The position numbers and the translations under genes are program-made. A stretch of DNA of 64,000 bases from Diplonema papillatum (Eukaryota), in assembly GCA_030068145.1 (NCBI GenBank), contig JAPJBO010000148.1:208409-272408 (forward strand), in the 5' to 3' direction. The notes beneath the pieces were generated by a model that made no database searches, was not told the DNA's origin, and saw only the letters and a list, made by a program, of their open reading frames with translations. How positions within the stretch are numbered: position 1 is the stretch's first letter; each line of letters opens with the position of its first letter. Below are positions 1 through 64,000 of the stretch, piece by piece.

Positions 1-208
1 TTTCGAGTGGACACTTTTCCACGGGCTTCTGGGTGCACGAGCACCCTTCGGGGTACTGCAGGTCAGTTATCTCCCGCTTCTGAAGCTGGGCTCCACCGCG
101 TCCGATTCTTCTCTTGTCGTGTGCACAGACCTGATCGCACTCACGATTTCACGGGAGAGGGTCGCTCTAGGATGGCGAAGTGCTAGACGAGAGGGGGGCG
201 GGGGGTTT

Positions 209-480
209 GCAAGAACGTGCTTGCTTTGGGTATTCGCCCAACACCCGCACTGGTCCTATCTGCACCGTGCTTCGGTCCTTTAAGTCACGGGCACAAGTGC
301 TAGACGAGAGGGGGGTGGGAGGGAGAAGGGCGGGAAGGTTCGTTTTCAGGGAAGCGTTTTTCCAAGAGGCGCGTTAGAAAGCATGCGCGGGCTTTGGGGT
401 GGGGAAGGGGATGCAAGAACGTGCTTGGAATGGTGCATGCTCGATGTGCGCGCGGTGGCCTGAATGCGGACACACAAGGC
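209..480 (+). repeat. Tandem partial copies of a ~170-bp interspersed repeat family (core ...gcaagaacgtgcttgg...cgcactggtcc...ggtcctttaag...); other copies at 8385, 13208, 14307
   Basis: The same ~90-170-bp sequence recurs at 8385-8547, 13110-13385 (two tandem copies) and 14307-14480 with >85% identity. The ORFs here are short and low-complexity. Confidence 0.6.
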
Positions 481-1719
481 GGGCCAGTACGGCGGGTGCC
501 ACAACCCTTGACCCGGAGGTGGCGCTTTGGCATGAGTCTTGCAGTTTACTGAGGGAATAGGAGCAAGACGCATGGCTAGATGAGCACGACCACCCTCGAA
601 TCGACACCAGGAGAATTCGGGTGGAGCTGGCTTCTGCGACTAGTATTATTCCGGTAAAAGGTGGCACTCCTGAACTAGCCCAAACCGACAGGTTCGAATA
701 TTTTTTTAGCCACATGCAATGTGTGAGGAAACTGAACCGCCCAAGTAGGACCTTCTGATCATGATCATTTGCCAATTTGCCACCTGAAACCACGTCCAGG
801 ATTTGGGCTCAGGGTAGTGCGGTCAACGAAAACTCTAGTTTCCCTTTCTACTTTCTCCTACTCTCGCGGTGTACGGTTTTCAAGGGGAGCAGCACGAGGG
901 GCATCATCCACGTTTCGAAGGCGCACGCACAAGGCGAACCCGTACTGACGAAGTGTGGCAGTGTGCACTTTTGGAATCCTTTTTTTCAGACTGAACCGTA
1001 CCGGCCGTAGGTACCAGGGAAGCCTGCTACACGGGAGCCAAGCTTCACGTGTTCGGCGGTACTGCAGAGCCACGGGCCTACGGGTCAAGTGGCTACCGAT
1101 TTCCCAAACTAAAGCAGCAAGGCTTGGCGCACCTTGGGGTTTGGCGCTCGCGCTGAATACAAGCTCGTCGAGACGGTCAGCTGCAGGGCAGAGCGGACGG
1201 GGTTCTGGCACTGTGCTGCCTCCGACTCAAGCTTTGCAAGCTGTGGTTGACCGTCACGTTCCTGGACCAGGAGCGGCTTTTTTTCTTTTTCTTCTTCTTC
1301 TTCAGACTGAACCCCGGGCTTCCTCCGCACGCTACGCGTGTGGATTTATTCCGAGCCTAAAAACGTCGGGAGCCATGCTTACGACGTTGTCGGTTCCTTT
1401 TCGAGATGTCGTGGCCACCGACGAATACGTCCTCACCTTGCAGTCGCATCCCCCATCGTCTTTGCTGGAATAATTCTGCCCAGCTCTCCCCCCCATCTAT
1501 GCTTCTTTGGCATCGTCTCAATGTTTGCTGGTTGTCACACGGCCAGAAGCCTCGTTGTACAAGTTTTCATTCGAAGAAGTTACTCGGATTAAGTATTCCA
1601 TTTTTTTTCTCTCTATCGGGTGCAGAGTTCGAAGCTAGGCGGCAATATTCGTTGCAGAATTTTTTTTTTTGACATAAGCGCCAGCTTGAAAGGAAATGCT
1701 CGACGATGCTGCCCGACAA

Positions 1720-1975
1720 AGAACCGAAGGGATCCCTAGTGCTGTAACTACCGAACCACGTGTTGAACGGACGTCAGGTCATGCGGGTCTACCCCTACAC
1801 GACAAATCACACAAACACAACAGGTCAAAAGTCCTGAGTGAGAAAACAACACACGGTGGTGTAAGCGAAGAACAAATCAGATTGTGTTTGTATTGTATTT
1901 GCCCCTTACCTCTATATTTCCCCCCTTCCATTCGGAGTCGAAGCAGCTACGTCGAGTATTTTCTATTTTTGTGTT
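1720..1975 (+). repeat. ~250-bp interspersed repeat ('family T'); other copies at 6925-7175 (inverted), 14080-14160 (partial) and 35035-35290
   Basis: Near-identical segments (…aaagaaccgaagg…gaacggacgtcaggtcatgcgggtctaccc…cattcggagtcgaagcag…) at four positions; the overlapping ORFs translate to the same peptide in each copy. Confidence 0.6.
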
Positions 1976-3785
1976 GTTTCTTCTCCGCCCGGGTCTTCTC
2001 CCCACAGTGTTATCCCCTGGGTCTTGAGCCTGAACATATTTAGGTGAAGCACAGGCGACGCACTGCAATGTAGCCAGAAGGAAAAAGTCACAAATGTGAG
2101 TGCTGTAGAACTTCATAATGACGTGCAGCTTCTTTCACGCCAGAAGAAAAGTCTCACGTGAAAGCAGCCAGGTCACCTGAACTTCCGCAGCACAAATAAT
2201 GAGGGCTGGCAGCGGTTTCACCAGCTTCATGTCGCAAGACAACATTGCCCACCCCCAATGACTCCAACTCGGAAGCAGTGGTCTGTGATAGGTCAACTGC
2301 GTCGATCTTTTGTAGCAACTTTTGTGCTGGAGCTACTGTCTTTTCTTTGTGGTCAAAAGCAACACCTAGGAAATCATACTGTTCACCCAAATCCACACTA
2401 TCAGCCTGTTTCCAGGTGATTTGGCACTTTTGGGCTACGCCCCCCCCTACCAAAATCGTGCGAGGCATGGTTCCCGGACTTAGCAATGGAAAATGCTTGC
2501 GTGCAAAGAGAACGTGAGACGCCTTAAGACCTAAGAAAGCCAACCTCGGCATCCCCACTGCCGTGTGATGAGGGAGGACAGTACAACAACATGTAAACGC
2601 TTACGCCCGCCACTAAACCCAGATTTTCCTGGGTTTTGTGTGGGCTACAAAGCACGTGCCCATGCCCAGAAAAGTGGTATTCAGAAGCGTTTAAAAGTGC
2701 AAGCGGACCACCTACCGGTGCCTAATAACTGTTTTTTTCGTGGGGTATCATTCGGGGAGGCCTTCACATGGCGATACTGAAAAGTAGCACTCGTTACGGA
2801 GGTGCACATGCGAGCAAATAAAAACAGCAAAAAAAACGAACACAAAAAAAAAACCAAAAAAAAAAAAAACGAAAAACATAGGCTTTCTCCCACACTCCAA
2901 GAGTACCCGTGTACCGGCCCAAAACTCGGTTTAGGCAGTCCCTCAACATTCCTTCGCGCTTCGTGACGTCAGTAACGAAAGACGCTGTACCTCTCCTTTT
3001 CTTTCACCGGTCCGTTCTCGTCAGACAACACGCAGAGCAGAAACTCCCGTCTGTGAATTGACCGCGGCATCTACACTTTTTATAAACGGTGCTCAAGCAC
3101 TCCCTTTCGAGTACAGGGGGAACCACGATTCAGTCAGTTCACGAGGACCTGTGTCCGATGAGGCCAGAAGCCAGCTGCCAAAGCCTGCGGATTGGCTCCT
3201 TTGGAGGGACCAACCACGGCACCTTGACGCTTTAAAAAAAGGCCTGGGACGCTGCGATCCCTGCGTTCGTTCCGACAACTTCCGCGCGGCAATGTCCCGC
3301 CTGCGAGGCTTCACGGCGGCGGGACCAGGCCTCTTCAGGCGTCTTTGTTGTTTCTAGATCCAGCGGCGGTCTCAACAACGTCTTCCTGCTTGGATGTGTT
3401 TTTTTTGCCGCACGCTCTTCTCGTGTTTTTTCGAGGTTTAAAGGTGCGGTGGTTTCGTGTCTTCTACAAAGATGGTGAGGGTTCGGCCGTCATCCGGCAT
3501 ACTGCAGTCAGCAATCAGCGCTACCTAACTGCTTTCGTGTCAGATCAAACACCTTGAACACGAAGGAAGGCTTGGTGCCAGATCGAGCACCTTGCACGCA
3601 CAAGATAACCTTTAAACCACAAGGAAAGCTGCAAATTGCTTGACCGGAAACCCGCCAGCCCATGCTTTGAATAGGTTGTGGCTGAATCCACGCGATCGCA
3701 GTGAAGTGCGACGGAGTCAAAACTGTTCATCGGTTCGCTGGTGTCAACGGCATCAGGAAAGGCGGTGATCCAGGGGGTGCTACGT

Positions 3786-3995
3786 CTGGTATACATACAC
3801 CTACGTGTGTAGATGCTTAGCATGCTACTAGCACCGGATGCTGCTACGCGTCCTCGTGGTTGCGGGTACTCACCCACCTCGTAGGTATGAATAGCACCTC
3901 GGGCTACATGCTAGCTGCTACACGGTATGTAGGTATGGAATACAAACCACCCACAGCCTGTATACGTAGTATCCTCGTCTGCTAGTACGTACGCA
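3786..3995 (+). repeat. ~210-bp repeat; a second copy is split into 4815-4935 and 5185-5300 by a 250-bp insertion
   Basis: Direct sequence comparison: 'tacatacacctacgtgtgtagatgct…cctcgtaggtatg' followed by 'agcacctcgg…tacatgctagctgctacacgg…cctgtata' is contiguous at 3786-3995 but interrupted at 4936-5184. Confidence 0.6.
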
Positions 3996-4935
3996 CTGCG
4001 TAGTGACAATGAGTCACGGACGCCTAGCCCTTGCCAGAGTCAGACGACGATGAGAGTAAGGTTTAGATGACACTCCTTAGGGGTCTGACACAAACCGAGC
4101 CAGACCGACGTTCTCGCCGTAGGTCAGGCCAACTCGATGGACGAACCGCAGAGTAAGCTGAAACGAAAGCGTACCTTTCCGTGGGTCCCGACGGCCGCCA
4201 TCTCCGGGTCGGTCTCGAGAATCGGCACTCTTTCCTCGACGAACTTGCCTTCGTACGTTGGCATCAGCTGTTTTGGTTTTGGGTGAACGTTCGCTTGATT
4301 GTAGCCCGCAAACCGCCCCACCAGCCAATAGCACGCCACTTGCACTAAGTCACGGATCGCTGGCGGTACTGTTTGTGCCGGTCACGTCTTCAGTGTTCCG
4401 GTGTATCGGAATCATTGTCCCTTTTCATCACTGGCGTTGTGGCGAGGTGGCAAGTTTTGCAGGGAGTGACTTACGACCTCGCGGGGGTCTGCTCTCGACT
4501 TTTGGGAAATTGTCAGTGGCTCGCATCAAGATCCATTGATCGAGCCGTCTTTTCAGAGGGTTTTATAGTCTCCGGGTGACCGTTGTCTGATGAATTTAGC
4601 ATCAATCGGGGTAAATGATCTTAGCACCGCCATTTTCCCATTCTACCCGGATCGACTCGATCGATAATGGTCAGCGAGCAAGCCAATCATTGTCGAAACG
4701 ATGAGTCGAACAGCAGCCGGGGAGATTCGATTTTCAAACGACGCTGTGCGAGGCTCGTTCTCGGACCGAGGGTTTGGAACACCACACCAGTGAATTCAGC
4801 TGCAGGACGGGTTTTGAGCTTTGGTATACATACACCTACGTGTGTAGATGCTGAGCATACTACTCGAGCACCGGATGCTGCATACGCGTCTTCGTGGTTG
4901 TGGGTACTCACCCACCTCGTAGGTATGCATGGCAT

Positions 4936-5184
4936 TGGGAACTTTTTAAGTACACGGACCACACGGATCAGCATGCACTTTTCTCACGGGCTAGGTTACT
5001 TAATGACGTCATCATCGCCTGCCATTGCATCATCAAGGTCGAGTACTTGCGGTGTAAACGGGGGTAGGTGATCTGGCGAGTCTGATTCAATGTCCGAGTC
5101 CAAGAGCGAGCAGGCACGCTCGGTTCCACCTTTCGAGAGCACGGGTGTGCCTGAGGCCGTCGGGCGCCTTTGCGATTTACCTAT
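4936..5184 (-). mobile_element. Solo LTR-like unit (X+R repeat) homologous to the terminal repeats of the 29560-31692 element; flanked by a 7-bp duplication 'tatgcat'
   Basis: It interrupts one copy of the 210-bp repeat. Flanks read ...ggtatgcat|insert|…acctatgcat|agcacc. It contains the X segment 'aagtaca(c/t)g(a/g)accaca(c/t)gga(t/t)(c/t)agcatgcac' and the R segment that encodes a conserved C-terminal peptide '…QVLDLDDAMAGDDDVIK*'. Confidence 0.5.
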
Positions 5185-5325
5185 GCATAGCACCTCGGTG
5201 TACATGCTAGCTGCTACACGGCACGTAGGTATGGTATACATACCACCTACAGCCTGTATAGCTAAGTAGTATCCTCGTTGCTCGTACGTATGCACTGCGT
5301 TGGCGATGGGGAAAAGCGTGCAGAC

Positions 5326-5654
5326 CTTGACAACGGTGTGGAGCGGCATGCTGAGGTTCGTGCAGTATTCTGGCTTCGACTCGACGAGGTAAGCGTAAAT
5401 GACGCGCAGAACCGCTTGGTGGGAAATGATGAGAAGCGGCTTCTTGGACCGCTCGAGCTCCATGATGACGGGCTCGAGCCGAGCCACGAGATCGTGGTAG
5501 CTCTCGCCGTGCGGGTAGCGGTACCAGTACTTGTTCTTCTTCCGCTTCTCGAACTCAACCGTCGCCTGCTCTTGGATCTCTTCGTACGTCAACCCGTCAT
5601 ACACGCCCGCGTCGATCTCCTCGAGTGCCCGCCAGTACACAGTCGGGAAGCTCC
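5326..5654 (-). CDS. Internal/3' exon of 6-phosphofructo-2-kinase/fructose-2,6-bisphosphatase (histidine-phosphatase domain: WRALEEIDAGV…RYPHGESYHDLVARLEPVIMELERSKKPLLIISHQAVLRVIYAYL…PLHTVVK)
   Basis: Strong motif-level match to the PFKFB bisphosphatase domain. There is a candidate AG acceptor (…tatacaaccacag|GGAGC) at ~5655 and a candidate GT donor (AAG|gtctgc) at ~5325. The ORF-track 'M' at 5640 is a GTG. Confidence 0.55.
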
Positions 5655-5957
5655 CTGTGGTTGTATACGTATTATTTACAGTCCGCGGGTACCTCTAATA
5701 AACAAGCTGTTCGCTGCACCCATCAGCGCGCGTTTTGATGTGCCACGACGATATACAACGAGAGCAAGCAGGGAGCGACTGTGAACCGTGCTGCTTGACC
5801 ACCCGTCGTACACTGCAATGCTTGCACTTACGCCGAGTCATGCGCTTAGGTTTCTTGCGGGAGTACGGGCGCACACGTTTTCACGTGCATGGTCAAAAGA
5901 ATCTCTGCGCTGCTGAGATCTTTAGGCATCCTTTCGGATGTGCAAGTAGGCACTGCT

Positions 5958-6082
5958 GCTGGTGCACACACTGGTGCACACACTGGTGCACACACTGGTG
6001 CACACACTGGTGCACACACTGGTGCACACACTGGTGCACACACTGGTGCACACACTGGTGCACACACTGGTGCACACACTGG
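5958..6082. repeat. Minisatellite (CACACTGGTG)n, about 12 units
   Basis: A perfect 10-bp periodicity is visible in the sequence. All six frames give repetitive peptides (HWCTHWCT…, VCTSVCTS…). Confidence 0.9.
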
Positions 6083-6538
6083 GGCTCAGTCGTTCCGTGT
6101 TGCAGCCACGGTACATGTTACGGGCACAGTCGTCCCCTGCTCATTTCGTGCTCGTCGAATGTCGCCAATGGTTACGTGTTCCTTGCAGTCGCTCCTGCCC
6201 GTTTCTATCGCGACTCCTTGCGGGATCGCTAGTATCCTTCCGGACGTGCGAGTGGAGCAGGCCAGGGCAAAAGAGACACAGGCGTGTTTGCGTCCGGGGG
6301 GGAAACCTTGTCCCACCGTGAGTGAGGAAATGACTGGTAAAGACGCGCTCTTGGGTGCCGCCAGAGACGGGGCCAGAAACGCTTGTGTCTGCGGCCTACG
6401 CGCGCGCGCGTAGTATATATACACCACCAGATCGGGACCTGAGCATGCCGTGGGGCCTAATATGGCCCAATATGGAACCCATATCAGCACGGTATGGCAT
6501 CGGTGTATGCACGGTGGTATACACACCACACACCGTAT

Positions 6539-6738
6539 CATGCAGGGTCAAAACCTTGTGTCTTTTTGGAAATGGCCAAAATTTTATTTCCAGAAAAAAA
6601 ATGGGTTTTTTGAATTTTAAAATTTTGGAACAAACTCTGTGGTAATTTTTGCGGAAGTTGAGCAAAATTTTTTTTTGGGGTCCATCGGCCCCGCGGGAGT
6701 GTTTCAAAAAGACACAAGGTTCTTTTTGACCCTGCATG
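6539..6738 (-). mobile_element. MITE copy 1 (200 bp) with TIR CATGCAGGGTCAAAACCTTGTGTCTTTTT; flanked by GTAT/GTAT
   Basis: Terminal inverted repeats catgcagggtcaaaacc…ggttttgaccctgcatg. Same family as 59710, 60653 and 63064. Confidence 0.8.
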
Positions 6739-6924
6739 GTATACCCCTCTATACAGGATCAACCGAGTGCAGACTCTCATCAGAGGTGGCCACTCTGGCC
6801 ACAAACTTCAGTACAGCAAGTCCACGTGCGGTTGGTGGCCATGTATGGATGGTGGAACACACGACGCAAACTCAGCGCCGTCGGAAAAGTGAAGCTTTGC
6901 GCTCTGGTACACAATGTACAAAAT

Positions 6925-7175
6925 ACTACGAAGCTGCTTTGACTCCGGATGGAAGGGAGGAAATGTAGAGGTACAGCGGGGAAATCCAATACAAACACAA
7001 TCTGTTTTGTTCTTCGCTTCACACCACCGTGTGATGATTTCTTACTCAGGACTTTTGACCTGTTGTGTTTGTGTGATTTGTCGCGTTGGGGTAGACCCGC
7101 ATGACCTGACGTCCGTTCAACACGTGGTTCGGTAGTTACAGCACTAGGGATCCCTTCGGTTCTTTGTCTGGCAGT
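6925..7175 (-). repeat. Inverted copy of 'family T' repeat
   Basis: Reverse complement of 1720-1975 / 35035-35290. Confidence 0.6.
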
Positions 7176-8384
7176 TATTGTGTGGGGCATTTCCTTCCAA
7201 GCTGGGGCATATAAAACAAACCCCCGAAGTTTCGGAGCACACCTGTCATCGGGACGGCAGTCATCCTTGTCCGGAGCAATGTGCTGCACCACACTTCCAA
7301 ACCGTCCGGGGCGTTGCTTCTGAGCCAGTGCGCGAGTTCTTGTGCGTAGTTTTCCCCTGTGTTATGGTTTAGACGTGGTAATGAAACGCGCGCTACGCTC
7401 TCACGATTTCTTTCTTTTCGGGAGGTCTGCGGGCGTGAGCGTGGGCGTGCACGCGCGTGCCAAAAAAATCCCGTGTTTAGACTGTTCCTTGTAAAGGGGG
7501 GGGTAGAATAATAACACTGTGTTATTAGCGTTATTCGTCGATTTGTCGAATAATAAAAAAAGTTCCGGGTAGCCGAACAGTAGCAGGATCAACTAGTGGT
7601 AGTGTTTTTAGACAACCAGACGTGTGTCAATAACTGTTATTATTCGGTTCATTTAGTAGGCGGCCGGGTTTTTGAAGTCTCCATTTGACTTGTGAGGCGG
7701 GGGGGGACGTTGTTATTGGTGCAGGTTTTGAGGGATAAGGAAAAGGTAAGAAATCTGTTCGCGGTGGCCTCAGCTGGTCTGGTAGTTCGTGCTACCTCCG
7801 TTCTTCTACACTCGTTTTCTTCTCTACTCACTACTGTACGTACTCTTTCACTCTTTTACCCTCTTTGGTTTGTGCGCACTAGCGGCTTTTCACCTGATTT
7901 GGTGAGTTGCTTTTAGTACGCTGTCAACTACTAGTTTTTAATACCAACAATGCATTGTTAACACAAAAAAGACTCCTGCGGCCGACACCACGAACACATT
8001 CGCAATGAAGTGTCTGCAGACAGGACTGCGGTGTGAGTCTGGTTTGTCAGGCGGCTGTTCGTAGCTCGTCACAGCCAGGACCACCCGTGCTACTAGAGCA
8101 CAGGCGAATCCGTCACGGGGAGAAGGCCCCTACAACCGTGTCTGAGCAATCAGTTAAAAAACTCAGGGCACTCGCCCTGATTGTGACTGCGACTCGCTAG
8201 GCAGCACTGACTTGTCTTCTTTTTACGGTGGCAATCTGCGAAGTAAACTCCGCAGAGTACAGTGGACATGGGGTTGCCGTGTGCAGCACCAATGGTTGAA
8301 GTACCAAAAGGAAAAAGAGTGCGAGGAAGTAATCCTGCGTGCTGAGGGCAGCAAGTCGCGTTACGCGAAGTACCCTACTGGAAT

Positions 8385-8547
8385 GGGGGGATTGCAAGAA
8401 CGTGCTTGGAATGGGTATGTGCTCAACACCGCACTGGTCCCGTCTGCGCCGTGTTTCGGTCCTTTAAGCCACGGACACATAAGGCGGACCATCATCAGCG
8501 CGGAACCTGAGTGTCTGCAGACAGGACTGTGGTGCGAGGCGGGGGGG
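8385..8547 (+). repeat. Copy of the ~170-bp interspersed repeat family
   Basis: gggggattgcaagaacgtgcttggaatgggtatgtgctcaacaccgcactggtcccgtctgcgccgtgtttcggtcctttaagccacggacacataaggcggaccatcatcagcg…gtctgcagacaggactg…ggggggg. Confidence 0.65.
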
Positions 8548-8559
8548 AAGGGGGGTGTT

Positions 8560-8700
8560 TTCCAGCAGGGCCTGGGCAGTGTGTTTTCATTCCTTTTCAT
8601 ACTTTGTGTCGCTTTTACTTTACTGTTTACTGTCACTTGTGGTTGCGCATCCGTGTTTTTAGAGTTAAAGTTCGCTTGAAATGCCGGGGTTTTAGTTTTT
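8560..8700 (+). repeat. Repeat shared with 54275-54370 and 37735-37790 ('…ggcagtgtgttttcattc…actttgtgtcgcttttactttactgttta…tgtggttgcgcatccgtgt…tttagagttaaagttcgc…')
   Basis: Direct sequence identity between the listed segments. Confidence 0.55.
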
Positions 8701-9789
8701 GTACGCGCGTGAACCACGCGTGAAGAAGAAACCCGTATTATGTCCCCTACAGGCTTTCGTTTTCTCGCACAGCCGTTCGCCTGTGCTCGTAAACGGCGCT
8801 ACGCATGTCGTCGGTTAAACCTCGTACACAGCGTCTTTCCGACCTGCGGACGGACATGAAGCGCACAGACAACCTCCTACTCTACTACACAACCGCCTGT
8901 GGGAAGGGTGTACGCCCGGTACGACGTGCTCAGCGCACCGAAACAGACATTTTTGGATCACGCGCGTAAAAAAAACGGAGCTTTTTTGGCCACGCGCGTC
9001 ACGCACGTACTTGGAGGCGAGTGGGAGGGCGAGCGGGCGGAACGCGCGCTTCACTATCATGGATAACCACCATATTTAGAGTGTAGGTCTTGCTTCTTTG
9101 GAGACTGGTCGTAACTTTTTTCGAGTATGCTAACTCGGATCTGAAACGAGTCCGTAGGAGCGGAACGGTCTCGACTTTTGCATTTTCATTGGCATGACCG
9201 ATTCATTTGCATTCCCTCCATGTCTGCATGTGGTATGCCATTCATACTCATTCTAATCGGCATCCCTCTTCTTGAATCGCGAACGATCCCTTCCGTGGAA
9301 CGTTAACACCGCCATTTGAGATTATCGAGGCGAGGTCATGCCAGCTTAGTTTTTCGATACGACAGGTCTGCTGCACCAACCGTCGAGAGAAACAAAAGTA
9401 GCCTGCTTTCTCTCCCTTCCCTTCCCACTTGCTGCCTTTCTCAGAGTTCCCATGAAGCCACCTCATGTGATCGGCAGCAAGATCGGCAGCTTCGCCTTTT
9501 GTGTTTCCGACGATCCCGTATGGGTGCAGAGATTGGTGGCTTGTACGTTTTGTCAGGTGCGCGCGATCAGCCGGCTTGCCGGCGGATTAAACTTCAAGCC
9601 TTTTTTTACCGGCAGACTCGCACGAAATCAGCCGATTTTCGACAGTGTAAGCTTTGGTTATGCCGCCCATGGGGCGGAATCAGCTTGATGCACAAACCGG
9701 GCAAGATGTGAATCAAGATGTTGTCGCAAAAACCTTCTGATCGGCAGACCTTCCAAAAATCAGCCGGCTGATTAGCCGGTCAGTTTTTC

Positions 9790-10190
9790 AAGAACTTTTC
9801 GAGACTGGAGGTCCTATGAACATGCAATGTGAATAGCCTCTACTCGAGCCAACCCGGCTTTTCTCCAGTGAAAAAGTGTATTGTTTTTGGACTAGATATT
9901 AGCGCGGAGCTAACTTTTTTCCGCCCTGCCCAAAAGCATAGGGGTGGCAGAGTGAGCTGGCTCCGGCCTTCAGGCCCGCCCATGACACTTTTCCGGTCGA
10001 AGATTGTTTTCGAGGTTTGTTGCGTTTCGGGGTCTAATGTGCCCGAAACTTGCGTGTTTTGCGGTGTTTCTCAGTATCTCGCGGTATTTGGGTCACCCCG
10101 CCGGCCCCGGGAGGAAAACTATTCTTTCGCCTAAAAGACTTTTTCCTTGGCTAAAAAACTTTTTTTCGCCACAGGGATTTTCATTGACGA
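9790..10190 (+). mobile_element. SINE-like element with a tRNA-related head (…GCATAGGGGTGGCAGAGTGAGC…) and a ~250-bp body; same family as 29060-29400 (minus)
   Basis: About 85% identity to the reverse complement of 29060-29400. The head resembles a tRNA D-arm/T-arm (GGCAGAGTGA…GGGTTCGAACCCC in the full copy) but lacks a complementary acceptor stem. Confidence 0.5.
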
Positions 10191-10600
10191 GAAATTGGGT
10201 AGCCCAGTGCAGTGTTAACCCTCGGTAAGCTCGTCTACGCTCACTCGATCACGCAGACAAACCAAGATGGAGAGTCAGCCACACAGGAAAAACAGTGGTT
10301 CAGGGTGAAAGGGATCTCTTTGCGAGAAAACAACAATACACGGGTGGTCTGGGCAAGAAGCTTTGACGTCAACGCGACACCTTTTGCTGCTCTGAACATC
10401 CCCGATACCCCTCAGACAGCATCTGGGGTACAGCCTGAAGCAAAGAAGCTGATGACTCTCTATCGTGGTTTGTCTGCGTGATCGAGTGAACACAGACGAG
10501 CTTACCGAGGTTTGACACTGCCTGGGCTACTCAACTTTTCGTCAATGAAAGTCCCTGAAAAAAAGTTTTTTAGCCAACCCCATTAAATGGGGTGTGAGGC
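10140..10600. repeat. Foldback structure: ~125-bp inverted arms (10140-10265 and 10468-10600) around a ~200-bp loop
   Basis: 'ggctaaaaaactttttttcgcc…ggtaagctcgtctacgctcactcgatcacgcagacaaacc' is mirrored by 'ggtttgtctgcgtgatcgagtgaacacagacgagcttaccgagg…ggcgaaagaatattttttagcc'. Confidence 0.7.
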
Positions 10601-10649
10601 GAAAGAATATTTTTTAGCCACGCAGGAAAAACACTGGGTTCAAACATAC

Positions 10650-11556
10650 CGAAGTCGGTCAGGCCGGAGTCGCCACCGATGCGGCCGAGGAGATTGAACT
10701 CGGACTGCCCGTGGCGGGAGAGGAAGATTGGCTGCATCGAGAGGTTGACGTTCATGAGGAAGTTGCAAACCCGGCACGGTAGGTACCCGTGCACCTTGTT
10801 GAGGACCAGGTCGCTGCCGCCGTTCTCCATCTTGATGAACGGCGAATCCGCACTGAGCGGCTCCTGGGCTTTGCGGTAGTACTCGGCCCTCCGATCGAAG
10901 TCTTCCGACGCCTCTTCCAACGACGCGAAATCGGAGTACGAGCTTGAGCACTTGAGGGTCATGTCCTTGTAGTTCGCCAGTCTGTCTTTGTTGCTCTCGT
11001 CCACCTCCAGAAACAGTATCCGGTCGCCGTCGAGCACGGTCGACAGCTTCTTGTAGATCAAATCCCTGCGCTTCTGCTGGACGTTCTGCCCGTCCATGAT
11101 CCCCACGTTGCCCCCTTGCCGCAGCCACTCGATCATATCGTCGATCGCGTTTTCCACGACTTGGTCCCGGATCTTGCTGTTCTCCTCGTTTCCGTGGTCG
11201 AAGAACTCAGGGCTGTGCTTCAGCACCTTGCCCTCCTGCTTCCGCCGGTAGCCTCGCACTTGGAACACGCAGGTTTTGAGTCCAAGCCAGCTGAGGAAGC
11301 GCATGATTCGGCGCGCGATGTAGCTTTTTCCTCTACCGGGGAGACCGACTGTCACGATCACGAAGGGCCTGCCCGTGAAGCGCGTGGCTTCGAACCCGGA
11401 AGTCGCGACGGGTCCGATGATGCCGGTCTGCGGCGGCGAGCGCTCGGCTTTGTGCCCGTTGGTCACCTCCACGTTCGCGATGTTCTCGCCGTACCGAGTC
11501 GCGTCGATGGTCACCGAGGTCTCCTCCGTCGAGATCATCGTCCTCTCTCCCCCCAT
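10650..11556 (-). CDS. 5' exon of 6-phosphofructo-2-kinase/fructose-2,6-bisphosphatase (P-loop kinase domain GRPFVIVTVGLPGRGKSYIARR… through the start of the phosphatase domain LSRHGQSEFNLLGRIGGDSGLT)
   Basis: Motif-level match to the PFKFB kinase domain. Candidate start ATGs lie at 11556 and 11538. A candidate GT donor (gacttcG|gtatgtt) lies at ~10649. The ORF then runs into the foldback arm without homology. Confidence 0.6.
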
Positions 11557-11974
11557 CCCGCCCGCGGTCTCTCCCTCACGCGCACGCACACAATGCTCAC
11601 TCACGCCCGCCAGGCACGTGTGCGCCCCGGTTCCCTTTTTCAGATTTTGTTTTCCTTTCTCTCCTTTCTTCTGTGCGTGCGTGTGGAATTCAATGATGGG
11701 CACGTGTCCAATTGCTGTTGACACGGAAACCTTCTCCACTTCGGCCTTCAATGTTCTCCATTGAATATTCGCTACTACAACCAAGATCTGCACTCATCCA
11801 CGCTCCATCGAGGCTCACGCCAACGACTTCGCGGGTGGACCACGCCCTCCTACGCAGTATAGCCCAGGTTTTCAGCTACTTTACGTTACGGCTGAAGCTC
11901 CTGTCGGCTGCTCGTGGTGGCCACGCGCTGTTCGGAACTGTAGCCTCGATTGGTTTAGGCTTCCTGCTTTGTGG

Positions 11975-12575
11975 GTGCGTGCGTGTGTTAAAGTTCATGT
12001 GTCTTAGAGCGGGTTGTCACTTTCTCCAGTCGGCTTTGAGTTTCCGACACGCTGCTTTTGGGTCCTGTGACTCCTCTCCGAAGGGTCGGTGGGGCGGGAT
12101 CCTTCGGGGGACGGATAGAGCGTGGGGGGCTGTCAGCTTCTCTATCCGGCACTCGGCTCAAGACTCCTGTTTTCATCTTGCGGTGTTAGCTGCACGGGGT
12201 TTTCGGCCCCGTGCAACAGCGAGTGTTGACACAGGCGGCACATCTCACCCGAGGATGTGGCAAGCTCTCTCTGTGCAATGAGCTTGGCCTGTGGTGCAAG
12301 CACCCGTCATGGTCGGCAGTCGCCACCTGGGTCACAGGTTTGAGTCCTGTTCCGAGACTCGCTCGCACGGGGAAGTGGCGCGAATCACTTGTCGCCAAGC
12401 ATTCTGCAATGCTGACGACTGCTACCCCTGTGTGGTGTGTGTGTGCGTGTGATAAAGTTCGTGTGTCTTAGAGCGGGTTGTCACTTTCCCCAGTCGGCTT
12501 TGAGTTTCCGACACGCTGATCCGGGGTCCTATGACTCCTCTCGAAGGGTGGGTGGGGCGTATTCGGGGGACGGAT
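11975..12575 (+). repeat. Two ~150-bp direct repeats (11975-12125 and 12440-12575) separated by ~315 bp
   Basis: 'gtgtg(t/a)taaagttc(a/g)tgtgtcttagagcgggttgtcactttc(t/c)ccagtcggctttgagtttccgacacgctg…gacggatag(a/t)gcg' occurs twice. Confidence 0.6.
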
Positions 12576-13109
12576 AGTGCGCAAACCCGCGAAACCCTCA
12601 AACCCCAAACCCAGGACGGGACTGCCAACCCGAAGATTGGTGTCTTGGTGTCTTTCGGCCGTTTACTTGTTTTGTTGTTTGACCGCGTGCCGGCATCAAC
12701 CCCCGGCTCAACGGCCCTCCGCTGGGAACCCTCGTTGTTGAGGGGTCGAAAGAAACGAGGAAACGACGAGAATCGGGAAGCTTGGCGAGGTCTGGCTGAG
12801 TCGCTGAGCCTGAGGATGTCAGGCGCGCAGGGTGCCACGAACGGGATACGACGGCAAGGAGAAAACGCGTTTTGGGTTTCGTTGAAAGAATGGGAGCAAA
12901 AGCTCGCAGCCCGGAAAGCGCCGGCGAGAGTAACTTGGCACACAGATGAACGAGCACCTCGCCAACGAAGAAGATTTCACACTTTTACCACATACCTACC
13001 CCCACTTCGCCTCTAGCCCCCGTGAACATGCAGCATGGTTTTCCCCCCGTGTTTAAACCCATTTGCGGAGGGTGGAAAATCATGCTTCAATGTTACTGCA
13101 GGGCCTTGG

Positions 13110-13385
13110 GGGTAGAGGGGGGAATGCAAAAACGTGCTCGGAATGGATATGTGCTCAACACCGCACTGGTCCCGTCTGCGCCGTGGTTCGGTCCTTTAAG
13201 CGTTTAGAGGGGGGGGATTGCAAGAACGTGCTTGGAATGGGTATGTGCTCAACACCGCACTGGTCCCGTCTGCGCCGTGTTTCGGTCCTTTAAGCCACGG
13301 ACACATAAGGCGGACCATCATCAGCGAGGAACCTGAGTGTCTGCAGACAGGACTGCGGCGTGAGTCTGGTTAGAGGGGGGGGAGG
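13110..13385 (+). repeat. Two tandem copies (one partial) of the ~170-bp interspersed repeat family
   Basis: Same as 8385-8547. Confidence 0.65.
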
Positions 13386-14306
13386 CGGGTGGAAACCGTT
13401 GAGCGTTATGAACGTTTACGTTCACTCAATGTGTGAGCGATACACGATGTGTTAGTAAACGTTGGCACACGTTGTGGCACGTATTACGACCCTCACCACC
13501 GCCTCGCTAGGCGTCCGACATGACGCATTCAAAACATGACAGCAGGAATAATATGCGTACCTAGCCCCCCCCGTGCATAAGATGGATAGCCAAACCCCCT
13601 TGATTAAGATGGATAACGGGCGAGAATGCCAATCCGTCTTAAACACGGGGGTGAGGTACCCCTGTGCAAAGTGACTACACTGTAGTCTACAGTGCCCCCG
13701 TGTTTAAGATGGATACCCCGCTTGATTAAGATGGATACCGCCAAAACCCGAGTTTTTTATCCATCTTATGCACGGGGGGGGCTAGGTAGCTTAGTTTAAG
13801 ATTCAAAAAAGATAGCACTTCCAGGAAAACGGAGACGACCTTACGGCGTGAAGAGTACAGAAGACGTGGAGTCGAAATCGAAGAACAAGCCTGGTTACTG
13901 GAAAGTATCCGACTAGGACACTTAGGACCTAACTCCAAAAAGCACAAGTTGGGCTTCAAAATCGCCCGAAAGTGCTTCCAAATAAGTCCTTGGCTCGCAA
14001 AATGCCCCTAAACTACCAGAGAAAGCTCGCTCAGGACTTTTTACCGGTTGTGTTTGCGTGTCTTGCTCGTGTAGGGGTAGCCCCGCATGACCTCACGGCT
14101 GTTCAACACGTGGTTCGGTAGTTACAGCACTGGGATCCCTTCGGTTCTTTGCCTGGCAGCTTTTGTCGATCATTTCCTTCCCAGCTGGCGCTTATGTAAA
14201 AATACTCGAGGGGCTGCCTTGTGCTTACTTCGAAGGAGGCTAGAAGGGGAGAAACAATACAACTACAAAGGGATGACGTTTTTGGAATACCGACGAAAAT
14301 GGTGGG

Positions 14307-14480
14307 GGGGGATTGCAAGAACGTGCTTGGAATGGGTATGTGCTCAACACCGCACTGGTCCCGTCTGCGCCGTGTTTCGGTCCTTTAAGCCACGGACACA
14401 TAAGGCGGACCATCATCAGCGTGGAACCTGAGTGTCTGCAGACAGGACTGCGGTGTGAGTCTGGTTAGAGGGGGGGGGGT
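14307..14480 (+). repeat. Copy of the ~170-bp interspersed repeat family
   Basis: Same as 8385-8547. Confidence 0.65.
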
Positions 14481-14654
14481 ACCCACCCACCCCCCAGAAA
14501 TCCGAGAATTTTTTTTTACCTACCAATTTTCCCCCGCGCAGCGGGGAATTTTTTTTTTTTTGGGGCATCTTTTCTGGGGGATTTCTTGGCCCGCGCAGCG
14601 GGGAATTTTTTTTGAGGTTTTTTTTTGGACCCGTGTTAAGATCATCCCAAACCA

Positions 14655-15138
14655 TTATGCGCAACTATGCGCAACGACCCGAAAGTATGCGGAACAGCCC
14701 AAACAACTATGCGCAACTATGCGGAACGACCCGAAAGTATGCGGATCAGCCCAAACGACTATGCGCAACTACGCGGAACAACCTGAAACTATGCGGAAAA
14801 GCCCAAACAACTATGCGCAACTATGCGGAACAACCTGAAACTATGCGGAACAGCCCAAACAACTATGCGCAACTATGCGCAACCGCCCAAACAACTATGC
14901 GCAACTATGCGCAACTATGCGGAACGACCCGAAAGTATGCGGATCAGCCCAAACGACTATGCGCAACTACGCGGAACAACCTGAAACTATGCGGAACAGC
15001 CCAAACAACTATGCGCAACTATGCGCAACTATGCGGAAAGCCCAAACAACTATGCGCAACTATGCGCAACTATGCGCAACTATGCGGAACGACCCCAAAG
15101 TATGCGGAACAGCCCAAACAACTATGCGCAACTATGCG
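14655..15138 (+). repeat. Satellite array with an 11-bp subunit (AACTATGCGCA / AACTATGCGGA…) organised in ~55-bp higher-order units
   Basis: Visible periodicity; the ORFs translate to 'MRNYAQLCATMRN…' repeats. Confidence 0.85.
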
Positions 15139-15288
15139 GAATGCTTTGTGCGCTTCACTCGGTGACAATGATCCGATCACTGAAATGAACGCGAAAGGAA
15201 GAAAATTAAACGAATTGCACTTACGATGGGGTAACCCCCCGAGATAGCCGCTGAATGGTGAGAGAAACAGGCTAGCCCAGGAGGTCAC
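15139..15288 (+). repeat. Split direct repeat component 'B' (150 bp); second copy at 15475-15624
   Basis: gaatgctttgtgcgcttcactcggtgaca…gaaaggaagaaaattaaacgaattgcacttacgatggggtaaccccccgagatagccgctgaatggtgagagaaacaggctagcccaggaggtcac occurs twice, at ~95% identity. Confidence 0.85.
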
Positions 15289-15380
15289 GGGGGACGGAGG
15301 GCGGGAACCCAGGTCCCCTGGACCTCGCGCTGAACGCGGACACGAAAAACAAGACAAGCAAACCGGTGTGGGTGGGTGGG

Positions 15381-15474
15381 AACTTTTGTTGTCTGATTCC
15401 TTTGAATCCGGTGCCCAACACCTTCCTAGAGAGTGGTTCGTTACGCGCTTAGCATTCCCACGATGAATCGACAG
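15381..15474 (+). repeat. Split direct repeat component 'A' (93 bp); second copy at 19718-19810
   Basis: aacttttgttgtctgattcctttgaatccggtgcccaacaccttcctagagagtggttcgttacgcgcttagcattcccacgatgaatcgaca is identical at both positions. Confidence 0.85.
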
Positions 15475-15620
15475 AATGCTTTGTGCGCTTCACTCGGTGA
15501 CAGTGATAAGTTCAATGATAATGAACGCGAAAGGAAGAAAATTAAACGAATTGCACTTACGATGGGGTAACCCCCCGAGATAGCCGCTGAATGGTGAGAG
15601 AAACAGGCTAGCCCAGGAGG

Positions 15621-17340
15621 TCACACCACCAAACCCATATCGCCAGTCAGGAACTGCCTAACTGCAAGTGCCATGTCGGCCATATTCTTATCGGAAATTG
15701 CCGATAACGGAACCCGTGACGGAAGGTCAGCAGGATTCCCGGCGCTTTTTACCCAGCGCACAGATAAGGAAATGTTCATGTGGCGCAGGCGTGTGAGCCC
15801 GTTCACCACGGCATCGTTCAAAGTCTGCGATCGCAGACATGCCCCTTTCCGAGCAACACCCTGCACCGTCGTGTTGTCGACCACGACGGTGACCGTGCCG
15901 CCCGCGTACTTGTCAGGCACTGCCGACACACAAAGTTCAAATGCAAGGGCCTCCAGCTCGTTGATGTGAAGGCCCTTTTCTTTCCTGGACCACCGCGAGC
16001 CCAGAACTTCGATCGCGTTGGTGGCGACGTCAACCAGCACGCCGCCCCATCCCTCGAGACTTGCGTCCACAAACACGGTGAGCGACGGCACCCGGGCCGC
16101 CACTGGCATTCTTCGCTTCTCCAACACCGCGCGAACCCAGCCGTCGAGTAGCCGCTGCACACTACCCGAGAGGCGAACCGTCTGGTCGACGGCCTTCTCG
16201 CCCCGGTTCAGCGCATTCGTCAACCGGCGAAGAAACTTCAAGGCGAAGTAGAACTCGCCGACGAAAACACCCACGATGGCCGACGCGTGCAGCAACCGAC
16301 CACCCAGCGTCTCCAGACCGGACGCGGACATCGCACCCTTGCGCACCTCTACCAGATCCCGTGCCAATTTCTTCGACAACCTTGCCGAAATGCCGACCTT
16401 CCCGCTCTGGTGGTCCCAGTCCACCCCGATAAACTCGTACCGGGTGCTGGCGGTTCTCGTGTCGGCGTCCTTCCACGTAACCTTCGAACGAGCTGCCAAT
16501 TCGTCGACCTTGCGGGACGCCTCGAGCACGTCTTTCCGGGACCCCGCGTAACGCACGTTGTCGACCCACGTGTGCACCGTCACAGCCGCTGGCACCGCAT
16601 GCACCGTCTTAACGAAATCGGGGTGCCCGGCGATCGTCGAAGTCAACGTGTGCATCAATTCCGGTGCACACGTGTGGCCCATCGGCAGGCGGGTGAGTTC
16701 CCACCAATCGCCTGCGTCGTCCTGGAAGCGAAAGGCATCCCGTGCCCCCCGCGGAACTTCTACGCCGTAAAAACCGCAGCGGAGGTCGCGTGTCGAGCCA
16801 CACTCCGCGTGCACCGCGTCGAGGTACGTGCTGACGTGCTTCAGCGGTACCTGGGCCTCGTAGCCATCCGCCTCGATCGCGTCGTTCGCCTCGTGCGTCC
16901 ACAAAATAAAACGTTGGCGCAGAGCGCCTTCCTTTTCCTCCACCACAGTGAAGGGGACGTTGACCGACCTACCCGGGCCGCTAGCCCGTTGCGCAATGCC
17001 GTTCATCTCCAGCTCCTCCGCATGCTTCGCTTGCAGCCGCGAAACCCGTCGAGAAGAAGACGGCCGCAATTTCGCCACATCGAACGTCCGCCGCCACGTC
17101 TCATCGAACCTGGCCCGCGTCGTCTCGTTCATACGCCCACGCAACAGCCCCACGTTCATGGGTCGCACGTTGTCGACGTGCAACGGCGAAGCCTTCTCGT
17201 CCTCCGTCTTCGGTAGGCGCGTCTGTTTGCCGCGCTTGAACACCGAGTGGTGCTGCCGCATGAACCGTCTCGGATCATCGTGGCCCCGCTTCCGGCCCTT
17301 CACAGGTGTTCGGTCACCTCCGCCGTTCTCAACACGCGCG
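15621..17340 (-). CDS. Reverse transcriptase + RNase H (ORF3 of the YR retrotransposon)
   Basis: The C-terminal ~570 aa of the 959-aa ORF carry RT motifs (FILWTHEANDAI, RLPMGHTCAP, WVDNVRYAG) and the RNase H catalytic residues (D in FVDASLEGWG, E in INELEA, D in VVVDNT, D in NPADLPS). The N-terminal ~390 aa of that ORF are a Gly/Pro-rich alternate frame of the YR gene and are not counted as coding. The stop coincides with the repeat boundary. Confidence 0.75.
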
Positions 17341-18457
17341 CCAGTGCCACCACATCCGACGTGTACCGCACCGTCATTTGAGCCAGCGTCGGGTCGACGT
17401 TGTCGGCGGTGTGTTTCGCCAAGCGCGAAATCAGGTGCTCGGGAAATGGAGCCCCCGCCGCTTTCGCGCACACGAGGTGGTCGACCGCCCCTCGTTTGAT
17501 GCTGTGCGCCGAGTACCGGCACATCCGCGGTTCGCGCGCCCACATCCCGTCGAGCTGCGACGTTGTCACCGGCGTCAGCGGGCTGAAATTCCCTGCGCCA
17601 CGTACCAACGCCGCGATCTCCTCCGTCAACGCCCCGCGAATCACTGCTGTTTTGCTCAGACAATACGGGTTTCTGGAACGCCCCTTCGGAAGCGTTCCCC
17701 AGTCGATGATCACCTCCGTGGTGCTCACCAGCACAAAACACGGGCGCGTCAACAGTCTCACCTCCGCCCAGCGCGACGCCGTCTTCCACGCCACGAACGC
17801 TGCCAAACGCAGGTGCGGCACCTGCCGCCTCGCCCACGAAATCAGCGTCTCCCTCGGGATACCCTCCGCCTGGGACAGGGGGATAGACGCCCCATCCCCA
17901 CGAAGCACCGACGCCAGCACCTTCAACGGCTTGCTGTCCACCCCCATATGGCCAAAAACTGCCGAAAGGAGGCGGGAATACCCCAACATCCCCTGGGGTT
18001 CCACTGACGTTGCCACAACAAAAAGCACAGCCACATCCGGGTTGAGGCCCAGTCCACGCCCACTGGCCCACGCCTGGAACCGGCGCCACATATTGCGCCG
18101 GTCGTCCACCGTAGAACTCGCCCATGCCCGACCAACTGCCTGCTGCAAACGGCGGTGCGCCTCCGCCACCGACACCCCATTCTCCTTGTGTCTCGCCGCA
18201 AGAGCCCGGGAAATCCCCACGCCCGTCTTCGACGCCACCAACTCGTGGATCGCCTGCCCGATGACTGAGGCTGCGCGCGCCGACGGTTTCAGCACGTCTG
18301 CTACCCCGAGCGAGGATGCGGGAAACTGCGAAGAGTTGGTTCTCCCGCTCTCGCGTGAAGGGCCGGTGGTCGGGTTCTGATCGGACCGGTCGCTCGGGAG
18401 AAGATGGTCCGCGTCTAGGGCACGCCGAACGGCCGCCAACACCATCTCGGTCTCCAC
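17300..18457 (-). CDS. Tyrosine recombinase (ORF2 of the YR retrotransposon)
   Basis: Motifs read …AWKTASRWAEV… (R), …YSAHSIKRGAVDHL… (HxxR) and …LAKH…MTVRYTSD (H…Y). The frame differs from ORF1/ORF3 and overlaps the ORF3 start by ~40 nt. Confidence 0.7.
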   Translation of the reverse strand: METEMVLAAVRRALDADHLLPSDRSDQNPTTGPSRESGRTNSSQFPASSLGVADVLKPSARAASVIGQAIHELVASKTGVGISRALAARHKENGVSVAEAHRRLQQAVGRAWASSTVDDRRNMWRRFQAWASGRGLGLNPDVAVLFVVATSVEPQGMLGYSRLLSAVFGHMGVDSKPLKVLASVLRGDGASIPLSQAEGIPRETLISWARRQVPHLRLAAFVAWKTASRWAEVRLLTRPCFVLVSTTEVIIDWGTLPKGRSRNPYCLSKTAVIRGALTEEIAALVRGAGNFSPLTPVTTSQLDGMWAREPRMCRYSAHSIKRGAVDHLVCAKAAGAPFPEHLISRLAKHTADNVDPTLAQMTVRYTSDVVALARVLRTAEVTEHL

Positions 18458-18599
18458 TTCGAGAGGAACTCTGTGGTTGGTGAGGGGGGGCCGGCGGCAC
18501 CGTGACTGCCGCGGGGGTGGGAGGATTGCATAAAAGAGGGGGAGGAAGAATAACTGGCCGTGCAGGGGTAGCCCCGCTTACTTGCCGGGGGAACGCCAG

Positions 18600-19717
18600 T
18601 CACTTCCCCCCGTAACCGTTTCCCTGACCATACCAAGACTTGCCCCCTTTTCCGCCTTTGCCTTTCTTCCAAGCAGGCGTCGCGTTCCACTTTGGCGTCC
18701 TGTTCTTCTCCTTCTCCAGGTCCCCTTTGACCTTCGCCATCAACCGCTCGACCAAGTCGCCGGACTCGGCTTCCATTTCCCGTAGCATCCGGGACCGCGG
18801 GACCTTCTCCACGCACCAACCGTAGTTGAGGCGGACATCCAGCAACAGCTCGTTGCCCAGCCGGACCAGCTCTTCGTTGGCCGACCACCCCGCCGACCCG
18901 GCTGCGACCCCAAGGATCCACGTCTTCAGCTTCTCGAAGCTCGCCTTCAAGAACGCGCCCCCCGGGGCTCCGACGTACCCAGCCACGTACTCCGAATGGA
19001 GGTCGCGAACAAGCCCGTGCGGGTCGGACGCCGCAACATCCGCCCACTCGCGGACATCCTTCAGACTGTACCGCACGGGCAGCGCGTAATGTGCTGCCGC
19101 CCCCTCAAAGGCAGCAGCCGACAGGTTGGCCGCCGGTAGCCCCGAAAGCCGTCCGTGTAGCGAGGCGATCTCCGCCTTCTGCTGCTCCACCACTGCGTAC
19201 AGGTCCTTGACCAACGCGGCTAGGCCCCCGCTCGCGTCCACGGACGCCCCAGCAACAGGGGGCGGAGGGAGAACCGGTGGCGCCACCGGCTCAATGGGAT
19301 CGGCCTCGGCGTCCCTCCGCTCCGCCTCGGCCCACATGCGGCACGCGGGCACGCCTTCCTTCCAGCATCCACTCGCCTTCATCACGCGTCGAAACAATGG
19401 GCCGTTCGTGACCCCGACCTCCGCCAGCACAGCAATGAGCTTCCAAGGCTCCCAGGACTCTACGAAGCCTAAGCCCTCCGAGGCAGCCGCAAACTCGAAA
19501 ACTTCGCACGCAACCTTGCGCGCCAACGCAATGGCGTCTCCGGCACCCCGAAAGAAGAACACGGCCCACCTCTCTAACTCCGGCAGGTTCACGGTGCGGC
19601 GAGGAAGGACGGGTCCTACCGCATCTTCGAACGCACTGCGGATATCCGCCGGCACCGCCAGTGGTCGTCGCCTTTCGGAAGGGGCTTGCTGCCATGTTTT
19701 CTTTAACTTGCGTAACA
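18600..19717 (-). CDS. ORF1 of the YR retrotransposon (gag-like; Ala-rich with a Gly/Lys-rich C-terminal tail)
   Basis: A 370+ aa ORF in the same frame as ORF3, immediately 5' of the YR gene. The protein has normal composition and a coiled-coil-like segment, but no recognisable domain. The start is uncertain; a candidate ATG is at ~19381. Confidence 0.5.
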
Positions 19718-19810
19718 AACTTTTGTTGTCTGATTCCTTTGAATCCGGTGCCCAACACCTTCCTAGAGAGTGGTTCGTTACGCGCTTAGCATTCCCACGA
19801 TGAATCGACA

Positions 19811-20175
19811 ACAGCCCAAACAACTATGCGCAACTATGCGCAACTATGCGGAACTATGCGGAACGACCCCACAGCGCAAAAAGCATTCTCCGCATAGTTG
19901 CGCATAGTTGCGCATACTTTGGGGTCGTTCCGCCTAGTTGCGCATAGTTGCGCATAGTTGTTTGGGCTGTTCCGCATAGTTGCGCATAGTTGCGCATAGT
20001 TGTTTGGGCTGTTCCGCATACTTTGGGGTCGTTCCGCATAGTTGCGCATAGTTGTTTGGGTTGTTCCGTACTTGCGCATAGTTTTCGGGGACAAAAATTG
20101 GACGAAAATTGGACGAAAATTGGACCAAAATTGGACCAAAATTGGACCAAAAAATTGGACCAAAAATGGACCAGT
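19811..20175 (-). repeat. Inverted copy of the 11-bp satellite (TGCGCATAGTT)n, followed by an (AAAATTGGACC)n array
   Basis: Reverse complement of the 14655-15138 satellite, so the YR element sits between oppositely oriented satellite blocks. 20088-20175 is a separate 11-bp repeat. Confidence 0.8.
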
Positions 20176-20929
20176 ATCAGGGGGGGTACCGGCCACGGCC
20201 CCAGGGTGGGACATTGTCCGTCGGTATTCCAAAAACGTCATCCCAAAGTGGGTCTTTTTTGTTAAACGCTTACGCCCGCCACTAAACCCAGATTCACCTG
20301 TGTTTCGCAGCACATTTACCTCCTTTGATCTTTTGCAGCTGGCAGCCTCGTCAAGTATTTCCTACAAACAGGTGCGTATACAAAAAAAAATGAATTGGTT
20401 CGGTGTTCACCTGTCTCTGAAAAGAACCCCCCCCCTTTGGTACAGCCACTCCGTTTTGCTTTACTTTTGTAGTGAAGCCGCAAGGTATGTGTAAAAGGAA
20501 CATTTGGTTGAGGGGGTTGCAAGGACGTGCTTGGGAATGGTTGCGCGGGGGGGGGTGGATTTCTTCGGTCGAGTGGAACAGTGCCGGCAGGCAAAACATC
20601 AGAGACTCGGCGCTATTTGTGGCATCGCGTGCTGAGCAGCACTGGACGAGCCGTGGGGAGAGAGGACGCGTGAAATCGGGAAGAGTGTTACCGTACGCTC
20701 AAAGAATGATGGTGGGCTGCGGCAGGACTTTTTGCGATATCTTCTGCAACGGTCATTGCAAGATACCTTCTTCCCCTCCATTGTTGCAACTGACAGCGGG
20801 TCCAGCATTCTTCCTTCAACGATACGGCAAAAGTTTAGTGAGGAGCTAGGAATCGGAAAGGCATGTAAAATTACGGCGCAAGGTGTGTGTCCCGCCGTTG
20901 GGGGGAAAGCTGAGGTTAATGGGCAGGCA

Positions 20930-21260
20930 GTCCTGTCTGCCGTCCATGCGTGTTTGATGCTAGCATCGACTCTTCTCCGGAGAAGATAAGAGGGGGGGTA
21001 ACCCGTCGACGGTGCTACTGTAGCATCGCAACGGGCTTGGCGCGCAGGGGGAAGTCTCAGTTCGTGTTTAGGCAGGACACTGCCTCTCACGCATGTTTGA
21101 TGCTAGCATCGACTCTTCTCCGGAGAAGATTAAAGGGGGGGTAGCCCGTCGACGGTGATACGACGTCTCGGAGCAAGACAACGCGGGCGAATATTAGCTT
21201 CATGTTTAGACACTGCCTCTCATGCATGCTCGATGCTAGCATCAAGTCTTCTTTCGAAGA
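20930..21260 (+). repeat. Three copies of an ~80-bp repeat family with a palindromic core (…aggcaggacactgcctct…catgcatgtttgatgctagcatcgactcttct…)
   Basis: Other copies lie at 23655-23720, 26825-26880, 38095-38180 (inverted) and 50875-50960. Confidence 0.6.
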
Positions 21261-21288
21261 AGGTGTTAAAGGGGAAGAGGCACATGGA

Positions 21289-22164
21289 CTAGTAAACGGA
21301 AACGGAAGGGCTGTACGGTGTCAAGTGAGCGATGCGCAGCTGCGTCCCGGCGTACACATCGGCGACGGAGAACCCGTCGGCTTCGTCCCCCTCCTCACTC
21401 AAGTATCTTGAGATCGTGTCGTCGTCCGGCCGATGCCGGCTGTTCGCAACCTCGTCGGTGACCAGGGTGCCCGTTGGGGAGTGGTACCAACAGCTTTGCT
21501 GCGTGGCGACGGACTTGCCAGCGCCCAGCCAGTCCACGAAGTTCGAGCACACACCAGCGTTGTATGGCGCGGAGGCCAGGACCAAGTCCACCTCGGGGAC
21601 GGCATCGCAAGGGAAGCGGAGTTCTTGCAGGTCGGTCAGTAGCTTGCGCGCGGTCGCCCAGAGGATGAAGGCACCGCAGCTCTCGTCGAGACCGTAAAAC
21701 ATCAGCCAAGCGCGGAACAACAGCTCGTTGACGCGCAACAAGTCCGCCAGCTCATGCACCTCCGCCCGGTTGTCTGGCCGCGTTTCGGCAAGGTAAACGA
21801 GGGCATCATTCAGTATACTGACCCGTCGGTTCTTGTCGAAGAAGTTGGTTGCAGCATCTTCGTCGCCTTGGACCCGGATCGAGCCGTGCCCGAGCAGCCC
21901 CGCCACGGACGCCCGCGCCAGCATTGCCAGCGAATCCTTCGACATGCTGACACTTGCCGTTCCCCGATCTACACCGTCCACTACGCACTCACCGTAAGGC
22001 GCCAGAAGTTCGGCGACATCATCACTCCTAACATGCCCGGGCAACCCCGTGAGCGTCACGTCCGCCGGGTGCGATCGCTGCTTCCTCGCCCAAAGGGGCG
22101 CATCCAGCACCTTTTGTGTGCGAAGCTTTTCGGTCGTTTCCCGAAGGTCGAGGGGCGGCGACAC
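21289..22164 (-). CDS. Hypothetical protein (291-aa ORF, no recognisable domain)
   Basis: A long ORF with protein-like composition. The opposite-strand ORFs are Arg/Pro-rich junk. No homology is recognisable by eye. Confidence 0.3.
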   Translation of the reverse strand: MSPPLDLRETTEKLRTQKVLDAPLWARKQRSHPADVTLTGLPGHVRSDDVAELLAPYGECVVDGVDRGTASVSMSKDSLAMLARASVAGLLGHGSIRVQGDEDAATNFFDKNRRVSILNDALVYLAETRPDNRAEVHELADLLRVNELLFRAWLMFYGLDESCGAFILWATARKLLTDLQELRFPCDAVPEVDLVLASAPYNAGVCSNFVDWLGAGKSVATQQSCWYHSPTGTLVTDEVANSRHRPDDDTISRYLSEEGDEADGFSVADVYAGTQLRIAHLTPYSPSVSVY

Positions 22165-24729
22165 GTCACCGCAGTCCCTGCGTCGCGACGTCGAGTCCCT
22201 GGTGATGAGACGCGGCTCGTCGTCCTGTTATTGATTTGTCATTGAATCCGGCGTGCAACACGGCGGAACGCGGGCGGTGCACGTAGTAGTAGTAGTGGTA
22301 GTAGTTTGAACTTGGTACGCAGCAACAATCTGTGTCGATAGACTGCACAAGCCGCTACAGACTACCTCTTAGCACGCGTCGTGTCATGCTTCGGTCGCTT
22401 CTTGCCCCGCGTACTGTTTGTCTCCGGTGCGCGCTCCACGTCCGAGGTGCAGTTTGATGACGAGGAATCACCAGATGATTCGGCGCACTTTATTTTCTTC
22501 CTCGCAAGTTGTTTCCGCGGCCGAGATGTCGACTCCTCTGTGGTCCCTGTCTTAGCCTGCTCGTCTTCGCGGCCCCGCTTCGGTTCGTTAGTAGTAGTTT
22601 CAGCTTAGTGTGAGTTTGATCAAAGTAACATCAAGGCAGCCCTTACAAAGACCAACCACAGTCAACGCCGCGTGGGTGCGGGCTTTGATATTAATCACCT
22701 TGTTGCAAACCCCCGATCGCGCGTTACCTGGGAGCACCCAGAGGGTGTCGAGGTGCAGTTGCCCGTATCCAACCCGGTCTGAGCGGCAGCTTCGAGGGTT
22801 GAGTTTGATCCGTAAAAGTAACATCAGAGCAGCCCTTTCAACGACCAGCCACAGCCGACGCACGCAACATGTTTCAAAACCCCCGATTGACGTTGCCTGG
22901 AAGCACCCAGAGGTGTCGGTGGTACGAAGGTGCAGTTGCCCGCATGCAATCAGCTTGCATCAGGGAGGTGACGCTACCCACCTGGACAAGGTGTCCTGCT
23001 GCCCCCGTAGTAGTAGTTTGAACTTGATGATCAGATATGCAGCAACAATCTGTGACGATAGACTGCACAAGCCGCTACAAACTACCTTAGTAGTAGTATG
23101 GGTTGTCTGCCGAAGCAGCCGGAGACAGCAGGCGCAGGGAGGTCTTGCTTTACTTTTCTCCTTCTTCATGGCATTTCGCGTGCATGAACGACAGCGTTTT
23201 TCACGAAACAGTATTTTAATTCTTTTCCCGCTGCCCCCTCTCTGCTTAACGATTATTTACCCCTGTTCCAAACTTCAGACACACCACCTGAGTAGTTTGG
23301 TGTCATGCACACCGCCACTGCCACGAAGAAGAAGCCTACTGATCACCACCCCTTCTGCTTCATTGTTCGCATCGCGAGCAGGGCGACGCTAAAGCCGACG
23401 GTGATCCGCCGTCCGCGCCGTCTGGAATGCTAAGCGCGTAACGAACCCGGATTCCAAAGGGATCGGAAAACAAAAGCTCCCGCCCACACGCACCGGTTTG
23501 CTTGTCTCTTTTTCCGTATACGCGTTCAGCGCGAGGTCAAGGGGGGACCTGGGCATTCCAGACACGCTGACACACCATAGAAGCCCCAAACCGGGGCTGA
23601 GCCCCGAAAGTCCCCTGGTTCCCAAGGTTCTCAAGGAAAAAATATCCTAGTTTCATGGCAGAATATTGCATCTCATGCCTGTTTGATGCTAGCACCAAGT
23701 CTTCTTCGAAAAAGATGCTAAATTGGAACCCGTATTGCGTAGTTCCTGTGTATAAGTCGATCTTTGAGTGCGTGAGCCCCTCCGAAGAAAGGTCCATCAC
23801 ACTTGCGTAGTTCCTGCGTATAAGTCGAACATTGAGTGCGTGAGCCCCTCCGAAGAAAGGTCCATCGCACTAGTTCCAGACTACTTAGCCCGGGTCTCTG
23901 GGTCGCGTCCCCCTCCTTCTTTTGGTCGCCTGGTCTTGCGTCTTGCTGGTCCGTCCGGGTGGATCGCTTCGCACTTCGTCTTGCATCACCTCGTCTCCAC
24001 TCCCTGCCGCACGGGCTTCTTCGGTTTTTATACTGCTCGTCTGCGCGTCGACTGCTCTGTGTACTCGTTGCCTTATCCGCGATTGCCGCTCCTCGTACCG
24101 ACCGCGCCTGCCTTTCCTGTTCCTGCCTTTCGCCTCTGTGGTCCGTCGGCCGCTCCGGCTCGGGCTGTGCTATCTGAATCTCCTCGTCTTCCTTCTTACG
24201 TTGCTGCGGCACTCCGTGCTGCCCGCGCCGCTTGCGGCGCGGGCCTCTTCAGAGTCGGTCGTCCTCGTGTGCGCTGCCCCGCCTTCTATCCTGGTTCGCG
24301 CCCTCTGCCTCCGGCGCGCCTCGTGACACATTCTTGCCCTGGGTGTTGTTCCTCTTCGAGCTCCTCCCTCCTCGACCTCCCTCCTCGACCATGTCCACAG
24401 GCCCCGGATGATGCAGTCGTCTCTTTTTGAAGGAAGGGTCGACCCTTGAAACGCTTCACGCGGGGACAGGGTTAACTATCCTGACTTCTTCGTGTAGTAG
24501 GGTGTCTTGTGGATGTGCATGGAAAAAACAGGGGATCTCATTCTCTTGCATCGGGCCGTACCGTTAACCGCAATAGGTCTCCTAGGCTGAAAGCCTCTGG
24601 CCGTCCCGCCTGACTCTCCTGTTCCACTAAGGTGACCCCTTCTGGGCCCGTCGCACCCTGCGTATGAGTCGATCTTGAGTGCGTGAGCCCCTCCGAAGAA
24701 AGGTCCATCACACTGCGCACGCCCGGGTT

Positions 24730-25165
24730 GCTGACGATAGTCTCAGCTATGAGTAGGGTACGGAAGTGGTGCGAAGTCATGGATGTGTCAGGCGGCGCCC
24801 TACGAAGCAGGAGAAAATACAAGGAACTGTGAGAGCGTGATGGACACCCACAACGTACCGAAGCTTCTGCACACTATGTTGACCACCAACATTTCCTACA
24901 CACCAGCCACCACCAACCAAGGCGGCTCGCGCAAGAAGGGATCGAGCTATTGGTAGTTGTCAAGTTAGGTGACACTGGTAGTGGTCGGATGTCAGTTGTC
25001 GAAGCGTCATAGCATGGCGGATGACCGACGCATTCTAGAGGAGTGTACGCGAGTGAGAAAGGCTCGCAACGAGCTCCACGGACTCGTTTTCTCCCTTTCT
25101 GCGCCTGTCAAGCCATCCTGCCTCGCTCCGGGTCCCCCAAAGAAGTCTGCGATAATGTGCGATAA
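24730..25165 (+). repeat. Truncated copy of the right-hand portion of the 48612-50097 TIR element
   Basis: ~90% identical to 49500-49960, including the start of the 'gcgataatgtgcgataatcgtgc' subterminal repeats. Confidence 0.6.
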
Positions 25166-27539
25166 TCGTGCACGGCAGGATGAGCGCCTTCCCGAACCAG
25201 CACCAGAAGAGTTTGGGATGAGGCGGGTTTGCCAAGTAGACAGTCACTCCGGTGATACTAATAGACTAAACCCAGCAGGGTCAAAGAATGTGGGTCTCAC
25301 CTTCCTCATTATTTTTCACCCCCCGCGGGGGCTGGTGGCGTGACGTCGTCCCAGCGGCGATCGTAGCTTGCCTCATGGCCGGCGTTCTTCCCAGAAGAAC
25401 GCCATCTTATTTCCATCCCTTTGGTTTGGAAACTTCTTCTGACCTGCGGCCAGTGGCGCAACACCCCCGGGGAGAAGGTGTGTGTTTGGGCGTTCACCTA
25501 GTTGGGAGAATAAGACCAAGCGAGAAAAGACTGCGTGTTTTTTTCTCACCGAGCAACAATGCTTGCCGGCCTCCAGCTTCTGAAGATGGACTTCACCGTG
25601 GACCTTTCACCACGATCAAAGCAAAAGAGGGATCATACCGAGGAGGAAACACGTCGTTTGCGGTCTGCCCCATCGTCTGGTGAAGAGCGACGAGCAACCG
25701 CTTTCTTGGCAGGCTTCGATTTCTAGCGTTATTTGTGTGATTAGAAGGTCGGTGTTTTAAAAGTCTCCGGTTGGCCGTAGAGGCTTGTGCAGGGAGAGGA
25801 GGAGGGTCGAAGGAGTTGAAAAATAAGAACTTTGAGAAATTTCTCGCGGCTGCCCCTCGAAATACCCTCTTTCAGGCCCTCACTCCCTCGCCATTTTTTC
25901 TCGTGTCAAACTGCCTGTTCTGGCCCTCCGTTTGAAAAAAGGTTAACAAGATTTTGTGCAACACAGCACTACACACGCATGTCTGCAGTTGACGAGAGGC
26001 CTCCTCACCCCCTTGCACGCATAAACAAACCTCGCGCTTGTTATTTTTGTTAACTTGGTTGTCGCGCCCGATATTGGTTCCGAATCCCGGGTGGACATAA
26101 TCCCTGCTTTTCCTTTCACACGGTGGTGTCCAGCCTCAGAAGCTGGAGCGACATAAAACGGGAGCTGGCGCTTCTTGAGCATGCAAAGCAGCAATTCTGT
26201 GAGAGCCAACTGGAAAAATACCCAGCGATGACCTTCGGAAAAAGGGGCAGGTCTGTTGCTGCCGCGTTTAGGGGGTGTTTGAGGTTGGGTAGGGTGTTTC
26301 TGCTACGGCGTGAAAAGCCAGGAAGTTTCTGAGTAAAAACTACGCTTGAAACGGGAAATCGATCGAGAAGCGCAAGCAACGTCGGGAGAGCTCCCAACAG
26401 ACCAGAGGGACGCCACAGGACCGAGCCCGGTCGGCCCGAAAAGCTGACGAGCGACGTAAAAATGTGAGCACACCGCTTTGCTGGACCGCTCTTCTTCTTT
26501 TTCTTCTTTCTCTCCCGGAAAGGCTTCCTGCGCGTTGTAATATGATGTAGAGACTCTCCGATACAAGCTTGAATGGGACAAGTGGGCTGTGCGCTCAAAG
26601 ATGAGTTGGCCGCAAGTGACATAAACTTTGAGCACACTATTTCTTTGACGTCTGATTCACACAAAATCTCGTCCTGTTTTCGTATTGCGTTGTGACATGA
26701 TGGGCTGTAGACTCTCCGATACAAGCTTGAATGGGACAAGTCGGCACTGTGCTTGATGATGAGTGCGATCACCTTCCACATGGGGTGAGTCTGGTTTGTC
26801 GGGAGTCTGTTCGCAGCTCGTCGCAGAGGGAGCTTAATGTTTAGACAGCACACTGTCTCGCATGCATGTTTGATGCATGGTCTTCCACGGGTGGCCCTAG
26901 CAAGATTCATAGATCTGCCCGCCGCGGAGTTCACGTCTGCGTCTTCGGTGATGGCGAGTCCTTGTTGTGGGTCAACTTTTCTGAAAGGACTGAGCTTTAG
27001 AAGCCTTGATTTGGGTCAACTTTTCTGAGGGGACTGACCCTTTAGAAGCCTTGATGTGGGTCAACTTTTCTGACGGGACTGAAGGGACTGACTCTCAATT
27101 TGCTCTCAATTTGCTCTCAATTTGTCAATCCTTGAGATCGTCCTGACCTAGTAAAATTCCCCGTGTTGAGTCAAATGAAGCCGCATACTCCACGCCTCGT
27201 GGTGTCATTCCGGCAATTCCTTTTTAAGGTTCAGCCTTGCGAATGTACTCCCGGGTCGAATGGTGGCGTCGGCTGTCTCTTCACCGGCGCTCGCAGCTTT
27301 CAGCGGCCACGCTACGATGACAGGATGAAAGTCAAGCAGCAGTGCTGCTGTGTACCCGCTTCGCTGGTCATGGCTTACCAGCATATCATGTCATGTGCTT
27401 GTTCCAAGGATTAAGCCATGCAAGTCTCACGAAATCGGTGACAATCAACACGGGGAAGGTGCCTTTTGGGCACTCTTGGCGTCGTCACACCCGTCCGAAA
27501 GAAGGAAGTTCTGGACGTAGCCTCGAACCGAAAAGGGGG

Positions 27540-28835
27540 GGTGCAGAAAAAGTGAAAAGTATTCTTTTCTGGCATCAGCCCCGCCAGCTTCTGCAGTTCC
27601 TTTCGGGACTTTTCAAAATATCTTCAGTCTAAAAAAGACGGACGCTTTGTTCGTTGCGCACTTCCGTCAACCCTGCTTTGTTCACCCAACGGGAGTGAGG
27701 ATAGTAAGCTGTCATCGATCGGTTTTTGTTCTTGCCTAATTGCTTAGCTTGACACAAAAAAAAGGCCAAGACACCCAAAAAACGAGAGACCGTCTAAAGA
27801 ACACTTCAAACACATAGTGGGAAGCTTACCCTTTGGCCCCAGGCGCTATGCATAAATGGCAGACCTGAATTTCCATGGAGCGTGATGCGCCTCCGAACAA
27901 GTCAAAGCACTCATTCATCTGTAGATCATCTGATTCCTCCTCCTCCTGTGCGTTGGGGTTCTCAGTCTTCCTCTCTGGCCTCAGTCTCGCCAGCTTCTGC
28001 ATTCCTTTCGGGTCTGTTCAAGAACCATTCAGTCTAAAACAGACGAGCAAACTTTGTTTGTTGCGCACTTCCTTCATCCCTGTTTTGTTCATCTGACGGG
28101 AGTGAGGATAGTAAGCTGCCATCGAAATTGCATTTGGTAGACAACCCCAAGCCAAAGACATCCAAAAAAGAGAGATAATATCTGAAGAAGAACCCTTTAA
28201 ACACACAGTGGGGAACCTCCCAGGACCTTTGGGCCCCAGGCGCTATGTAAATGGCAGACCTGAATTTCCATGGAGCGTGATACGCCCAAGCACTCATTCA
28301 TCTGTGGATCATCTGCTTCCTCCTCGTCCTGTGCGTTGGGGTTCTGTCTTCCTCTCTGGCCTCAGTCTCGCCAGCTTCTGCATTCCTTTCGGGTCTTTTC
28401 AAGAACCTTTCAGTCTAAAACAGCCGAGCAAACTTTGATTGTTGCGCACTTCCTTCAACCCTGTTTTGTTCATCTGACGGGAGTGAGGATAGTAAGCTGC
28501 CATCGTTCGGCTTTTGCTCTTACGGCAAATTGCATTTGGTAGACAACCCCAAGGCAAAGACATCCAAAAAAGAGAGATAACATCTGAAGAAGAACCCTTT
28601 AAAGACACAGTGGGGAACCTCCCAGGACCTTTGGGCCCCGGGCGCTATGCATAAATGGCAGACCTGAATTTCCATGGAGCGTGATGCGCCTCCGAACAAG
28701 TCAAAGCACTCATTCGTCTGTGGATCATCTGATTCCTCCTCCTCCTGTGCGTTGGGTTTCTCAGTCTTCCTCTCTGGCCTCAGTCTCGCCAGCTTCTGCA
28801 TTCCTTTCGAGTCTTTTCAAGAACCATTCAGTTCG
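27540..28835 (+). repeat. Tandem array of ~3.3 copies of a ~395-bp unit
   Basis: Units begin at ~27843, 28239 and 28640 with 'ggcgctatg(c)ataaatggcagacctgaatttccatggagcgtgat…'; a partial unit lies at 27540-27840. Confidence 0.8.
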
Positions 28836-29060
28836 GGTGAAGCAAAGTTCGGGCGAAGCTAAGCTAAGTTCGGGCGAAGCAAAGTTCGGGCGAAGCTAAG
28901 TTCTGGGTGAAGAAAAGTTCGGGCGACAAAGTTCGCACGAAGCTGAGTTTTGGTGAAGCAAGTTCGAAGCAAAGTTCGGCGAAGCTAAGTTCTGGTGAAG
29001 CAAAGTTCGGGTTCTGGTGATGCTGAGTTCGACGTGTGGTAGCAAGTTAAGTTTGGCCTG
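28831..29060 (+). repeat. 17-18-bp satellite (AAGTTCGGGCGAAGCWA)n forming the 3' tail of the SINE-like element at 29060-29400
   Basis: Visible periodicity. The reverse-complement array at 53612-54120 lies in the same position relative to another SINE-like copy. Confidence 0.75.
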
Positions 29061-29400
29061 TGATTGCAAGTTCGGCGCCAGTTCCCGGGGGGGCGACCCC
29101 CCGAACCTCCCCCGACTCCGTTTCCCGGGGTGACCCATATACCCGGGATTATGCCGCGAGAAACTGAGACACTCCGCAATTTCGGGCACATCAGACCCCG
29201 GAAAGCAACAAACCTCGAAAACAATCTTCGGCCAGAAAAGTGTGATGGGCGGGGTTCGAACCCGGGCCTACCGGCCTGAAGGCCGACACCCGCTCACTCT
29301 GCCACCCCTATGCTTTTGGGCAGGGGGAAAAAAAGTTAGCTCCGCACTAGTATTTAGTCCAAAAACAATGCACTTCTTCACTGAAGAAATGTGAAAACGG
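29060..29400 (-). mobile_element. SINE-like element with a tRNA-related head (GCATAGGGGGTGGCAGAGTGAGCGGGTGTCGGCCTTCAGGCCGGTAGGCCCGGGTTCGAACCCCGCCCATCA on the minus strand)
   Basis: The head has tRNA-like D- and T-arm sequences, but the acceptor stem is not complementary. Homologous to 9790-10190 and to the head at 53440-53500. Confidence 0.55.
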
Positions 29401-29559
29401 GTTTTTGCCTAGAGGCTTTTCGTGTTATTCTGCAAATGCTTGGAGCTATCTTTGTGTCGTGTCTGTGCTTTCAGTCGTCTTCTTAACCATGGTTAAGTGG
29501 GCAAATGGTGTCAGCCGAAGCTGGTAAAGCTTCGGCGCCGCCCACGTTATGTTTGTTTA

Positions 29560-31692
29560 GCATTGAGTTCTTTTAAGTACATGAACCACATGGATTAGCA
29601 TGCACTGCCTTGAAAGTCAGGTTATCGGATGACGTCGTCACCTGCCATTGCGTCGTCAAGGTCGAGCATTTGTGGAGCTAGCGGGGTTTGGCTTTCTTGC
29701 GATTCCAGAGACTGAGTCGGCGAGTACGAGGGCGGGCACGTGTGTCCGTTTTTCACTTTCGAGGGCATTGGTGTGCCCGTGGTCCCCGGTCGTTTCTGAG
29801 AGCTGCTTGCCCTCGGTACCTTCTTCTTCCTTCGATGCACCCCTGAGTCGGGGGTGGTCGCCTTCGTCTTCTTCCGCTTGCGGCCGGCGATCGGGCCTTC
29901 CTTCGGGGTGCCGAGCACCCTCTTCTTCAGCGCTGGTCGTTCGCTGGTTCCTGGCGTTGGTGGCGGCCTCTTGGTCGCCCGTCCGGTCGTCGCCGTCTCC
30001 TTTTTCGTTGCCGCGAGCGGCGCTCGCGCCGCTCGCTTTCCTACTGGCGTTTCCCGTTGTACACCCACCTGGGTGGGTGAGGAGGGCCTCTTCTTCTTGT
30101 TGCGTCCGGGGGTTGACTGGACGTTCGGCTTGTTGGACTGGTGGTGGCCGCGGCTGCAACATGCCGCCGGTCGCCTCTGCGTCAGCGTAGGGAGCCTTTT
30201 GCACTCTTGGCAGGTTCCTCTGCCATGCGTGCGGCAGGCATGATGCCCGCTGCGGCAACACGCCGCCGCCGTCTTGCACTCGCCGCACTTCGTCGTGCTG
30301 TGCTCTGTGCACACCGCGATCGGCTGCCCATCGTTCGCGTGGTGATGGTGCCGGCAGCACATCTCTACCGTGGGAACGTCCCTTCGGACGAGTGCTCTGC
30401 ACGCCTCACACTTCCCTTTGTGATGGGTCGCGCACGTGACGAGTGCCTTCTCTATACCGACACCCGGCATATGCACGGGGTCTGGGTGCAGTTGTGGTGG
30501 GGCAGGCAGGGCCCACCTCGCCGCTCTCCCGATCGTCCAGTCAGGGTACGTCGGGCACTGCGTCCCTACATCGCTTCCTTTCACTTGTTCCTCAAGTATC
30601 GTCCCCGTGTGTGCCTCGCGAAAGCGTGGCCTGGGCCGTATACCCGATATCCCCGTGATGCCCATGAACGACAGCGACGTCGTCGGGCACACCCTCTCTC
30701 CTCTCATGCAGCTTCCCAGCCCTTGCTGTGCCGCCAGCTTGTCCAACGCGCTCATCATGCAGCGCAGGACGTTTCCCCGTTCTCTCACCCCCTTCGGCGC
30801 ATTCCCGTGCAGCGGCATGCTGAGGCCCGAGAAGAGTTCAAAGTCGATCGCAAGCTCCAGCATTGACGCCTGCCCGTTCTCGGTCCATTGCATGTCCGAC
30901 AGCCACGCTACCAACGCATAAAACGTCGGTAGTCCCCAGGTCTTGTTCCGCTCCCACGTCCATGCCGGGGCAATCCGCGCGAAGGGGTGGTCAAATTTCT
31001 CGGCAGGCATCGCATTCGCTCTCGACCAGGGGGTCGTGGGGTTCCTGGCCACCCAGCCACGTGCTTCGAGCCCAGCCCGTTCCGCAAGGATTTCAGCCAT
31101 CATCTCCTGGAGCCGCCTCGAGAATTGGGCATTCTCGGGTACTACCACACCGTGTTCCAGCGTGCATCTGGGCCAGTCGGCCCGGTTGGCTGCCATCAGC
31201 TCGGCATGTGCCTCTCGTCGCCGTACGTGCGAGTACGCTCCGCAGTCCCAGAATACGTGTTTCTCGTCCTCGGTGTCGCCGCTTCCACAGTGCTTGCAGC
31301 TGGGCGCCTGCGGCTCAGCTCCGGCCTGCCTCATCCGCGACGTGTACTCAGCCGTGTTCACCCCCCCCGCCAACGCTACACGTATAAGGATTAACATGCA
31401 CTGCCTCGATAGCCAGGTTATCGGATGACGTCGTCACCTGCCATCGCGTCGTCAAGGTCGAGCATTTGTGGCGCTAGCGGGATTTGGCTTTCTTGCGATT
31501 CCAAAGACTGAGTCGGCGAGTACGAGGGCGGGCAGGAGTGCCTGTTTTCCACTTTCGAGGGCATTGGTGTGCCCGTGGTTCCCGGTCGTTTCGGAGAGCT
31601 GCTTGCCCTCGGAACCTTCTTCTTCCTTCGATGCACCCCGTTAAGCATTGAGTTCTTTTAAGTACATGAACCACATGGATTAGCATGCACTG
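29560..31692 (-). mobile_element. LTR-like direct-repeat element carrying a single 591-aa ORF; the repeats (X ~52 bp + R ~240 bp) include the ORF's last 75 codons
   Basis: Left repeat is 29560-29851; right repeat is 31385-31640 (5'-truncated X + R), followed by a third X (31641-31692). The R copies are ~97% identical and each encodes '…SLESQESQ(T/I)PLAPQMLDLDDAMAGDDVIR*'. Confidence 0.55.
29622..31397 (-). CDS. Cys/His-rich protein with an N-terminal zf-RVT-like motif (CKHCGSGDTEDEKHVFWDC) and three tandem CxxHxxxxCxxC…CCRxxHH units; basic Lys/Arg/Pro-rich C-terminus
   Basis: A 591-aa ORF. The opposite strand gives only low-complexity ORFs. The C-terminal peptide is conserved, with synonymous substitutions, in the solo repeat at 4996-5050. 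Confidence 0.5.
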   Translation of the reverse strand: MLILIRVALAGGVNTAEYTSRMRQAGAEPQAPSCKHCGSGDTEDEKHVFWDCGAYSHVRRREAHAELMAANRADWPRCTLEHGVVVPENAQFSRRLQEMMAEILAERAGLEARGWVARNPTTPWSRANAMPAEKFDHPFARIAPAWTWERNKTWGLPTFYALVAWLSDMQWTENGQASMLELAIDFELFSGLSMPLHGNAPKGVRERGNVLRCMMSALDKLAAQQGLGSCMRGERVCPTTSLSFMGITGISGIRPRPRFREAHTGTILEEQVKGSDVGTQCPTYPDWTIGRAARWALPAPPQLHPDPVHMPGVGIEKALVTCATHHKGKCEACRALVRRDVPTVEMCCRHHHHANDGQPIAVCTEHSTTKCGECKTAAACCRSGHHACRTHGRGTCQECKRLPTLTQRRPAACCSRGHHQSNKPNVQSTPGRNKKKRPSSPTQVGVQRETPVGKRAARAPLAATKKETATTGRATKRPPPTPGTSERPALKKRVLGTPKEGPIAGRKRKKTKATTPDSGVHRRKKKVPRASSSQKRPGTTGTPMPSKVKNGHTCPPSYSPTQSLESQESQTPLAPQMLDLDDAMAGDDVIR

Positions 31693-33273
31693 CGGCTGCC
31701 AAACATCCCATGGCACCGCGCAAGGTAGTAAAACGCTCTTTTGTATTTTGTGTTGTTGAAAAGCGGGGTTGGCTCGAATAGAGGCTATTCACATTGCATG
31801 TTCGTAGGACCTCCAGTCTCGAAATACTTCCTGTCCAGGCTCTTGGACAGGCACTCGACCTTTTTGGGGACAGGGAACTAGCTACTCTAGGGGGTGCCCC
31901 GACCACCCACCACAGAGACAGATGCTAATTATGCCTGCGCCGCAGGCGCGGAAATTTTTGAACAGTCACACAAAAGCAAATGCTTGTTTCCGATAGAGGA
32001 GGATGTTCTTACGTTATTTGTGGATTAGAAGGTCGGTATTTTAAAGTCTCCGGTTGACCGTAGAGGCGGGGGGTTGAGAAAAGTGAGAGGGTGCAGCTCG
32101 TTTCGGGTGTTGTGTCACTCCGTTGTGAAACCTTGTGAAGCCCCCTAACGCGTTTAGGGGGTGCTTGGGATTGGGTAGGGTGTGGTCGTTCTAAAAGCCA
32201 GGAAGTTTCGACGCTAATCTTCGACTCTTGATTAGGTTCACCGGGTTGCGTGCTCGTCAGGAAGATCCCGGTGCCTGGCTTTTCTTCTGGGTGGTGTCGT
32301 GTTGCTCGGCGGCTGTGTGTTACGAGGCATGGATTAGGGGATGAAAAAAGGAAAAAGAAATGGGGGAGAAAAAGAAGGGGGGAGAGGGAAGTTGGGGTTT
32401 TGAGGGTTGCCCTCGGGGTACAGGGGGGGGGAGTGGTTGGAGGGGTTGTGTGACAGAGGTCACGCTTGCGCTGTTCGCATGAAGGCTCGTTGGCTCGAAG
32501 AAGTGGAAGTAGCGTAGGTTATTGTTCGGTGTTACTCTTACAGTTGTAAGATGAGATAAAAAAAATTATTTTAGAAAACCCTTATTTGACTGTTTGTTGT
32601 CCTCCACAGTCGGGGTTCTCTAGCTGCACGAGGCAGCCGTGGATGATGAAATAAAGTTCCTCGCTTACTTTGCTCATTATTTTTCGTAGCCTTGAGCGTG
32701 TGCGATACCGCTGGGTTTCTCTTGCATTTTGAGATATGGTGGCGTAGACTTTTGAAGCGTTTATGGACGAATTAATTTATTTTAGGCGACTTTTGGCGAA
32801 TCCATAAATTAGAATTAGGAAGCGGGGTGTACCGGGAACATTTCCGAAGTTGTGATAAACGAAGCAACGGACGGTCAGCATCAACTGACCAAAGGTGATG
32901 AAAATGATAAGGCAAAAGTTTCTTCTTTGTTCTTCGCGTGTACAGGGTATAAACCTCTCTGGGGGGGGGGTTTTCCTGTATTAGCACTTTTTCGTTGGCT
33001 TCGTTTTCTCTTTCATGTGCAACCGTTGTTCCGGAAATGTTCCCGTCAGTACAGATGTACTTAAAACAATACATCCTCCTCCTACTGCGTATACTGGATC
33101 CGTCTGCTGCTTCGCGCGGGTGATGCATAAATCTAAAGTGTGTTTGTCACAATCGTCGTGACGCCTCAGGACACGGCTTCAGAAAAAAGGGGGACAAGGG
33201 TGGGTGGGCAAGCGAGGGGTGAAGTTACGATGTTTTCGGGATAGCGACGGGGCTATTCAACATGTAACGAGTG

Positions 33274-33651
33274 TTAGGTATTCGTCGGATACATTAATCT
33301 TCTAAGATCTGCGATCTTATACGACAAAAAAAAAAAACACCCTGTGAGTGTTCGGTTACATACGGGAGGAAAATGCCGACGTTCTCCAGTCTCCCGCTGC
33401 TCGCGCTCCTGCTTGGTCGGCGGCGCGCCGCGACCGGACCCGCGGCTGGAACTCTTGGCGGATTTGCGCTTCAACGCGGGTTTGCTCGTGAACGCCGACG
33501 GCGCCGCCGGCGGCGGCGGCGGCGGCGGCGACGACGGCTGTTCTCGAGCGCTCCGCCGCTCGCGCTCCTGTTCGGTCGGCGGCACGCCGCGGCCGGACCC
33601 GCGGCTGGAACTCTTGGCGGATTTGCGCTTCAACGCGGGTTTGCTCGCGAA

Positions 33652-33701
<50 letters not shown>

Positions 33702-34851
33702 GCTGTTCTCGAGCCCTCTGCCGCTCGCGCTCCTGTTCGGTCGGCGGCACGCCGCGGCCGGACCAGCGGCTGGAACTCTTGGCGGATCTCAACGCGGGTG
33801 TTTTGCTCGCGAACGCCGGCGGCGGCGGCTCGTCTGAGGCGGCGAAGCCGAAGCCGCCCGGTCTCGGCTGCGGGGGCGGTCGAAACGCCTCGCCGCCACC
33901 CTTCAATTCTGCGAGCGTCCCGCGGAGCTCGGCTGCAGGGGCCGCGCTTCTGCTCGTGCTTCTGCTGCTGATGCGTCCGAACAGCTGCTGTCCGAAGCCG
34001 GCGGGAGCCGACGGCTGCGAAGGCGCGGGAACTGCCAGGAAGTCGGAGGCAGCGGCTGGACTCCCGCCTCCGAGCTGCTCTGCGTAGGAGCCGGCGTTGA
34101 GCTGCGGCGGCGGCGGCTTGCCCCAAGCGAACGGGGGAGCCGTCAGCCGCGAGTACTCCTGCTGCGGCGAGGGCGCCGGCGGCGCTGCCCTGGCAGCGCC
34201 GCCTGCGAAGAACTGCTTGAACATGCCGCCGGGCGGCGGCTGCTGCGCGTGTGCCGGCGGGGGTGCGCTGGACCCCGCAGCCGGAGGCGGCGGCGGCGGC
34301 GGCGGCGGGCCCCCGCCCCCGAAAGCGAACTGCTGCCCGAAGCCGGCGGGAGCCGACGGCTGCGAAGGCGCGGGAACTGCCCGGAAGTCGAAGGCAGCGG
34401 CTGGACTCCCGCCTCCGAGCTGCTCTGCGTAGGAGCCGGCGTTGAGCTGCGGCGGCGGCGGCTTGCCCCAAGCGAACGGGGGAGCCGTCAGCCGCGAGTA
34501 CTCCTGCTGCGGCGAGGGCGCCGGCGGCGCTGCCCTGGCAGCGCCGCCTGCGAAGAACCGCTTGAACATGCCGCCGGGCGGCGGCTGCTGCGCGTGTGCC
34601 GGCGGGGGTGCGCTGGACCCCGCAGCCGGAGGCGGCGGCGGCGGCGGCGGCGCCGGCGCATTGACGCCGGTGTCGTCGGACCATCTCTCCACCCCGGCTT
34701 GGTTGGCTACGGCCCCGCGTCCGCCAGGCTCGGCCTGCTGCGCCGGCTTCTTCTTCTTGGACTTCTGCCCGGACTTCGCCAAGGCCAGCGGCGCTCCCGC
34801 CGCGCTCCGCGGGGCGGGAGCGCCGGCGGCGCCGGAGCCGGACGCGCCCAA
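33274..34851 (-). CDS. Proline/alanine-rich low-complexity repeat protein (MGASGSG… N-terminus; repeated PAGFGQQ / PPFAWGKPPPPQLNAGSYAEQLGGGSPAAA / KPALKRKSAKSSSRGSGRGVPPTEQERE units)
   Basis: A 525-aa ORF. The region contains a perfect ~345-bp tandem duplication (34097-34432 / 34442-34777) and (GCG)n tracts, so all frames are open and the frame choice is uncertain. Confidence 0.3.
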
Positions 34852-36036
34852 AGCTGCGTCCTGCCGTTTTGGTTGTTGTTTTACATCAAGCGCCTGGTGG
34901 TGGTGGTGGTGGTGGTGGTGGTGGTGGAAGGAAATGTGTTTGTGCGTACGTGTGTAAGCCCTGTTTTGAGTGATTTAACACAGCACGCTGCCATCCGACA
35001 CTTTTTGATATCGACAAGCAAGCGTGTTACCATAAAAAAGCTGTCAGACAAAGAACCGAAGGCCCCGAGTGCAGTCGAACGGACGTGAGGTTATGCGGGT
35101 CTACCCCCACACGACAAGACACACAACACAACAGGTCAAAGTCCTGAGTGAGAATACAATACACGGTGGTGTATGCGATGAACAAAATCCAGATCGTGTT
35201 TGTATTGTATTTGCCCCTCTACCTCTATATTTCTTCCCTTTCCATTCGGAGTCAAAGCAGGTCCGTCGAGTATTTTTGTATAGGCACCCAGGGTTCCCGC
35301 GTTCGCCATACTCTTGGGATTTTCGACGGCGAATTCCGAAATTAGCCCAAACAAGATTGTCACTCGCATTTTCACACACCCGTCTTGTGACTGAGTGCAA
35401 GCGCTACACTGTTTCAGATTTTCTTATGGGCAGTGAATTCGCTATTGTCTTCGGGGTCGCGGAAACACTGCAAGCACCCGCTTCGTAGGAAATACTTGAG
35501 GCTGCCGCTTGCGAAAGATCAAGGAGAAGTAAGAATACGTCTTCGCAACTGCATCACTAGCGCAAAGGAATGTTGAGTGACTGCCTTAACTCGGCCGGTG
35601 CATCAACTCCCTCAGTGAAATTGTGATTGTTTCGGGTGATCGCGTCGGGACACCCGCGTCCACATGCTTGACGCAAAATTGCAGTTGATGTTCAGGAAAC
35701 TGTGATCGAAAGGAGAGGAGGAAGCGCAGGACTCCGTAAGGGGGGCAATGTAGGCAAAAAAACGAATCCTGGAGCAGTAGTAGTAGTTGTCATCTCACCC
35801 CCGCAGCAATCCTGGAGCAAAACAAACAAAAAACAAAAAAAAAACGCAAAAAAACAAAAAACATGAAAAAACAAGGCCCTCCTGGTGAACTCAGGTGAAT
35901 CCAAATACTCGTGCACACGCCCGGCCGAACCTTGCTACACCGCACCTAAGCCACCAAAAACGCCCAGCTTTTCACATCCTGCCTGCCAAGACCATTCAGC
36001 TACTGCTCAACAATCCTGATAGCTCTGCAGACTGCT

Positions 36037-36894
36037 TCAAAAGCTTCTGATAAGTACTCGAAATGCCACCTCACCAGACCGCTGGCCTGCACGTGGAAGA
36101 CCCTGGCTCACCGGAGCCAGCAAGAGTGCACCAGCAGACCACCAGGGCAAAAGAACACAAACCTCCAGAGCAAAAAAAACAGCAAAAAAAACAAAAGAAA
36201 ACAAAGAAAACAGGTAGGGTGCCAACATTGGGGGGGGGGGGGGTTGGGAACGGGAGCATACGAATCGCACTGCCTTCGGCGACGCGAGCAGACCGTGCAA
36301 GGCTTTCCGCGCGTCTTCAGCCCGCATGGTGACTTCCGCAGGCGCGGCTTGGGCGGCCACCGCGGCGGGTTTCGCCGCAGGCTTCTTCTTCATCGTCTTC
36401 TTCTTCGGCTTCTTGGCCGGCTGCGCCTTGGCGTCGGCGGCGGGCAGCTGCCGCAGGCGCTGGTGCATCCGCCGCTCCTCTTCGATCTCCGCGAGGATGT
36501 CCGACATCTTCTTGTACTGCTGCTCCTTGAGCGGGTCGACCTGCACCGCACGGGCCAGGTCGGCGATAGACGGCGTGCTGGAAGCCACCTGCTTCTGTCG
36601 GAGGCGCTTCTGCTCGTCTTCGCTTCTTTCCTCAACGGCGAGCATCGACGTGAATTGCGTCACGAGGTTGTACCCGATACCAAGTTCGACGACTCGCGGC
36701 TTGAGCCTGTTCTTCGCGGCGTCGTCCTTGCAGCCGACCGTCGAATAGAGCCCGTCTTCCCACTCCCTGATGAGCGCCTTGGCGGCGAGCTTGTGGATGA
36801 TGTCGCCGGTCACAAAGTGCGACGGCCACGGCGTCACCACGATCCTCCGCTGCACCCCTTCTTCGAGCGCGTACATCTCCGCCCGGCGCGGGAT
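36037..36894 (-). CDS. VIT-vWA (inter-alpha-trypsin-inhibitor-like) protein, exon 2 (C-terminal part: …IPRRAEMYALEEG…VVELGIGYNLVTQFTSMLAVEE… then a Lys/Ala-rich tail)
   Basis: An acceptor (caccttgcacctttttgcccgcag|ATC) at ~36895 joins in phase to the exon-1 donor. 'LVTQFTSMLAVEE' resembles the conserved ITIH/VWA5A C-terminal motif. The 3' end of this exon is uncertain. Confidence 0.5.
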   Translation of the reverse strand: MPRRAEMYALEEGVQRRIVVTPWPSHFVTGDIIHKLAAKALIREWEDGLYSTVGCKDDAAKNRLKPRVVELGIGYNLVTQFTSMLAVEERSEDEQKRLRQKQVASSTPSIADLARAVQVDPLKEQQYKKMSDILAEIEEERRMHQRLRQLPAADAKAQPAKKPKKKTMKKKPAAKPAAVAAQAAPAEVTMRAEDARKALHGLLASPKAVRFVCSRSQPPPPPMLAPYLFSLFSFVFFAVFFALEVCVLLPWWSAGALLLAPVSQGLPRAGQRSGEVAFRVLIRSF

Positions 36895-38228
36895 CTGCGG
36901 GCAAAAAGGTGCAAGGTGACGGGGGGGGACCCGGGAGGAAAACTCAGTTCGATGCTCGAGAAACAATTCCTGCTTCTCGCGCGCAGAAGGCTTCGGTCAG
37001 ATCTATCGGCGAATGCAACACCCGTTGCAACAATTCCTGGGCTGGCCGATTTTCTGGGGTCTCAAAGCTCTATAGACGCACGCAGAACAAAGCAGACACG
37101 CACTGCCCTTACTTTTGTCTTCGTCCCCCCTTGGGTTCCTGCCTCAGTGTGAAAACAACCAGAAGTGCAGGGAAGGGGCGTTCGATGTTCTTCGAGGAAA
37201 CGCGGGAGTTTTGGTTTCCTTCTTTTTCACGTTTACGTTCTTTTCGTCGTCGGCAATTTCGGTTGTTCGAAGAAACGCGGTGTTTCTCATGGGAAGGTGC
37301 CTTTTGGGCCCAGTTGGATAACAATGGTAACTCCATTGCTAATACATGTCCGAAGAATCCAACTCGATTCAACCCCGTGGCCTTAAAACCGCGGGGTCGA
37401 GGTGATCCGGGCTATTGTGTTGCCTGGTCTTGCCAGTGGGTCGGCTCCAAGCATGTAGAGTCGGTAGCACCAAGTGCACCGCGGGGCATCTCGCTATCCA
37501 GTTAGCTGTCACTCCGAAAAATGGATCAGGCGCTTCCTTTGTTTGTGCGCACTTCAAACCTTCAAACCTCGCTTGTTCATCCCACGGGAGTGAGGATAGT
37601 ACGTAGGACCAGCGCATCCCTGATACCTAGGAGGTCGATGGTATGACGTAGGTGCTGGGATACCACCAGCATACCACGATACCCGGATAGGTGCTAGTGG
37701 ATGGCGGGTTGCGAGTACACGCTGCCATCGATCGGTTTTTAGAGTTAAAGTTCGCATGATATTGCGGGGGTTTAGGGTCTCCGTGTGACCGTTGCTAAAT
37801 GGGTTCTACGAGGGGGGCTTTATATGGTTATGGGTTGTGTATTTGGTGCACGCTTTCGCTATGGGTTGTCAGCTGGAGGTAGGCGTGGGTCCATGATGAA
37901 AGCTGTCGTTGCTTACAGTTTTAAGGCAAGTGCGGTGCTTGGGGACGGCGTGATATTGGGCGTAAGATAAACGTCGGGAGGATCGCATTTTGTGTTGGCA
38001 AATTGCATTTGTCGGACCATGACACAAAAAAGACGCCCCCACTTTGGGAGCCGTACACTCCCCTCTTTACAACTTTCTATTTTCTATTTTGCATCCCTTG
38101 GGTTCCTAGACGACATCTTCCTCGAAGAAAACTTGATGCTAGCATCAACCATGCATGAGAGGCAGTGCTCTGCCTAAACATTAAACTAAACGATTTTCCC
38201 CTCGAGTGTGCAGCCGGCCAGGGCATAC
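36895..38228 (-). other. ~1.33-kb intron of the VIT-vWA gene, filled with interspersed-repeat fragments
   Basis: It contains copies of the 'gggagtgaggatagta' repeat, the 'tttagagttaaagttcgc' repeat and the 80-bp palindromic-core repeat (38095-38180). Confidence 0.5.
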
Positions 38229-39746
38229 CTTGTCGCCTTTGACCATGGCGTAGATGACCTTGCGCTCGTCGTTGTAGAGGGCGGGTATCAGCGCCGGGGC
38301 CTGCTCGAACCCGCTGTTGAAGAGCTCGCGCTCGCGCTTGTTCGCGATGCCCGACCAGTCGACCACCGCCTCGGCGAGGACAGGCAGCGCGGTGCGGCGG
38401 AGCTGGCGCCCGATCTGCGCGCTCCACTCCGACTTCTTGCCGGGCTTCAGCGCCTCGAACCGGCCTCTGCCGCACTCGGCGAGGGCGTGCAGCGGGTGGT
38501 GCATGCTCGCGTCGCCGACGGCGAAGGTGAATACCCGGCCGCGGTTGCTGTGGCGGACCAGCGAGAGGCACGTCGCGAGCTGCGAGCCGAGGAGCCCGTC
38601 TGAAAACAGGAAGACGCTCGCGTTCGTCTTCCGCAGCGAGAACAGCCCGCGCAGGGCGCGCTGCACGTTCGTCGCGCCCCAGTCCGGCGTGAGCTGCCGC
38701 ACGACCCCGGCGGCCTCGACGTTCGCCGCCGTCGCGCGCACGCAGGCCGGGAACACCGGCTCGCTGACGGAGCCGAACGGCACGACGTTGAAGTACGTGT
38801 CCGTGCCTTTGATCGCCTCCAGCGCCAGCAGCACCGCGCGCTGCGCGGCGGCCATCGCGCCGCCCTGCGCCATCGAAGCGGAGCAGTCGACGACGAGGTA
38901 CAGCTCGTTTCTTTCGGCGCGCGGGCCCCGCGCCTCGTTCTCGCTCTCGGGTTCGGCGACTTTAAGGTCGAAAAGGGGCTCTTCCTTGGTGGGGCAGAGG
39001 CAGATCATGGTGGCCCGGTGGCCTTCGCTGCTCTCTTCGACCCACATCCGGGGGACGGTCAGGTCCGAGAGATACACGGACAGCACGAAGTCCTTCGCCG
39101 TGACGTCCGTCTCCGGGGCGAGCCTCACCGCCGCGTTCTGCGCCGACCGCTTCTGCAACGTTTCGTGGGACGCGTCGAGCTTGACGATGTCCCAAGGCAT
39201 CGCGACCCCGACTTCAATGTCAACCGGGAGCATAGAATGATCCGTGCTTCCCTCAACACGCTTCGTCTTCGACGGGTGGACCTTCGCCGGGAGGACCCAG
39301 TTGATGCAGCCTTTCCCGCAGTCCACCTCAAGCTCCGTCAGGTACGTGATCTTCACGATGACAGTCGTTTTTGGAGGCAGGTTCCCGACGGTGACGCTGA
39401 AGACATCCGGCGACTCCGTCTCCTCTTCCAGCAGGTACGCCCCTTTGCCGGCGGCTACCGCCTTCTTGTACTCGCGCCTCGCCTCTTCCTTTTCCTTCGT
39501 GACGCCGACGATGTGTTTGTCGTTGATGAACGCTTCGAACGCGCACACCGCGGCTCCCTTTTGCAGCGGGAAGATGTACGTCGCTTCTACGACGGCGGAG
39601 CTCGCGTTGAAGTATTCTTGGAATATCATGACTTCGCCTGTGTGTGGGTCGGAATCACGCCACCACCACCCACTCCCCTTTCTTCTCTCGGTCAATTGTA
39701 TCCACCTCAGACCACCGTGTGGAATCGAGTTGGTGTCTTCAACCAT
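38229..39746 (-). CDS. VIT-vWA (inter-alpha-trypsin-inhibitor-like) protein, exon 1 (VIT domain …EATYIFPLQKGAAVCAFEAFINDKHIVGVTKEKEEARREY…; vWA domain …LYLVVDCSASM…)
   Basis: ATG at 39744-39746. The VIT and vWA (DxSxS MIDAS) motifs are recognisable. The donor (GACAAG|gtatgc) lies at ~38228. Confidence 0.7.
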
Positions 39747-40402
39747 GTATTCGCAGTGGAACTACCATGTGTATCTGAGCCCAAACGGCATCTAGTGTAC
39801 CCCGTACACAGGTCCGACAACCCTATAGCTTGTCAAACTGAGTCCGGAAGGTCGGAGACTGTGTCCAACGACGGTGCGGGTCGTGACGGAAATCGGAAAG
39901 CCCCATCGCACCGGGGAGATAGCGATGTGTTACGTAACGCACATAGGAGATGGTAACTGCTACGCAGCAGCAAGATTATTGGGTCATAACTCGTTGCGTT
40001 ATGGTAAGGTTTTAGCGGTAAGGTATAGTATGCGTATCGTATCTGTAGTAGTGGCAGTACGTGTGCATGTGTGTGCGGGTCTTTGATGCTTATTGCGACT
40101 ATTCGACTTATCCTGGCAATTTTGTGTATGTGCGCACCAGCGGAAGTCACCTGCTTTGGGTGAGGTACATGTTCTTAGGTCATAACTCGTTGCGTAATGG
40201 TAAGGTTTTAGCGGTAAGGTCTAGTATGCGTATCGTGTCTGTAAGCTGCAGTAGCGGCAGTACGTGTGCTTGTGTGTGCATGTATTTGTTGCGTATTGCC
40301 GTAATTTTGTATGTGCGCACCAGCGGAACTCACCTGGTTTGGTAAGTTACCTGTAAGTTTAGTACGCTGCTAACTACCGTTTTTAGTACGGACACTGCTT
40401 TG

Positions 40403-41800
40403 CTAACACATGGAAAGCACACCGATCATGTCGAGGAGCTTCGCCCGCACGGACACCGACCGCAAGGGCACCTGCAGGTCGCCGTTGGTGACGAGCCCGA
40501 TGACGGGCTCCTTGACGGGCGGCGGCTTGAGGTCCTCTGTGAACGTCAACTTGCCCTTGCCCGTCAGCGCCGCGGGCTTGCGGGACGGCTTGGGCGCCTT
40601 GCCCGAGGTCGGGCGCCAGGCGGCGCTGTCGCCGAGCCAGGGGCCCGGCCGGCCGCGCCTGACTTCGACGAGGTACTTCATCCGCTGCTGCGACGCTCGG
40701 TAGACGCAGTACTCGTCGTCCTTGAAGTCGGTCGGGGCCGCCGCGTCGTGCTTCGTTCCATGCACGGAGTCGAATCCCTCCGGCGCGTCGCCGACCAACT
40801 CCCGGCTGGTGTGCTGCACACTCCCCAGCGCGACTTCGCAGGCGAAAACGAAGCGCCTCCCCTCCGCGTCCGGCTGCGCGTACTTTATCGCGGCGTCGAT
40901 GCTGGAACCGAAGTAAATCCCTTTCCCCAGCATCCCGGCGTCCCTGCGCCTCCTCACGAACTGGGGGACCTGCAGTCCCCTTGACAGGACCCCCGCCACG
41001 TTCCCGGCGGGGGTGCCGTGCAACAGCAGCGCCTTCGGCTCCAGCAAACGCTCGAAGTCGTCTACCTCCGATGACTTGTTCACGCTGAATATGCTGCCGA
41101 TGTGCACCGGCTCGCTTCGGTCCGCGCTGCTCTTGAGGATGGTTTCCTCGATGTCCTTGAACAGGTCGGAGTCGCGGGGGACTGCGCTGACGTGCGCGTC
41201 GAGGGCCTCGTACTGCAGCGCGGCGCCGGCCGTGAATATGTTGCTGCACGCCGTCTCGCCCGTCGAGAACGCGTCCCGCAGCACGCCGAGCAAGTCCTGC
41301 TGCCGGGCGACCCAGCCGTCAATGCCCGCCGCGGATCCTGCCAGCGACTCCAAACTCTCTTCGGGCTTCACGCCAAGCTTCGCAATGTACCGGCACGACA
41401 GGGCCGGGACCTTCTCGAGGTATCGTGGCCTGTCCTTCCCGATCCCGTAGTTCGTCTCGTCGATTGCCTGTAGGAAGCTGGCGGTAGTACGCACTGGAGA
41501 CAGTGTTGCACTGGCAGGAAATCGTTCTGTGACAGCAACAGGCATTCGAGAGTGCCTGGGGCCAAGGGTGCGACTGCCAACATGGAAGGATTTTAGTGTA
41601 CATGTGCAAGGGGGAGGAAGTTGGATCCTGGCAAAGCGTCCGTCGGAGTGAGTGAAGCGCCAACCCAATCCGCTCTGTCGAAACTCTACACGCTCGTGTT
41701 CACCGCAAGCGCAAGGGTACACAACGCACTTGAGTTCACAAAGCAAGAAATGAAAGGCAAACCGAAGCGGTTTCAAAAAGACAGGTTTCGGCTTCGGCAA
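40403..41800 (-). CDS. Poly(ADP-ribose) polymerase catalytic-domain protein (…LLHGTPAGNVAGVLSRGLQVPQ…GKGIYFGSSIDAAIKYAQ…FVFACEVALG…)
   Basis: The PARP catalytic signature (H-G-[ST]…GKGIYFA…Y…E) is preceded by a helical regulatory-like region. The N-terminal extent is uncertain; this may continue from the 41736-42797 ORF via an intron. Confidence 0.65.
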   Translation of the reverse strand: MPKPKPVFLKPLRFAFHFLLCELKCVVYPCACGEHERVEFRQSGLGWRFTHSDGRFARIQLPPPCTCTLKSFHVGSRTLGPRHSRMPVAVTERFPASATLSPVRTTASFLQAIDETNYGIGKDRPRYLEKVPALSCRYIAKLGVKPEESLESLAGSAAGIDGWVARQQDLLGVLRDAFSTGETACSNIFTAGAALQYEALDAHVSAVPRDSDLFKDIEETILKSSADRSEPVHIGSIFSVNKSSEVDDFERLLEPKALLLHGTPAGNVAGVLSRGLQVPQFVRRRRDAGMLGKGIYFGSSIDAAIKYAQPDAEGRRFVFACEVALGSVQHTSRELVGDAPEGFDSVHGTKHDAAAPTDFKDDEYCVYRASQQRMKYLVEVRRGRPGPWLGDSAAWRPTSGKAPKPSRKPAALTGKGKLTFTEDLKPPPVKEPVIGLVTNGDLQVPLRSVSVRAKLLDMIGVLSMC

Positions 41801-42797
41801 CGTTGCGGAGGGTGATCGGGATCGACTTCTGCAGGTCTTTCTGCAGGTCGACTGTGAGGCCGGAGGCTTTGATCGCTTGGAGAGCTGCTTTCATGACACA
41901 GTCCATCAGCGAAGCTACGGCTGGGGTGAGGGACGCTGCGGATGATTGGGCGGAGGCGCCGAGGTCGTCTGCGCTGCCGCCGGCGAACCGTTCGAAGCCG
42001 GCAGCTTCGAAGCTGCGGAAAAGCCATGCGTACAGGGACTCGGCCTCTTCGCACGTCGCGGCGCGGGCGATCTTTTTGGACTGCGAAGAAGGTGGGGCGC
42101 AGCTGGCGACGATGACTGCGTAGTGGTCCCGCTCGGTGTCCACTTCGTGCGACACTGCCACCAGAGAAATAGTTGCGACGACGGCGGCGGGCGGCTTGTC
42201 GACGAACGCGTGGCGGTACACCAGCGTGACTTTCTCGTCGGCATCCGCGAAGCCGTCGCTTTCAACGGGGTGGTCTTCCCATTTGACCTGGTCGAATGAA
42301 TCCCACGAAGGCACACTGAACGCCTCTCCGAGATGCCGCCACCACGGCTCAGCCTCTTCCTCTTCCGGCAGTAAAGAGAGCGCGTTCTCAGGAACCAAAA
42401 CCAGGAACTCGGATGGTATTTCATCTAACGAGACGGCGCCGTTTTCTTTGCAGTGTCCCAGAAACGACTCGAATACGATCGGGATTCCGTTTTTCAGAGC
42501 GGTCCTCAGATTGAAGCTCACGCGCCATTCTTCCGTGCCGCAATTCCTGCTGATGAGAAACTGCGTCTTCGAGCTCACTGTCGACGTGCCTCGCACGTGG
42601 AGTTCTTTCAGCTTCGCCAGGAGTTGACTCTTTCGGGGAAAAGAAAGCGCATCGGTGACCTTCTCAACTCCCAGTTCCCACGCGCAGTATGCAACGGGAA
42701 CGTTGGGAGCCATGTGTCGGAGAAGTCTGCTGGCGGTTGTTCCCCAATTCCGACAAGGCCCCTCCCGCTCCTTATTTGACGCAAACGCAAATTTCAC
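41736..42797 (-). CDS. Hypothetical protein / possible N-terminal part of the PARP gene
   Basis: A 353-aa ORF of normal composition immediately upstream of the PARP ORF on the same strand, overlapping it by 65 nt. No domain is recognised. Confidence 0.35.
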   Translation of the reverse strand: MKFAFASNKEREGPCRNWGTTASRLLRHMAPNVPVAYCAWELGVEKVTDALSFPRKSQLLAKLKELHVRGTSTVSSKTQFLISRNCGTEEWRVSFNLRTALKNGIPIVFESFLGHCKENGAVSLDEIPSEFLVLVPENALSLLPEEEEAEPWWRHLGEAFSVPSWDSFDQVKWEDHPVESDGFADADEKVTLVYRHAFVDKPPAAVVATISLVAVSHEVDTERDHYAVIVASCAPPSSQSKKIARAATCEEAESLYAWLFRSFEAAGFERFAGGSADDLGASAQSSAASLTPAVASLMDCVMKAALQAIKASGLTVDLQKDLQKSIPITLRNVAEAETCLFETASVCLSFLAL

Positions 42798-44884
42798 ATC
42801 GGGTCCGGAATAAGCAGTTCACGAAAGATGTTCGGGACGTTACACGGGTGGTCTTCCATAAATTGAGGTTTCTTGATGCAACTTCCCATCAGCGAGCAGC
42901 AGTTTAAGCAACTTGGGGCGCAGATGAAGCACGAATCCCGCACTTGACCGCTCACTCAAGTAAAACAACGCATTGGTGCGAGAGAGAGAGAGAATACAAC
43001 CAAAACGAGTCAAAGAGTGTGGCAGTCACGCCTTAGCTTAGTCGCCCGCCCACCGGCATGTGGTATCTCTTTGAGACAGAGAAGAGACCGGTGCGGAAGT
43101 TGCACTTTCCTCATGTGAAGGTACGCCTTATTTACACGATACCACCTCTGTAGTAGTAGTAGTAGTTTGAACTTGATATGCAGCAAACCCGTTTTGTGAC
43201 GATAGACTGCACACGTAAAGTAGTATGTGTCGTTCTAGTCCGGGAACAAGTCAGAAGAAGAACGGAGCAATCTTTACGAACAGACGAGTGATTTACGGTA
43301 GCCCCGTGAGCGGCACCGATCCGAGCGCACACAGCAGCAGTGATGTGTCGGCAGTATTGCACTTCAGTTCAGGACGGGCTGCCGTCGTGAGCGTCGACGG
43401 CTAGCGAGTGTCGTCAAAGGGTGCAGTGGTTGGAGCAAGCTTGAGCGTGGCAGGTCGGCGCCGAACAAATGAGTTGGTCGATGAACTTCAGTGCATTCGC
43501 CTTCCGGATGCGTCGCGCAGCCTGTATAAGTCGAACTTTGAGTGCGTGAGCCCCTCCGAAGAAAGGTTCATCACGGGTCTCTGGGTCGCGTCCCCCTCCT
43601 TCTCTTGGTCGCCTGGTCTTGCGCGCAGCCTGTGCGGTCCCACGCTTCCGGGGTTTTCCGGATCCGGTCCCACGCGTCTTGATGCCTTTCCGCGTCTTTC
43701 GCGGCGGCCGCTCCCGCTCTGTCCTCTGCCAGGTGTCCACCACGCGTCCCAAGCTTCCCTGTCCGTCGAGGTCGCATTGTAGCACGTCGAGATATGACAG
43801 CGGAGGTCGACCGTGTTGAAGAAGAGAGAGAATGAGAGAGAATAAGCGCAGAAGGAAGGAAAGACGAGAAGCGCCCACAGAGCTGGAAAGCTCGACGCAA
43901 TGGCAAGTTCAGGTGTAAAGCTTCTAATGCTGAAGGCGGTCGTAACAAATGGCACCCACATCAATTGACGAAAGGTGATGAGTAAGACTGCCCTCAGAAG
44001 CCGAAGCGCGTGGTGAATCTCACACATCGTCGAAGTGAAGGTGACTGAATTTGTGTAGTGCGGTTGTGCGCTACCCGATGTTGAGCCATGCTCGGTCGCG
44101 AAATGGGAAAATGGTGTAGCATCCTCGGCCTGACGAACCCGAAGGCAACCAAAACGTGATATGCACGTTAACGAACAGCTATGCGCCAGTACCGATGACA
44201 GCTCCGATTGTCTGTCGGGGGAATAGTTGATACTTATGCGATCCTGCACGAAGAAAAGCAAGTGCATTGAAGGAATGTTGTTCTCCTCCACACTTGAATG
44301 AACGACTCCTTCTTGCACCATGCGTGCGCAAGGAGCATTGCGTATTAGTACCATTCTGAATACATGAGTTGAGAAGCCGCTGAACTCTTTCCAGACAGGC
44401 AAAGAGCATACCGTTAGTGTCGACGGTATTGTGTAATCTCCCGGACCTGGGCTTTGATCGATAGCCGTAGCTGGAGGGCGGCCGCTTATGGTGTATTTCG
44501 GTGTCATCGACATGGAAAGCTGCGTGTAGGTTGGTTCGTATCATCGAACAGGGACTGAGTCCAGTCCTGCGCGTTCGGCTCATCGTCAACCCCTAAAGTA
44601 TACAAATAACAGCAAGGAGGAGGAGTTGGCGTTGTTGGCGAAGTCCTGCGAAGAGAATGGGGCCCATTTATCATGGCACCCTTTTTCACGAAGGCTTTTT
44701 GTGTTGCGCGTGTACCGTGATTGGGCACACCACTCGGTCCAGTGGCACAAAGGGGAAACAGCCAGGAGGGGCAGGCATGTAGGGCCTGCCCTACCTGCCT
44801 GCCCTGGCGCGACAACACTGGGGAAGACGCGCACCGCCGACCGGAAGGGGGGTCTTCCGGGTCTTGCCCACGCTGGTACCCCAA

Positions 44885-46801
44885 TCATGATGATACGGCC
44901 AAATAATAGATCTTGAAGCATACCTCTGGCTCTGCTGCGTCTGCTGTTTTCCCTTTTGCGGATGCGACGGGCCAGCGCTCGTTTGCTTTTTCGTAGGGTA
45001 GACCATTACGAAGAAGTGCCGAAGGTGGGTAATGCCAAATGCGGCCATCAGGGAATCTGATACGGACGCAGTCGCGTTCTCGGCATTTCCACGGTGCGGG
45101 CTGAAGTGTTCTTCCTGCATCTTTCGAAGGCCTTCCCTTCGCAGGGTGAATCCCACCTTGTTGGACAAAGATTCCTTCCATACCGCAGTAGTCATCTTTC
45201 CAAGAATCGCATTTATCGTCCTCAACTTGCTTCGACTGCCATTCCAATCCCCCTTTCACCTCTTGGATACCAAACTCGGCACACAATCTCTCGACTACTT
45301 CAGGGTCAGGGTGGACACGTACCCGAATCTCTTTCTTCGCCCCCAGAGAAACCCCGGGCATGTAATCCTTGTACGGTGAAAAGGATGAGGGGTGCTTCGG
45401 GTTGTAATGTCCCGACGGACCGCCACCAGGACCCACCGCGGCGGCTTGGTGTTTGTGCTCGTTGCGCTTTCCCATAGAAATAGCTTTAGCGCCCTTTCGA
45501 CCAGTACTTCTCGGGAGATCGCCATTTTTGAAGTATTGAGAAGGCCCCGGGTTGTCCCGCGTTTTCCGTGACTCGGCGACAGCCATTGAAGTGAAGGAAC
45601 AGGGTCCTTGTATCGTGAAACGCGGACCATCTTTACCAATGCCACCCGCTGGATCGTACGAACCGGGACCAACGTTCCCACTCCAACATGCTACCAGGTG
45701 CCCTGATACATCCTTCTCGATTCCGTTCTGAAACACTACTCTGTACCCTAGCTTGTCCCCATCGCCTCCGATCCACGGTTCCTTAACACTTCCTTTCAAA
45801 GGTGGTCCCGCACCCAAACGCACTGCGACCAAGGTTCCAGGTGGGAAGGGGCACCTTGGAGAGCGCCCCTTTTGCTCAAAACGGTGCTTCATGGTTATAC
45901 TCCGCGAGGTTGAGCTAAGAGCTGTATCGAGGGAGTACTCCCCAGGCCCGGGAACTCCAGATGACTTTGTAGTTGAGGGTGGGGCAGGTCGGAACTTTGG
46001 TCCGTGGACATTCTTTGACGTGTAATTCGGTCCATATGGCTTGTAGTAATACCCAGGCCCTGGTGTCCCTTCTTCCTCCGAATCAAAAGGACGGCTCGAC
46101 ATTGTGAACGGTTTTGAAGTCGACGCCTTCGCCATATCAAGGCGTGTAGTATCGTAGGCACCAGGGCCTGGCATTGCCATTTCATCGGTTCTCTTCTCAC
46201 CTCTCGATAGCCGCATAGCTGAGCTCTTTGAATTGTTCGAATGGGCACACGATAGCATCGGCCTGCCCTTGTTGTCGCTTCTCGGTTGATAGGAGCCTGG
46301 TCCGGGCACGTCCGTTGGACAGCGAGGAGTTACGACAGGGCTCCCAATGGACGGCCCCATTCGATGACATCGCTTCGGATCGGCTTCTTCCAGTCTGGAC
46401 ACACGCCATCCGGAGCTCTGATGAGGACCCTTCGAAACATTCAACACATCGGTCGTATAGTGACCAGGCCCTGGTTCGTCAGCACGTATGACTTCAGCTC
46501 TCAACCTTTTTGCCTCTGCTGTTTTGGGCTCTTTCGGCTCTTTAGGTGCAAATGAATACACCGGGGACAAATGCCATTTGAGCTTCTCGTCGGGATCGTA
46601 TTCGCCGGGCCCCGGCTCAGGAATAAGTTCCTCTTCTTGGTGGTAGCGATGTTTGATCGTAATCTTTGGACCAGCCCCGATGGAAGTAGGGATCGTATAG
46701 ATAGGGCCAGGACCAGCAGACCGAGCGCTTACAGGAAGCGGCCTGCCAGCTTCGGGCGGACGAACTGGAACCCGATTCGGCCTTCGAGACAATGATTCCA
46801 T
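44885..46801 (-). CDS. Sperm-tail PG-rich repeat (STPG/SHIPPO) protein, a flagellar/ciliary protein family
   Basis: At least 12 evenly spaced 'GPG(x)Y' motifs (PGPGEYD, GPGHYT, PGPGSYQ, PGPGAYD, PGPGYYY, PGPGEYS, GPGSYDP…), as in Pfam PF07004. A further SHIPPO-like segment at 44400-44513 (…SGRPPATAIDQSPGPGDYTIP…) may be a downstream exon. Confidence 0.7.
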   Translation of the reverse strand: MESLSRRPNRVPVRPPEAGRPLPVSARSAGPGPIYTIPTSIGAGPKITIKHRYHQEEELIPEPGPGEYDPDEKLKWHLSPVYSFAPKEPKEPKTAEAKRLRAEVIRADEPGPGHYTTDVLNVSKGPHQSSGWRVSRLEEADPKRCHRMGPSIGSPVVTPRCPTDVPGPGSYQPRSDNKGRPMLSCAHSNNSKSSAMRLSRGEKRTDEMAMPGPGAYDTTRLDMAKASTSKPFTMSSRPFDSEEEGTPGPGYYYKPYGPNYTSKNVHGPKFRPAPPSTTKSSGVPGPGEYSLDTALSSTSRSITMKHRFEQKGRSPRCPFPPGTLVAVRLGAGPPLKGSVKEPWIGGDGDKLGYRVVFQNGIEKDVSGHLVACWSGNVGPGSYDPAGGIGKDGPRFTIQGPCSFTSMAVAESRKTRDNPGPSQYFKNGDLPRSTGRKGAKAISMGKRNEHKHQAAAVGPGGGPSGHYNPKHPSSFSPYKDYMPGVSLGAKKEIRVRVHPDPEVVERLCAEFGIQEVKGGLEWQSKQVEDDKCDSWKDDYCGMEGIFVQQGGIHPAKGRPSKDAGRTLQPAPWKCRERDCVRIRFPDGRIWHYPPSALLRNGLPYEKANERWPVASAKGKTADAAEPEVCFKIYYLAVSS

Positions 46802-47185
46802 GTTCCTTGTTTTATTTTGTAGCTACTTGAACCTGCATGTGTATTATAAAGGCCAGAGATGACAACCGTTCTCGAGCCTCAAAACACACATTTACTCTTC
46901 TTCAAAGTGCGTAGCCTGAACGCTCTTAGCATTTGCTATTTATTTCTCTGGTGGGAGAAGAGGCGGAATATGGCTCGGGGTAAAAAGCTTTTCTGAGTTG
47001 GTCGTGAACAACAACGAACCCCTGGCAACAGCTGCTGCCTCGTGTTGTTCCTCGCCGAGATCTGTGCCGCGAGGAGGCTGTGGGGGCTCATTTTCAATGC
47101 CTGTTTCGTCTGGGTAGCACTATTTTTCACGAAAGGTTTTGTGCTGTCGGGGTGCGCTATGAACATCACTAAAGCCCCCTCCCCC

Positions 47186-47987
47186 CCCTAGGGCAGTGCT
47201 GGCTGCAAACGTGCAAACGTTTGCGCAAACGTTTGCGTTTGCGTTTGCAGATCTGGCAGATGCCGTTTGCAAACGTTTGCAAACGGCAACGGTGCAGTGC
47301 AAGGCTAGCAATGGATAGACACATGCGAGCGATATAGACGTGGGCAAGTGACATTTATGCTGTCGTGAGTGGCAGCAGTGACAGTGGGATGTCGACAAAC
47401 CGCAAAGGAAAAGGCTTTGTTTCTGTGGGACCCTTAGTCGGACTTCTGCTGTGGAGGATTTATTACCGGCGTCCCCTCCACGAAGCCGCCGCCGCTCTCA
47501 GCCCGCAGTGGAAAACGGAGATCGACACCAACGCGACAGAGGGATTGCGAAGGTCCTCGCTTCTTTCCGGACTACACGACCAGCTCTGTGCATTGGCTGA
47601 GCACTCCGACTGCCTCACCGTACGAGAGGGACTAGGTTTGAAAGCAGCAAACAAGTGGCTCGGGGAGATCTGGTGGAACGCATTTGGCACCAAGTGGCTG
47701 CCATTGCAGGCGGTAGCCGAGAAAAATATTATTGGCCAGCCCAGGGTGGTCGGTGTATGACGCAGTGAAGGACAACAAGCGAAGCAGCATGGGGATAAAA
47801 ATAGCAGATTCCCTCGTGCGGCTGAACTACAACAACAGGAACACCGCCAAGACTCTCCCGCCGTATAAACCCTGTAAAACGGTAATGACGTTTGCAAACG
47901 TTTGCAACGTTTGCACTGCAAACGTTTGCCGTTTGCAGAATCGGTGCAAACGCGTTTGCAGCCGTTTGCAGCCAGCACTGCCCTAGG
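47186..47987. mobile_element. Non-autonomous TIR element (~800 bp) with ~110-bp TIRs rich in the palindrome CAAACGTTTG; termini (C)n|TAGGGCAGTGCTGGCTGCAAACG
   Basis: Left end 'cccccccctagggcagtgctggctgcaaacgtgcaaacgtttgc…'; right end '…gcaaacgcgtttgcagccgtttgcagccagcactgccctagg'. Confidence 0.7.
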
Positions 47988-48611
47988 GTTGGTTGTACTA
48001 TGTATTATTTGTATTATTGTATTATTGTATTTTTGTATTTTTGTATTTTTGTATTATTTGTATTATAAAATCTGCTGTTTTATAATACAAATAATGCAAA
48101 ACTGGATGCAAGCCCTGACGCTGCAGCCCGAAGCTTGGTTGGCCATGGTGGGACTCTTGAAGTCTGAGGGGGGATCGCTGTTGAGCCTGGTGGGTGCCGC
48201 GTCGTGCCCCACACTTGTGCCACAGAGGAGCTTCAGTGTGATGGGGCTCACACAAGCCGCTCGGGTCACCTTGCTCCTGAACGCCTGTACAAGCTGTCCA
48301 CCTTGTCGCAGTGGCTGGCACCCGTCCACGTCGACAACCCACGGAGACGGAGAAAAACACCATTATGTCGATGTCGATGAGGGTGGTGAGGTCGAGGGCT
48401 GCGAAGACGAGGTGGATGAGGGTCTTGTAGTTGCGGAGAGTGAGGACGAAGAGGGAGATGAGGAAGAAGCGATCTGACAGAAGGTGTGTTCTTACCGCCC
48501 CATGTCCGCCGTGTATTATTGTACTGGTGTATTATTGTGTATTATCGTATTATTGTATTATTTGTATTATTCGTATTATAAACGGCCAAACCAATAATAC
48601 TGCCAACCCTA

Positions 48612-50097
48612 CCCCCCCCCTAGCATAGTGGTCAAACGATTCGCATGCGATAATAATTATCGCATATAATCGGCATGCGATAGTATGCGATAATTCATAA
48701 TACTGTATTTGTACAGCCCTGCAGGGGTGGGTTCCGGGGGAAAGTTTGTGACTTTCTCTGGGGTTTGTAGTAGCAAGAGTGCTATGAGTACCTTTCTGTC
48801 AACCACACAGATTCCGTTGCCGCCCCAATCCCGCCAGCCCAGTAGATCGTGCCAGCTGATACTACGACAGATGAAGTTGTTCAGATGCTCCCCAGACGCA
48901 AGAAGCATAATATTATGGAGGTCTTCAGAAGACAACAGGACCATGAGCCGGCTTGAACGAAGGCAGTGTCATGCTGGAACTCGACACACAGCCGAAACAA
49001 GACCAACCATGACTTGTGTACAAGGGAAGACTACTTCGGCGAGCCCCAGTGAAACAGCCGGAACCAGATAAACGCCGTAAGAGATGTCGACGCACCAGCA
49101 CTAAAAAGAGGCAGGCCATCAGCACTGGTCAGCAACCGTGCAAGCTCTCTTTCATCGTCTTCATCAACGACTTCGGCGTTGCTGACACGGGAGCCTCAGC
49201 CTTCCCGGGAAGTGGCGACAAGGTGTATGCTCTTACGCTGCCTGGGTACGCCGCAATGCCGGGATCACGCACCGCCCACGTTTTGCAGCTGGAAGGAGGA
49301 CGAAAGTGATGTTAAACGGCATAGAAGCAGTTTGCTCCAAACCCGTGTATCTGCAGGACGTACCCTTCGCTCAATGGAAACTGAAGTTTCCCATCAAGGC
49401 GTTAGCCGCCGCCGTAGGCCGTGCAGTTGCAAAGAAGAAGAGAGCCCGCAGCGCTACGCGATCCCGCGAGGTGAGCTCACCCACCAGCCAGAGATTGGCA
49501 TTGCAAGAGGCATCTGTCTGTCGTCGGGTTGCTGACGATGGTCTCAGCTATGAGTAGGGTACGGAAGTGGGTGCGAAGTCATGGATATGTCAGGCGGCGC
49601 CTACCAGTGCAAGAGTTGTTCGGTGGACGACTTCCGGATGAAGCAGGAGAAAATACAAGGAACTCTGAGAGCGTGATGGACACCCACAACGTACCGAAGC
49701 TTCTGCACACCAGCCACCACCAACCAAGGCGGCTCGCGCAAGAAGGGATCGAGCCATGGTAGTTGTCAAGTTAGGTGACACTGGTAGTGGTCGGTTGTCA
49801 GTTGTCGAAGCGTCACGGTAGCATGTCGGATGACCGACGCAGTGTACGAGTGAGAAAGGCTCGCAACGAGCTCCGCGGACTCGTTTTCTCACTTTCTGCG
49901 CCTGTCAAGCCATCCTGCCTCGCTCCGGGTCTCCCAAAGAAGTCTGCGATAATGTGCGATAATCGTGCGATAATCATTATCGCACGTGCGATAATGTGCG
50001 ATAATCGTGCGATAATGCGAATGAAAATGCGACAATTGGCGCCAAAATCCCAAATGCGATAATATGCGATAATGCGAATCGTTTGACCACTATGCGG
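48612..50097. mobile_element. Non-autonomous TIR element (~1.5 kb) with termini (C)n|CTAGCATAGTGGTCAAACGATTCGCAT and subterminal (GCGATAAT)n repeats
   Basis: Left end 'cccccccctagcatagtggtcaaacgattcgcatgcgataat…'; right end '…gcgataatgcgaatcgtttgaccactatgcggcccccccccccccccccccc'. Only short internal ORFs. Confidence 0.7.
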
Positions 50098-50121
50098 CCC
50101 CCCCCCCCCCCCCCCCCCCTC

Positions 50122-51250
50122 GTACTATTTATAAGCAGCATGGGTTCCACTGTCACCTTATTAAAGCCCCCCCCCCCCCTCGTACTATTTAGGCAGTCGT
50201 ACTATTTAGGTAAATAGTACGAGTGTTGTTTTTTAAAAAGTTTTAAGTGGTGCCCCCAGCCGCAACGACTTTTAAGTTTAGTTCCGGCTAAGAGCTCACG
50301 CTCGCTGGACAGGTCTTCCCCGTTTTCTCTTTGATGACAGGTGTCAGCATGCAGATCCAGCACAGAGAGCGCGTCCAGGTCCATCATCGCTGATTCGTCA
50401 AGGTTCACCACCTTTACTGCATCGGCAATGCGAGAGCTGCTGCGAGCACAGTGTGTTTAGTCCTTCTGAGCCTATTAGACACTCACTGGTTGGGCATGTG
50501 TCACTTACAGTGAGCCTCACTCCAAGCGACTATCATGCACTTTTGTCCACTATGACTGAAGAGTGCGGTTTCAGCGTCACTTAGAAGAATTAGAAAAACG
50601 GAAGATTTCGGCGAAAACCCCCAGTTCAGTTGCAGTAAGCTAACCTTTAGCACTGAACGAAGAAAAATGCGGTTTCGGTGCCACTTGGAGTGAGCATTCA
50701 GCATCACTTAGTGAGACTTCACTCTAAATGACGCCGAGCCTCGATCCTCTCGGTTCAGTGTCACTGAGAGTGAGGCTCACTCTACATGCCACTGGTTGAA
50801 TGATAGTTGAATAGAGGTTAAATAGTGGCTAAACAGTACGAGTCACTGCCGGGGTGCGGTCGTGGTTCCCGTGGTGTGAGTCGGGGGGAAAATCTTAGTT
50901 TAATGTTTAGGCAGGACATTGCCTCTCATGCATGTTTGATGCTAGCAGCAAGTCTTCTTCGAAGAGAGTGTACAATAGAAAAGGGAAAAAGGAAAAGGGT
51001 AAAGGGGTCGCGGGGAGTGTAAGACTCCGCAGGTAAGGTATGAAACCTTGAGGGACTAGCCCTCTTTATTGTTTTTCACCGCGGTGTTGTGTGCACCTCG
51101 TTCTTCGTCTCGGGTTTCGCTCGTGACCGCAGGGGGGAATCTTAGTTTCGGGGGGGGGGGGGGGGGGGGGGGGGGTGGAGGGTTCACGGCAAGTGTCCGT
51201 GGAACTCCAACCGATGCCTCCCCTTTCACCTAATAGTACGAGGGGGGCTT
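50122..51250. mobile_element. Candidate TIR element bounded by (C)n-TCGTACTATT … AATAGTACGA-(G)n
   Basis: Left end 'cccccccccccccccccccctcgtactattta'; right end 'cctaatagtacgaggggggc', preceded by a G26 tract at 51153-51179. There is an internal mini-palindrome at 50190-50232. Confidence 0.45.
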
Positions 51251-51716
51251 TAACTGCGGCCTACCTGTTGGTGGCTTGCTTCAAGCAAGCTGAACAATCG
51301 ATGTGCCAATTCCCTCAGTGAACTGCAAGTACACCACTGTGAAAAAACAGCCACGTAGGGCAGGCAGGCAGGTAGGTCCTGCACTAACCACACCGCAAAG
51401 ACTAATTAGGTGGGGCCGCTTCTCTACCTGGTAGCCCTGACACGACAACACTGGGCTCTCAGCTATTCTGCACGGACAAAGAGCAAAAAGAAATGCACGA
51501 GACAACAATTCGTAGAAGGATAGAGGTTTCCAAGAGATCTATGGCAATGAAAATGCGGTGATAGCGGAGCAATGGCGATCGACCCTATCGCAAACGAATC
51601 TGTAAATGAATCGATCAGGAACTCGACTCACTCTGTCGTTGTATCGAACGACAGGATACCGACTGCGAACACAGAAACGACAGAACGGGTATTATCACAT
51701 TGGCAATTCAAGTTGT

Positions 51717-52505
51717 TCACAGTTCATCGAGCTCTGCGAGCTCGGCCATAATGTCGTTAGGCGGGAAGTCTCCAACGGTCACTTTGTCGGGCGTGGTGAA
51801 TCCGCCATAGTTTGGTTGGCACTCAAAGTATCGCTTCTGCTTCGCTTTGCCATCGTTTTTGCCTACCGGCTCGTCGAACTCGACGCCAACCCAATAACCT
51901 GGCTTCAGTTCAGGGATCTTACCTACATAGCGAATGGTAGCTTTCCGATCTCCCGGGAAAACAATACAGCGATCTCCGACCTTAATTTTGGCAGCGTCTT
52001 CGGCAAAGGCTTCAGGATCTACTTCTTTCTTCTCCGGTAGTTTTCCTTCTGCGCGGAGCTTCTCCATACGCTTCAACTTTTCTTGTCTGACGCTGTTGTC
52101 ACGCTTGGCATAGTCTTCATCTGTCATCTCATACTTTTGCACCAGGCTAACGTCTGTCCAACCCCGAACATTTTGCTTCGCATTGGGGTCCAGGTCAACG
52201 GCATGCAATATTTGGCCATCTTGTGGGGAGTAAAACCCAAGCATCTTGCCATCGTCCATGTTGTCAGCAAGGGTCTGACCATCAGACGTCTTTAATTGCA
52301 GAATCATGAGGGAGCTGTCGGTTCCGAAGTGAGTTTGAACCTTCCACTTGACTTCCGCAATGGTTAAATGCTTATCAAAACGTTTCTCCATCACTCCAGA
52401 CTCGAAAACGTTGTGAGTAACATGGAGGATAACACTGTCATCACTTCCACTCTTTATCTCATCTCCTTCGCGCACAATGCCCAGACTTCTCGCGACGGTT
52501 GACAT
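51717..52505 (-). CDS. TBCB: Tubulin-folding cofactor B (N-terminal ubiquitin-like domain + C-terminal CAP-Gly domain)
   Basis: CAP-Gly signature: GDRCIVFPGDRKATIRYVGKIPELKPGYWVGVEFDEPVGKNDGKAKQKRYFEC. The protein ends …ELDEL. ATG at 52503-52505. It looks like a single exon. Confidence 0.8.
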   Translation of the reverse strand: MSTVARSLGIVREGDEIKSGSDDSVILHVTHNVFESGVMEKRFDKHLTIAEVKWKVQTHFGTDSSLMILQLKTSDGQTLADNMDDGKMLGFYSPQDGQILHAVDLDPNAKQNVRGWTDVSLVQKYEMTDEDYAKRDNSVRQEKLKRMEKLRAEGKLPEKKEVDPEAFAEDAAKIKVGDRCIVFPGDRKATIRYVGKIPELKPGYWVGVEFDEPVGKNDGKAKQKRYFECQPNYGGFTTPDKVTVGDFPPNDIMAELAELDEL

Positions 52506-53379
52506 TTTTTTTACAGACTGTTGAGAAGTGCTGAGGAATGCTTTGATTTCTGTGTAAGTTTGTTTGGTGTCATAAAGGGGGGGTAGACCTATTATTCACC
52601 CGGGGTTTTCCGGAAATTCCGCGAACATGAAAGCTAGTGGCGTTAAAAATTTGCTATTATCCAGGCTTTATCCAATGGTTATCCAAGGGCTATCCAGGGT
52701 TTTGTTGCAGGGTGGTGTTTTTTCCTTCGCGCCTTCGGCGCGATATTGATTGTTGTTTGGTAAAACTAACCTGTCTGGCCGAGTGTTAGTGGGTGCCCTT
52801 AGACAGTTCTGCTTGTCTAGGTTAGGAAGAGTCAACATCGAAGGATCGAAAAGCAACATTGCTATGAACGCTTGGTTGCCACAAGCCCCTTCCCTGTGGC
52901 AAATTTTTTCTGTCACCTCCGGCTTCATCCTTCGATATCACAAGGCACTCCCACGACCGTTCTTTTGCTGCCTGGCCGACGTTCATCCCCTGCACTGGAG
53001 GCGGTAGAAGTCAAGGAAGAAGTGCCACCGAAGCGGCACTTCAGCCGTCCTCTTCACAGCGCCAGCAAAGCAAAGCGCACCCACAGGGTGGCAGAGTGTG
53101 CTGGTTCACAAAACACTACACCAAACCGCGGCCTTGAGAAACCATTGATCAGCCTCTTTTCCGTTTTAACAGCTCTTTCTTCTTGTTTTCACTCTCTTTT
53201 TTTGTTTGTTGGCAACATATACATTCTATACTGTTTCCACACGCTTCTCACTTGGTGTGCTGTTGTTACACTCACAGCGGGTGGATAGGCCCATTTCCAT
53301 AAAATCTTCCGAGACTATAGCTCTATCGAGCCAACCCCACTTTTTAGGGGGTCGGGGGCGAAGCCCGGGGGCACTTTTT

Positions 53380-53611
53380 CGTAGTGTTTTTTTGGGTCAG
53401 AATTTTTGTCAGCGGCCATAGCTTTTTTTGCCCCTGGAAATTGACACCGTGATGGCAGAGTGAACGGAGCCAGGGTTTAGGGCTGGAGTTCCCGGGTTCG
53501 AACCCCGCCGAGGACCTTTTTTTTGGTTCCCCTCGGTCTTCGGTCAATTCCCTCGCTCCGGGGTTTTCTTGACCCGTGATTTGGCACCGGGTATTTGCGC
53601 GGCCCGGACGG
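53380..53611 (+). mobile_element. SINE-like element with a tRNA-related head (…GATGGCAGAGTGAACGGAGCCAGGG…CCCGGGTTCGAACCCCGCC…)
   Basis: The head is homologous to the 29220-29290 / 9930 heads. It is followed directly by the 17-bp satellite tail. Confidence 0.5.
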
Positions 53612-54120
53612 AACTTAGCTTCGCCCGAACTTTGCTTTGCTTCGCCCGAACTTTGCACTTTGCTTTGACTTAGCTTCGCCCGAACTTTACTACCAGAACT
53701 TAGCATCGCCCGAACTTTGCTGCCGAACTTTGCTTCACCAGAACTTCCCCAGAACTTAGCTACACTCGAACTTTGTTTCGCCCGAACTTTGCTTCACCAG
53801 AACTTAGCCTCCCCAGAACTTTGCTTTGACTCAGCTTCACCCGAACTTTGCTTAGCCTCACGAGCCAGAACGAAGCTTCACCAGAACTTAGCTTCGCCCG
53901 AACTTTGCTTTGCTTCGCCCGAACTTTGCACTTTGCTTTGACTTAGCACCCGAACTTTGCTTTGACTTAGCTTCGCCCGAACTTGACTTCACCAGAACTT
54001 AGCATCGCCCGAACTTTGCTTTGCTTCGCCCGAACTTTGCTTTCACCAGAACTTAGCCTCCCCAGAACTTAGCTTCACCCGAACTTTGCTTTGCTTCGCC
54101 GAACTTAGCTTCACCAGAAC
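53612..54120 (-). repeat. 17-18-bp satellite (GCTTCGCCCGAACTTWG)n, reverse complement of the 28831-29060 array
   Basis: Visible periodicity, with variants (ttgctttgacttagc, accagaacttagc). Confidence 0.8.
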
Positions 54121-54189
54121 AGTGTGAGACTTAGCTAGCTATTTGGCCAGCTAGCTATTTTTAGCTATTTATAGACTGTTTCTTGTAGT

Positions 54190-54480
54190 AAGCGGTCGGT
54201 TTTTTGAAGTCTCCGTTTGACTTGTGAGGCGAGGAGGAAGGGGGGGTTTTCCTTTTGTGCTGTTAGAGCAGGGTCTGGGCAGTGTGTTTTCATTCTTTTA
54301 CGTACTTTGTGTCGCTTTTACTTTACTGTTTATTGTCACATGTGGTTGCGCATCCGTGTAACTTCGTTTTTGGCGTATGTGACCGACACCAGGTCCACTG
54401 CGTTGTGCTAGTGGTCCTGGGCCCCCCACGTCCTACACGTTGAGCAGGGGTTGCCGTGCAGTCCGTATCGGTCTACGTGT
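54190..54480 (+). repeat. Interspersed repeat shared with 56800-57020, 7655-7700 and 8560-8700
   Basis: 'cggttttttgaagtctccgtttgacttgtgaggcg', 'ggcagtgtgttttcattc…' and '…gaccgacacca…cttgggccccccacg…gttgagcaggggttgcc(g/a)tgcag(t/c)(c/t)cgtatcggtct' blocks. Confidence 0.55.
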
Positions 54481-54631
54481 CAAACCTGTAGCTTTCTTCT
54501 TTGTTCTTTTACGGGGAGGGGTAACAGTAAGGGGGTTCAGGGTAGGTAAAAGTAGTGGGACGGGTAAAAAACGGCCATTTGGTGTCAATACACACGGATT
54601 GGAAACGATAGTTATATAAAACGATCATTTT

Positions 54632-56790
54632 TGAGCCAATTCACCTAGCCCCCCTGAAAGTGACTTTAGCTCGATTACGCGTCGATTACACTCGATTACA
54701 CTCGATTACGCTCGATTACGCTCGATTACACTCGATCAACATTTGGGTGAATTGGGGGGGTACTGCAGTAATTGATTAAAGGCGTGACACTCAGCCAATC
54801 TTGATAGGCCGGTTCAACGGGCCCACTAACGCACCTTCTTCCGGGGCTAAAAAGGTGCTGATGACAGGATATTGAAATTGGAATAAAAACAAGAATATTA
54901 GTCTGAAAAAATGACCGCGACAGGCAGTGTAGCTGGAGACCAGGAAGCTCGGGCTGACTCACGGAAGCAGGTTGTCGAGTGCGTACGGGCTCGGGTACCA
55001 CTATCTCGCATTAGCTCGTCTTCTTGTTGCGTTAGTATAGTCCTTTGACAGAGGGAGCTGGTGCCTCTCATCTCACCTTTAAAACACGGCTGAGTCACGC
55101 ATGCTCTTGACAGACGCTAGCGTCCGACATTTCGCACGCGCGTCGCAGTCGTTGGGTGGTATTGACAAGGGGTTTCATCGGACACTCGGATGAGCTTCGT
55201 TACTTCACTGGAGGCCCGCTTGGCTGCCTTCGAGTTGCGTTTCCGCGTTGGTGTTGTTGCTTCGCTTTTGGACTCCTTCTTCGACTTCGCACGGTCCCAA
55301 CGTCCTGGTCTGCCCTTGGTGCACGTCTTGCGCTCAGTCTGCGCAGTTCGTCTCTCCTGCTTGACTTCGTGATTCCATCGAGCCTGCTTGCGCTCCCATC
55401 CCGACGGGTATTGCGTCTGCGGTCGAAAACTGCCATTCAGTGTTGCAGCTTTGTGGAGCCCAGCCTGCGGTACGGCTCGCACCTTGTCGCCGGCCTACTT
55501 CGCCGTCTGCTCTCGTGCGGCGGCTTCGTAGGCGCGCATCACAGCTTCAAACGCCTGCTGGTTTGCTATTTGTGGTCTCTTGTTGAGTCCGGCCATGTTC
55601 CCGCCTCCGAGAGACGTCAGGACGTTGACTTGCATCTCAAGCGCCGGGTGAATCGGCGTCTGCACGATACTCGTCAGCCGTCGCATCGCGCTCTTCATCG
55701 CGTACGATTTCGCGGTCGCCGAGTCCCGATACTCGGCTGTCGCTCGTCTCTGAACCTCATCCATCGCGTGATTCGATAGAGCATCGGCGTCTTCTTGTTG
55801 CGTCAGTGGGGAGTCATTTGCATGCAAATGAGTACCACACTATCTCGCAATAGCTCGCATATATTAAATTTAGCGCAGTTAGTACTTGAGCCTTTAGGCA
55901 TTCGGTGCGGGCCAGTTCCAGGCGATAGGGTGTTCGCCGAGCGCTCGGTAGGCACCTTGTCCTCGGTGACATGGAGTTTCTGCTCCGGCTTGGGGGTGGT
56001 GACTTCGTCATTGCCGGGGATGCAGGAGAGCTTCCGGGGAGCAAAGATATCCTCTGCCTGACGTTCTCGTACCTGGACACGATGGAGCAGAGATGGAGGA
56101 TGCGGCTTGTGTTTGCAGCACTTGTGCGGCAGAAGGATCCAGCAACGACAACCAAGTATCTCCAGTACGTGCTGGATTACTTTCAGAAGCTGCAAGAGTC
56201 GCTCCTTGCCTTGGGGTTCGATCTCCCTGGCGATGCACTGCTCCCAAGGATGAAAAAGGTGGTTACAGACAGAGGCCTCTTCACGACGGCTAGTGAGTGT
56301 ACGCCTGTGGGGCCGTTGACGAGGTCATCATGGAGCCCGTGCATCGCCTGCACCTTGCTGACAAAGCCGTCCAAAAATGTCTGGCTACCGACCTTCCTTT
56401 CAAGGAAGGTCGGTCGCCAGACAAGGACCTTTGCGATCACTTAGCGCTTCTTCATCATTCATCATCCCGTCTTGCTAGGCTGCTCACAGTCGCTCGAAGA
56501 TCTTTCTGTCCCTTTTCGCCACCAACCCGCCTGCAGTCCCCGTGCTCGCTGCCATGATTTAGAACATCTTCATCTCGAGAGCTTCCGGTCTCATATGCAC
56601 ATCGCCCATGGGCCAGTCAGGGGTCCACCAGTGGTCGAACCCAAAATACTAGTGTCAATCTCGATCACACTCTACAACGCTCTACTACACTCTACTACAC
56701 TCTATTACGCTCGATTACACTCGATTACACTCGATTACACTCGATTACGCTCGATTACACTCGATCAGGGGGTAGGTGAATTGGCTCAAT
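54632..56790. mobile_element. Candidate ~2.2-kb element with inverted termini GAGCCAATTCACCTA(G/C)CCCCCTGA and subterminal (CTCGATTACA)n 10-bp arrays at both ends
   Basis: 54632-54660 'gagccaattcacctagcccccctga' is the reverse complement of 56765-56790 'tcagggggtaggtgaattggctc'. The 10-bp arrays lie at 54668-54745 and 56650-56765. Internal ORFs are short and unconvincing. Confidence 0.45.
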
Positions 56791-58117
56791 TTTCTAGCGT
56801 TTATTGTGGTTTAGAGGTTCGGTGTTTTAGGGTCTCCGGTTGACCATTGAGGCTGTGAGGCGGGTGGTATGTGGGTAGTAGGTATGCTTACATACGGCTA
56901 GCCATGTTTGTAAGTGTTGCGACCGACACCAAGAAGAAATTCGCTTTGAATTTAGTCTTGGGCCCCCCACGCGCATGCATGTTGAGCAGGGGTTGCCATG
57001 CAGCTCGTATCGGTCTGTAATATGCGTTCTTACTTCCTTTGGGTTGAGGAGGACGTGCGGTGGGAGGGTCGGGTAGTAGAAAGAGAAGGTGAAGGGCTAA
57101 AAAAAAAATATTTCTTTTTGCGTAAGTGGCAACTGCTTGTTGTCCTCCGCAGTTAAGGTACTCTGAATGCACTCTGGCATCGTGGCTGGTTATCTGGTCG
57201 TAGCTCCTGGTTTGCGGTGTTTAGTTTTGCACCACGGTTTGTGGTGTCGTAGGCTTGTAAATTGTGGTTTGTTCGGTGTCTGTCCGTCGCTGTGACAGTA
57301 CGGGCAAATCTCCCTTTTGCCTGCTGAGCTTGCAGGCGTGGTGCTGTGGCGTGGTGGTGTGCGTCGTAGTTTCTTCTTGCAAAAACGCAGGTGGATGCTC
57401 AGGCCGTGAATGCCTTTTATTGCAGTGCCAGTTTTCGTCGTTCGTGTGTGGCAGTTCGGACATTGGAGTGCCTCCGTGTCGGGCGTGTGGCCCGGAGTAG
57501 GCTCTAGGCCACGCATTTCTTCGAGAATTTGTTGGGTTGGCGTGGCAGTGCCGCTGCTCTTGTCGGATGATGGGACGTCGGTGGTGGATTGAGAGCTGCG
57601 TTGTGCGGTTTCGTTCCCCGTGCGCGTTGGGGCCTGAAGTGCGGCGTGCGGTGTTGAGTTTGTCATTGCGTCGTCGTCGAGGTGGCAGGGAATCTTTGGC
57701 GCGTCTATTTCTTGTGCAAAATTGACTTTGGTGGCCAGATTCAGCTGTTTCATTGCCTTTCATGTAGGAAAGGGTAGCCAACATGCTCTTTTTCTCGTCC
57801 TTTTCCGCAATCGTGCGCTTTCTAGCCCACTCAAGGATTATCGACTTGTATCCTTTCCAACTCAACTCTGAGGCTGGCGGCATAGACTGAAGGTTTGCTG
57901 CTCATCGAAGTGCTTTTTCTACTTATTTGTGGACTCATCCTCGAACACTAGCTGCAATTGCGCTTCCCAGCTGTGGCTTCTCCCGCCGGATGCCCTCGGC
58001 CGCGCTCCTGTGCTGTGGCGGCTTGTGGCAACTCTTGACCAAGCCAACAAGTTTCTGCTATTTCCAGCTTCTTGTCCAGCTCGTCCGTTTTGATGTACTT
58101 CTTCATGATTCCTGGGG

Positions 58118-58607
58118 GGGGTCGAATACAAGAGGTACCTCTTGTATTCGGCGTGCTGATCCTGCAATTTTCCCGAAAAAAGAAATAGAAAACAGCACCG
58201 CAAACCCGGAACCCGCGGGAACTCCCTTCTTCTTGGAAGAGACGCACGTAATTTGTGGTCCCGTCTATTTGGCACGGTTCTCTTCATCGGAGCTGAACGC
58301 GAGCACATTCGCCGAAAAAGGTCTGCTACATGGGCCAGCAAAGAAATGTCACCAACCAGTGGGTCTATTCCCGTCCTTTCCATTGAAAATCTGTGGGTTC
58401 CACGCCCGGTGCCCCGCATCTGGCAAAGACCCACGAACCACGCACATGTTTTTTGGTCCCCGGGTCTATTTTTCACGGTTCTCTGCATCGGGATCAGAAA
58501 ATCGTCGAAAAGGTCCGTTATGCGGACCAAGGAAAAATCCAACCTTTTTCCAGATTTCCAAATTGCCTCTTCTATTCAAGGTACCTCCTGTATTCAACCC
58601 CCCCCAG
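58118..58607. mobile_element. MITE-like element (~490 bp) with TIR (G)n-TYGAATACARGAGGTACCT and an internal ~90-bp direct duplication
   Basis: Left end 'ggggggggtcgaatacaagaggtacctcttgtattcg'; right end 'ctattcaaggtacctcctgtattcaacccccccc'. Confidence 0.55.
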
Positions 58608-59709
58608 GCATCTTGTTAAGAACCATCCATCCATCCATCAGCCGGCTGACCCCCCTCCCCCCCCCTCAGGCTATTTTCACTGTGGAGGGGGGAGACGCTA
58701 CCTGTCACACTCTAAGGTGGTCACCACGGTGGGCAGTCAGAAAAAAAAAAATTTTTTTTTGCCCCAAATACCCCAAATACCACACTTTGGAAAAATTTTG
58801 TGGGCCCACTTTTGGCAGGTAATTTTGACCATTTCACCTTGGAGAATTTGACCACCCAGCCTCCAAGGCAACTGCACTGTAGAGGGGGGGGGGGGTCTAG
58901 TTTATCCGGCCAAAGTGGCTGATCCTTAACAAGAGCGCTGACCCCCCCCCCAGTAACTTGAGTTTTGACTCCTTCACCTAAGGCAATGCTTCGACTCCGG
59001 CGAACTCCGATGAACGGGGCTCCTTCAAAGACGAATCTGATGCTCGACTGTCTGCTCGTTCCAGTGCCATAGCGCTGTCGTGGCAATAATGTGATACACA
59101 AAACCTTACTCGAACTACTCGTCACTCGACACACCGAAGCAAACCCCTATGGATAAAAAACGATCGTTTTTTTCACGATCGTTTTTTTTTAGGCCAAAAT
59201 CACGAATTCTCGTAAACGATCGTTTCCAATCCGTGACCAGTGGCTTATATATGGGTCTGGTGCTCGGACCAAGTCCGAGCAACGAAAAAAAAAAAAAAGC
59301 ACAGAATGCCCCGGCTGAGGGGCCCAGTAGTAGTGCTACAGTACAGCAGTCACACTAGCAGTACACAGCACCGGTTACTGCACCTTTGGATAAGCAACGT
59401 ACAGCCTCAATTTTGGAACCTGCGACTGGCCCAATAGCTTGAAAAATTTTCCGCGCCTGCAGCGCTGGTATTTCTGGCTGTTTCATGACGTGTTGCCAAG
59501 AAAGCGAAGACCGCGGCTGTCCGCCGAGATTACCCCCTCAGGTGACCACTTTTTTAGCCATACTTCAACATTCTTGAATGATCCCGGCACACTGCTACAG
59601 TACCCCAACACTTGCCTTCTTCGCATGGCTCTTTTGCTTCCCGAAGGACAGTCTCTGTGGTGGACAGTAGTGACAACCACAAAAGAGGTGCACCCTGTTG
59701 GGTACATAA

Positions 59710-59895
59710 CATGCAGGGTCAAAACCTTGTGTCTTTTTAAAACGCTCCCGCGGGGCTGATGGAGCCCTAAAAAAAATTTTGGAAAAAAAAAAAATTTGCT
59801 CAACTTCCTCAAAAATTACTGCAGAGTTTGTTCCAAACTTTTAAAATTCAAAAACCCCAATTTTTTCCGTAATTTTTTTTTTTTGCCATTTTCCA
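59710..59895 (+). mobile_element. MITE copy 4 (3'-truncated), same subfamily as copy 2
   Basis: catgcagggtcaaaaccttgtgtctttttaaaacgctcccgcggggctgatggagccc… with no right TIR. Confidence 0.7.
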
Positions 59896-60652
59896 GGGGT
59901 TATTCTGCCCGCCAGCAAGGCCAAAAATGCTGGCGAAAAAATTTCTTCTGTCAGCGAGAAAATTTTTCTCGCCCTCACGTCGTACAGAGCCCGTCCACCC
60001 GCATCTGTCCTTCCATTCTGAGTCTTCGGCGGTTCGTGGTGCAAGGAGGAAGAGAGAGTCGGAGAATACGTGCGGTTGGTCTGGTGGAAGGGACGGGTAC
60101 AAGTTAACAAAAGAAGAAGTCAAGACAGGACAAGGAGGTGCAGCAAGGTTTCAGGGTAGTGTCAAGTCAATTTTGCGCTTTTTCGCTACCTTCTCCACCG
60201 GCTCAGACTCTCCAGCAAACCATGCTGCCCTTAGGGCTTCGGCTGCGAAGCCAGAAGTAAAAAGGTCGATTACCTCCTCCGCAGTCGCGTCGTCCATCTC
60301 CTTCTCATCGGTGTCTTCGATGAAAAAGAGGGCGCGCAGTGTCGTGTTCAGCATGCGGTTGCGCAGTCGGGTCTTTACACGGGCCAGGGTACTGAACTGG
60401 CGTTCACTTTCTGCAGAGGAACTGACAATGGTCTGTGCCAGTTCGACCAGTTGTCTCAATGGCTGCATGCGGGCACTCGCAGTGCCATCAGGGGCGAAGG
60501 CTTGATACACCGCGTGTGCATTTTTGGAGTATCTTGAGGCGCGTAGAACCTCCTTAAGTAGGGTCCAGTCTCTCACCAGGTCTGCCTCGGTCATTCCGTG
60601 CAAAAGGGGAGTGCCGTGGTCTGTCTTCGTTTCCGAGCGAGTGGTGCTGTAT

Positions 60653-60864
60653 CATGCAGGGTCAAAACCTTGTGTCTTTTTAAAACGCTCCCGCGGGGCC
60701 GATGGAGCCCTAAAAAAAAATTTGGAAAAAAAAAAATTTGCTCAACTTCCTCAAAAATTGCTGTAGAGTTTGTTCCAAACTTTTAAAATTCAAAAAACCC
60801 ATTTTTTTTCCGAAAATTGTTTTTTGGCCATTTTCAAAAAGACACAAGGTTTTGACCCTGCATG
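60653..60864 (+). mobile_element. MITE copy 2 (212 bp), flanked by GTAT/GTAT; abuts the 3' end of the hAT-like gene
   Basis: Complete TIRs are present. The transposase ORF reads through it for its last 24 codons. Confidence 0.8.
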
Positions 60865-63000
60865 GTATGTGGGTCGAGGCATCGTGTCTGTTGCTGGCAC
60901 GTCCACTTCATATTGTCGGTACGTGACCCGGCCGGGCTTGCTGTAGTATCTGTAGAGCTCCCGGATGTGTTCATCCCCCCAGTTTGTAAGGTGCGCGCCC
61001 TCTGGCCACGCAATGCGGTCAAAGACAACGAAGTGCCGAAGAACTTCCTTGGATTCAAACCGGACCGTTGTGGACTTGAGGAGTGCAGCAATGTATGGGG
61101 AGGCGATAGTCTGATGGAATGTGCTGAACGCTGCAGGGGTAACGGCAACGTTGGTCGCTTCGAAGAACGAACGGCGCCAGCAAGTGTAGTATTTCGTGAT
61201 CTTTTTGGCCCTTTCTTCCGAGCTTAGTGCCCTCAATTCTGCTTCGAGCGAGTCCACTTCTCTGCAAACATCCGAGATGGTGGTCGCGGTTCCTTGGAAA
61301 ACAAGAGAGATTGCATGCAGCTTTTCCAGAACGTCACACGCAAGTGCAAGACATGCAAAAAATTGCGGCTTACTCACCTCTTTGTACAGGTGCTCTGCGT
61401 GGGTGCTGTTCCGCTCGTTCCAGATGCGTCTAAGGGCTTCGCGTATTGCAGAATACTGCATACGGATGACAGAGACACTTCTCCAGTAGGCCAGCCAGCG
61501 TGTATCGGACGGCTCCACCAGGGCACGATTCACCTTCTCACACATCGCTGCAAATGTCGGGTCTGCGAATACGCTGCTCAGAAGTAGCTTGTTGATGTCG
61601 GAGTCGGAGAAGATCAGCCAAAGGGCGCGGACGGTTCTGAAGAAGTCTCCCATGAACGCAACTGCTTTTATGCCATCCTGGGCAAGGAGGTTGAGGACGT
61701 GGGCACAACACCACATGAAGAGCGCAGTAGCATTGATCCCACCGCGAACCTTCTTCTCGGCACCCTGAAACTTCCCAGACATCGCCGAAGCCCCATCAAA
61801 CGAGCAGGATACGAACGAGCCCTTCGGGAGATAACACAGCATCTGCTTTATCTTCGTTGCGTAGCCGGTTGCAGTTTGATCGTGCAGGACTTCAAGGCCA
61901 ATGAAGCGCTCTTGGACAGCATTTCTCCTGAGGTAACGAACGGTGGCCACAAGTTGGTGCTTTCCCGTCACGTCGGTTGTTGCATCTGCTGTGGCTGACC
62001 AAAACCGGGACTCCCTAATCTCGGTGTACAGCCGCTTCTCTAATACCAAGCCGATCAACTCCAGAAGCTCTCTCACCACAGTTGACGATGTATACGTCAC
62101 ATCCTGCTTCAGCCAAGCACAGAAATCGCGGTCCTGGTGCAAGCAAGAAAAGAAGGATAGCAAGTCGTGCACGTGCACCGTGTGGGGGATTTCCAGGCGT
62201 GCGATTTTAAAGATTGTTTTGACAATCTTGCGCAGTTGAGCCCGCATCTTACTGACACCTGAACGAAGGTTTGTCATAATGTCAGAGACAGAAACATGCT
62301 CGGCGGACGTTTCGTGCTTCTTCATGCGGTTTCGGAGGTGCGTTTGGTCGGCGTAAGGCATGTTGATGAGGACTGCTCTTGTACGCGGAAACTTTTGGCT
62401 GCAAACCTTGCACTGGGCCCCCGCATCTGACACATCGAGCCATGGATACTCGGCAAGCCACCTGTCAACAGTGGATCGCAGAATTTTGCCACTGCCAAAT
62501 GTACGAAACTTCGTGTTTTCTTCCGACTCAGGAGCGGGCTCGTCGTCAACAACAATCGGCTCAAATGCCACTGCTGAACCGGACAGGATCACGACCACGA
62601 CAGCTACTAAAGCAAGAACGGAAAGTCCGACAAGACTGTCATCATCTGGGTCCGACTCATACTCGGCAACAACCTCGTAGCCTTCAAATGCGGGGGGTTC
62701 AACTGCAGCAGGTGGTGTTGGGATGGCAACTTCTGCTTGAGCGGGCAGGTCTTCGGCTGATGTGCGAGCAGTGAGAGCATTCTCGGCGGCGATCTTCTTT
62801 TGAGCAGCATCGTAGGCCTTCACCTTAGCCAGCAACTCGGCGTTCTTCAGCCTGTTGCTGCCTGTCCCCTGGTTGATGCGCCTGAGGCTTGCTTGCTTCT
62901 CAAGCTTCGGTCCTCTCCAGTTCGCGTAGTCGAACTCGATGGTTTCGTCTGAGGGGCCACGTGCAGCGGCCGCACGGAAACCGAAACTCGCAAGCGACAT
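60865..63000 (-). CDS. hAT-superfamily transposase-like protein (DUF4371-type RNase-H-fold core + C-terminal hAT dimerisation region; CxxC zinc-finger motif CKVCSQKF)
   Basis: hAT hallmark blocks are present: …TADATTDVTGKHQLVATVRYL…, …MWCCAHVLNLLAQDG… and a C-terminal region. The ORF start in the track (63066) is the CATG of the flanking MITE; a more plausible start is the second Met (MSLASFGF…, ~63000). Confidence 0.65.
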
Positions 63001-63063
63001 GTTACTTGGTTTGGGTCTGGCTGACTTTGTGTTAAACAAGAAACAAGACAGTGTGTTTGTTAA

Positions 63064-63275
63064 CATGCAGGGTCAGAACCTTGTGTCTTTTTGGAAATGG
63101 CCAAAATTTTATTTCCAGAAAAAAAATGGGTTTTTTGAATTTTAAAATTTTGGAACAAACTCTGCGGTAATTTTTGCGGAAGTTGAGCAAAAAAAAAATT
63201 TGCCAAATTTTTTTTATGGGGTCCATCGGCCCCGTGGGAGCGTTTTAAAAAGACACAAGGTTTTGACCCTGCATG
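63064..63275 (-). mobile_element. MITE copy 3 (212 bp), flanked by TTAA/TTAA; abuts the 5' end of the hAT-like gene in inverted orientation relative to copy 2
   Basis: Complete TIRs; same subfamily as copy 1 (6539-6738). Confidence 0.8.
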
Positions 63276-63479
63276 TTAACCTCATCCTGAGTCCCTCTCA
63301 CAGCCTCCGCGGGCCCGCCTCTGCACTCGACTGTGCTGTTGCCCGGGACCTCTCGTGCATCACCCAGCCTCGGCCTCTGGCCTCGCCTGCCCTGTCTCGG
63401 CCTTCTCGGGCATCACCCAGCCTCGGCCTCCGGCCTCGCCTGCTGTCTCGGGGCATGTGTAAAGTATGCGTAGCATACC

Positions 63480-63720
63480 TATACTTAACATTGAACCGCC
63501 CAAAATCGTGGTTCAATGTTAAGTATAGGTAATTACCTATACTTAACATTGAACCGCAAAAATCGCGGTTCAATGTTAAGTATAGGTAATTACCTATACT
63601 TAACGCTGAACCCATACCTATACTTAACATTGAACCACAAAAATCACGGTTCAATGTTAAGTATAGGTAATTACCTATACTTAACGCTGAACCACCAAAA
63701 ACCATGGTTCAGAGTTAAGT
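63480..63720. repeat. Tandem array of ~60-bp hairpin units (CCTATACTTAACATTGAACC…GGTTCAATGTTAAGTATAGG)
   Basis: Four contiguous palindromic units with no unique spacers. Confidence 0.8.
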
Positions 63721-63859
63721 ATAGGGAATGAAAACTTGGGTTGAAAATTTTGTGTCAAAAATTGTAGATTTGAATTTTTTTGGGTTGAATTTGTTGTCAA
63801 AAATTTGGGTTGAAAACTTGGGTTGAAATTTTTGGGTTAAAATTTGGGTTCAAAATTTT

Positions 63860-63912
<53 letters not shown>
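63720..63912. repeat. (TTGGGTTGAAAA)-like degenerate tandem repeats followed by a (GT)26 microsatellite
   Basis: Visible in the sequence at 63858-63912. Confidence 0.85.
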
Positions 63913-63913
<1 letters not shown>

Positions 63914-64000
63914 ACTGGGGCAAACCCGCTCTGATCCACGCCTAGTGTCATGCGTGGGGACAAGGGTGACCAGTTTTCTGTCTAGGACCCTGTGAGGACC

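Follow-up and report, generated by a model that had tools for sequence, protein, structure and literature searches.

To which lineage of tyrosine-recombinase (YR) retroelements does the compact element found in a 64,000-nt stretch of Diplonema papillatum DNA (hereafter the window) belong, and is this copy a competent element or a relic? A sequence-only reading had taken it for an element in the style of VIPER (vestigial interposed retroelement) and TATE (telomere-associated transposable element), rather than DIRS or Ngaro, in a host that did not look like a kinetoplastid. Diplonemids are the marine sister class of kinetoplastids and carry GT-AG introns. The host is indeed no kinetoplastid, as ORF3 of the element is identical to KAJ9463909.1 (DIPPA_03289) of D. 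papillatum, class Diplonemea, whose genes have canonical introns (PMC10161547). We consider it highly likely that the element belongs to the VIPER-like subgroup, within the DIRS order, and that it represents a full-length and probably autonomous retrotransposon that has amplified recently.

Structure of the element and its insertion site

The element spans 4,672 bp on the minus strand (19810→15139), with a GC content of 61.8% versus 53.8% in the rest of the window. Its minus-strand order is A1(93)–ORFs–B1(151)–A2(93)–spacer(92)–B2(150), and the features of the locus are as follows.

14646..15138, no strand assigned: left flanking satellite, abutting B2
15139-15288, minus strand: B2, the 3' terminal repeat, 150 nt
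15289-15380, minus strand: A2–B2 spacer, 92 nt, unique, holding a pyrimidine-rich tract
15381-15473, minus strand: A2, the internal copy of the 5' repeat, 93 nt
15474-15624, minus strand: B1, the internal copy of the 3' repeat, 151 nt
15621..17261, minus strand: ORF3, reverse transcriptase (RT) and RNase H, 546 aa
17300..18445, minus strand: ORF2, tyrosine recombinase, 381 aa from ATG
18600..19382, minus strand: ORF1, 260 aa from the first in-frame ATG
19718-19810, minus strand: A1, the 5' terminal repeat, 93 nt, 100% identical to A2
19811..19864, no strand assigned: right flanking satellite, in the same orientation as the left, abutting A1
19865..19889, minus strand: B-end-like remnant, ~22 nt, AGAATGCTTTTTGCGCT, in inverted orientation at the satellite flip point
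19889..20083, no strand assigned: the same satellite, inverted

The split direct repeats proposed from the sequence, A1–ORFs–B1-A2-(spacer)-B2, were located exactly where they had been placed, and 38-nt probes from each repeat matched these copies only in the 64-kb window, with a chance expectation of 0. B1 and B2 are 100% identical over 105 nt and 89% identical, with one indel, over the outer 45 nt, the sole difference being a 17-nt near-palindromic patch located 30-46 nt from the B2 end. The ORF3 stop codon falls in the first 4 nt of B1, and the B1|A2 junction has the same sequence as the element ends when joined. Neither inverted terminal repeats nor LTRs of the element itself were found, the long inverted pairs in the window being formed between the flanking satellite blocks, and significant folding was not found in the spacer (folding z-score -0.48). 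Furthermore, a Pfam search detected no methyltransferase domain, in line with the earlier claim, and no protease, DDE integrase, or other extra domain; it returned only a weak RT_RNaseH match on ORF3 (E=8e-4).

The insertion site has to be described differently from the earlier account, which placed the element between oppositely oriented blocks of an 11-bp satellite. In the flanking satellite the unit is 10 nt long, CAACTATGCG, and is arranged in a 52-nt higher-order repeat; the 11-nt satellite is a distinct one at 20089-20173. The flanking blocks run in the same orientation on both sides and flip only at 19889; the element lies inside this same-orientation array, adjoining the inversion point. 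The remnant at that point has 2 mismatches in 17 nt relative to the outer B end, where 0.29 matches are expected at ≤3 mismatches. No target-site duplication was found at the window copy, with 0-2 nt ambiguous at the junction. As the satellite at the insertion site shows an apparent loss of 2 nt, a perfectly conservative exchange is not reconstructable at this copy.

Open reading frames and their products

All three ORFs are intact and lie on one strand in the order ORF1, tyrosine recombinase, RT-RNase H. ORF1 and ORF3 are in a common frame and the recombinase ORF is in another, which confirms that the YR gene sits upstream of RT-RNase H and in a different frame, as had been read from the sequence; this order is kept in relatives of the element.

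The recombinase ORF was originally delimited as 18457-17300. Its end is correct; 18457 corresponds to a GTG start, and the ATG start lies at 18445. ORF2 aligns in register with the VIPER recombinases of T. cruzi, T. theileri, Crithidia, and Leptomonas (alignment in supplement 18 of PMC6681497) and has the motifs AWxTASRW, AHSIKRGA, LAKH, and RY in common with VIPER-type recombinases. According to the family alignment, its putative catalytic residues (numbered from the GTG start, 385 aa) are R229, K258, H318, K321/R322, H349, and Y365. The RHRY residues anticipated for this ORF are present as far as Arg, His, His, and Tyr are concerned, and K321 occupies the canonical second-Arg column, with R322 directly after it, an arrangement shared with the 'AHSIKRGA' of T. 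cruzi VIPER. A Foldseek search with the AlphaFold model of ORF2 (pLDDT 79.5) gave Cre as the best match (E=2.8e-5, probability 1.0), followed by the lambda, HP1, and P2 integrases. The VIPER-type alignment, the Cre-like model, and the catalytic Arg, His, His, and Tyr together bear out the identification of this upstream ORF as a tyrosine recombinase.

The ORF3 family profile matched the CaMV, Ty3, and HIV RTs in the PDB (E=1.6e-14 to 1e-6). The RNase H catalytic residues of ORF3 are D399, E437, D462, and D512, with DEDD conserved. A search of 5.8 billion proteins matched VIPER proteins of T. grayi and T. cruzi (E=1.8e-67 and 8.5e-48, respectively), and dozens of D. papillatum paralogues were among the protein search matches. 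The RT contains the motifs specific to the VIPER/TATE clade, namely PFTVVEEK, RFIxW, and W-I/V-D-N. Its motif C is W-V-D-N, not Y-x-D-D, and this type is conserved across the clade, young T. cruzi copies included. In other RTs, VDN in place of Y-x-D-D would cast doubt on catalysis.

The ORF1 frame is open upstream through A1 and beyond the 5' end of the element, with no ATG before codon ~143. The ATG at 19382 is the start of exon 1 in the fused gene model DIPPA_07601 (100% identity), and the resulting length of 260 aa is close to that of a 262-aa paralogue (P0139). The conserved part of ORF1 is the C-terminal ~160 aa, which is helical and has a Lys/Gly-rich tail at its end. No Pfam match and no CCHC motif were found in ORF1, and its poor, all-helical AlphaFold model (pLDDT 50) had no Foldseek match below E=1. 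The label 'gag-like' given to ORF1 stands by position only, no Gag features being recognisable by Pfam, CCHC motif, or fold match.

Family affiliation, age and proposed life cycle

Phylogenetic placement relied on neighbour-joining trees of short trimmed alignments, not on maximum likelihood or Bayesian inference, and in these the RT of the element and its relatives joined kinetoplastid VIPER/TATE with 100% bootstrap support (500 replicates; published 197-column alignment, PMC6681497 supplement 16), while ORF2 joined the VIPER-type recombinases (94%) and the TATE recombinases formed a separate clade (99%). The mean RT identity to the VIPER/TATE clade was 37.6% and the best was 45.4%, to the VIPER sequence CfaC1_21_a, versus maxima of 12-17% per group for DIRS, PAT, Ngaro, Gypsy, and hepadnavirus. 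The RT thus groups with kinetoplastid VIPER/TATE rather than with DIRS, PAT, or Ngaro, and the RT tree, recombinase type, and ORF order all agree with the VIPER/TATE-style interpretation made from the sequence. The element is VIPER-like on ORF order, RT clade, recombinase type, split repeats, absence of extra domains, and lack of a target-site duplication.

Within this clade, membership of the TATE lineage rather than of VIPER proper appears very improbable. The D. papillatum genome paper does report >60 Diplonema ORFs resembling 'TATE' proteins (PMC10161547), using that label for ORFs similar to those of this element, and the VIPER and TATE RTs form one clade with weakly supported internal branching, in which some weak RT relatives such as P0103 adjoin TATE sequences. 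Nevertheless, the recombinase separates the two lineages: ORF2 is 34.5% identical to VIPER-type versus 15.4% to TATE-type sequences, falls with the former in the tree, and has the VIPER-specific 18-column deletion and AHSIKRGA, not the TATE motif VRKGA; the closest RT by identity is also from VIPER. The chance that a Ngaro-, PAT-, or DIRS1-type element or an LTR retrotransposon was misread as VIPER-like is negligible in our view. Ngaro and PAT also have A1…B1A2B2 split direct repeats (PMC6681497), but here the recombinase precedes RT-RNase H, RT identity to Ngaro, PAT, and DIRS is only 13-17% with those groups outside the 100% VIPER-like bipartition, and there is neither a methyltransferase, protease, or DDE integrase nor any inverted terminal repeat or LTR belonging to the element. 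These identities found no support in ORF order, RT distance, domain content, or termini.

A full-length ORF3 differing by 1-4 of 546 residues (≥99.3% identity) is present at no fewer than 13 D. papillatum loci, spread over different contigs, so the family is young. Other signs of recent activity are the 100% identity of A1 and A2 and of 105 nt of B, and the 99.2% identity of ORF2 to an annotated 381-aa protein from another copy (P0128). Relatives with the same layout were found on long metagenome contigs, and relatives were also found in transcriptomes, a sign of expression, of the diplonemids Lacrimia lanifica and Flectonema neradi. One related locus, L001, has the layout A1–ORF1–YR–RT–B1–A2–25 nt–B2 and sits in a (CTGTGTATA)n array that it splits precisely, array sequence being neither duplicated nor lost. 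In L003 and L004 the recombinase lies upstream of RT, as in L001. A different ORF order in other copies had been named as grounds against the VIPER-like reading; these independent relatives keep the recombinase upstream of RT-RNase H, and L001 has the same split-repeat layout.

We judge it unlikely that the window copy is a relic, whether dead or non-autonomous, or is heading for domestication, with the near-identical copies produced by segmental duplication or gene conversion. The long ORF1 frame has no ATG at its head and motif C is VDN, both of which would suit a relic, but the ATG at 19382 fits the annotated ORF1 start and gives a length near that of P0139, and the VDN motif is clade-wide. 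Likewise, the 17-nt patch differs between B1 and B2, whereas no difference separates A1 from A2. The four variable sites of ORF3 are combined in different ways from copy to copy, suggesting recombination or gene conversion, and truncation or rearrangement is seen at the related loci L002, L003, and L004; against this stand the presence of near-identical, full-length ORF3 on many different contigs and the three intact ORFs with conserved catalytic motifs in the window copy. Domestication of VIPER has been reported in trypanosomatids (PMC5146736). On balance we favour an intact and apparently young retrotransposon that, judging from its sequence, may well be active.

How such an element could move may be sketched by analogy with the established model of tyrosine-recombinase elements that have split direct repeats (Poulter & Goodwin). 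Genomic RNA would start inside A1 and end inside B2, and ORF3 would make cDNA from it. The B1|A2 junction could act as a stored copy of the joined termini that templates or bridges the missing ends, possibly yielding a closed circular double-stranded DNA. The ORF2 recombinase, with its predicted Cre-like fold, would then put this circle into the chromosome conservatively, without a target-site duplication. For ORF1, a role as a structural or nucleic-acid-binding protein is presumed.

Comparison with known systems

Cre of phage P1 matches the ORF2 model best in structure, the match extending over both domains, and its catalytic Arg, His, His/Trp, and Tyr positions align with those of ORF2 in the curated alignment. 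However, sequence identity is ~15% and the element has Lys where Cre has R292, and the predicted likeness is one of fold only, not of membership. DIRS-1 of Dictyostelium also combines RT-RNase H with a tyrosine recombinase, presumably moves through a circular cDNA, and has, like the element, an internal sequence copying the joined termini. It differs in its inverted terminal repeats with an internal complementary region, its order of RT-RH-MT then recombinase, and its distant RT. Ngaro and PAT resemble the element in their A1–internal–B1A2B2 split direct repeats and in being integrated by a tyrosine recombinase without target-site duplication, but they encode this recombinase downstream of RT-RNase H, a methyltransferase is present in addition in PAT, and their RTs, 13-17% identical to ORF3, fall outside the VIPER/TATE clade.

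TATE, from Leishmania braziliensis and other kinetoplastids, shares the ORF order, split repeats, and RT clade. Its recombinase is of a distinct type, ~15% identical to ORF2, with VRKGA, without the HS / HxxR histidine, and much longer owing to a long N-terminal extension, and TATE elements are larger than the Diplonema element.

The closest system is VIPER, known from T. cruzi, other trypanosomatids, and Bodo saltans and assigned, within the DIRS order, to the VIPER-like subgroup (Lorenzi 2006; Ribeiro 2019, PMC6681497). The two have the same order of three ORFs (gag-like, tyrosine recombinase in its own frame, RT-RNase H), the same split direct repeats of the form A1…B1-A2-B2, in which a short unique stretch separates A2 from B2, no methyltransferase, the same W-I/V-D-N type of RT motif C, the same recombinase motifs, and RT and recombinase in the same clade, at identities of 35-45% and 35-40%, respectively. 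Sizes are similar (4.67 kb versus ~4.5 kb). The Diplonema repeats are shorter (A, 93 versus 173 bp; B, 150 versus 219 bp), and ORF1 is also shorter (260 aa) and without the CCHC box present in T. cruzi VIPER. The A2–B2 spacer, which had been regarded as an oddity, is normal for the group, measuring 92 nt here, ~30 bp in T. cruzi SIRE/VIPER (PMC6681497), and 25 nt in L001. Finally, the host is a diplonemid for this element and a kinetoplastid for VIPER. The host range of VIPER-like elements is given in the literature as Kinetoplastea only, and an element in Diplonemea falls outside it, but that restriction is a distributional statement, not a structural criterion. The phylogenetic distance bridged is small, given that diplonemids and kinetoplastids are sister classes, and the rare VIPER-type group, so far described only in kinetoplastids, is extended to their sister lineage.

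Anatomy and coding capacity of the element

Repeat analysis of window positions 14000-21000 recovered a 93-nt repeat (A) in two copies with 100% identity (15381-15473 and 19718-19810) and a repeat of about 150 nt (B) at 15139-15288 and 15474-15624, of which 105 nt are 100% identical and the outer 45 nt are 89% identical between copies, with a 1-nt indel. Between the first copies of the two repeats lie 92 nt of unique sequence (15289-15380). Probes of 38 nt from each repeat, searched across the whole window, matched the known copies only, with no match expected by chance. The minus strand carries every long ORF of the element. Repeat analysis and probes agree with the coordinates proposed in the sequence-only reading, and its split-direct-repeat layout (A1-ORFs-B1-A2-spacer-B2) was recovered, together with a recombinase gene that precedes the RT-RNase H gene in a different frame.

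Components of the element in window coordinates
19810-19718, minus strand, A1 (repeat analysis)
19382-18600, minus strand, ORF1
18445-17300, minus strand, ORF2, tyrosine recombinase
17261-15621, minus strand, ORF3, RT-RNase H
15624-15474, minus strand, B1 (repeat analysis)
15473-15381, minus strand, A2 (repeat analysis)
15380-15289, minus strand, unique spacer
15288-15139, minus strand, B2 (repeat analysis)

ORF2 is in a different reading frame from ORF1 and ORF3, which have one in common, and the inter-ORF gaps are 154 and 38 nt. GC content is 61.8% in the element and 53.8% in the rest of the window. Folding of the 92-nt spacer was no better than that of shuffled sequence (z=-0.48). The sole difference between B1 and B2 is a 17-nt patch (15168-15184 versus 15503-15519) located 30-46 nt from the outer end, and on the sense strand the B2 patch forms an 8-1-8 near-palindrome, CAGTGATC-G-GATCATTG. 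The patch might serve as a binding site for a protein, or the B copies might differ heritably here.

Of the profile matches anticipated for the recombinase and reverse transcriptase, Pfam returned only a weak RT_RNaseH match on ORF3; neither the three ORFs nor any of the 19 recombinase homologues matched Phage_integrase or RVT. A profile of the ORF3 family (17 members) searched against PDB nevertheless matched solved reverse transcriptases, namely 8r0s 'enzymatic polyprotein' (E=1.6e-14), which we take to be a caulimovirus chain, Ty3 (E=1e-9), and HIV-1 (E=7e-7). RT motifs A (D159), B (RLPMG), and C (W-V-D-N) and the RNase H invariant residues D399, E437, D462, and D512 were found in the ORF3 alignment. 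The D-N of motif C, which replaces the usual D-D, is common to the VIPER/TATE sequences of T. grayi, T. cruzi, Crithidia, and T. theileri, and is thus a trait of the clade rather than damage to the window copy.

ORF2 was recognised as a recombinase only via structure comparison and the curated alignment, as neither a sequence-profile search of PDB nor hhalign against Cre gave a match. Its AlphaFold model, built on the family alignment, had a mean pLDDT of 79.5. The top 19 PDB matches of this model in Foldseek were all Cre or Cre-derived variants such as Tre (E=2.8e-5, probability 1.0), with the Cre match spanning both domains, followed by the lambda, HP1, and P2 integrases and the integron integrase. 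Invariant or nearly invariant residues in the family alignment are R229 (AWKTASRW), K258 (PKG), S319-K321-R322 (AHSIKRGA), H349 (LAKH), and Y365 (RY).

ORF1 had been called gag-like. Its position agrees with this, but no Gag feature was detected: Pfam gave no match, a CCHC motif was absent, and the AlphaFold model, helical and unreliable (pLDDT 50), gave no significant match in the fold search. The name is therefore a positional label only. Its two database homologues are both from D. papillatum; the conserved part is the C-terminal stretch of about 160 residues, and the tail is Lys/Gly-rich. The ATG at 19382 is the first-exon start of the fused gene model DIPPA_07601 (100% identity, 248 residues), and the ORF length from this ATG is comparable to that of a 262-aa paralogue (P0139).

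Placement among tyrosine-recombinase retrotransposons

Diplonema sequences were added with MAFFT --add --keeplength to the published RT and recombinase alignments curated by Ribeiro et al. (2019; PMC6681497, supplements 16 and 18), and neighbour-joining trees were inferred with 500 bootstraps. In the RT tree, the window sequence, 13 relatives, and seven kinetoplastid VIPER/TATE sequences formed one bipartition with 100% support, outside DIRS and Ngaro. The window RT shares a mean identity of 37.6% with kinetoplastid VIPER-like RTs, the best being 45.4% to a Crithidia VIPER. The recombinase tree grouped Diplonema with VIPER-type proteins of T. cruzi, T. theileri, Crithidia, and Leptomonas (94% support; mean identity 34.5%, and 40% to T. 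cruzi), whereas TATE-type recombinases formed a separate clade (99%) with approximately 15% identity to the Diplonema protein. Furthermore, the Diplonema protein has in common with VIPER recombinases an 18-column deletion and the AHSIKRGA motif. In the curated alignment, the column of Cre R292 holds Lys in the Diplonema recombinase, with Arg adjacent. The catalytic residues are present, in VIPER-typical form.

Related loci elsewhere agree with the ORF order proposed for the window, the recombinase being located upstream of RT-RNase H in L001, L003, and L004; at L002, only the C-terminal part of a recombinase lies ahead of RT-RNase H. L002, L003, and L004 are all truncated or rearranged. Membership in Ngaro, PAT, or DIRS1 and an LTR element were both considered and rejected. 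Contamination or an assembly artefact was also rejected, given that eukaryotic host genes surround the element (PFK2/FBPase2, vault-PARP-like, and tubulin-cofactor-B-like genes are found in the window), the ORF3 product is identical, residue for residue, to KAJ9463909.1 (DIPPA_03289, a hypothetical protein of Diplonema papillatum), and L001 has the same layout. We consider it very probable that the element is a VIPER-like tyrosine-recombinase retrotransposon of D. papillatum. The sequence-only reading, noting GT-AG introns, had held that the host was not a kinetoplastid. This is borne out by the ORF3 identity, and canonical introns and repeat-rich intergenic regions have been documented in the D. 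papillatum genome (PMC10161547).

Related loci, insertion sites and neighbouring genes

L001, a 1.3-Mb contig of an ENA long-read metagenome assembly, carries an element whose RT is 51% identical to the window RT. Its architecture comprises A1 (181 nt), ORF1, recombinase, RT-RNase H, B1 (109 nt), A2, a 25-nt spacer, and B2. A spacer between A2 and B2, regarded as an oddity when only the window had been read, is also present in T. cruzi, where it measures about 30 bp and where A2-spacer-B2 corresponds to SIRE (PMC6681497, section 6). Given its occurrence in the window (92 nt), L001, and T. cruzi, the spacer is a feature of the family. In L004, a more distant relative, the 5' portion of the recombinase gene is present again as a 401-nt inverted copy between B1 and B2 (4748-5148 and 7779-8178, 99.5% identical), reflecting either a rearranged element or a different terminal architecture. 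RT relatives were further found among the transcriptome-derived proteins of Lacrimia lanifica and Flectonema neradi, and in JGI metagenomes. Among the species-representative bacterial and archaeal genomes scanned, no RT relatives were found ('Oceanobacter' MAG contigs were not recovered).

The array flanking the window element is built of 10-nt units (CAACTATGCG) that form a 52-nt higher-order repeat. Beyond A1, it continues for 54 nt in the same orientation, followed by a segment of 22-25 nt and then by inverted array. The element had been described as lying between opposed blocks of an 11-bp satellite; the orientation does flip nearby, but the unit is 10 nt and has the same orientation on both sides of the element. 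The segment at 19865-19889 (minus strand, AGAATGCTTTTTGCGCT) agrees with the outer B2 end at all but 2 of 17 nt; with up to 3 mismatches allowed, the expected number of matches is 0.29. It is located exactly at the orientation switch, and the satellite junction falls at the same unit position (…CTATGCGG^) as the B2 end of the element. It may have been left by a previous insertion in the opposite orientation. If this inverted stretch of about 22 nt is indeed a B remnant, the shared unit position would imply that one site was hit twice independently. The satellite-plus-element block is flanked on its two sides by directly repeated copies of a G-rich 25-nt motif, GGGGGGGTACC…CCCCAG (14473-14497 and 20180-20204; 76% identity), possibly by chance.

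No target-site duplication accompanies the window insertion, and 2 nt are apparently missing on the A1 side relative to the satellite consensus. The L001 element sits exactly between two units of a (CTGTGTATA)n array with neither duplication nor loss, as conservative integration by a recombinase predicts. In neither the window nor L001 did the B|A junction and the target yield a simple shared recombination core. Tandem repeats make up 7.6% of the non-element window, and all five copies examined, from four families, adjoin tandem arrays.

Tandem arrays at the five copies
Window, flanking the element: 10/52-nt unit
L001, 3708-3860 and 8867-9102: 9-nt unit
L002, 7237-9817: 83-nt unit
L003, 1-3561 and 7236-10677: 83-nt unit
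L004, 1-4746: 606-nt unit

This contact is suggestive of an insertion preference or of repeat formation at element ends. That diplonemid VIPER-like elements integrate site-specifically into short-period tandem repeats, or seed them, is a tentative idea that we regard as rather unlikely.

Elsewhere in the window, a histidine-phosphatase (FBPase-2-type) ORF (4996-5640) and a 6-phosphofructo-2-kinase ORF (10570-11793) lie 4.9 kb apart on the minus strand; they probably belong to a single bifunctional PFK2/FBPase2 gene with a long intron between them. The minus-strand stretch 38181-42797 looks like a vault-PARP-like gene: it encodes a PARP catalytic domain (40403-41800) and, after a gap of about 650 nt that is presumably an intron, VIT and von Willebrand A domains (38181-39746). 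Positions 33394-34652 are occupied by large tandem repeats (periods 165 and 345 nt, 91-98% identity), and the GC-rich long ORFs containing them (33274-34851) had no Pfam match. An isolated 120-nt fragment at 52768-52887 (minus strand) matches positions 2832-2984 of eukaryotic LSU rRNA (54 bits), which fits the approximately 3,600 scattered 28S rRNA pieces of the D. papillatum genome (PMC10161547).

Copies, proposed mobility and host range

A search of 5.8 billion proteins retrieved dozens of D. papillatum paralogues with 54-99% identity. The 90%-identity cluster of ORF3 contains 24 distinct sequences. Its full-length copies comprise seven variants (P0001, P0125, P0127, P0129-P0131, and P0136), represented by 13 accessions on different contigs and differing by 1-4 of 546 residues. 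Only four sites vary (N45S, M86L, V220A, and A388T) and nearly all combinations occur, a pattern suggestive of recombination or gene conversion between copies and not of simple tree-like divergence. At other copies, the annotated recombinase (P0128) shares 99.2% identity with that of the window. Taken together with the perfect identity of A1 and A2, these near-identical copies point to a young family, probably one that is still active.

How such an element might move is suggested by the model established for tyrosine-recombinase retrotransposons with split direct repeats. A genomic RNA without the outermost parts of A1 and B2 would be reverse transcribed by ORF3, and the internal B1|A2 junction would supply the joined-end sequence for a closed circle, which the ORF2 recombinase would integrate with no target duplication. 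Those regions of B that occur twice in the RNA would need no homogenising, a possible explanation of the 17-nt patch. Recombination between the two B|A junctions of the circle would release an A-spacer-B mini-circle. The A2-spacer-B2 module may be a resolvable mini-circle and a possible origin of SIRE-like non-autonomous derivatives.

Among tyrosine-recombinase retrotransposons, the VIPER-like branch has been studied least, and published accounts restrict it to kinetoplastids (PMC3783388, PMC6681497, PMC12278014). Within Euglenozoa, diplonemids form the sister class of kinetoplastids. In the paper on the Diplonema genome, only ORFs resembling 'TATE' were reported, under DNA transposons, and the analysis of transposable elements was deferred (PMC10161547); in the later literature we found no paper describing Diplonema VIPER-like elements. 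Given the diverged subfamilies within D. papillatum and the expressed relatives in Lacrimia and Flectonema, the VIPER-like group is predicted to date back at least to the ancestor shared by kinetoplastids and diplonemids. Marine metagenome bins contain VIPER/TATE-like sequences that have been attributed to an unsequenced kinetoplastid (PMC6681497, supplement 6); diplonemids are their likely source. A candidate active element in a cultivable, genetically manipulable diplonemid makes the model of a circular intermediate and recombinase integration experimentally approachable. The classification of VIPER-like elements is unchanged by the finding: this is a well-preserved element of known type in the sister lineage of kinetoplastids, an extension of host range that was expected but undocumented.

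Follow-up and report, generated by a model that had tools for sequence, protein, structure and literature searches.

At least six TIR elements are nested in the segment 47170-51252 of the window, a 64-kb stretch of nuclear DNA from Diplonema (Paradiplonema) papillatum; the nest lies in a spacer that separates two genes of a co-directional gene cluster. The account we lean toward, with a little better than even confidence, is that these elements are MITE-like, non-autonomous DNA transposons of the cut-and-paste type and that their C/G runs play two parts, as a component of the TIR in element D and as a landing pad for elements B and C.

All copy counts and statistics given here come from this one window. 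G/C runs of at least 8 nt were observed 26 times against ~2.1 expected from dinucleotide shuffles, and the C/G runs that the original prediction had claimed are indeed at the positions it gave (C8 at 47181-47188, C9 at 48612-48620, C22 at 50098-50119, C13 at 50167-50179, G26 at 51150-51175, G6 at 51242-51247, G8 at 58114-58121, C8 at 58598-58605, C9 at 58657-58665, G12 at 58884-58895 and C10 at 58942-58951). Runs of exactly 8 nt are in excess (12 runs of 7, 13 of 8 and 5 of 9). At self-alignment end points we found 10 of 38 G/C runs, versus 3.5 expected (p ~0.0015), and 4 of 55 A/T runs, versus 4.9 expected. TIR-like matches adjoining run pairs reach a score of at least 6 in 8 of 261 pairs, against a null rate of 0.34%, and TAAAG precedes C-runs with a chance probability of ~2e-6. 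Literature searches returned no earlier description of homopolymer-bearing TIRs or of homopolymer targeting. A role for the runs as polypyrimidine tracts is not general: 2 of the 26, read as minus-strand C-runs, lie directly before AG (58114-58121 and 32961-32970), and a third C-run, 36921-36928, precedes a 3′ splice site by 26 nt. The window also encodes a TBCB protein.

Anatomy of the nest

The anatomy of the nest, like the enrichment statistics above and the reconstruction below, is a direct reading of the DNA. Its features are as follows, with the strand given where one is assigned.

47170-47188, + strand: outer part of D1 (putative left piece of a split C-run), TA followed by AAG-C5-T-C8
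47186-47988: element A, a non-coding TIR element with a 26-nt perfect inverted repeat that includes the palindrome CCCTAGGG
47984-48611: element B, overlooked by the original prediction; TIR TAGGGTTGG(nn)GTAnTAT, 15/18
48612-48620, + strand: C9, putative middle piece of the split run, between B and C
48621-50097: element C; core TIR GCATAGTGGTCAAACGATTCGCAT, 24/24, with TA before the left arm and GG after the right
50098-50161, + strand: C22 (putative right piece of the split run) and the inner D1 terminus (TCGTACTATTTATAAG...)
50164-51250: element D (D2); TIR AAG-C13-TCGTACTATTTAGG / CCTAATAGTACGA-G6-CTT
50493-50789: MITE nested in D; TIR GCATGT...AGTGAGCCTCACTC, with the 9-bp direct repeat CACTGGTTG on each side
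51133-51175, + strand: F2 5′ fragment between two G-runs inside D, G6-AATCTTAGTTTC-G26

The inverted repeat of A (47186-47211 / 47963-47988) is identical at 26 of 26 positions (100%), as had been proposed for a first element at 47186-47987; its right end (47983 or 47988) adjoins B and not a run. The body of A is either 47194-47980 with the 8-bp TSD CCCTAGGG or 47191-47983 with the TSD TA. The former gives a perfect candidate TSD (CCCTAGGG/CCCTAGGG) next to a CAGTG... TIR, and the palindromic flank fits other lengths too; it may equally well extend the TIR, with TA as the duplication. Element B ends in TAGGGTTGG...CCAACCCTA and is flanked by C8 on the left, once A is taken out, and by C9 on the right; with flanks of C8/C8(+1), any TSD length from 0 to 8 fits. 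A telomere-like origin of TAGGGTTGG was dropped, as it rested on a short resemblance. The inverted repeat of C (48623-48646 / 50072-50095, 24 nt, 100%) agrees with the TIR claimed for a second element at 48612-50097. Its flanks are C9 and C22 (C8 within both), so any TSD length from 0 to 9 fits, and a scan of the window for exact 8/9-bp TSDs gave no informative hAT-type case besides A and C. The outermost bases of C are unmatched (TA vs CC), which is atypical for hAT, and its TA/GG asymmetry recurs in the 7504-7647 core of another element, 7494-7653. An internal 444-bp stretch of C has an 81% identical paralogue at 24724-25171.

Each of these elements has its own subterminal repeat: GCAAACG/CGTTTGC 21 times in A; GTATTAT at both ends of B, with 15 occurrences counting those on its right edge; GCGATAAT in C, with 12 occurrences; and TCGTACTATTTAGG in D. 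Palindromic subterminal repeats had been described for the first two elements predicted; the repeats are there (GCAAACG and GCGATAAT), and GCGATAAT itself is not palindromic. The elements are not a single family; TIRs and subterminal repeats are unrelated between them. Elements A, B, C, D and H (below) measure 525-1477 bp and have short ORFs. All are non-autonomous, as the original prediction had it: we found no Pfam hits and no homologues for A-D, and a search of 1,094 aa of concatenated ORFs from A-D and F1 against 5.8 billion proteins gave 0 matches.

When A, B and C are cut out, along with a single copy of the flank of each, the sequence becomes TAAAG-C5TC23-TCGTACTATTTA, which aligns with three intact D-type ends. 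The C-runs adjoining A, B and C thus appear, from this alignment, to be pieces of a single D-type terminus run, and three unrelated elements landed within ~30 nt of each other. The original prediction had named runs belonging to unrelated adjacent repeats as a point against itself; for A, B and C this is what we find, and it likewise speaks for a run that attracts insertions. We hypothesize that B and C struck the long C-run of D1 (start 47170), that A then entered the junction of the run and B, and that each hAT-like insertion copied up to 8 C's, which would turn ~23 C's into C8 + C9 + C22. What we infer in this model is the sequence in which the insertions came, the superfamily, the 8-bp duplication and the cause of run attraction. 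As to the cause, we favor the idea that the runs would draw insertions as an accessible, nucleosome-poor or break-prone tract. Hermes, which inserts in nucleosome-free DNA, offers an analogy.

Two further TIR elements lie between direct runs, one at 58666-58941 (C9/C10) and the other, E, with G6/G14:

35746-36230: element E; TIR CAATGTAGGCA / CAATGTTGGCA, 10/11, between two runs in direct orientation, G6 and G13-14

The second reading of A bears on an alternative that we consider unlikely, in which A, B and perhaps C would resemble Tc1/mariner or Stowaway and duplicate TA on insertion, and the C-runs are pre-existing, unduplicated neighbors. The layout would be TA-GGGCAGTG...CACTGCCC-TA-GGGTTGG...CCAACCC-TA, and TA does border A and B on both sides. 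D, 13558-13788 and 7494-7653 are also read most consistently with TA flanks, and for 7494-7653 there is an empty site; we counted in favor of this alternative, too, the CAGTGCTGGC of A, which presumably corresponds to the first bases of the TIR of C. elegans Tc1. However, C has TA on the left and GG on the right despite its perfect 24-nt TIR, and neither E nor 58666-58941 has TA. The scheme also needs a prior site of C8-TA-C9-TA..GG-C22, whereas removal of run-length flanks gives a normal D-type end, and dense subterminal repeats are unusual in Stowaway-type MITEs.

The inserts could also have been captured at fragile runs, which we regard as very unlikely. Long G/C runs would break (stalled forks, G4, i-motif) and end joining would capture whatever DNA was at hand, for example excised transposons or cDNA, splitting the run with no fixed duplication. 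The diverse inserts between direct runs (B, C, E, F1 and F2 fragments) and the unequal flank lengths (9/22, 6/14 and 6/26) fit such capture. Yet A, B, C and E stop exactly at TIRs, like transposase-made ends, and flanks are mostly at least 8 nt with a mode of 8, while capture predicts arbitrary splits that include very short flanks. For the preferred landing-pad model, we counted as contrary evidence that one flank of E is no longer than G6.

Runs within terminal inverted repeats

In D, the run belongs to the element. Its inverted repeat (50164-50193 / 51221-51250) reads AAG-Cn-TCGTACTATT(T)AGG and matches at 13 of 14 positions plus the run, and its outer ends, AAG and CTT, lie beyond the runs, which places the run inside the TIR. 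The TIR of the third element predicted (50122-51250) therefore stands, and its borders do not: there are two left ends (50120 and 50180), and the outer ends pass the runs. The four D-type ends of the window have TAAAG-Cn-TCGTA in common and unrelated DNA outside them; the run reads as C's in one arm and as G's in the other, and its length (C6 to ~29) drifts from copy to copy, as is usual for long homopolymers. In the model, D is a family that carries a near-terminal homopolymer within its TIR, as TA, AAG, C(6 to ~29) and TCGTA. The fourth end and the other elements with runs near their ends are listed here.

37812-37822, - strand: fourth D-type end, TA followed by AAG-C6-TCGTAGAACC, inside an intron of a VIT/VWA gene
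13558-13788: an unrelated MITE with a 31-nt perfect TIR, TA followed by CCTAG-C8-GTGCATAAGATGGATA ... G8-CTAGG followed by TA
58098-58622: element H; ~44-nt inverted repeat TTCTT..CA.GAT.CCT-G8-T.GAATACA.GAGGTACCT, ~39/44
58610-58951: a weak fifth element; arms TCTTGTTAAGAACCATCCA / TGGCTGATCCTTAACAAGA, 16/19, with G12 inside
7494-7653, + strand: TA-flanked element; left end TA followed by AAG-G7-TAGAATAATAAC, right end GTTATTATTCGGTTCATT followed by TA

Two elements unrelated to D share its build, 13558-13788 (C8/G8) and 58098-58622 (G8/C8). In all three the inverted repeat extends outward past the run, so the run is inside the TIR. For H, predicted at 58118-58607, the inverted repeat holds (58098-58140 / 58579-58622); the left arm has its G8, and the right arm its C8, 17 nt in from the ends, so the run is no border. 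The idea of TIRs that begin with a homopolymer is accordingly half right: the run is in the TIR of D, 58098-58622 and 13558-13788, with 3-17 conserved bases on its outer side. The other option offered by the original prediction, that the elements have poly-C as a common target, applies to B and C, which lie in the D1 C-run; each option holds, for different elements. The fifth element, predicted at 58610-58950, is weak. Its 19-nt arm has 3 mismatches, stands 5-8 nt in from the runs and on the left is shared with the right arm of the fourth element; 58666-58941, between C9 and C10, is another reading of it.

TA stands on both sides of D, 13558-13788 and 7494-7653, and being self-complementary it may also be the tip of the TIR. 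For 7494-7653 a paralogous repeat (54182-54192) preserves the empty site CTTGTA/GTAAG, with a single TA at 54186-54187. D2 is flanked on both sides by TA or by TTAA, and for this one complete copy a piggyBac-/Kolobok-like TTAA fits as well as TA. As a rule for the family, a TTAA TSD was rejected: TTAA is on both sides of D2 only. The bases before the other D-type ends are CTAA and ATAA, and those before the G-run ends are GTAA, TTAA and ATAA. A 3-bp TWA duplication, as in PIF/Harbinger, was likewise rejected, the two sides reading TAA and TTA with no direct repeat.

Run-bounded repeats without TIRs

G-runs also bound two repeats, F1 and F2, that have no TIRs and that the nest model does not explain.

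13209-13382, + strand: repeat F1, no TIR; ATTGCAAGAACG...GGTTAGA between G8 and G8
14304-14479 (G8/G10), 8385-8547, 13116-13208, 193-294, 398-433 and 20511-20555: other F1 copies

A G-run precedes the 5′ end of F1 in 7 of 7 copies, and one F1/F2-type copy has lost internal sequence but retains its two ends. An origin of F1 and F2 as non-LTR retroposons or SINEs was rejected, given their constant 5′ end (+ strand), the lack of an A-tail and runs on both sides. Rfam and tRNA scans for a structural-RNA origin of F1/F2 returned only a 28S fragment unrelated to the runs, and neither F1 nor the CATGCAGGG MITE had a match when metagenomes were scanned.

Runs on both TIR and non-TIR repeats would be expected if the run were made at the junction: a template-independent or slipping polymerase would add G's to a 3′ end as mobile DNA joins a break, leaving a G-run or a C-run according to the strand extended, as in N-addition or dG/dC tailing. 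The homopolymers would then be non-inherited, with G-tailing at joining followed by annealing and fill-in to give C...G, G...C or direct pairs, a proposal to which we assign little probability in either form. Tailing and annealing would account for inverted C...G or G...C flanks; repeat boundaries bear G/C runs and no A/T runs; and the bases around runs are biased toward A-(run)-T. Furthermore, related outer modules have a G-run next in one place and a C-run in another, which we count against the nest model: TAAAG+G6-7+TAG... occurs three times vs TAAAG+Cn+TCGTA four times, and ...CTTAACAAGA... is followed by G8 vs C10. Against junction synthesis, the position of the run is fixed within families (D-type 4/4, F1 7/7, and F3, where GGGGGGG is aligned with GAGGAGG), the bases outside the run are inverted repeats that move with the element, and two unrelated elements have equal 8/8 arms. 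We know of no enzyme or precedent for such G-run synthesis.

That the runs are a sequencing or assembly artefact, from homopolymer errors or chimeric joins at poly-G reads, is extremely improbable. Homopolymer lengths are error-prone, and the genome paper notes poor sequencing across homopolymer stretches. However, long reads backed the assembly, older copies carry runs decayed by point mutations, and runs stand in both TIR arms. Independent copies also share the position of the run (F1 7/7, D-type 4/4), which makes the artefact raised by the original prediction unlikely. The homopolymer runs are real genomic sequence with two roles, as part of TIRs and as insertion sites.

Relation to described transposons and introns

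Elements A-D and H are of the MITE kind, in an unusual variant. Terminal inverted repeats are present in A (26/26), C (24/24), D (13/14 plus the run), H (~39/44) and B (15/18), and the only dispersed copies within the window are the four ends of D type and, for C, one partial paralogue. Like hAT MITEs (Ac/Ds-type), A, B and C have short CAG/TAG TIRs, subterminal repeats in two orientations, no coding capacity and 8-bp-compatible flanks. We tentatively regard them as hAT-like because of their short TIRs beginning TAG/CAG and dense subterminal repeats. The GCAAACG of A resembles the AAACGG motifs of Ac. The hAT TIR start 5′-YARNG fits A (CAGTG) and B (TAGGG) but not C (TAGCA left, CCGCA right), and G/C homopolymer insertion is, to our knowledge, not a described hAT preference. 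A hAT gene is present in the same window:

60154-63072, - strand: hAT transposase-like reading frames, homologous to a hAT protein and with a Dimer_Tnp_hAT domain; a MITE interrupts them

These frames show that hAT elements exist in the D. papillatum genome. No TIRs were found for this gene, and no autonomous partner with TIRs matching A-C was found in the window. A derivation of B from hAT via a 'RSFSVMGL..LAPERLYKLSTL' remnant was rejected, as it had no Pfam Dimer_Tnp_hAT or phmmer support and no match to the hAT ORF of the window.

Elements D, 13558-13788 and 7494-7653 are, like Tc1/mariner (Stowaway-like) MITEs, small, non-coding, TIR-bounded and TA-flanked. Unlike these, their TIRs hold a C or G homopolymer of 6 to ~29 nt a few bases from the tip, a structure that we know from no described Tc1/mariner, pogo or Stowaway family. 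Micron of rice is a non-autonomous element in microsatellites that targets (TA)n. Both it and this nest lie in a simple-sequence tract, but here the tracts are G/C runs, several unrelated families are involved and the run is transposon-borne.

Dispersed repeats that are unclassified make up about half of the D. papillatum genome. Its description in the genome paper includes a single Tc5-type DNA-binding domain protein, no TIR families, no hAT and no homopolymers at repeat borders. For part of this repeat mass the window suggests a rule, by which G/C runs at transposon ends draw insertions and build nests. If true genome-wide, this would combine an unusual TIR architecture with an unusual target preference for eukaryotic DNA transposons.

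A MITE-like origin has been proposed for the non-canonical introns of euglenids and hemistasiid diplonemids, which lie inside genes and have median lengths of 37-91 nt (Thakur et al.; Milanowski et al. 2014, PMC3935182). Like these proposed intron sources, D (AAGCCCCCC...GGGGGGCTT) and 13558-13788 have G/C-rich pairing ends; unlike those introns, the elements of this window measure 230-1500 bp and lie between genes or within canonical introns, the type found in D. papillatum. By this analogy, the C...G-armed MITEs may be relatives of the elements behind the end-pairing non-canonical introns of other diplonemids and euglenids. Actual MITEs with G/C-rich pairing ends had been missing in Euglenozoa, and those described here are concrete candidates for comparison. 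As RNA, 13558-13788 folds with a 31-bp terminal stem.

Homopolymer runs and the nest at 47170-51252

Homopolymers were found at all of the run positions given in the original prediction, and its observation that TIR elements meet such runs is largely real and non-random. In dinucleotide-preserving shuffles of the whole window, ~2.1 G/C runs of at least 8 nt were expected and 26 were observed; A/T runs were enriched too (36 versus ~4 expected). G/C runs coincided with self-alignment end points, which mark repeat boundaries, in 10 of 38 cases (3.5 expected, p ~0.0015), and A/T runs showed no excess there (4 of 55 versus 4.9 expected). TIR-like matches lay directly inside 8 of 261 run pairs, compared with a null rate of 0.34%. 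The lengths of G/C runs have a bump at exactly 8, as do those of A/T runs, more weakly.

Inverted repeats were confirmed at 47186/47988 (26 nt), 48623/50095 (24 nt), 50164/51250 and 58098/58622, together with the subterminal repeats GCAAACG, GTATTAT and GCGATAAT; a fifth element (58610-58950) is weak. The nest includes four non-coding TIR elements, designated A to D.

Revised map of the nest, from left to right
47170, left edge: TA AAG C5 T C8
47186-47988, element A, next rightward: TIR ...CAGTGCTGGCTGCAAACG
47984-48611, element B, right of A: TAGGGTTGG ... CCAACCCTA; overlooked in the original prediction
Between B and C: C9
48621-50097, element C: TA-GCATAGTGGTCAAACGATTCGCAT ... -GG
Right of C: C22, then TCGTACTATTTATAAG...CACCTTAT
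50164-51250, element D: TA AAG C13 TCGTACTATTTAGG ... CCTAATAGTACGA G6 CTT TA
50493-50789, MITE nested in D: 9-bp direct repeat CACTGGTTG on either side, a Mutator-like TSD length
Also within D: a copy of the non-TIR repeat F2 and a G26 run

Runs as insertion sites and as parts of TIRs

When A is excised together with one CCCTAGGG copy, and B and C each together with 8 C's, the remaining sequence is ...CACTAAAG-C5TC23-TCGTACTATTTA..., and it can be aligned base by base to the three intact termini of the type found on D. On this reconstruction, the runs next to A, B and C are fragments of a single D-type run. The TIRs of the three elements are mutually unrelated, as are their subterminal repeats, so the single-family interpretation proposed originally was wrong in detail. 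Taken with the reconstruction, this points to three separate entries into ~30 nt, which uniform insertion could not produce by chance. Direct runs also flank two more TIR elements, E at 35746-36230 (CAATGTAGGCA; G6/G14) and another at 58666-58941 (C9/C10). From the nest and these two elements, we conclude that runs draw insertions.

Other runs belong to the TIR itself. D-type ends have the form TAAAG-Cn-TCGTACTATT, and the window has four instances of TAAAG-Cn-TCGTA, at 47170, 50162, 51252 (reverse strand) and 37822 (reverse strand), with unrelated DNA outside the end in every case. TAAAG would stand ahead of so many C-runs by chance with a probability of ~2e-6. The left-arm C-run of D is mirrored by a right-arm G-run, and three more bases (AAG/CTT) pair beyond it, which places the run inside the TIR. 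Run length at these ends varies (6, 6, 13 and ~29), as expected for unstable homopolymers. Two elements unrelated to D repeat this design: the MITE at 13558-13788, with TA|CCTAG-C8-GTGCATAAG..., a 31-nt perfect inverted repeat and an RNA fold z of -11, and H (58098-58622), with 17 outer bases, G8 and then TCGAATACAAGAGGTACC. Thus, each of the two explanations first offered, a poly-C target or a TIR headed by a homopolymer, is partly right: the former holds for A, B and C, the latter for D, H and 13558-13788. On the minus strand at 58098-58121, the C8 of H is followed directly by AG, with an ATG-initiated ORF (MKKYIKTDELDKK...) 5 nt on; this transposon-borne run may serve as a C-rich polypyrimidine tract with a putative acceptor.

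Several features are left unexplained by this model of the nest. Two repeats without TIRs, F1 and F2, are likewise bounded by G-runs.

Non-TIR repeats bounded by G-runs
F1, 8385-8547, 13116-13382, 14304-14479, 193-294, 398-433 and 20511-20555: ATTGCAAGAACGTGCTTGGAATGG...GGTTAGA, ~158 nt, no TIR
F2, 20880-21290, 23641-23716, 26831-26876, 38113-38205 (minus strand), 50875-50971 and 51133-51149: G5-6 A2-4 TCTTAGTTTAATGTTTAGGCAG...GATGCTAGCATC...

All 7 F1 copies carry a G-run at the 5′ end, usually with another at the 3′ end, and F2 is similar. One F1 copy is internally deleted with both ends retained; F2 at 20900-21280 is part tandem, with a 143-bp period and a G7 closing each unit. TAAAG precedes G-runs with TAG... 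three times as well as C-runs with TCGTA... four times, the module ...CTTAACAAGA... is followed by G8 at one site and C10 at another, and a short F2 fragment is sandwiched between G6 and G26. The bounds of F1 and F2, the modules that switch between G and C, and the G6/G26 fragment keep alive two other accounts, in which runs are synthesised de novo at junctions or DNA is captured at broken runs. We consider each of these quite improbable, as run position is fixed and inherited within families and older copies show decay of the run by point mutation.

Class of A, B and C

We tentatively regard A, B and C as hAT-like, based on the subterminal-repeat architecture typical of hAT in all three, the run-length bump at exactly 8 and a hAT transposase encoded in the window. 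A Dimer_Tnp_hAT match (30.7 bits, Pfam cut-off 21.4) falls in the ORF at 60154-60651, and the ORF at 60793-63072 has hAT protein homology (E = 5e-14). Also in favour, A is compatible with a perfect 8-bp duplication and a CAGTG TIR, and B begins TAGGG. Against a firm assignment, the 8-mer of A is a palindrome, the homopolymer flanks are compatible with any duplication length from 0 to 8 nt, and the two outermost bases of C are asymmetric. An apparent transposase remnant in B was not significant. A TA duplication would fit A and B, but it misfits C and implies an implausible pre-insertion site, making it an unlikely reading for the three.

The hAT transposase-like gene (60154-63072, minus strand) consists of two ORFs split by a 218-bp MITE at 60650-60867, one of four copies in the 64-kb window, two of which are inside or beside this gene.

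MITE family with TIR CATGCAGGGTCAAAACCTTGTGTC
6536-6741, 59707-59893, 60650-60867 and 63061-63278: 4-bp duplications GTAT, GTAT, TTAA

The gene also adjoins an array of ~57 bp palindromic units GGTTCAATGTTAAGTATAGGTAATTACCTATACTTAACATTGAACC at 63458-63730, followed by (GT)n at ~63867-63910.

Known elements, gene setting and other repeats

The D. papillatum genome paper (Valach et al. 2023) reports 52% repeats and ~9,800 unclassified dispersed motifs. Its DNA-transposon proteins are MULE, TATE and Tc5 only, hAT being absent from the list, nor does it mention hAT, TIR families or repeats bounded by runs. Long T, G and C homopolymers in one 3′ UTR are noted in its supplement. Our literature search returned no account of TIRs that incorporate G/C homopolymers, nor of DNA transposons that target homopolymers. 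Conceptually nearest are hAT MITEs, TA-flanked Stowaway-like MITEs and microsatellite-targeting elements, and the elements are a variant of known mobile-element kinds, drawn from one window. Non-canonical introns of hemistasiid diplonemids have base-pairing inverted G- and C-rich ends, and a MITE-like origin has been suggested for them (Thakur et al. 2025); such an origin was also proposed for euglenid introns, where no such transposons were then known (Milanowski et al., PMC3935182). D (AAGCCCCCC...GGGGGGCTT) and 13558-13788 are diplonemid MITEs of just this kind, with G/C-rich pairing ends, a resemblance that offers a lead to a possible relationship.

All recognisable genes (6PF2K, VIT/VWA, a SHIPPO-repeat protein and TBCB) lie on the minus strand, consistent with the clusters of co-transcribed genes reported in D. 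papillatum. With 26 G-runs and 12 C-runs of at least 7 nt on the plus strand of the whole window (p = 0.03), the sense strand shows a preference for C-runs. The nest occupies the spacer from the SHIPPO-repeat gene (44888-46822) to TBCB, whose ORF (51720-52505, minus strand) is identical to D. papillatum tubulin-folding cofactor B (KAJ9463911.1). The VIT/VWA gene (36244-39746, minus strand) is apparently split by a ~1.25 kb intron containing one D-type end and one F2 copy, with a minus-strand C8 located 26 nt 5′ of the 3′ splice AG; E is placed in a C14 run at the end of its last exon.

Other repeats include a 5,975-bp element at 14270-20244 with a perfect 26-nt TIR (GGGATGACGTTTTTGGAATACCGACG), long minus-strand ORFs, a weak RT_RNaseH match, inverted arrays of a ~52 bp-period repeat (CAACTATGCGCAAC...) near both ends and G-runs immediately within both TIRs. 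The 154-nt inverted repeat 1709-1862 / 7021-7174 (96% identity, 5.5 kb span) is possibly a long-TIR element, with no duplication evident. Finally, 52768-52887 (minus strand) is a lone 120-nt 28S rRNA fragment (Rfam LSU_rRNA_eukarya, 54 bits) without bounding runs, matching the thousands of scattered 28S pieces known for the D. papillatum genome.
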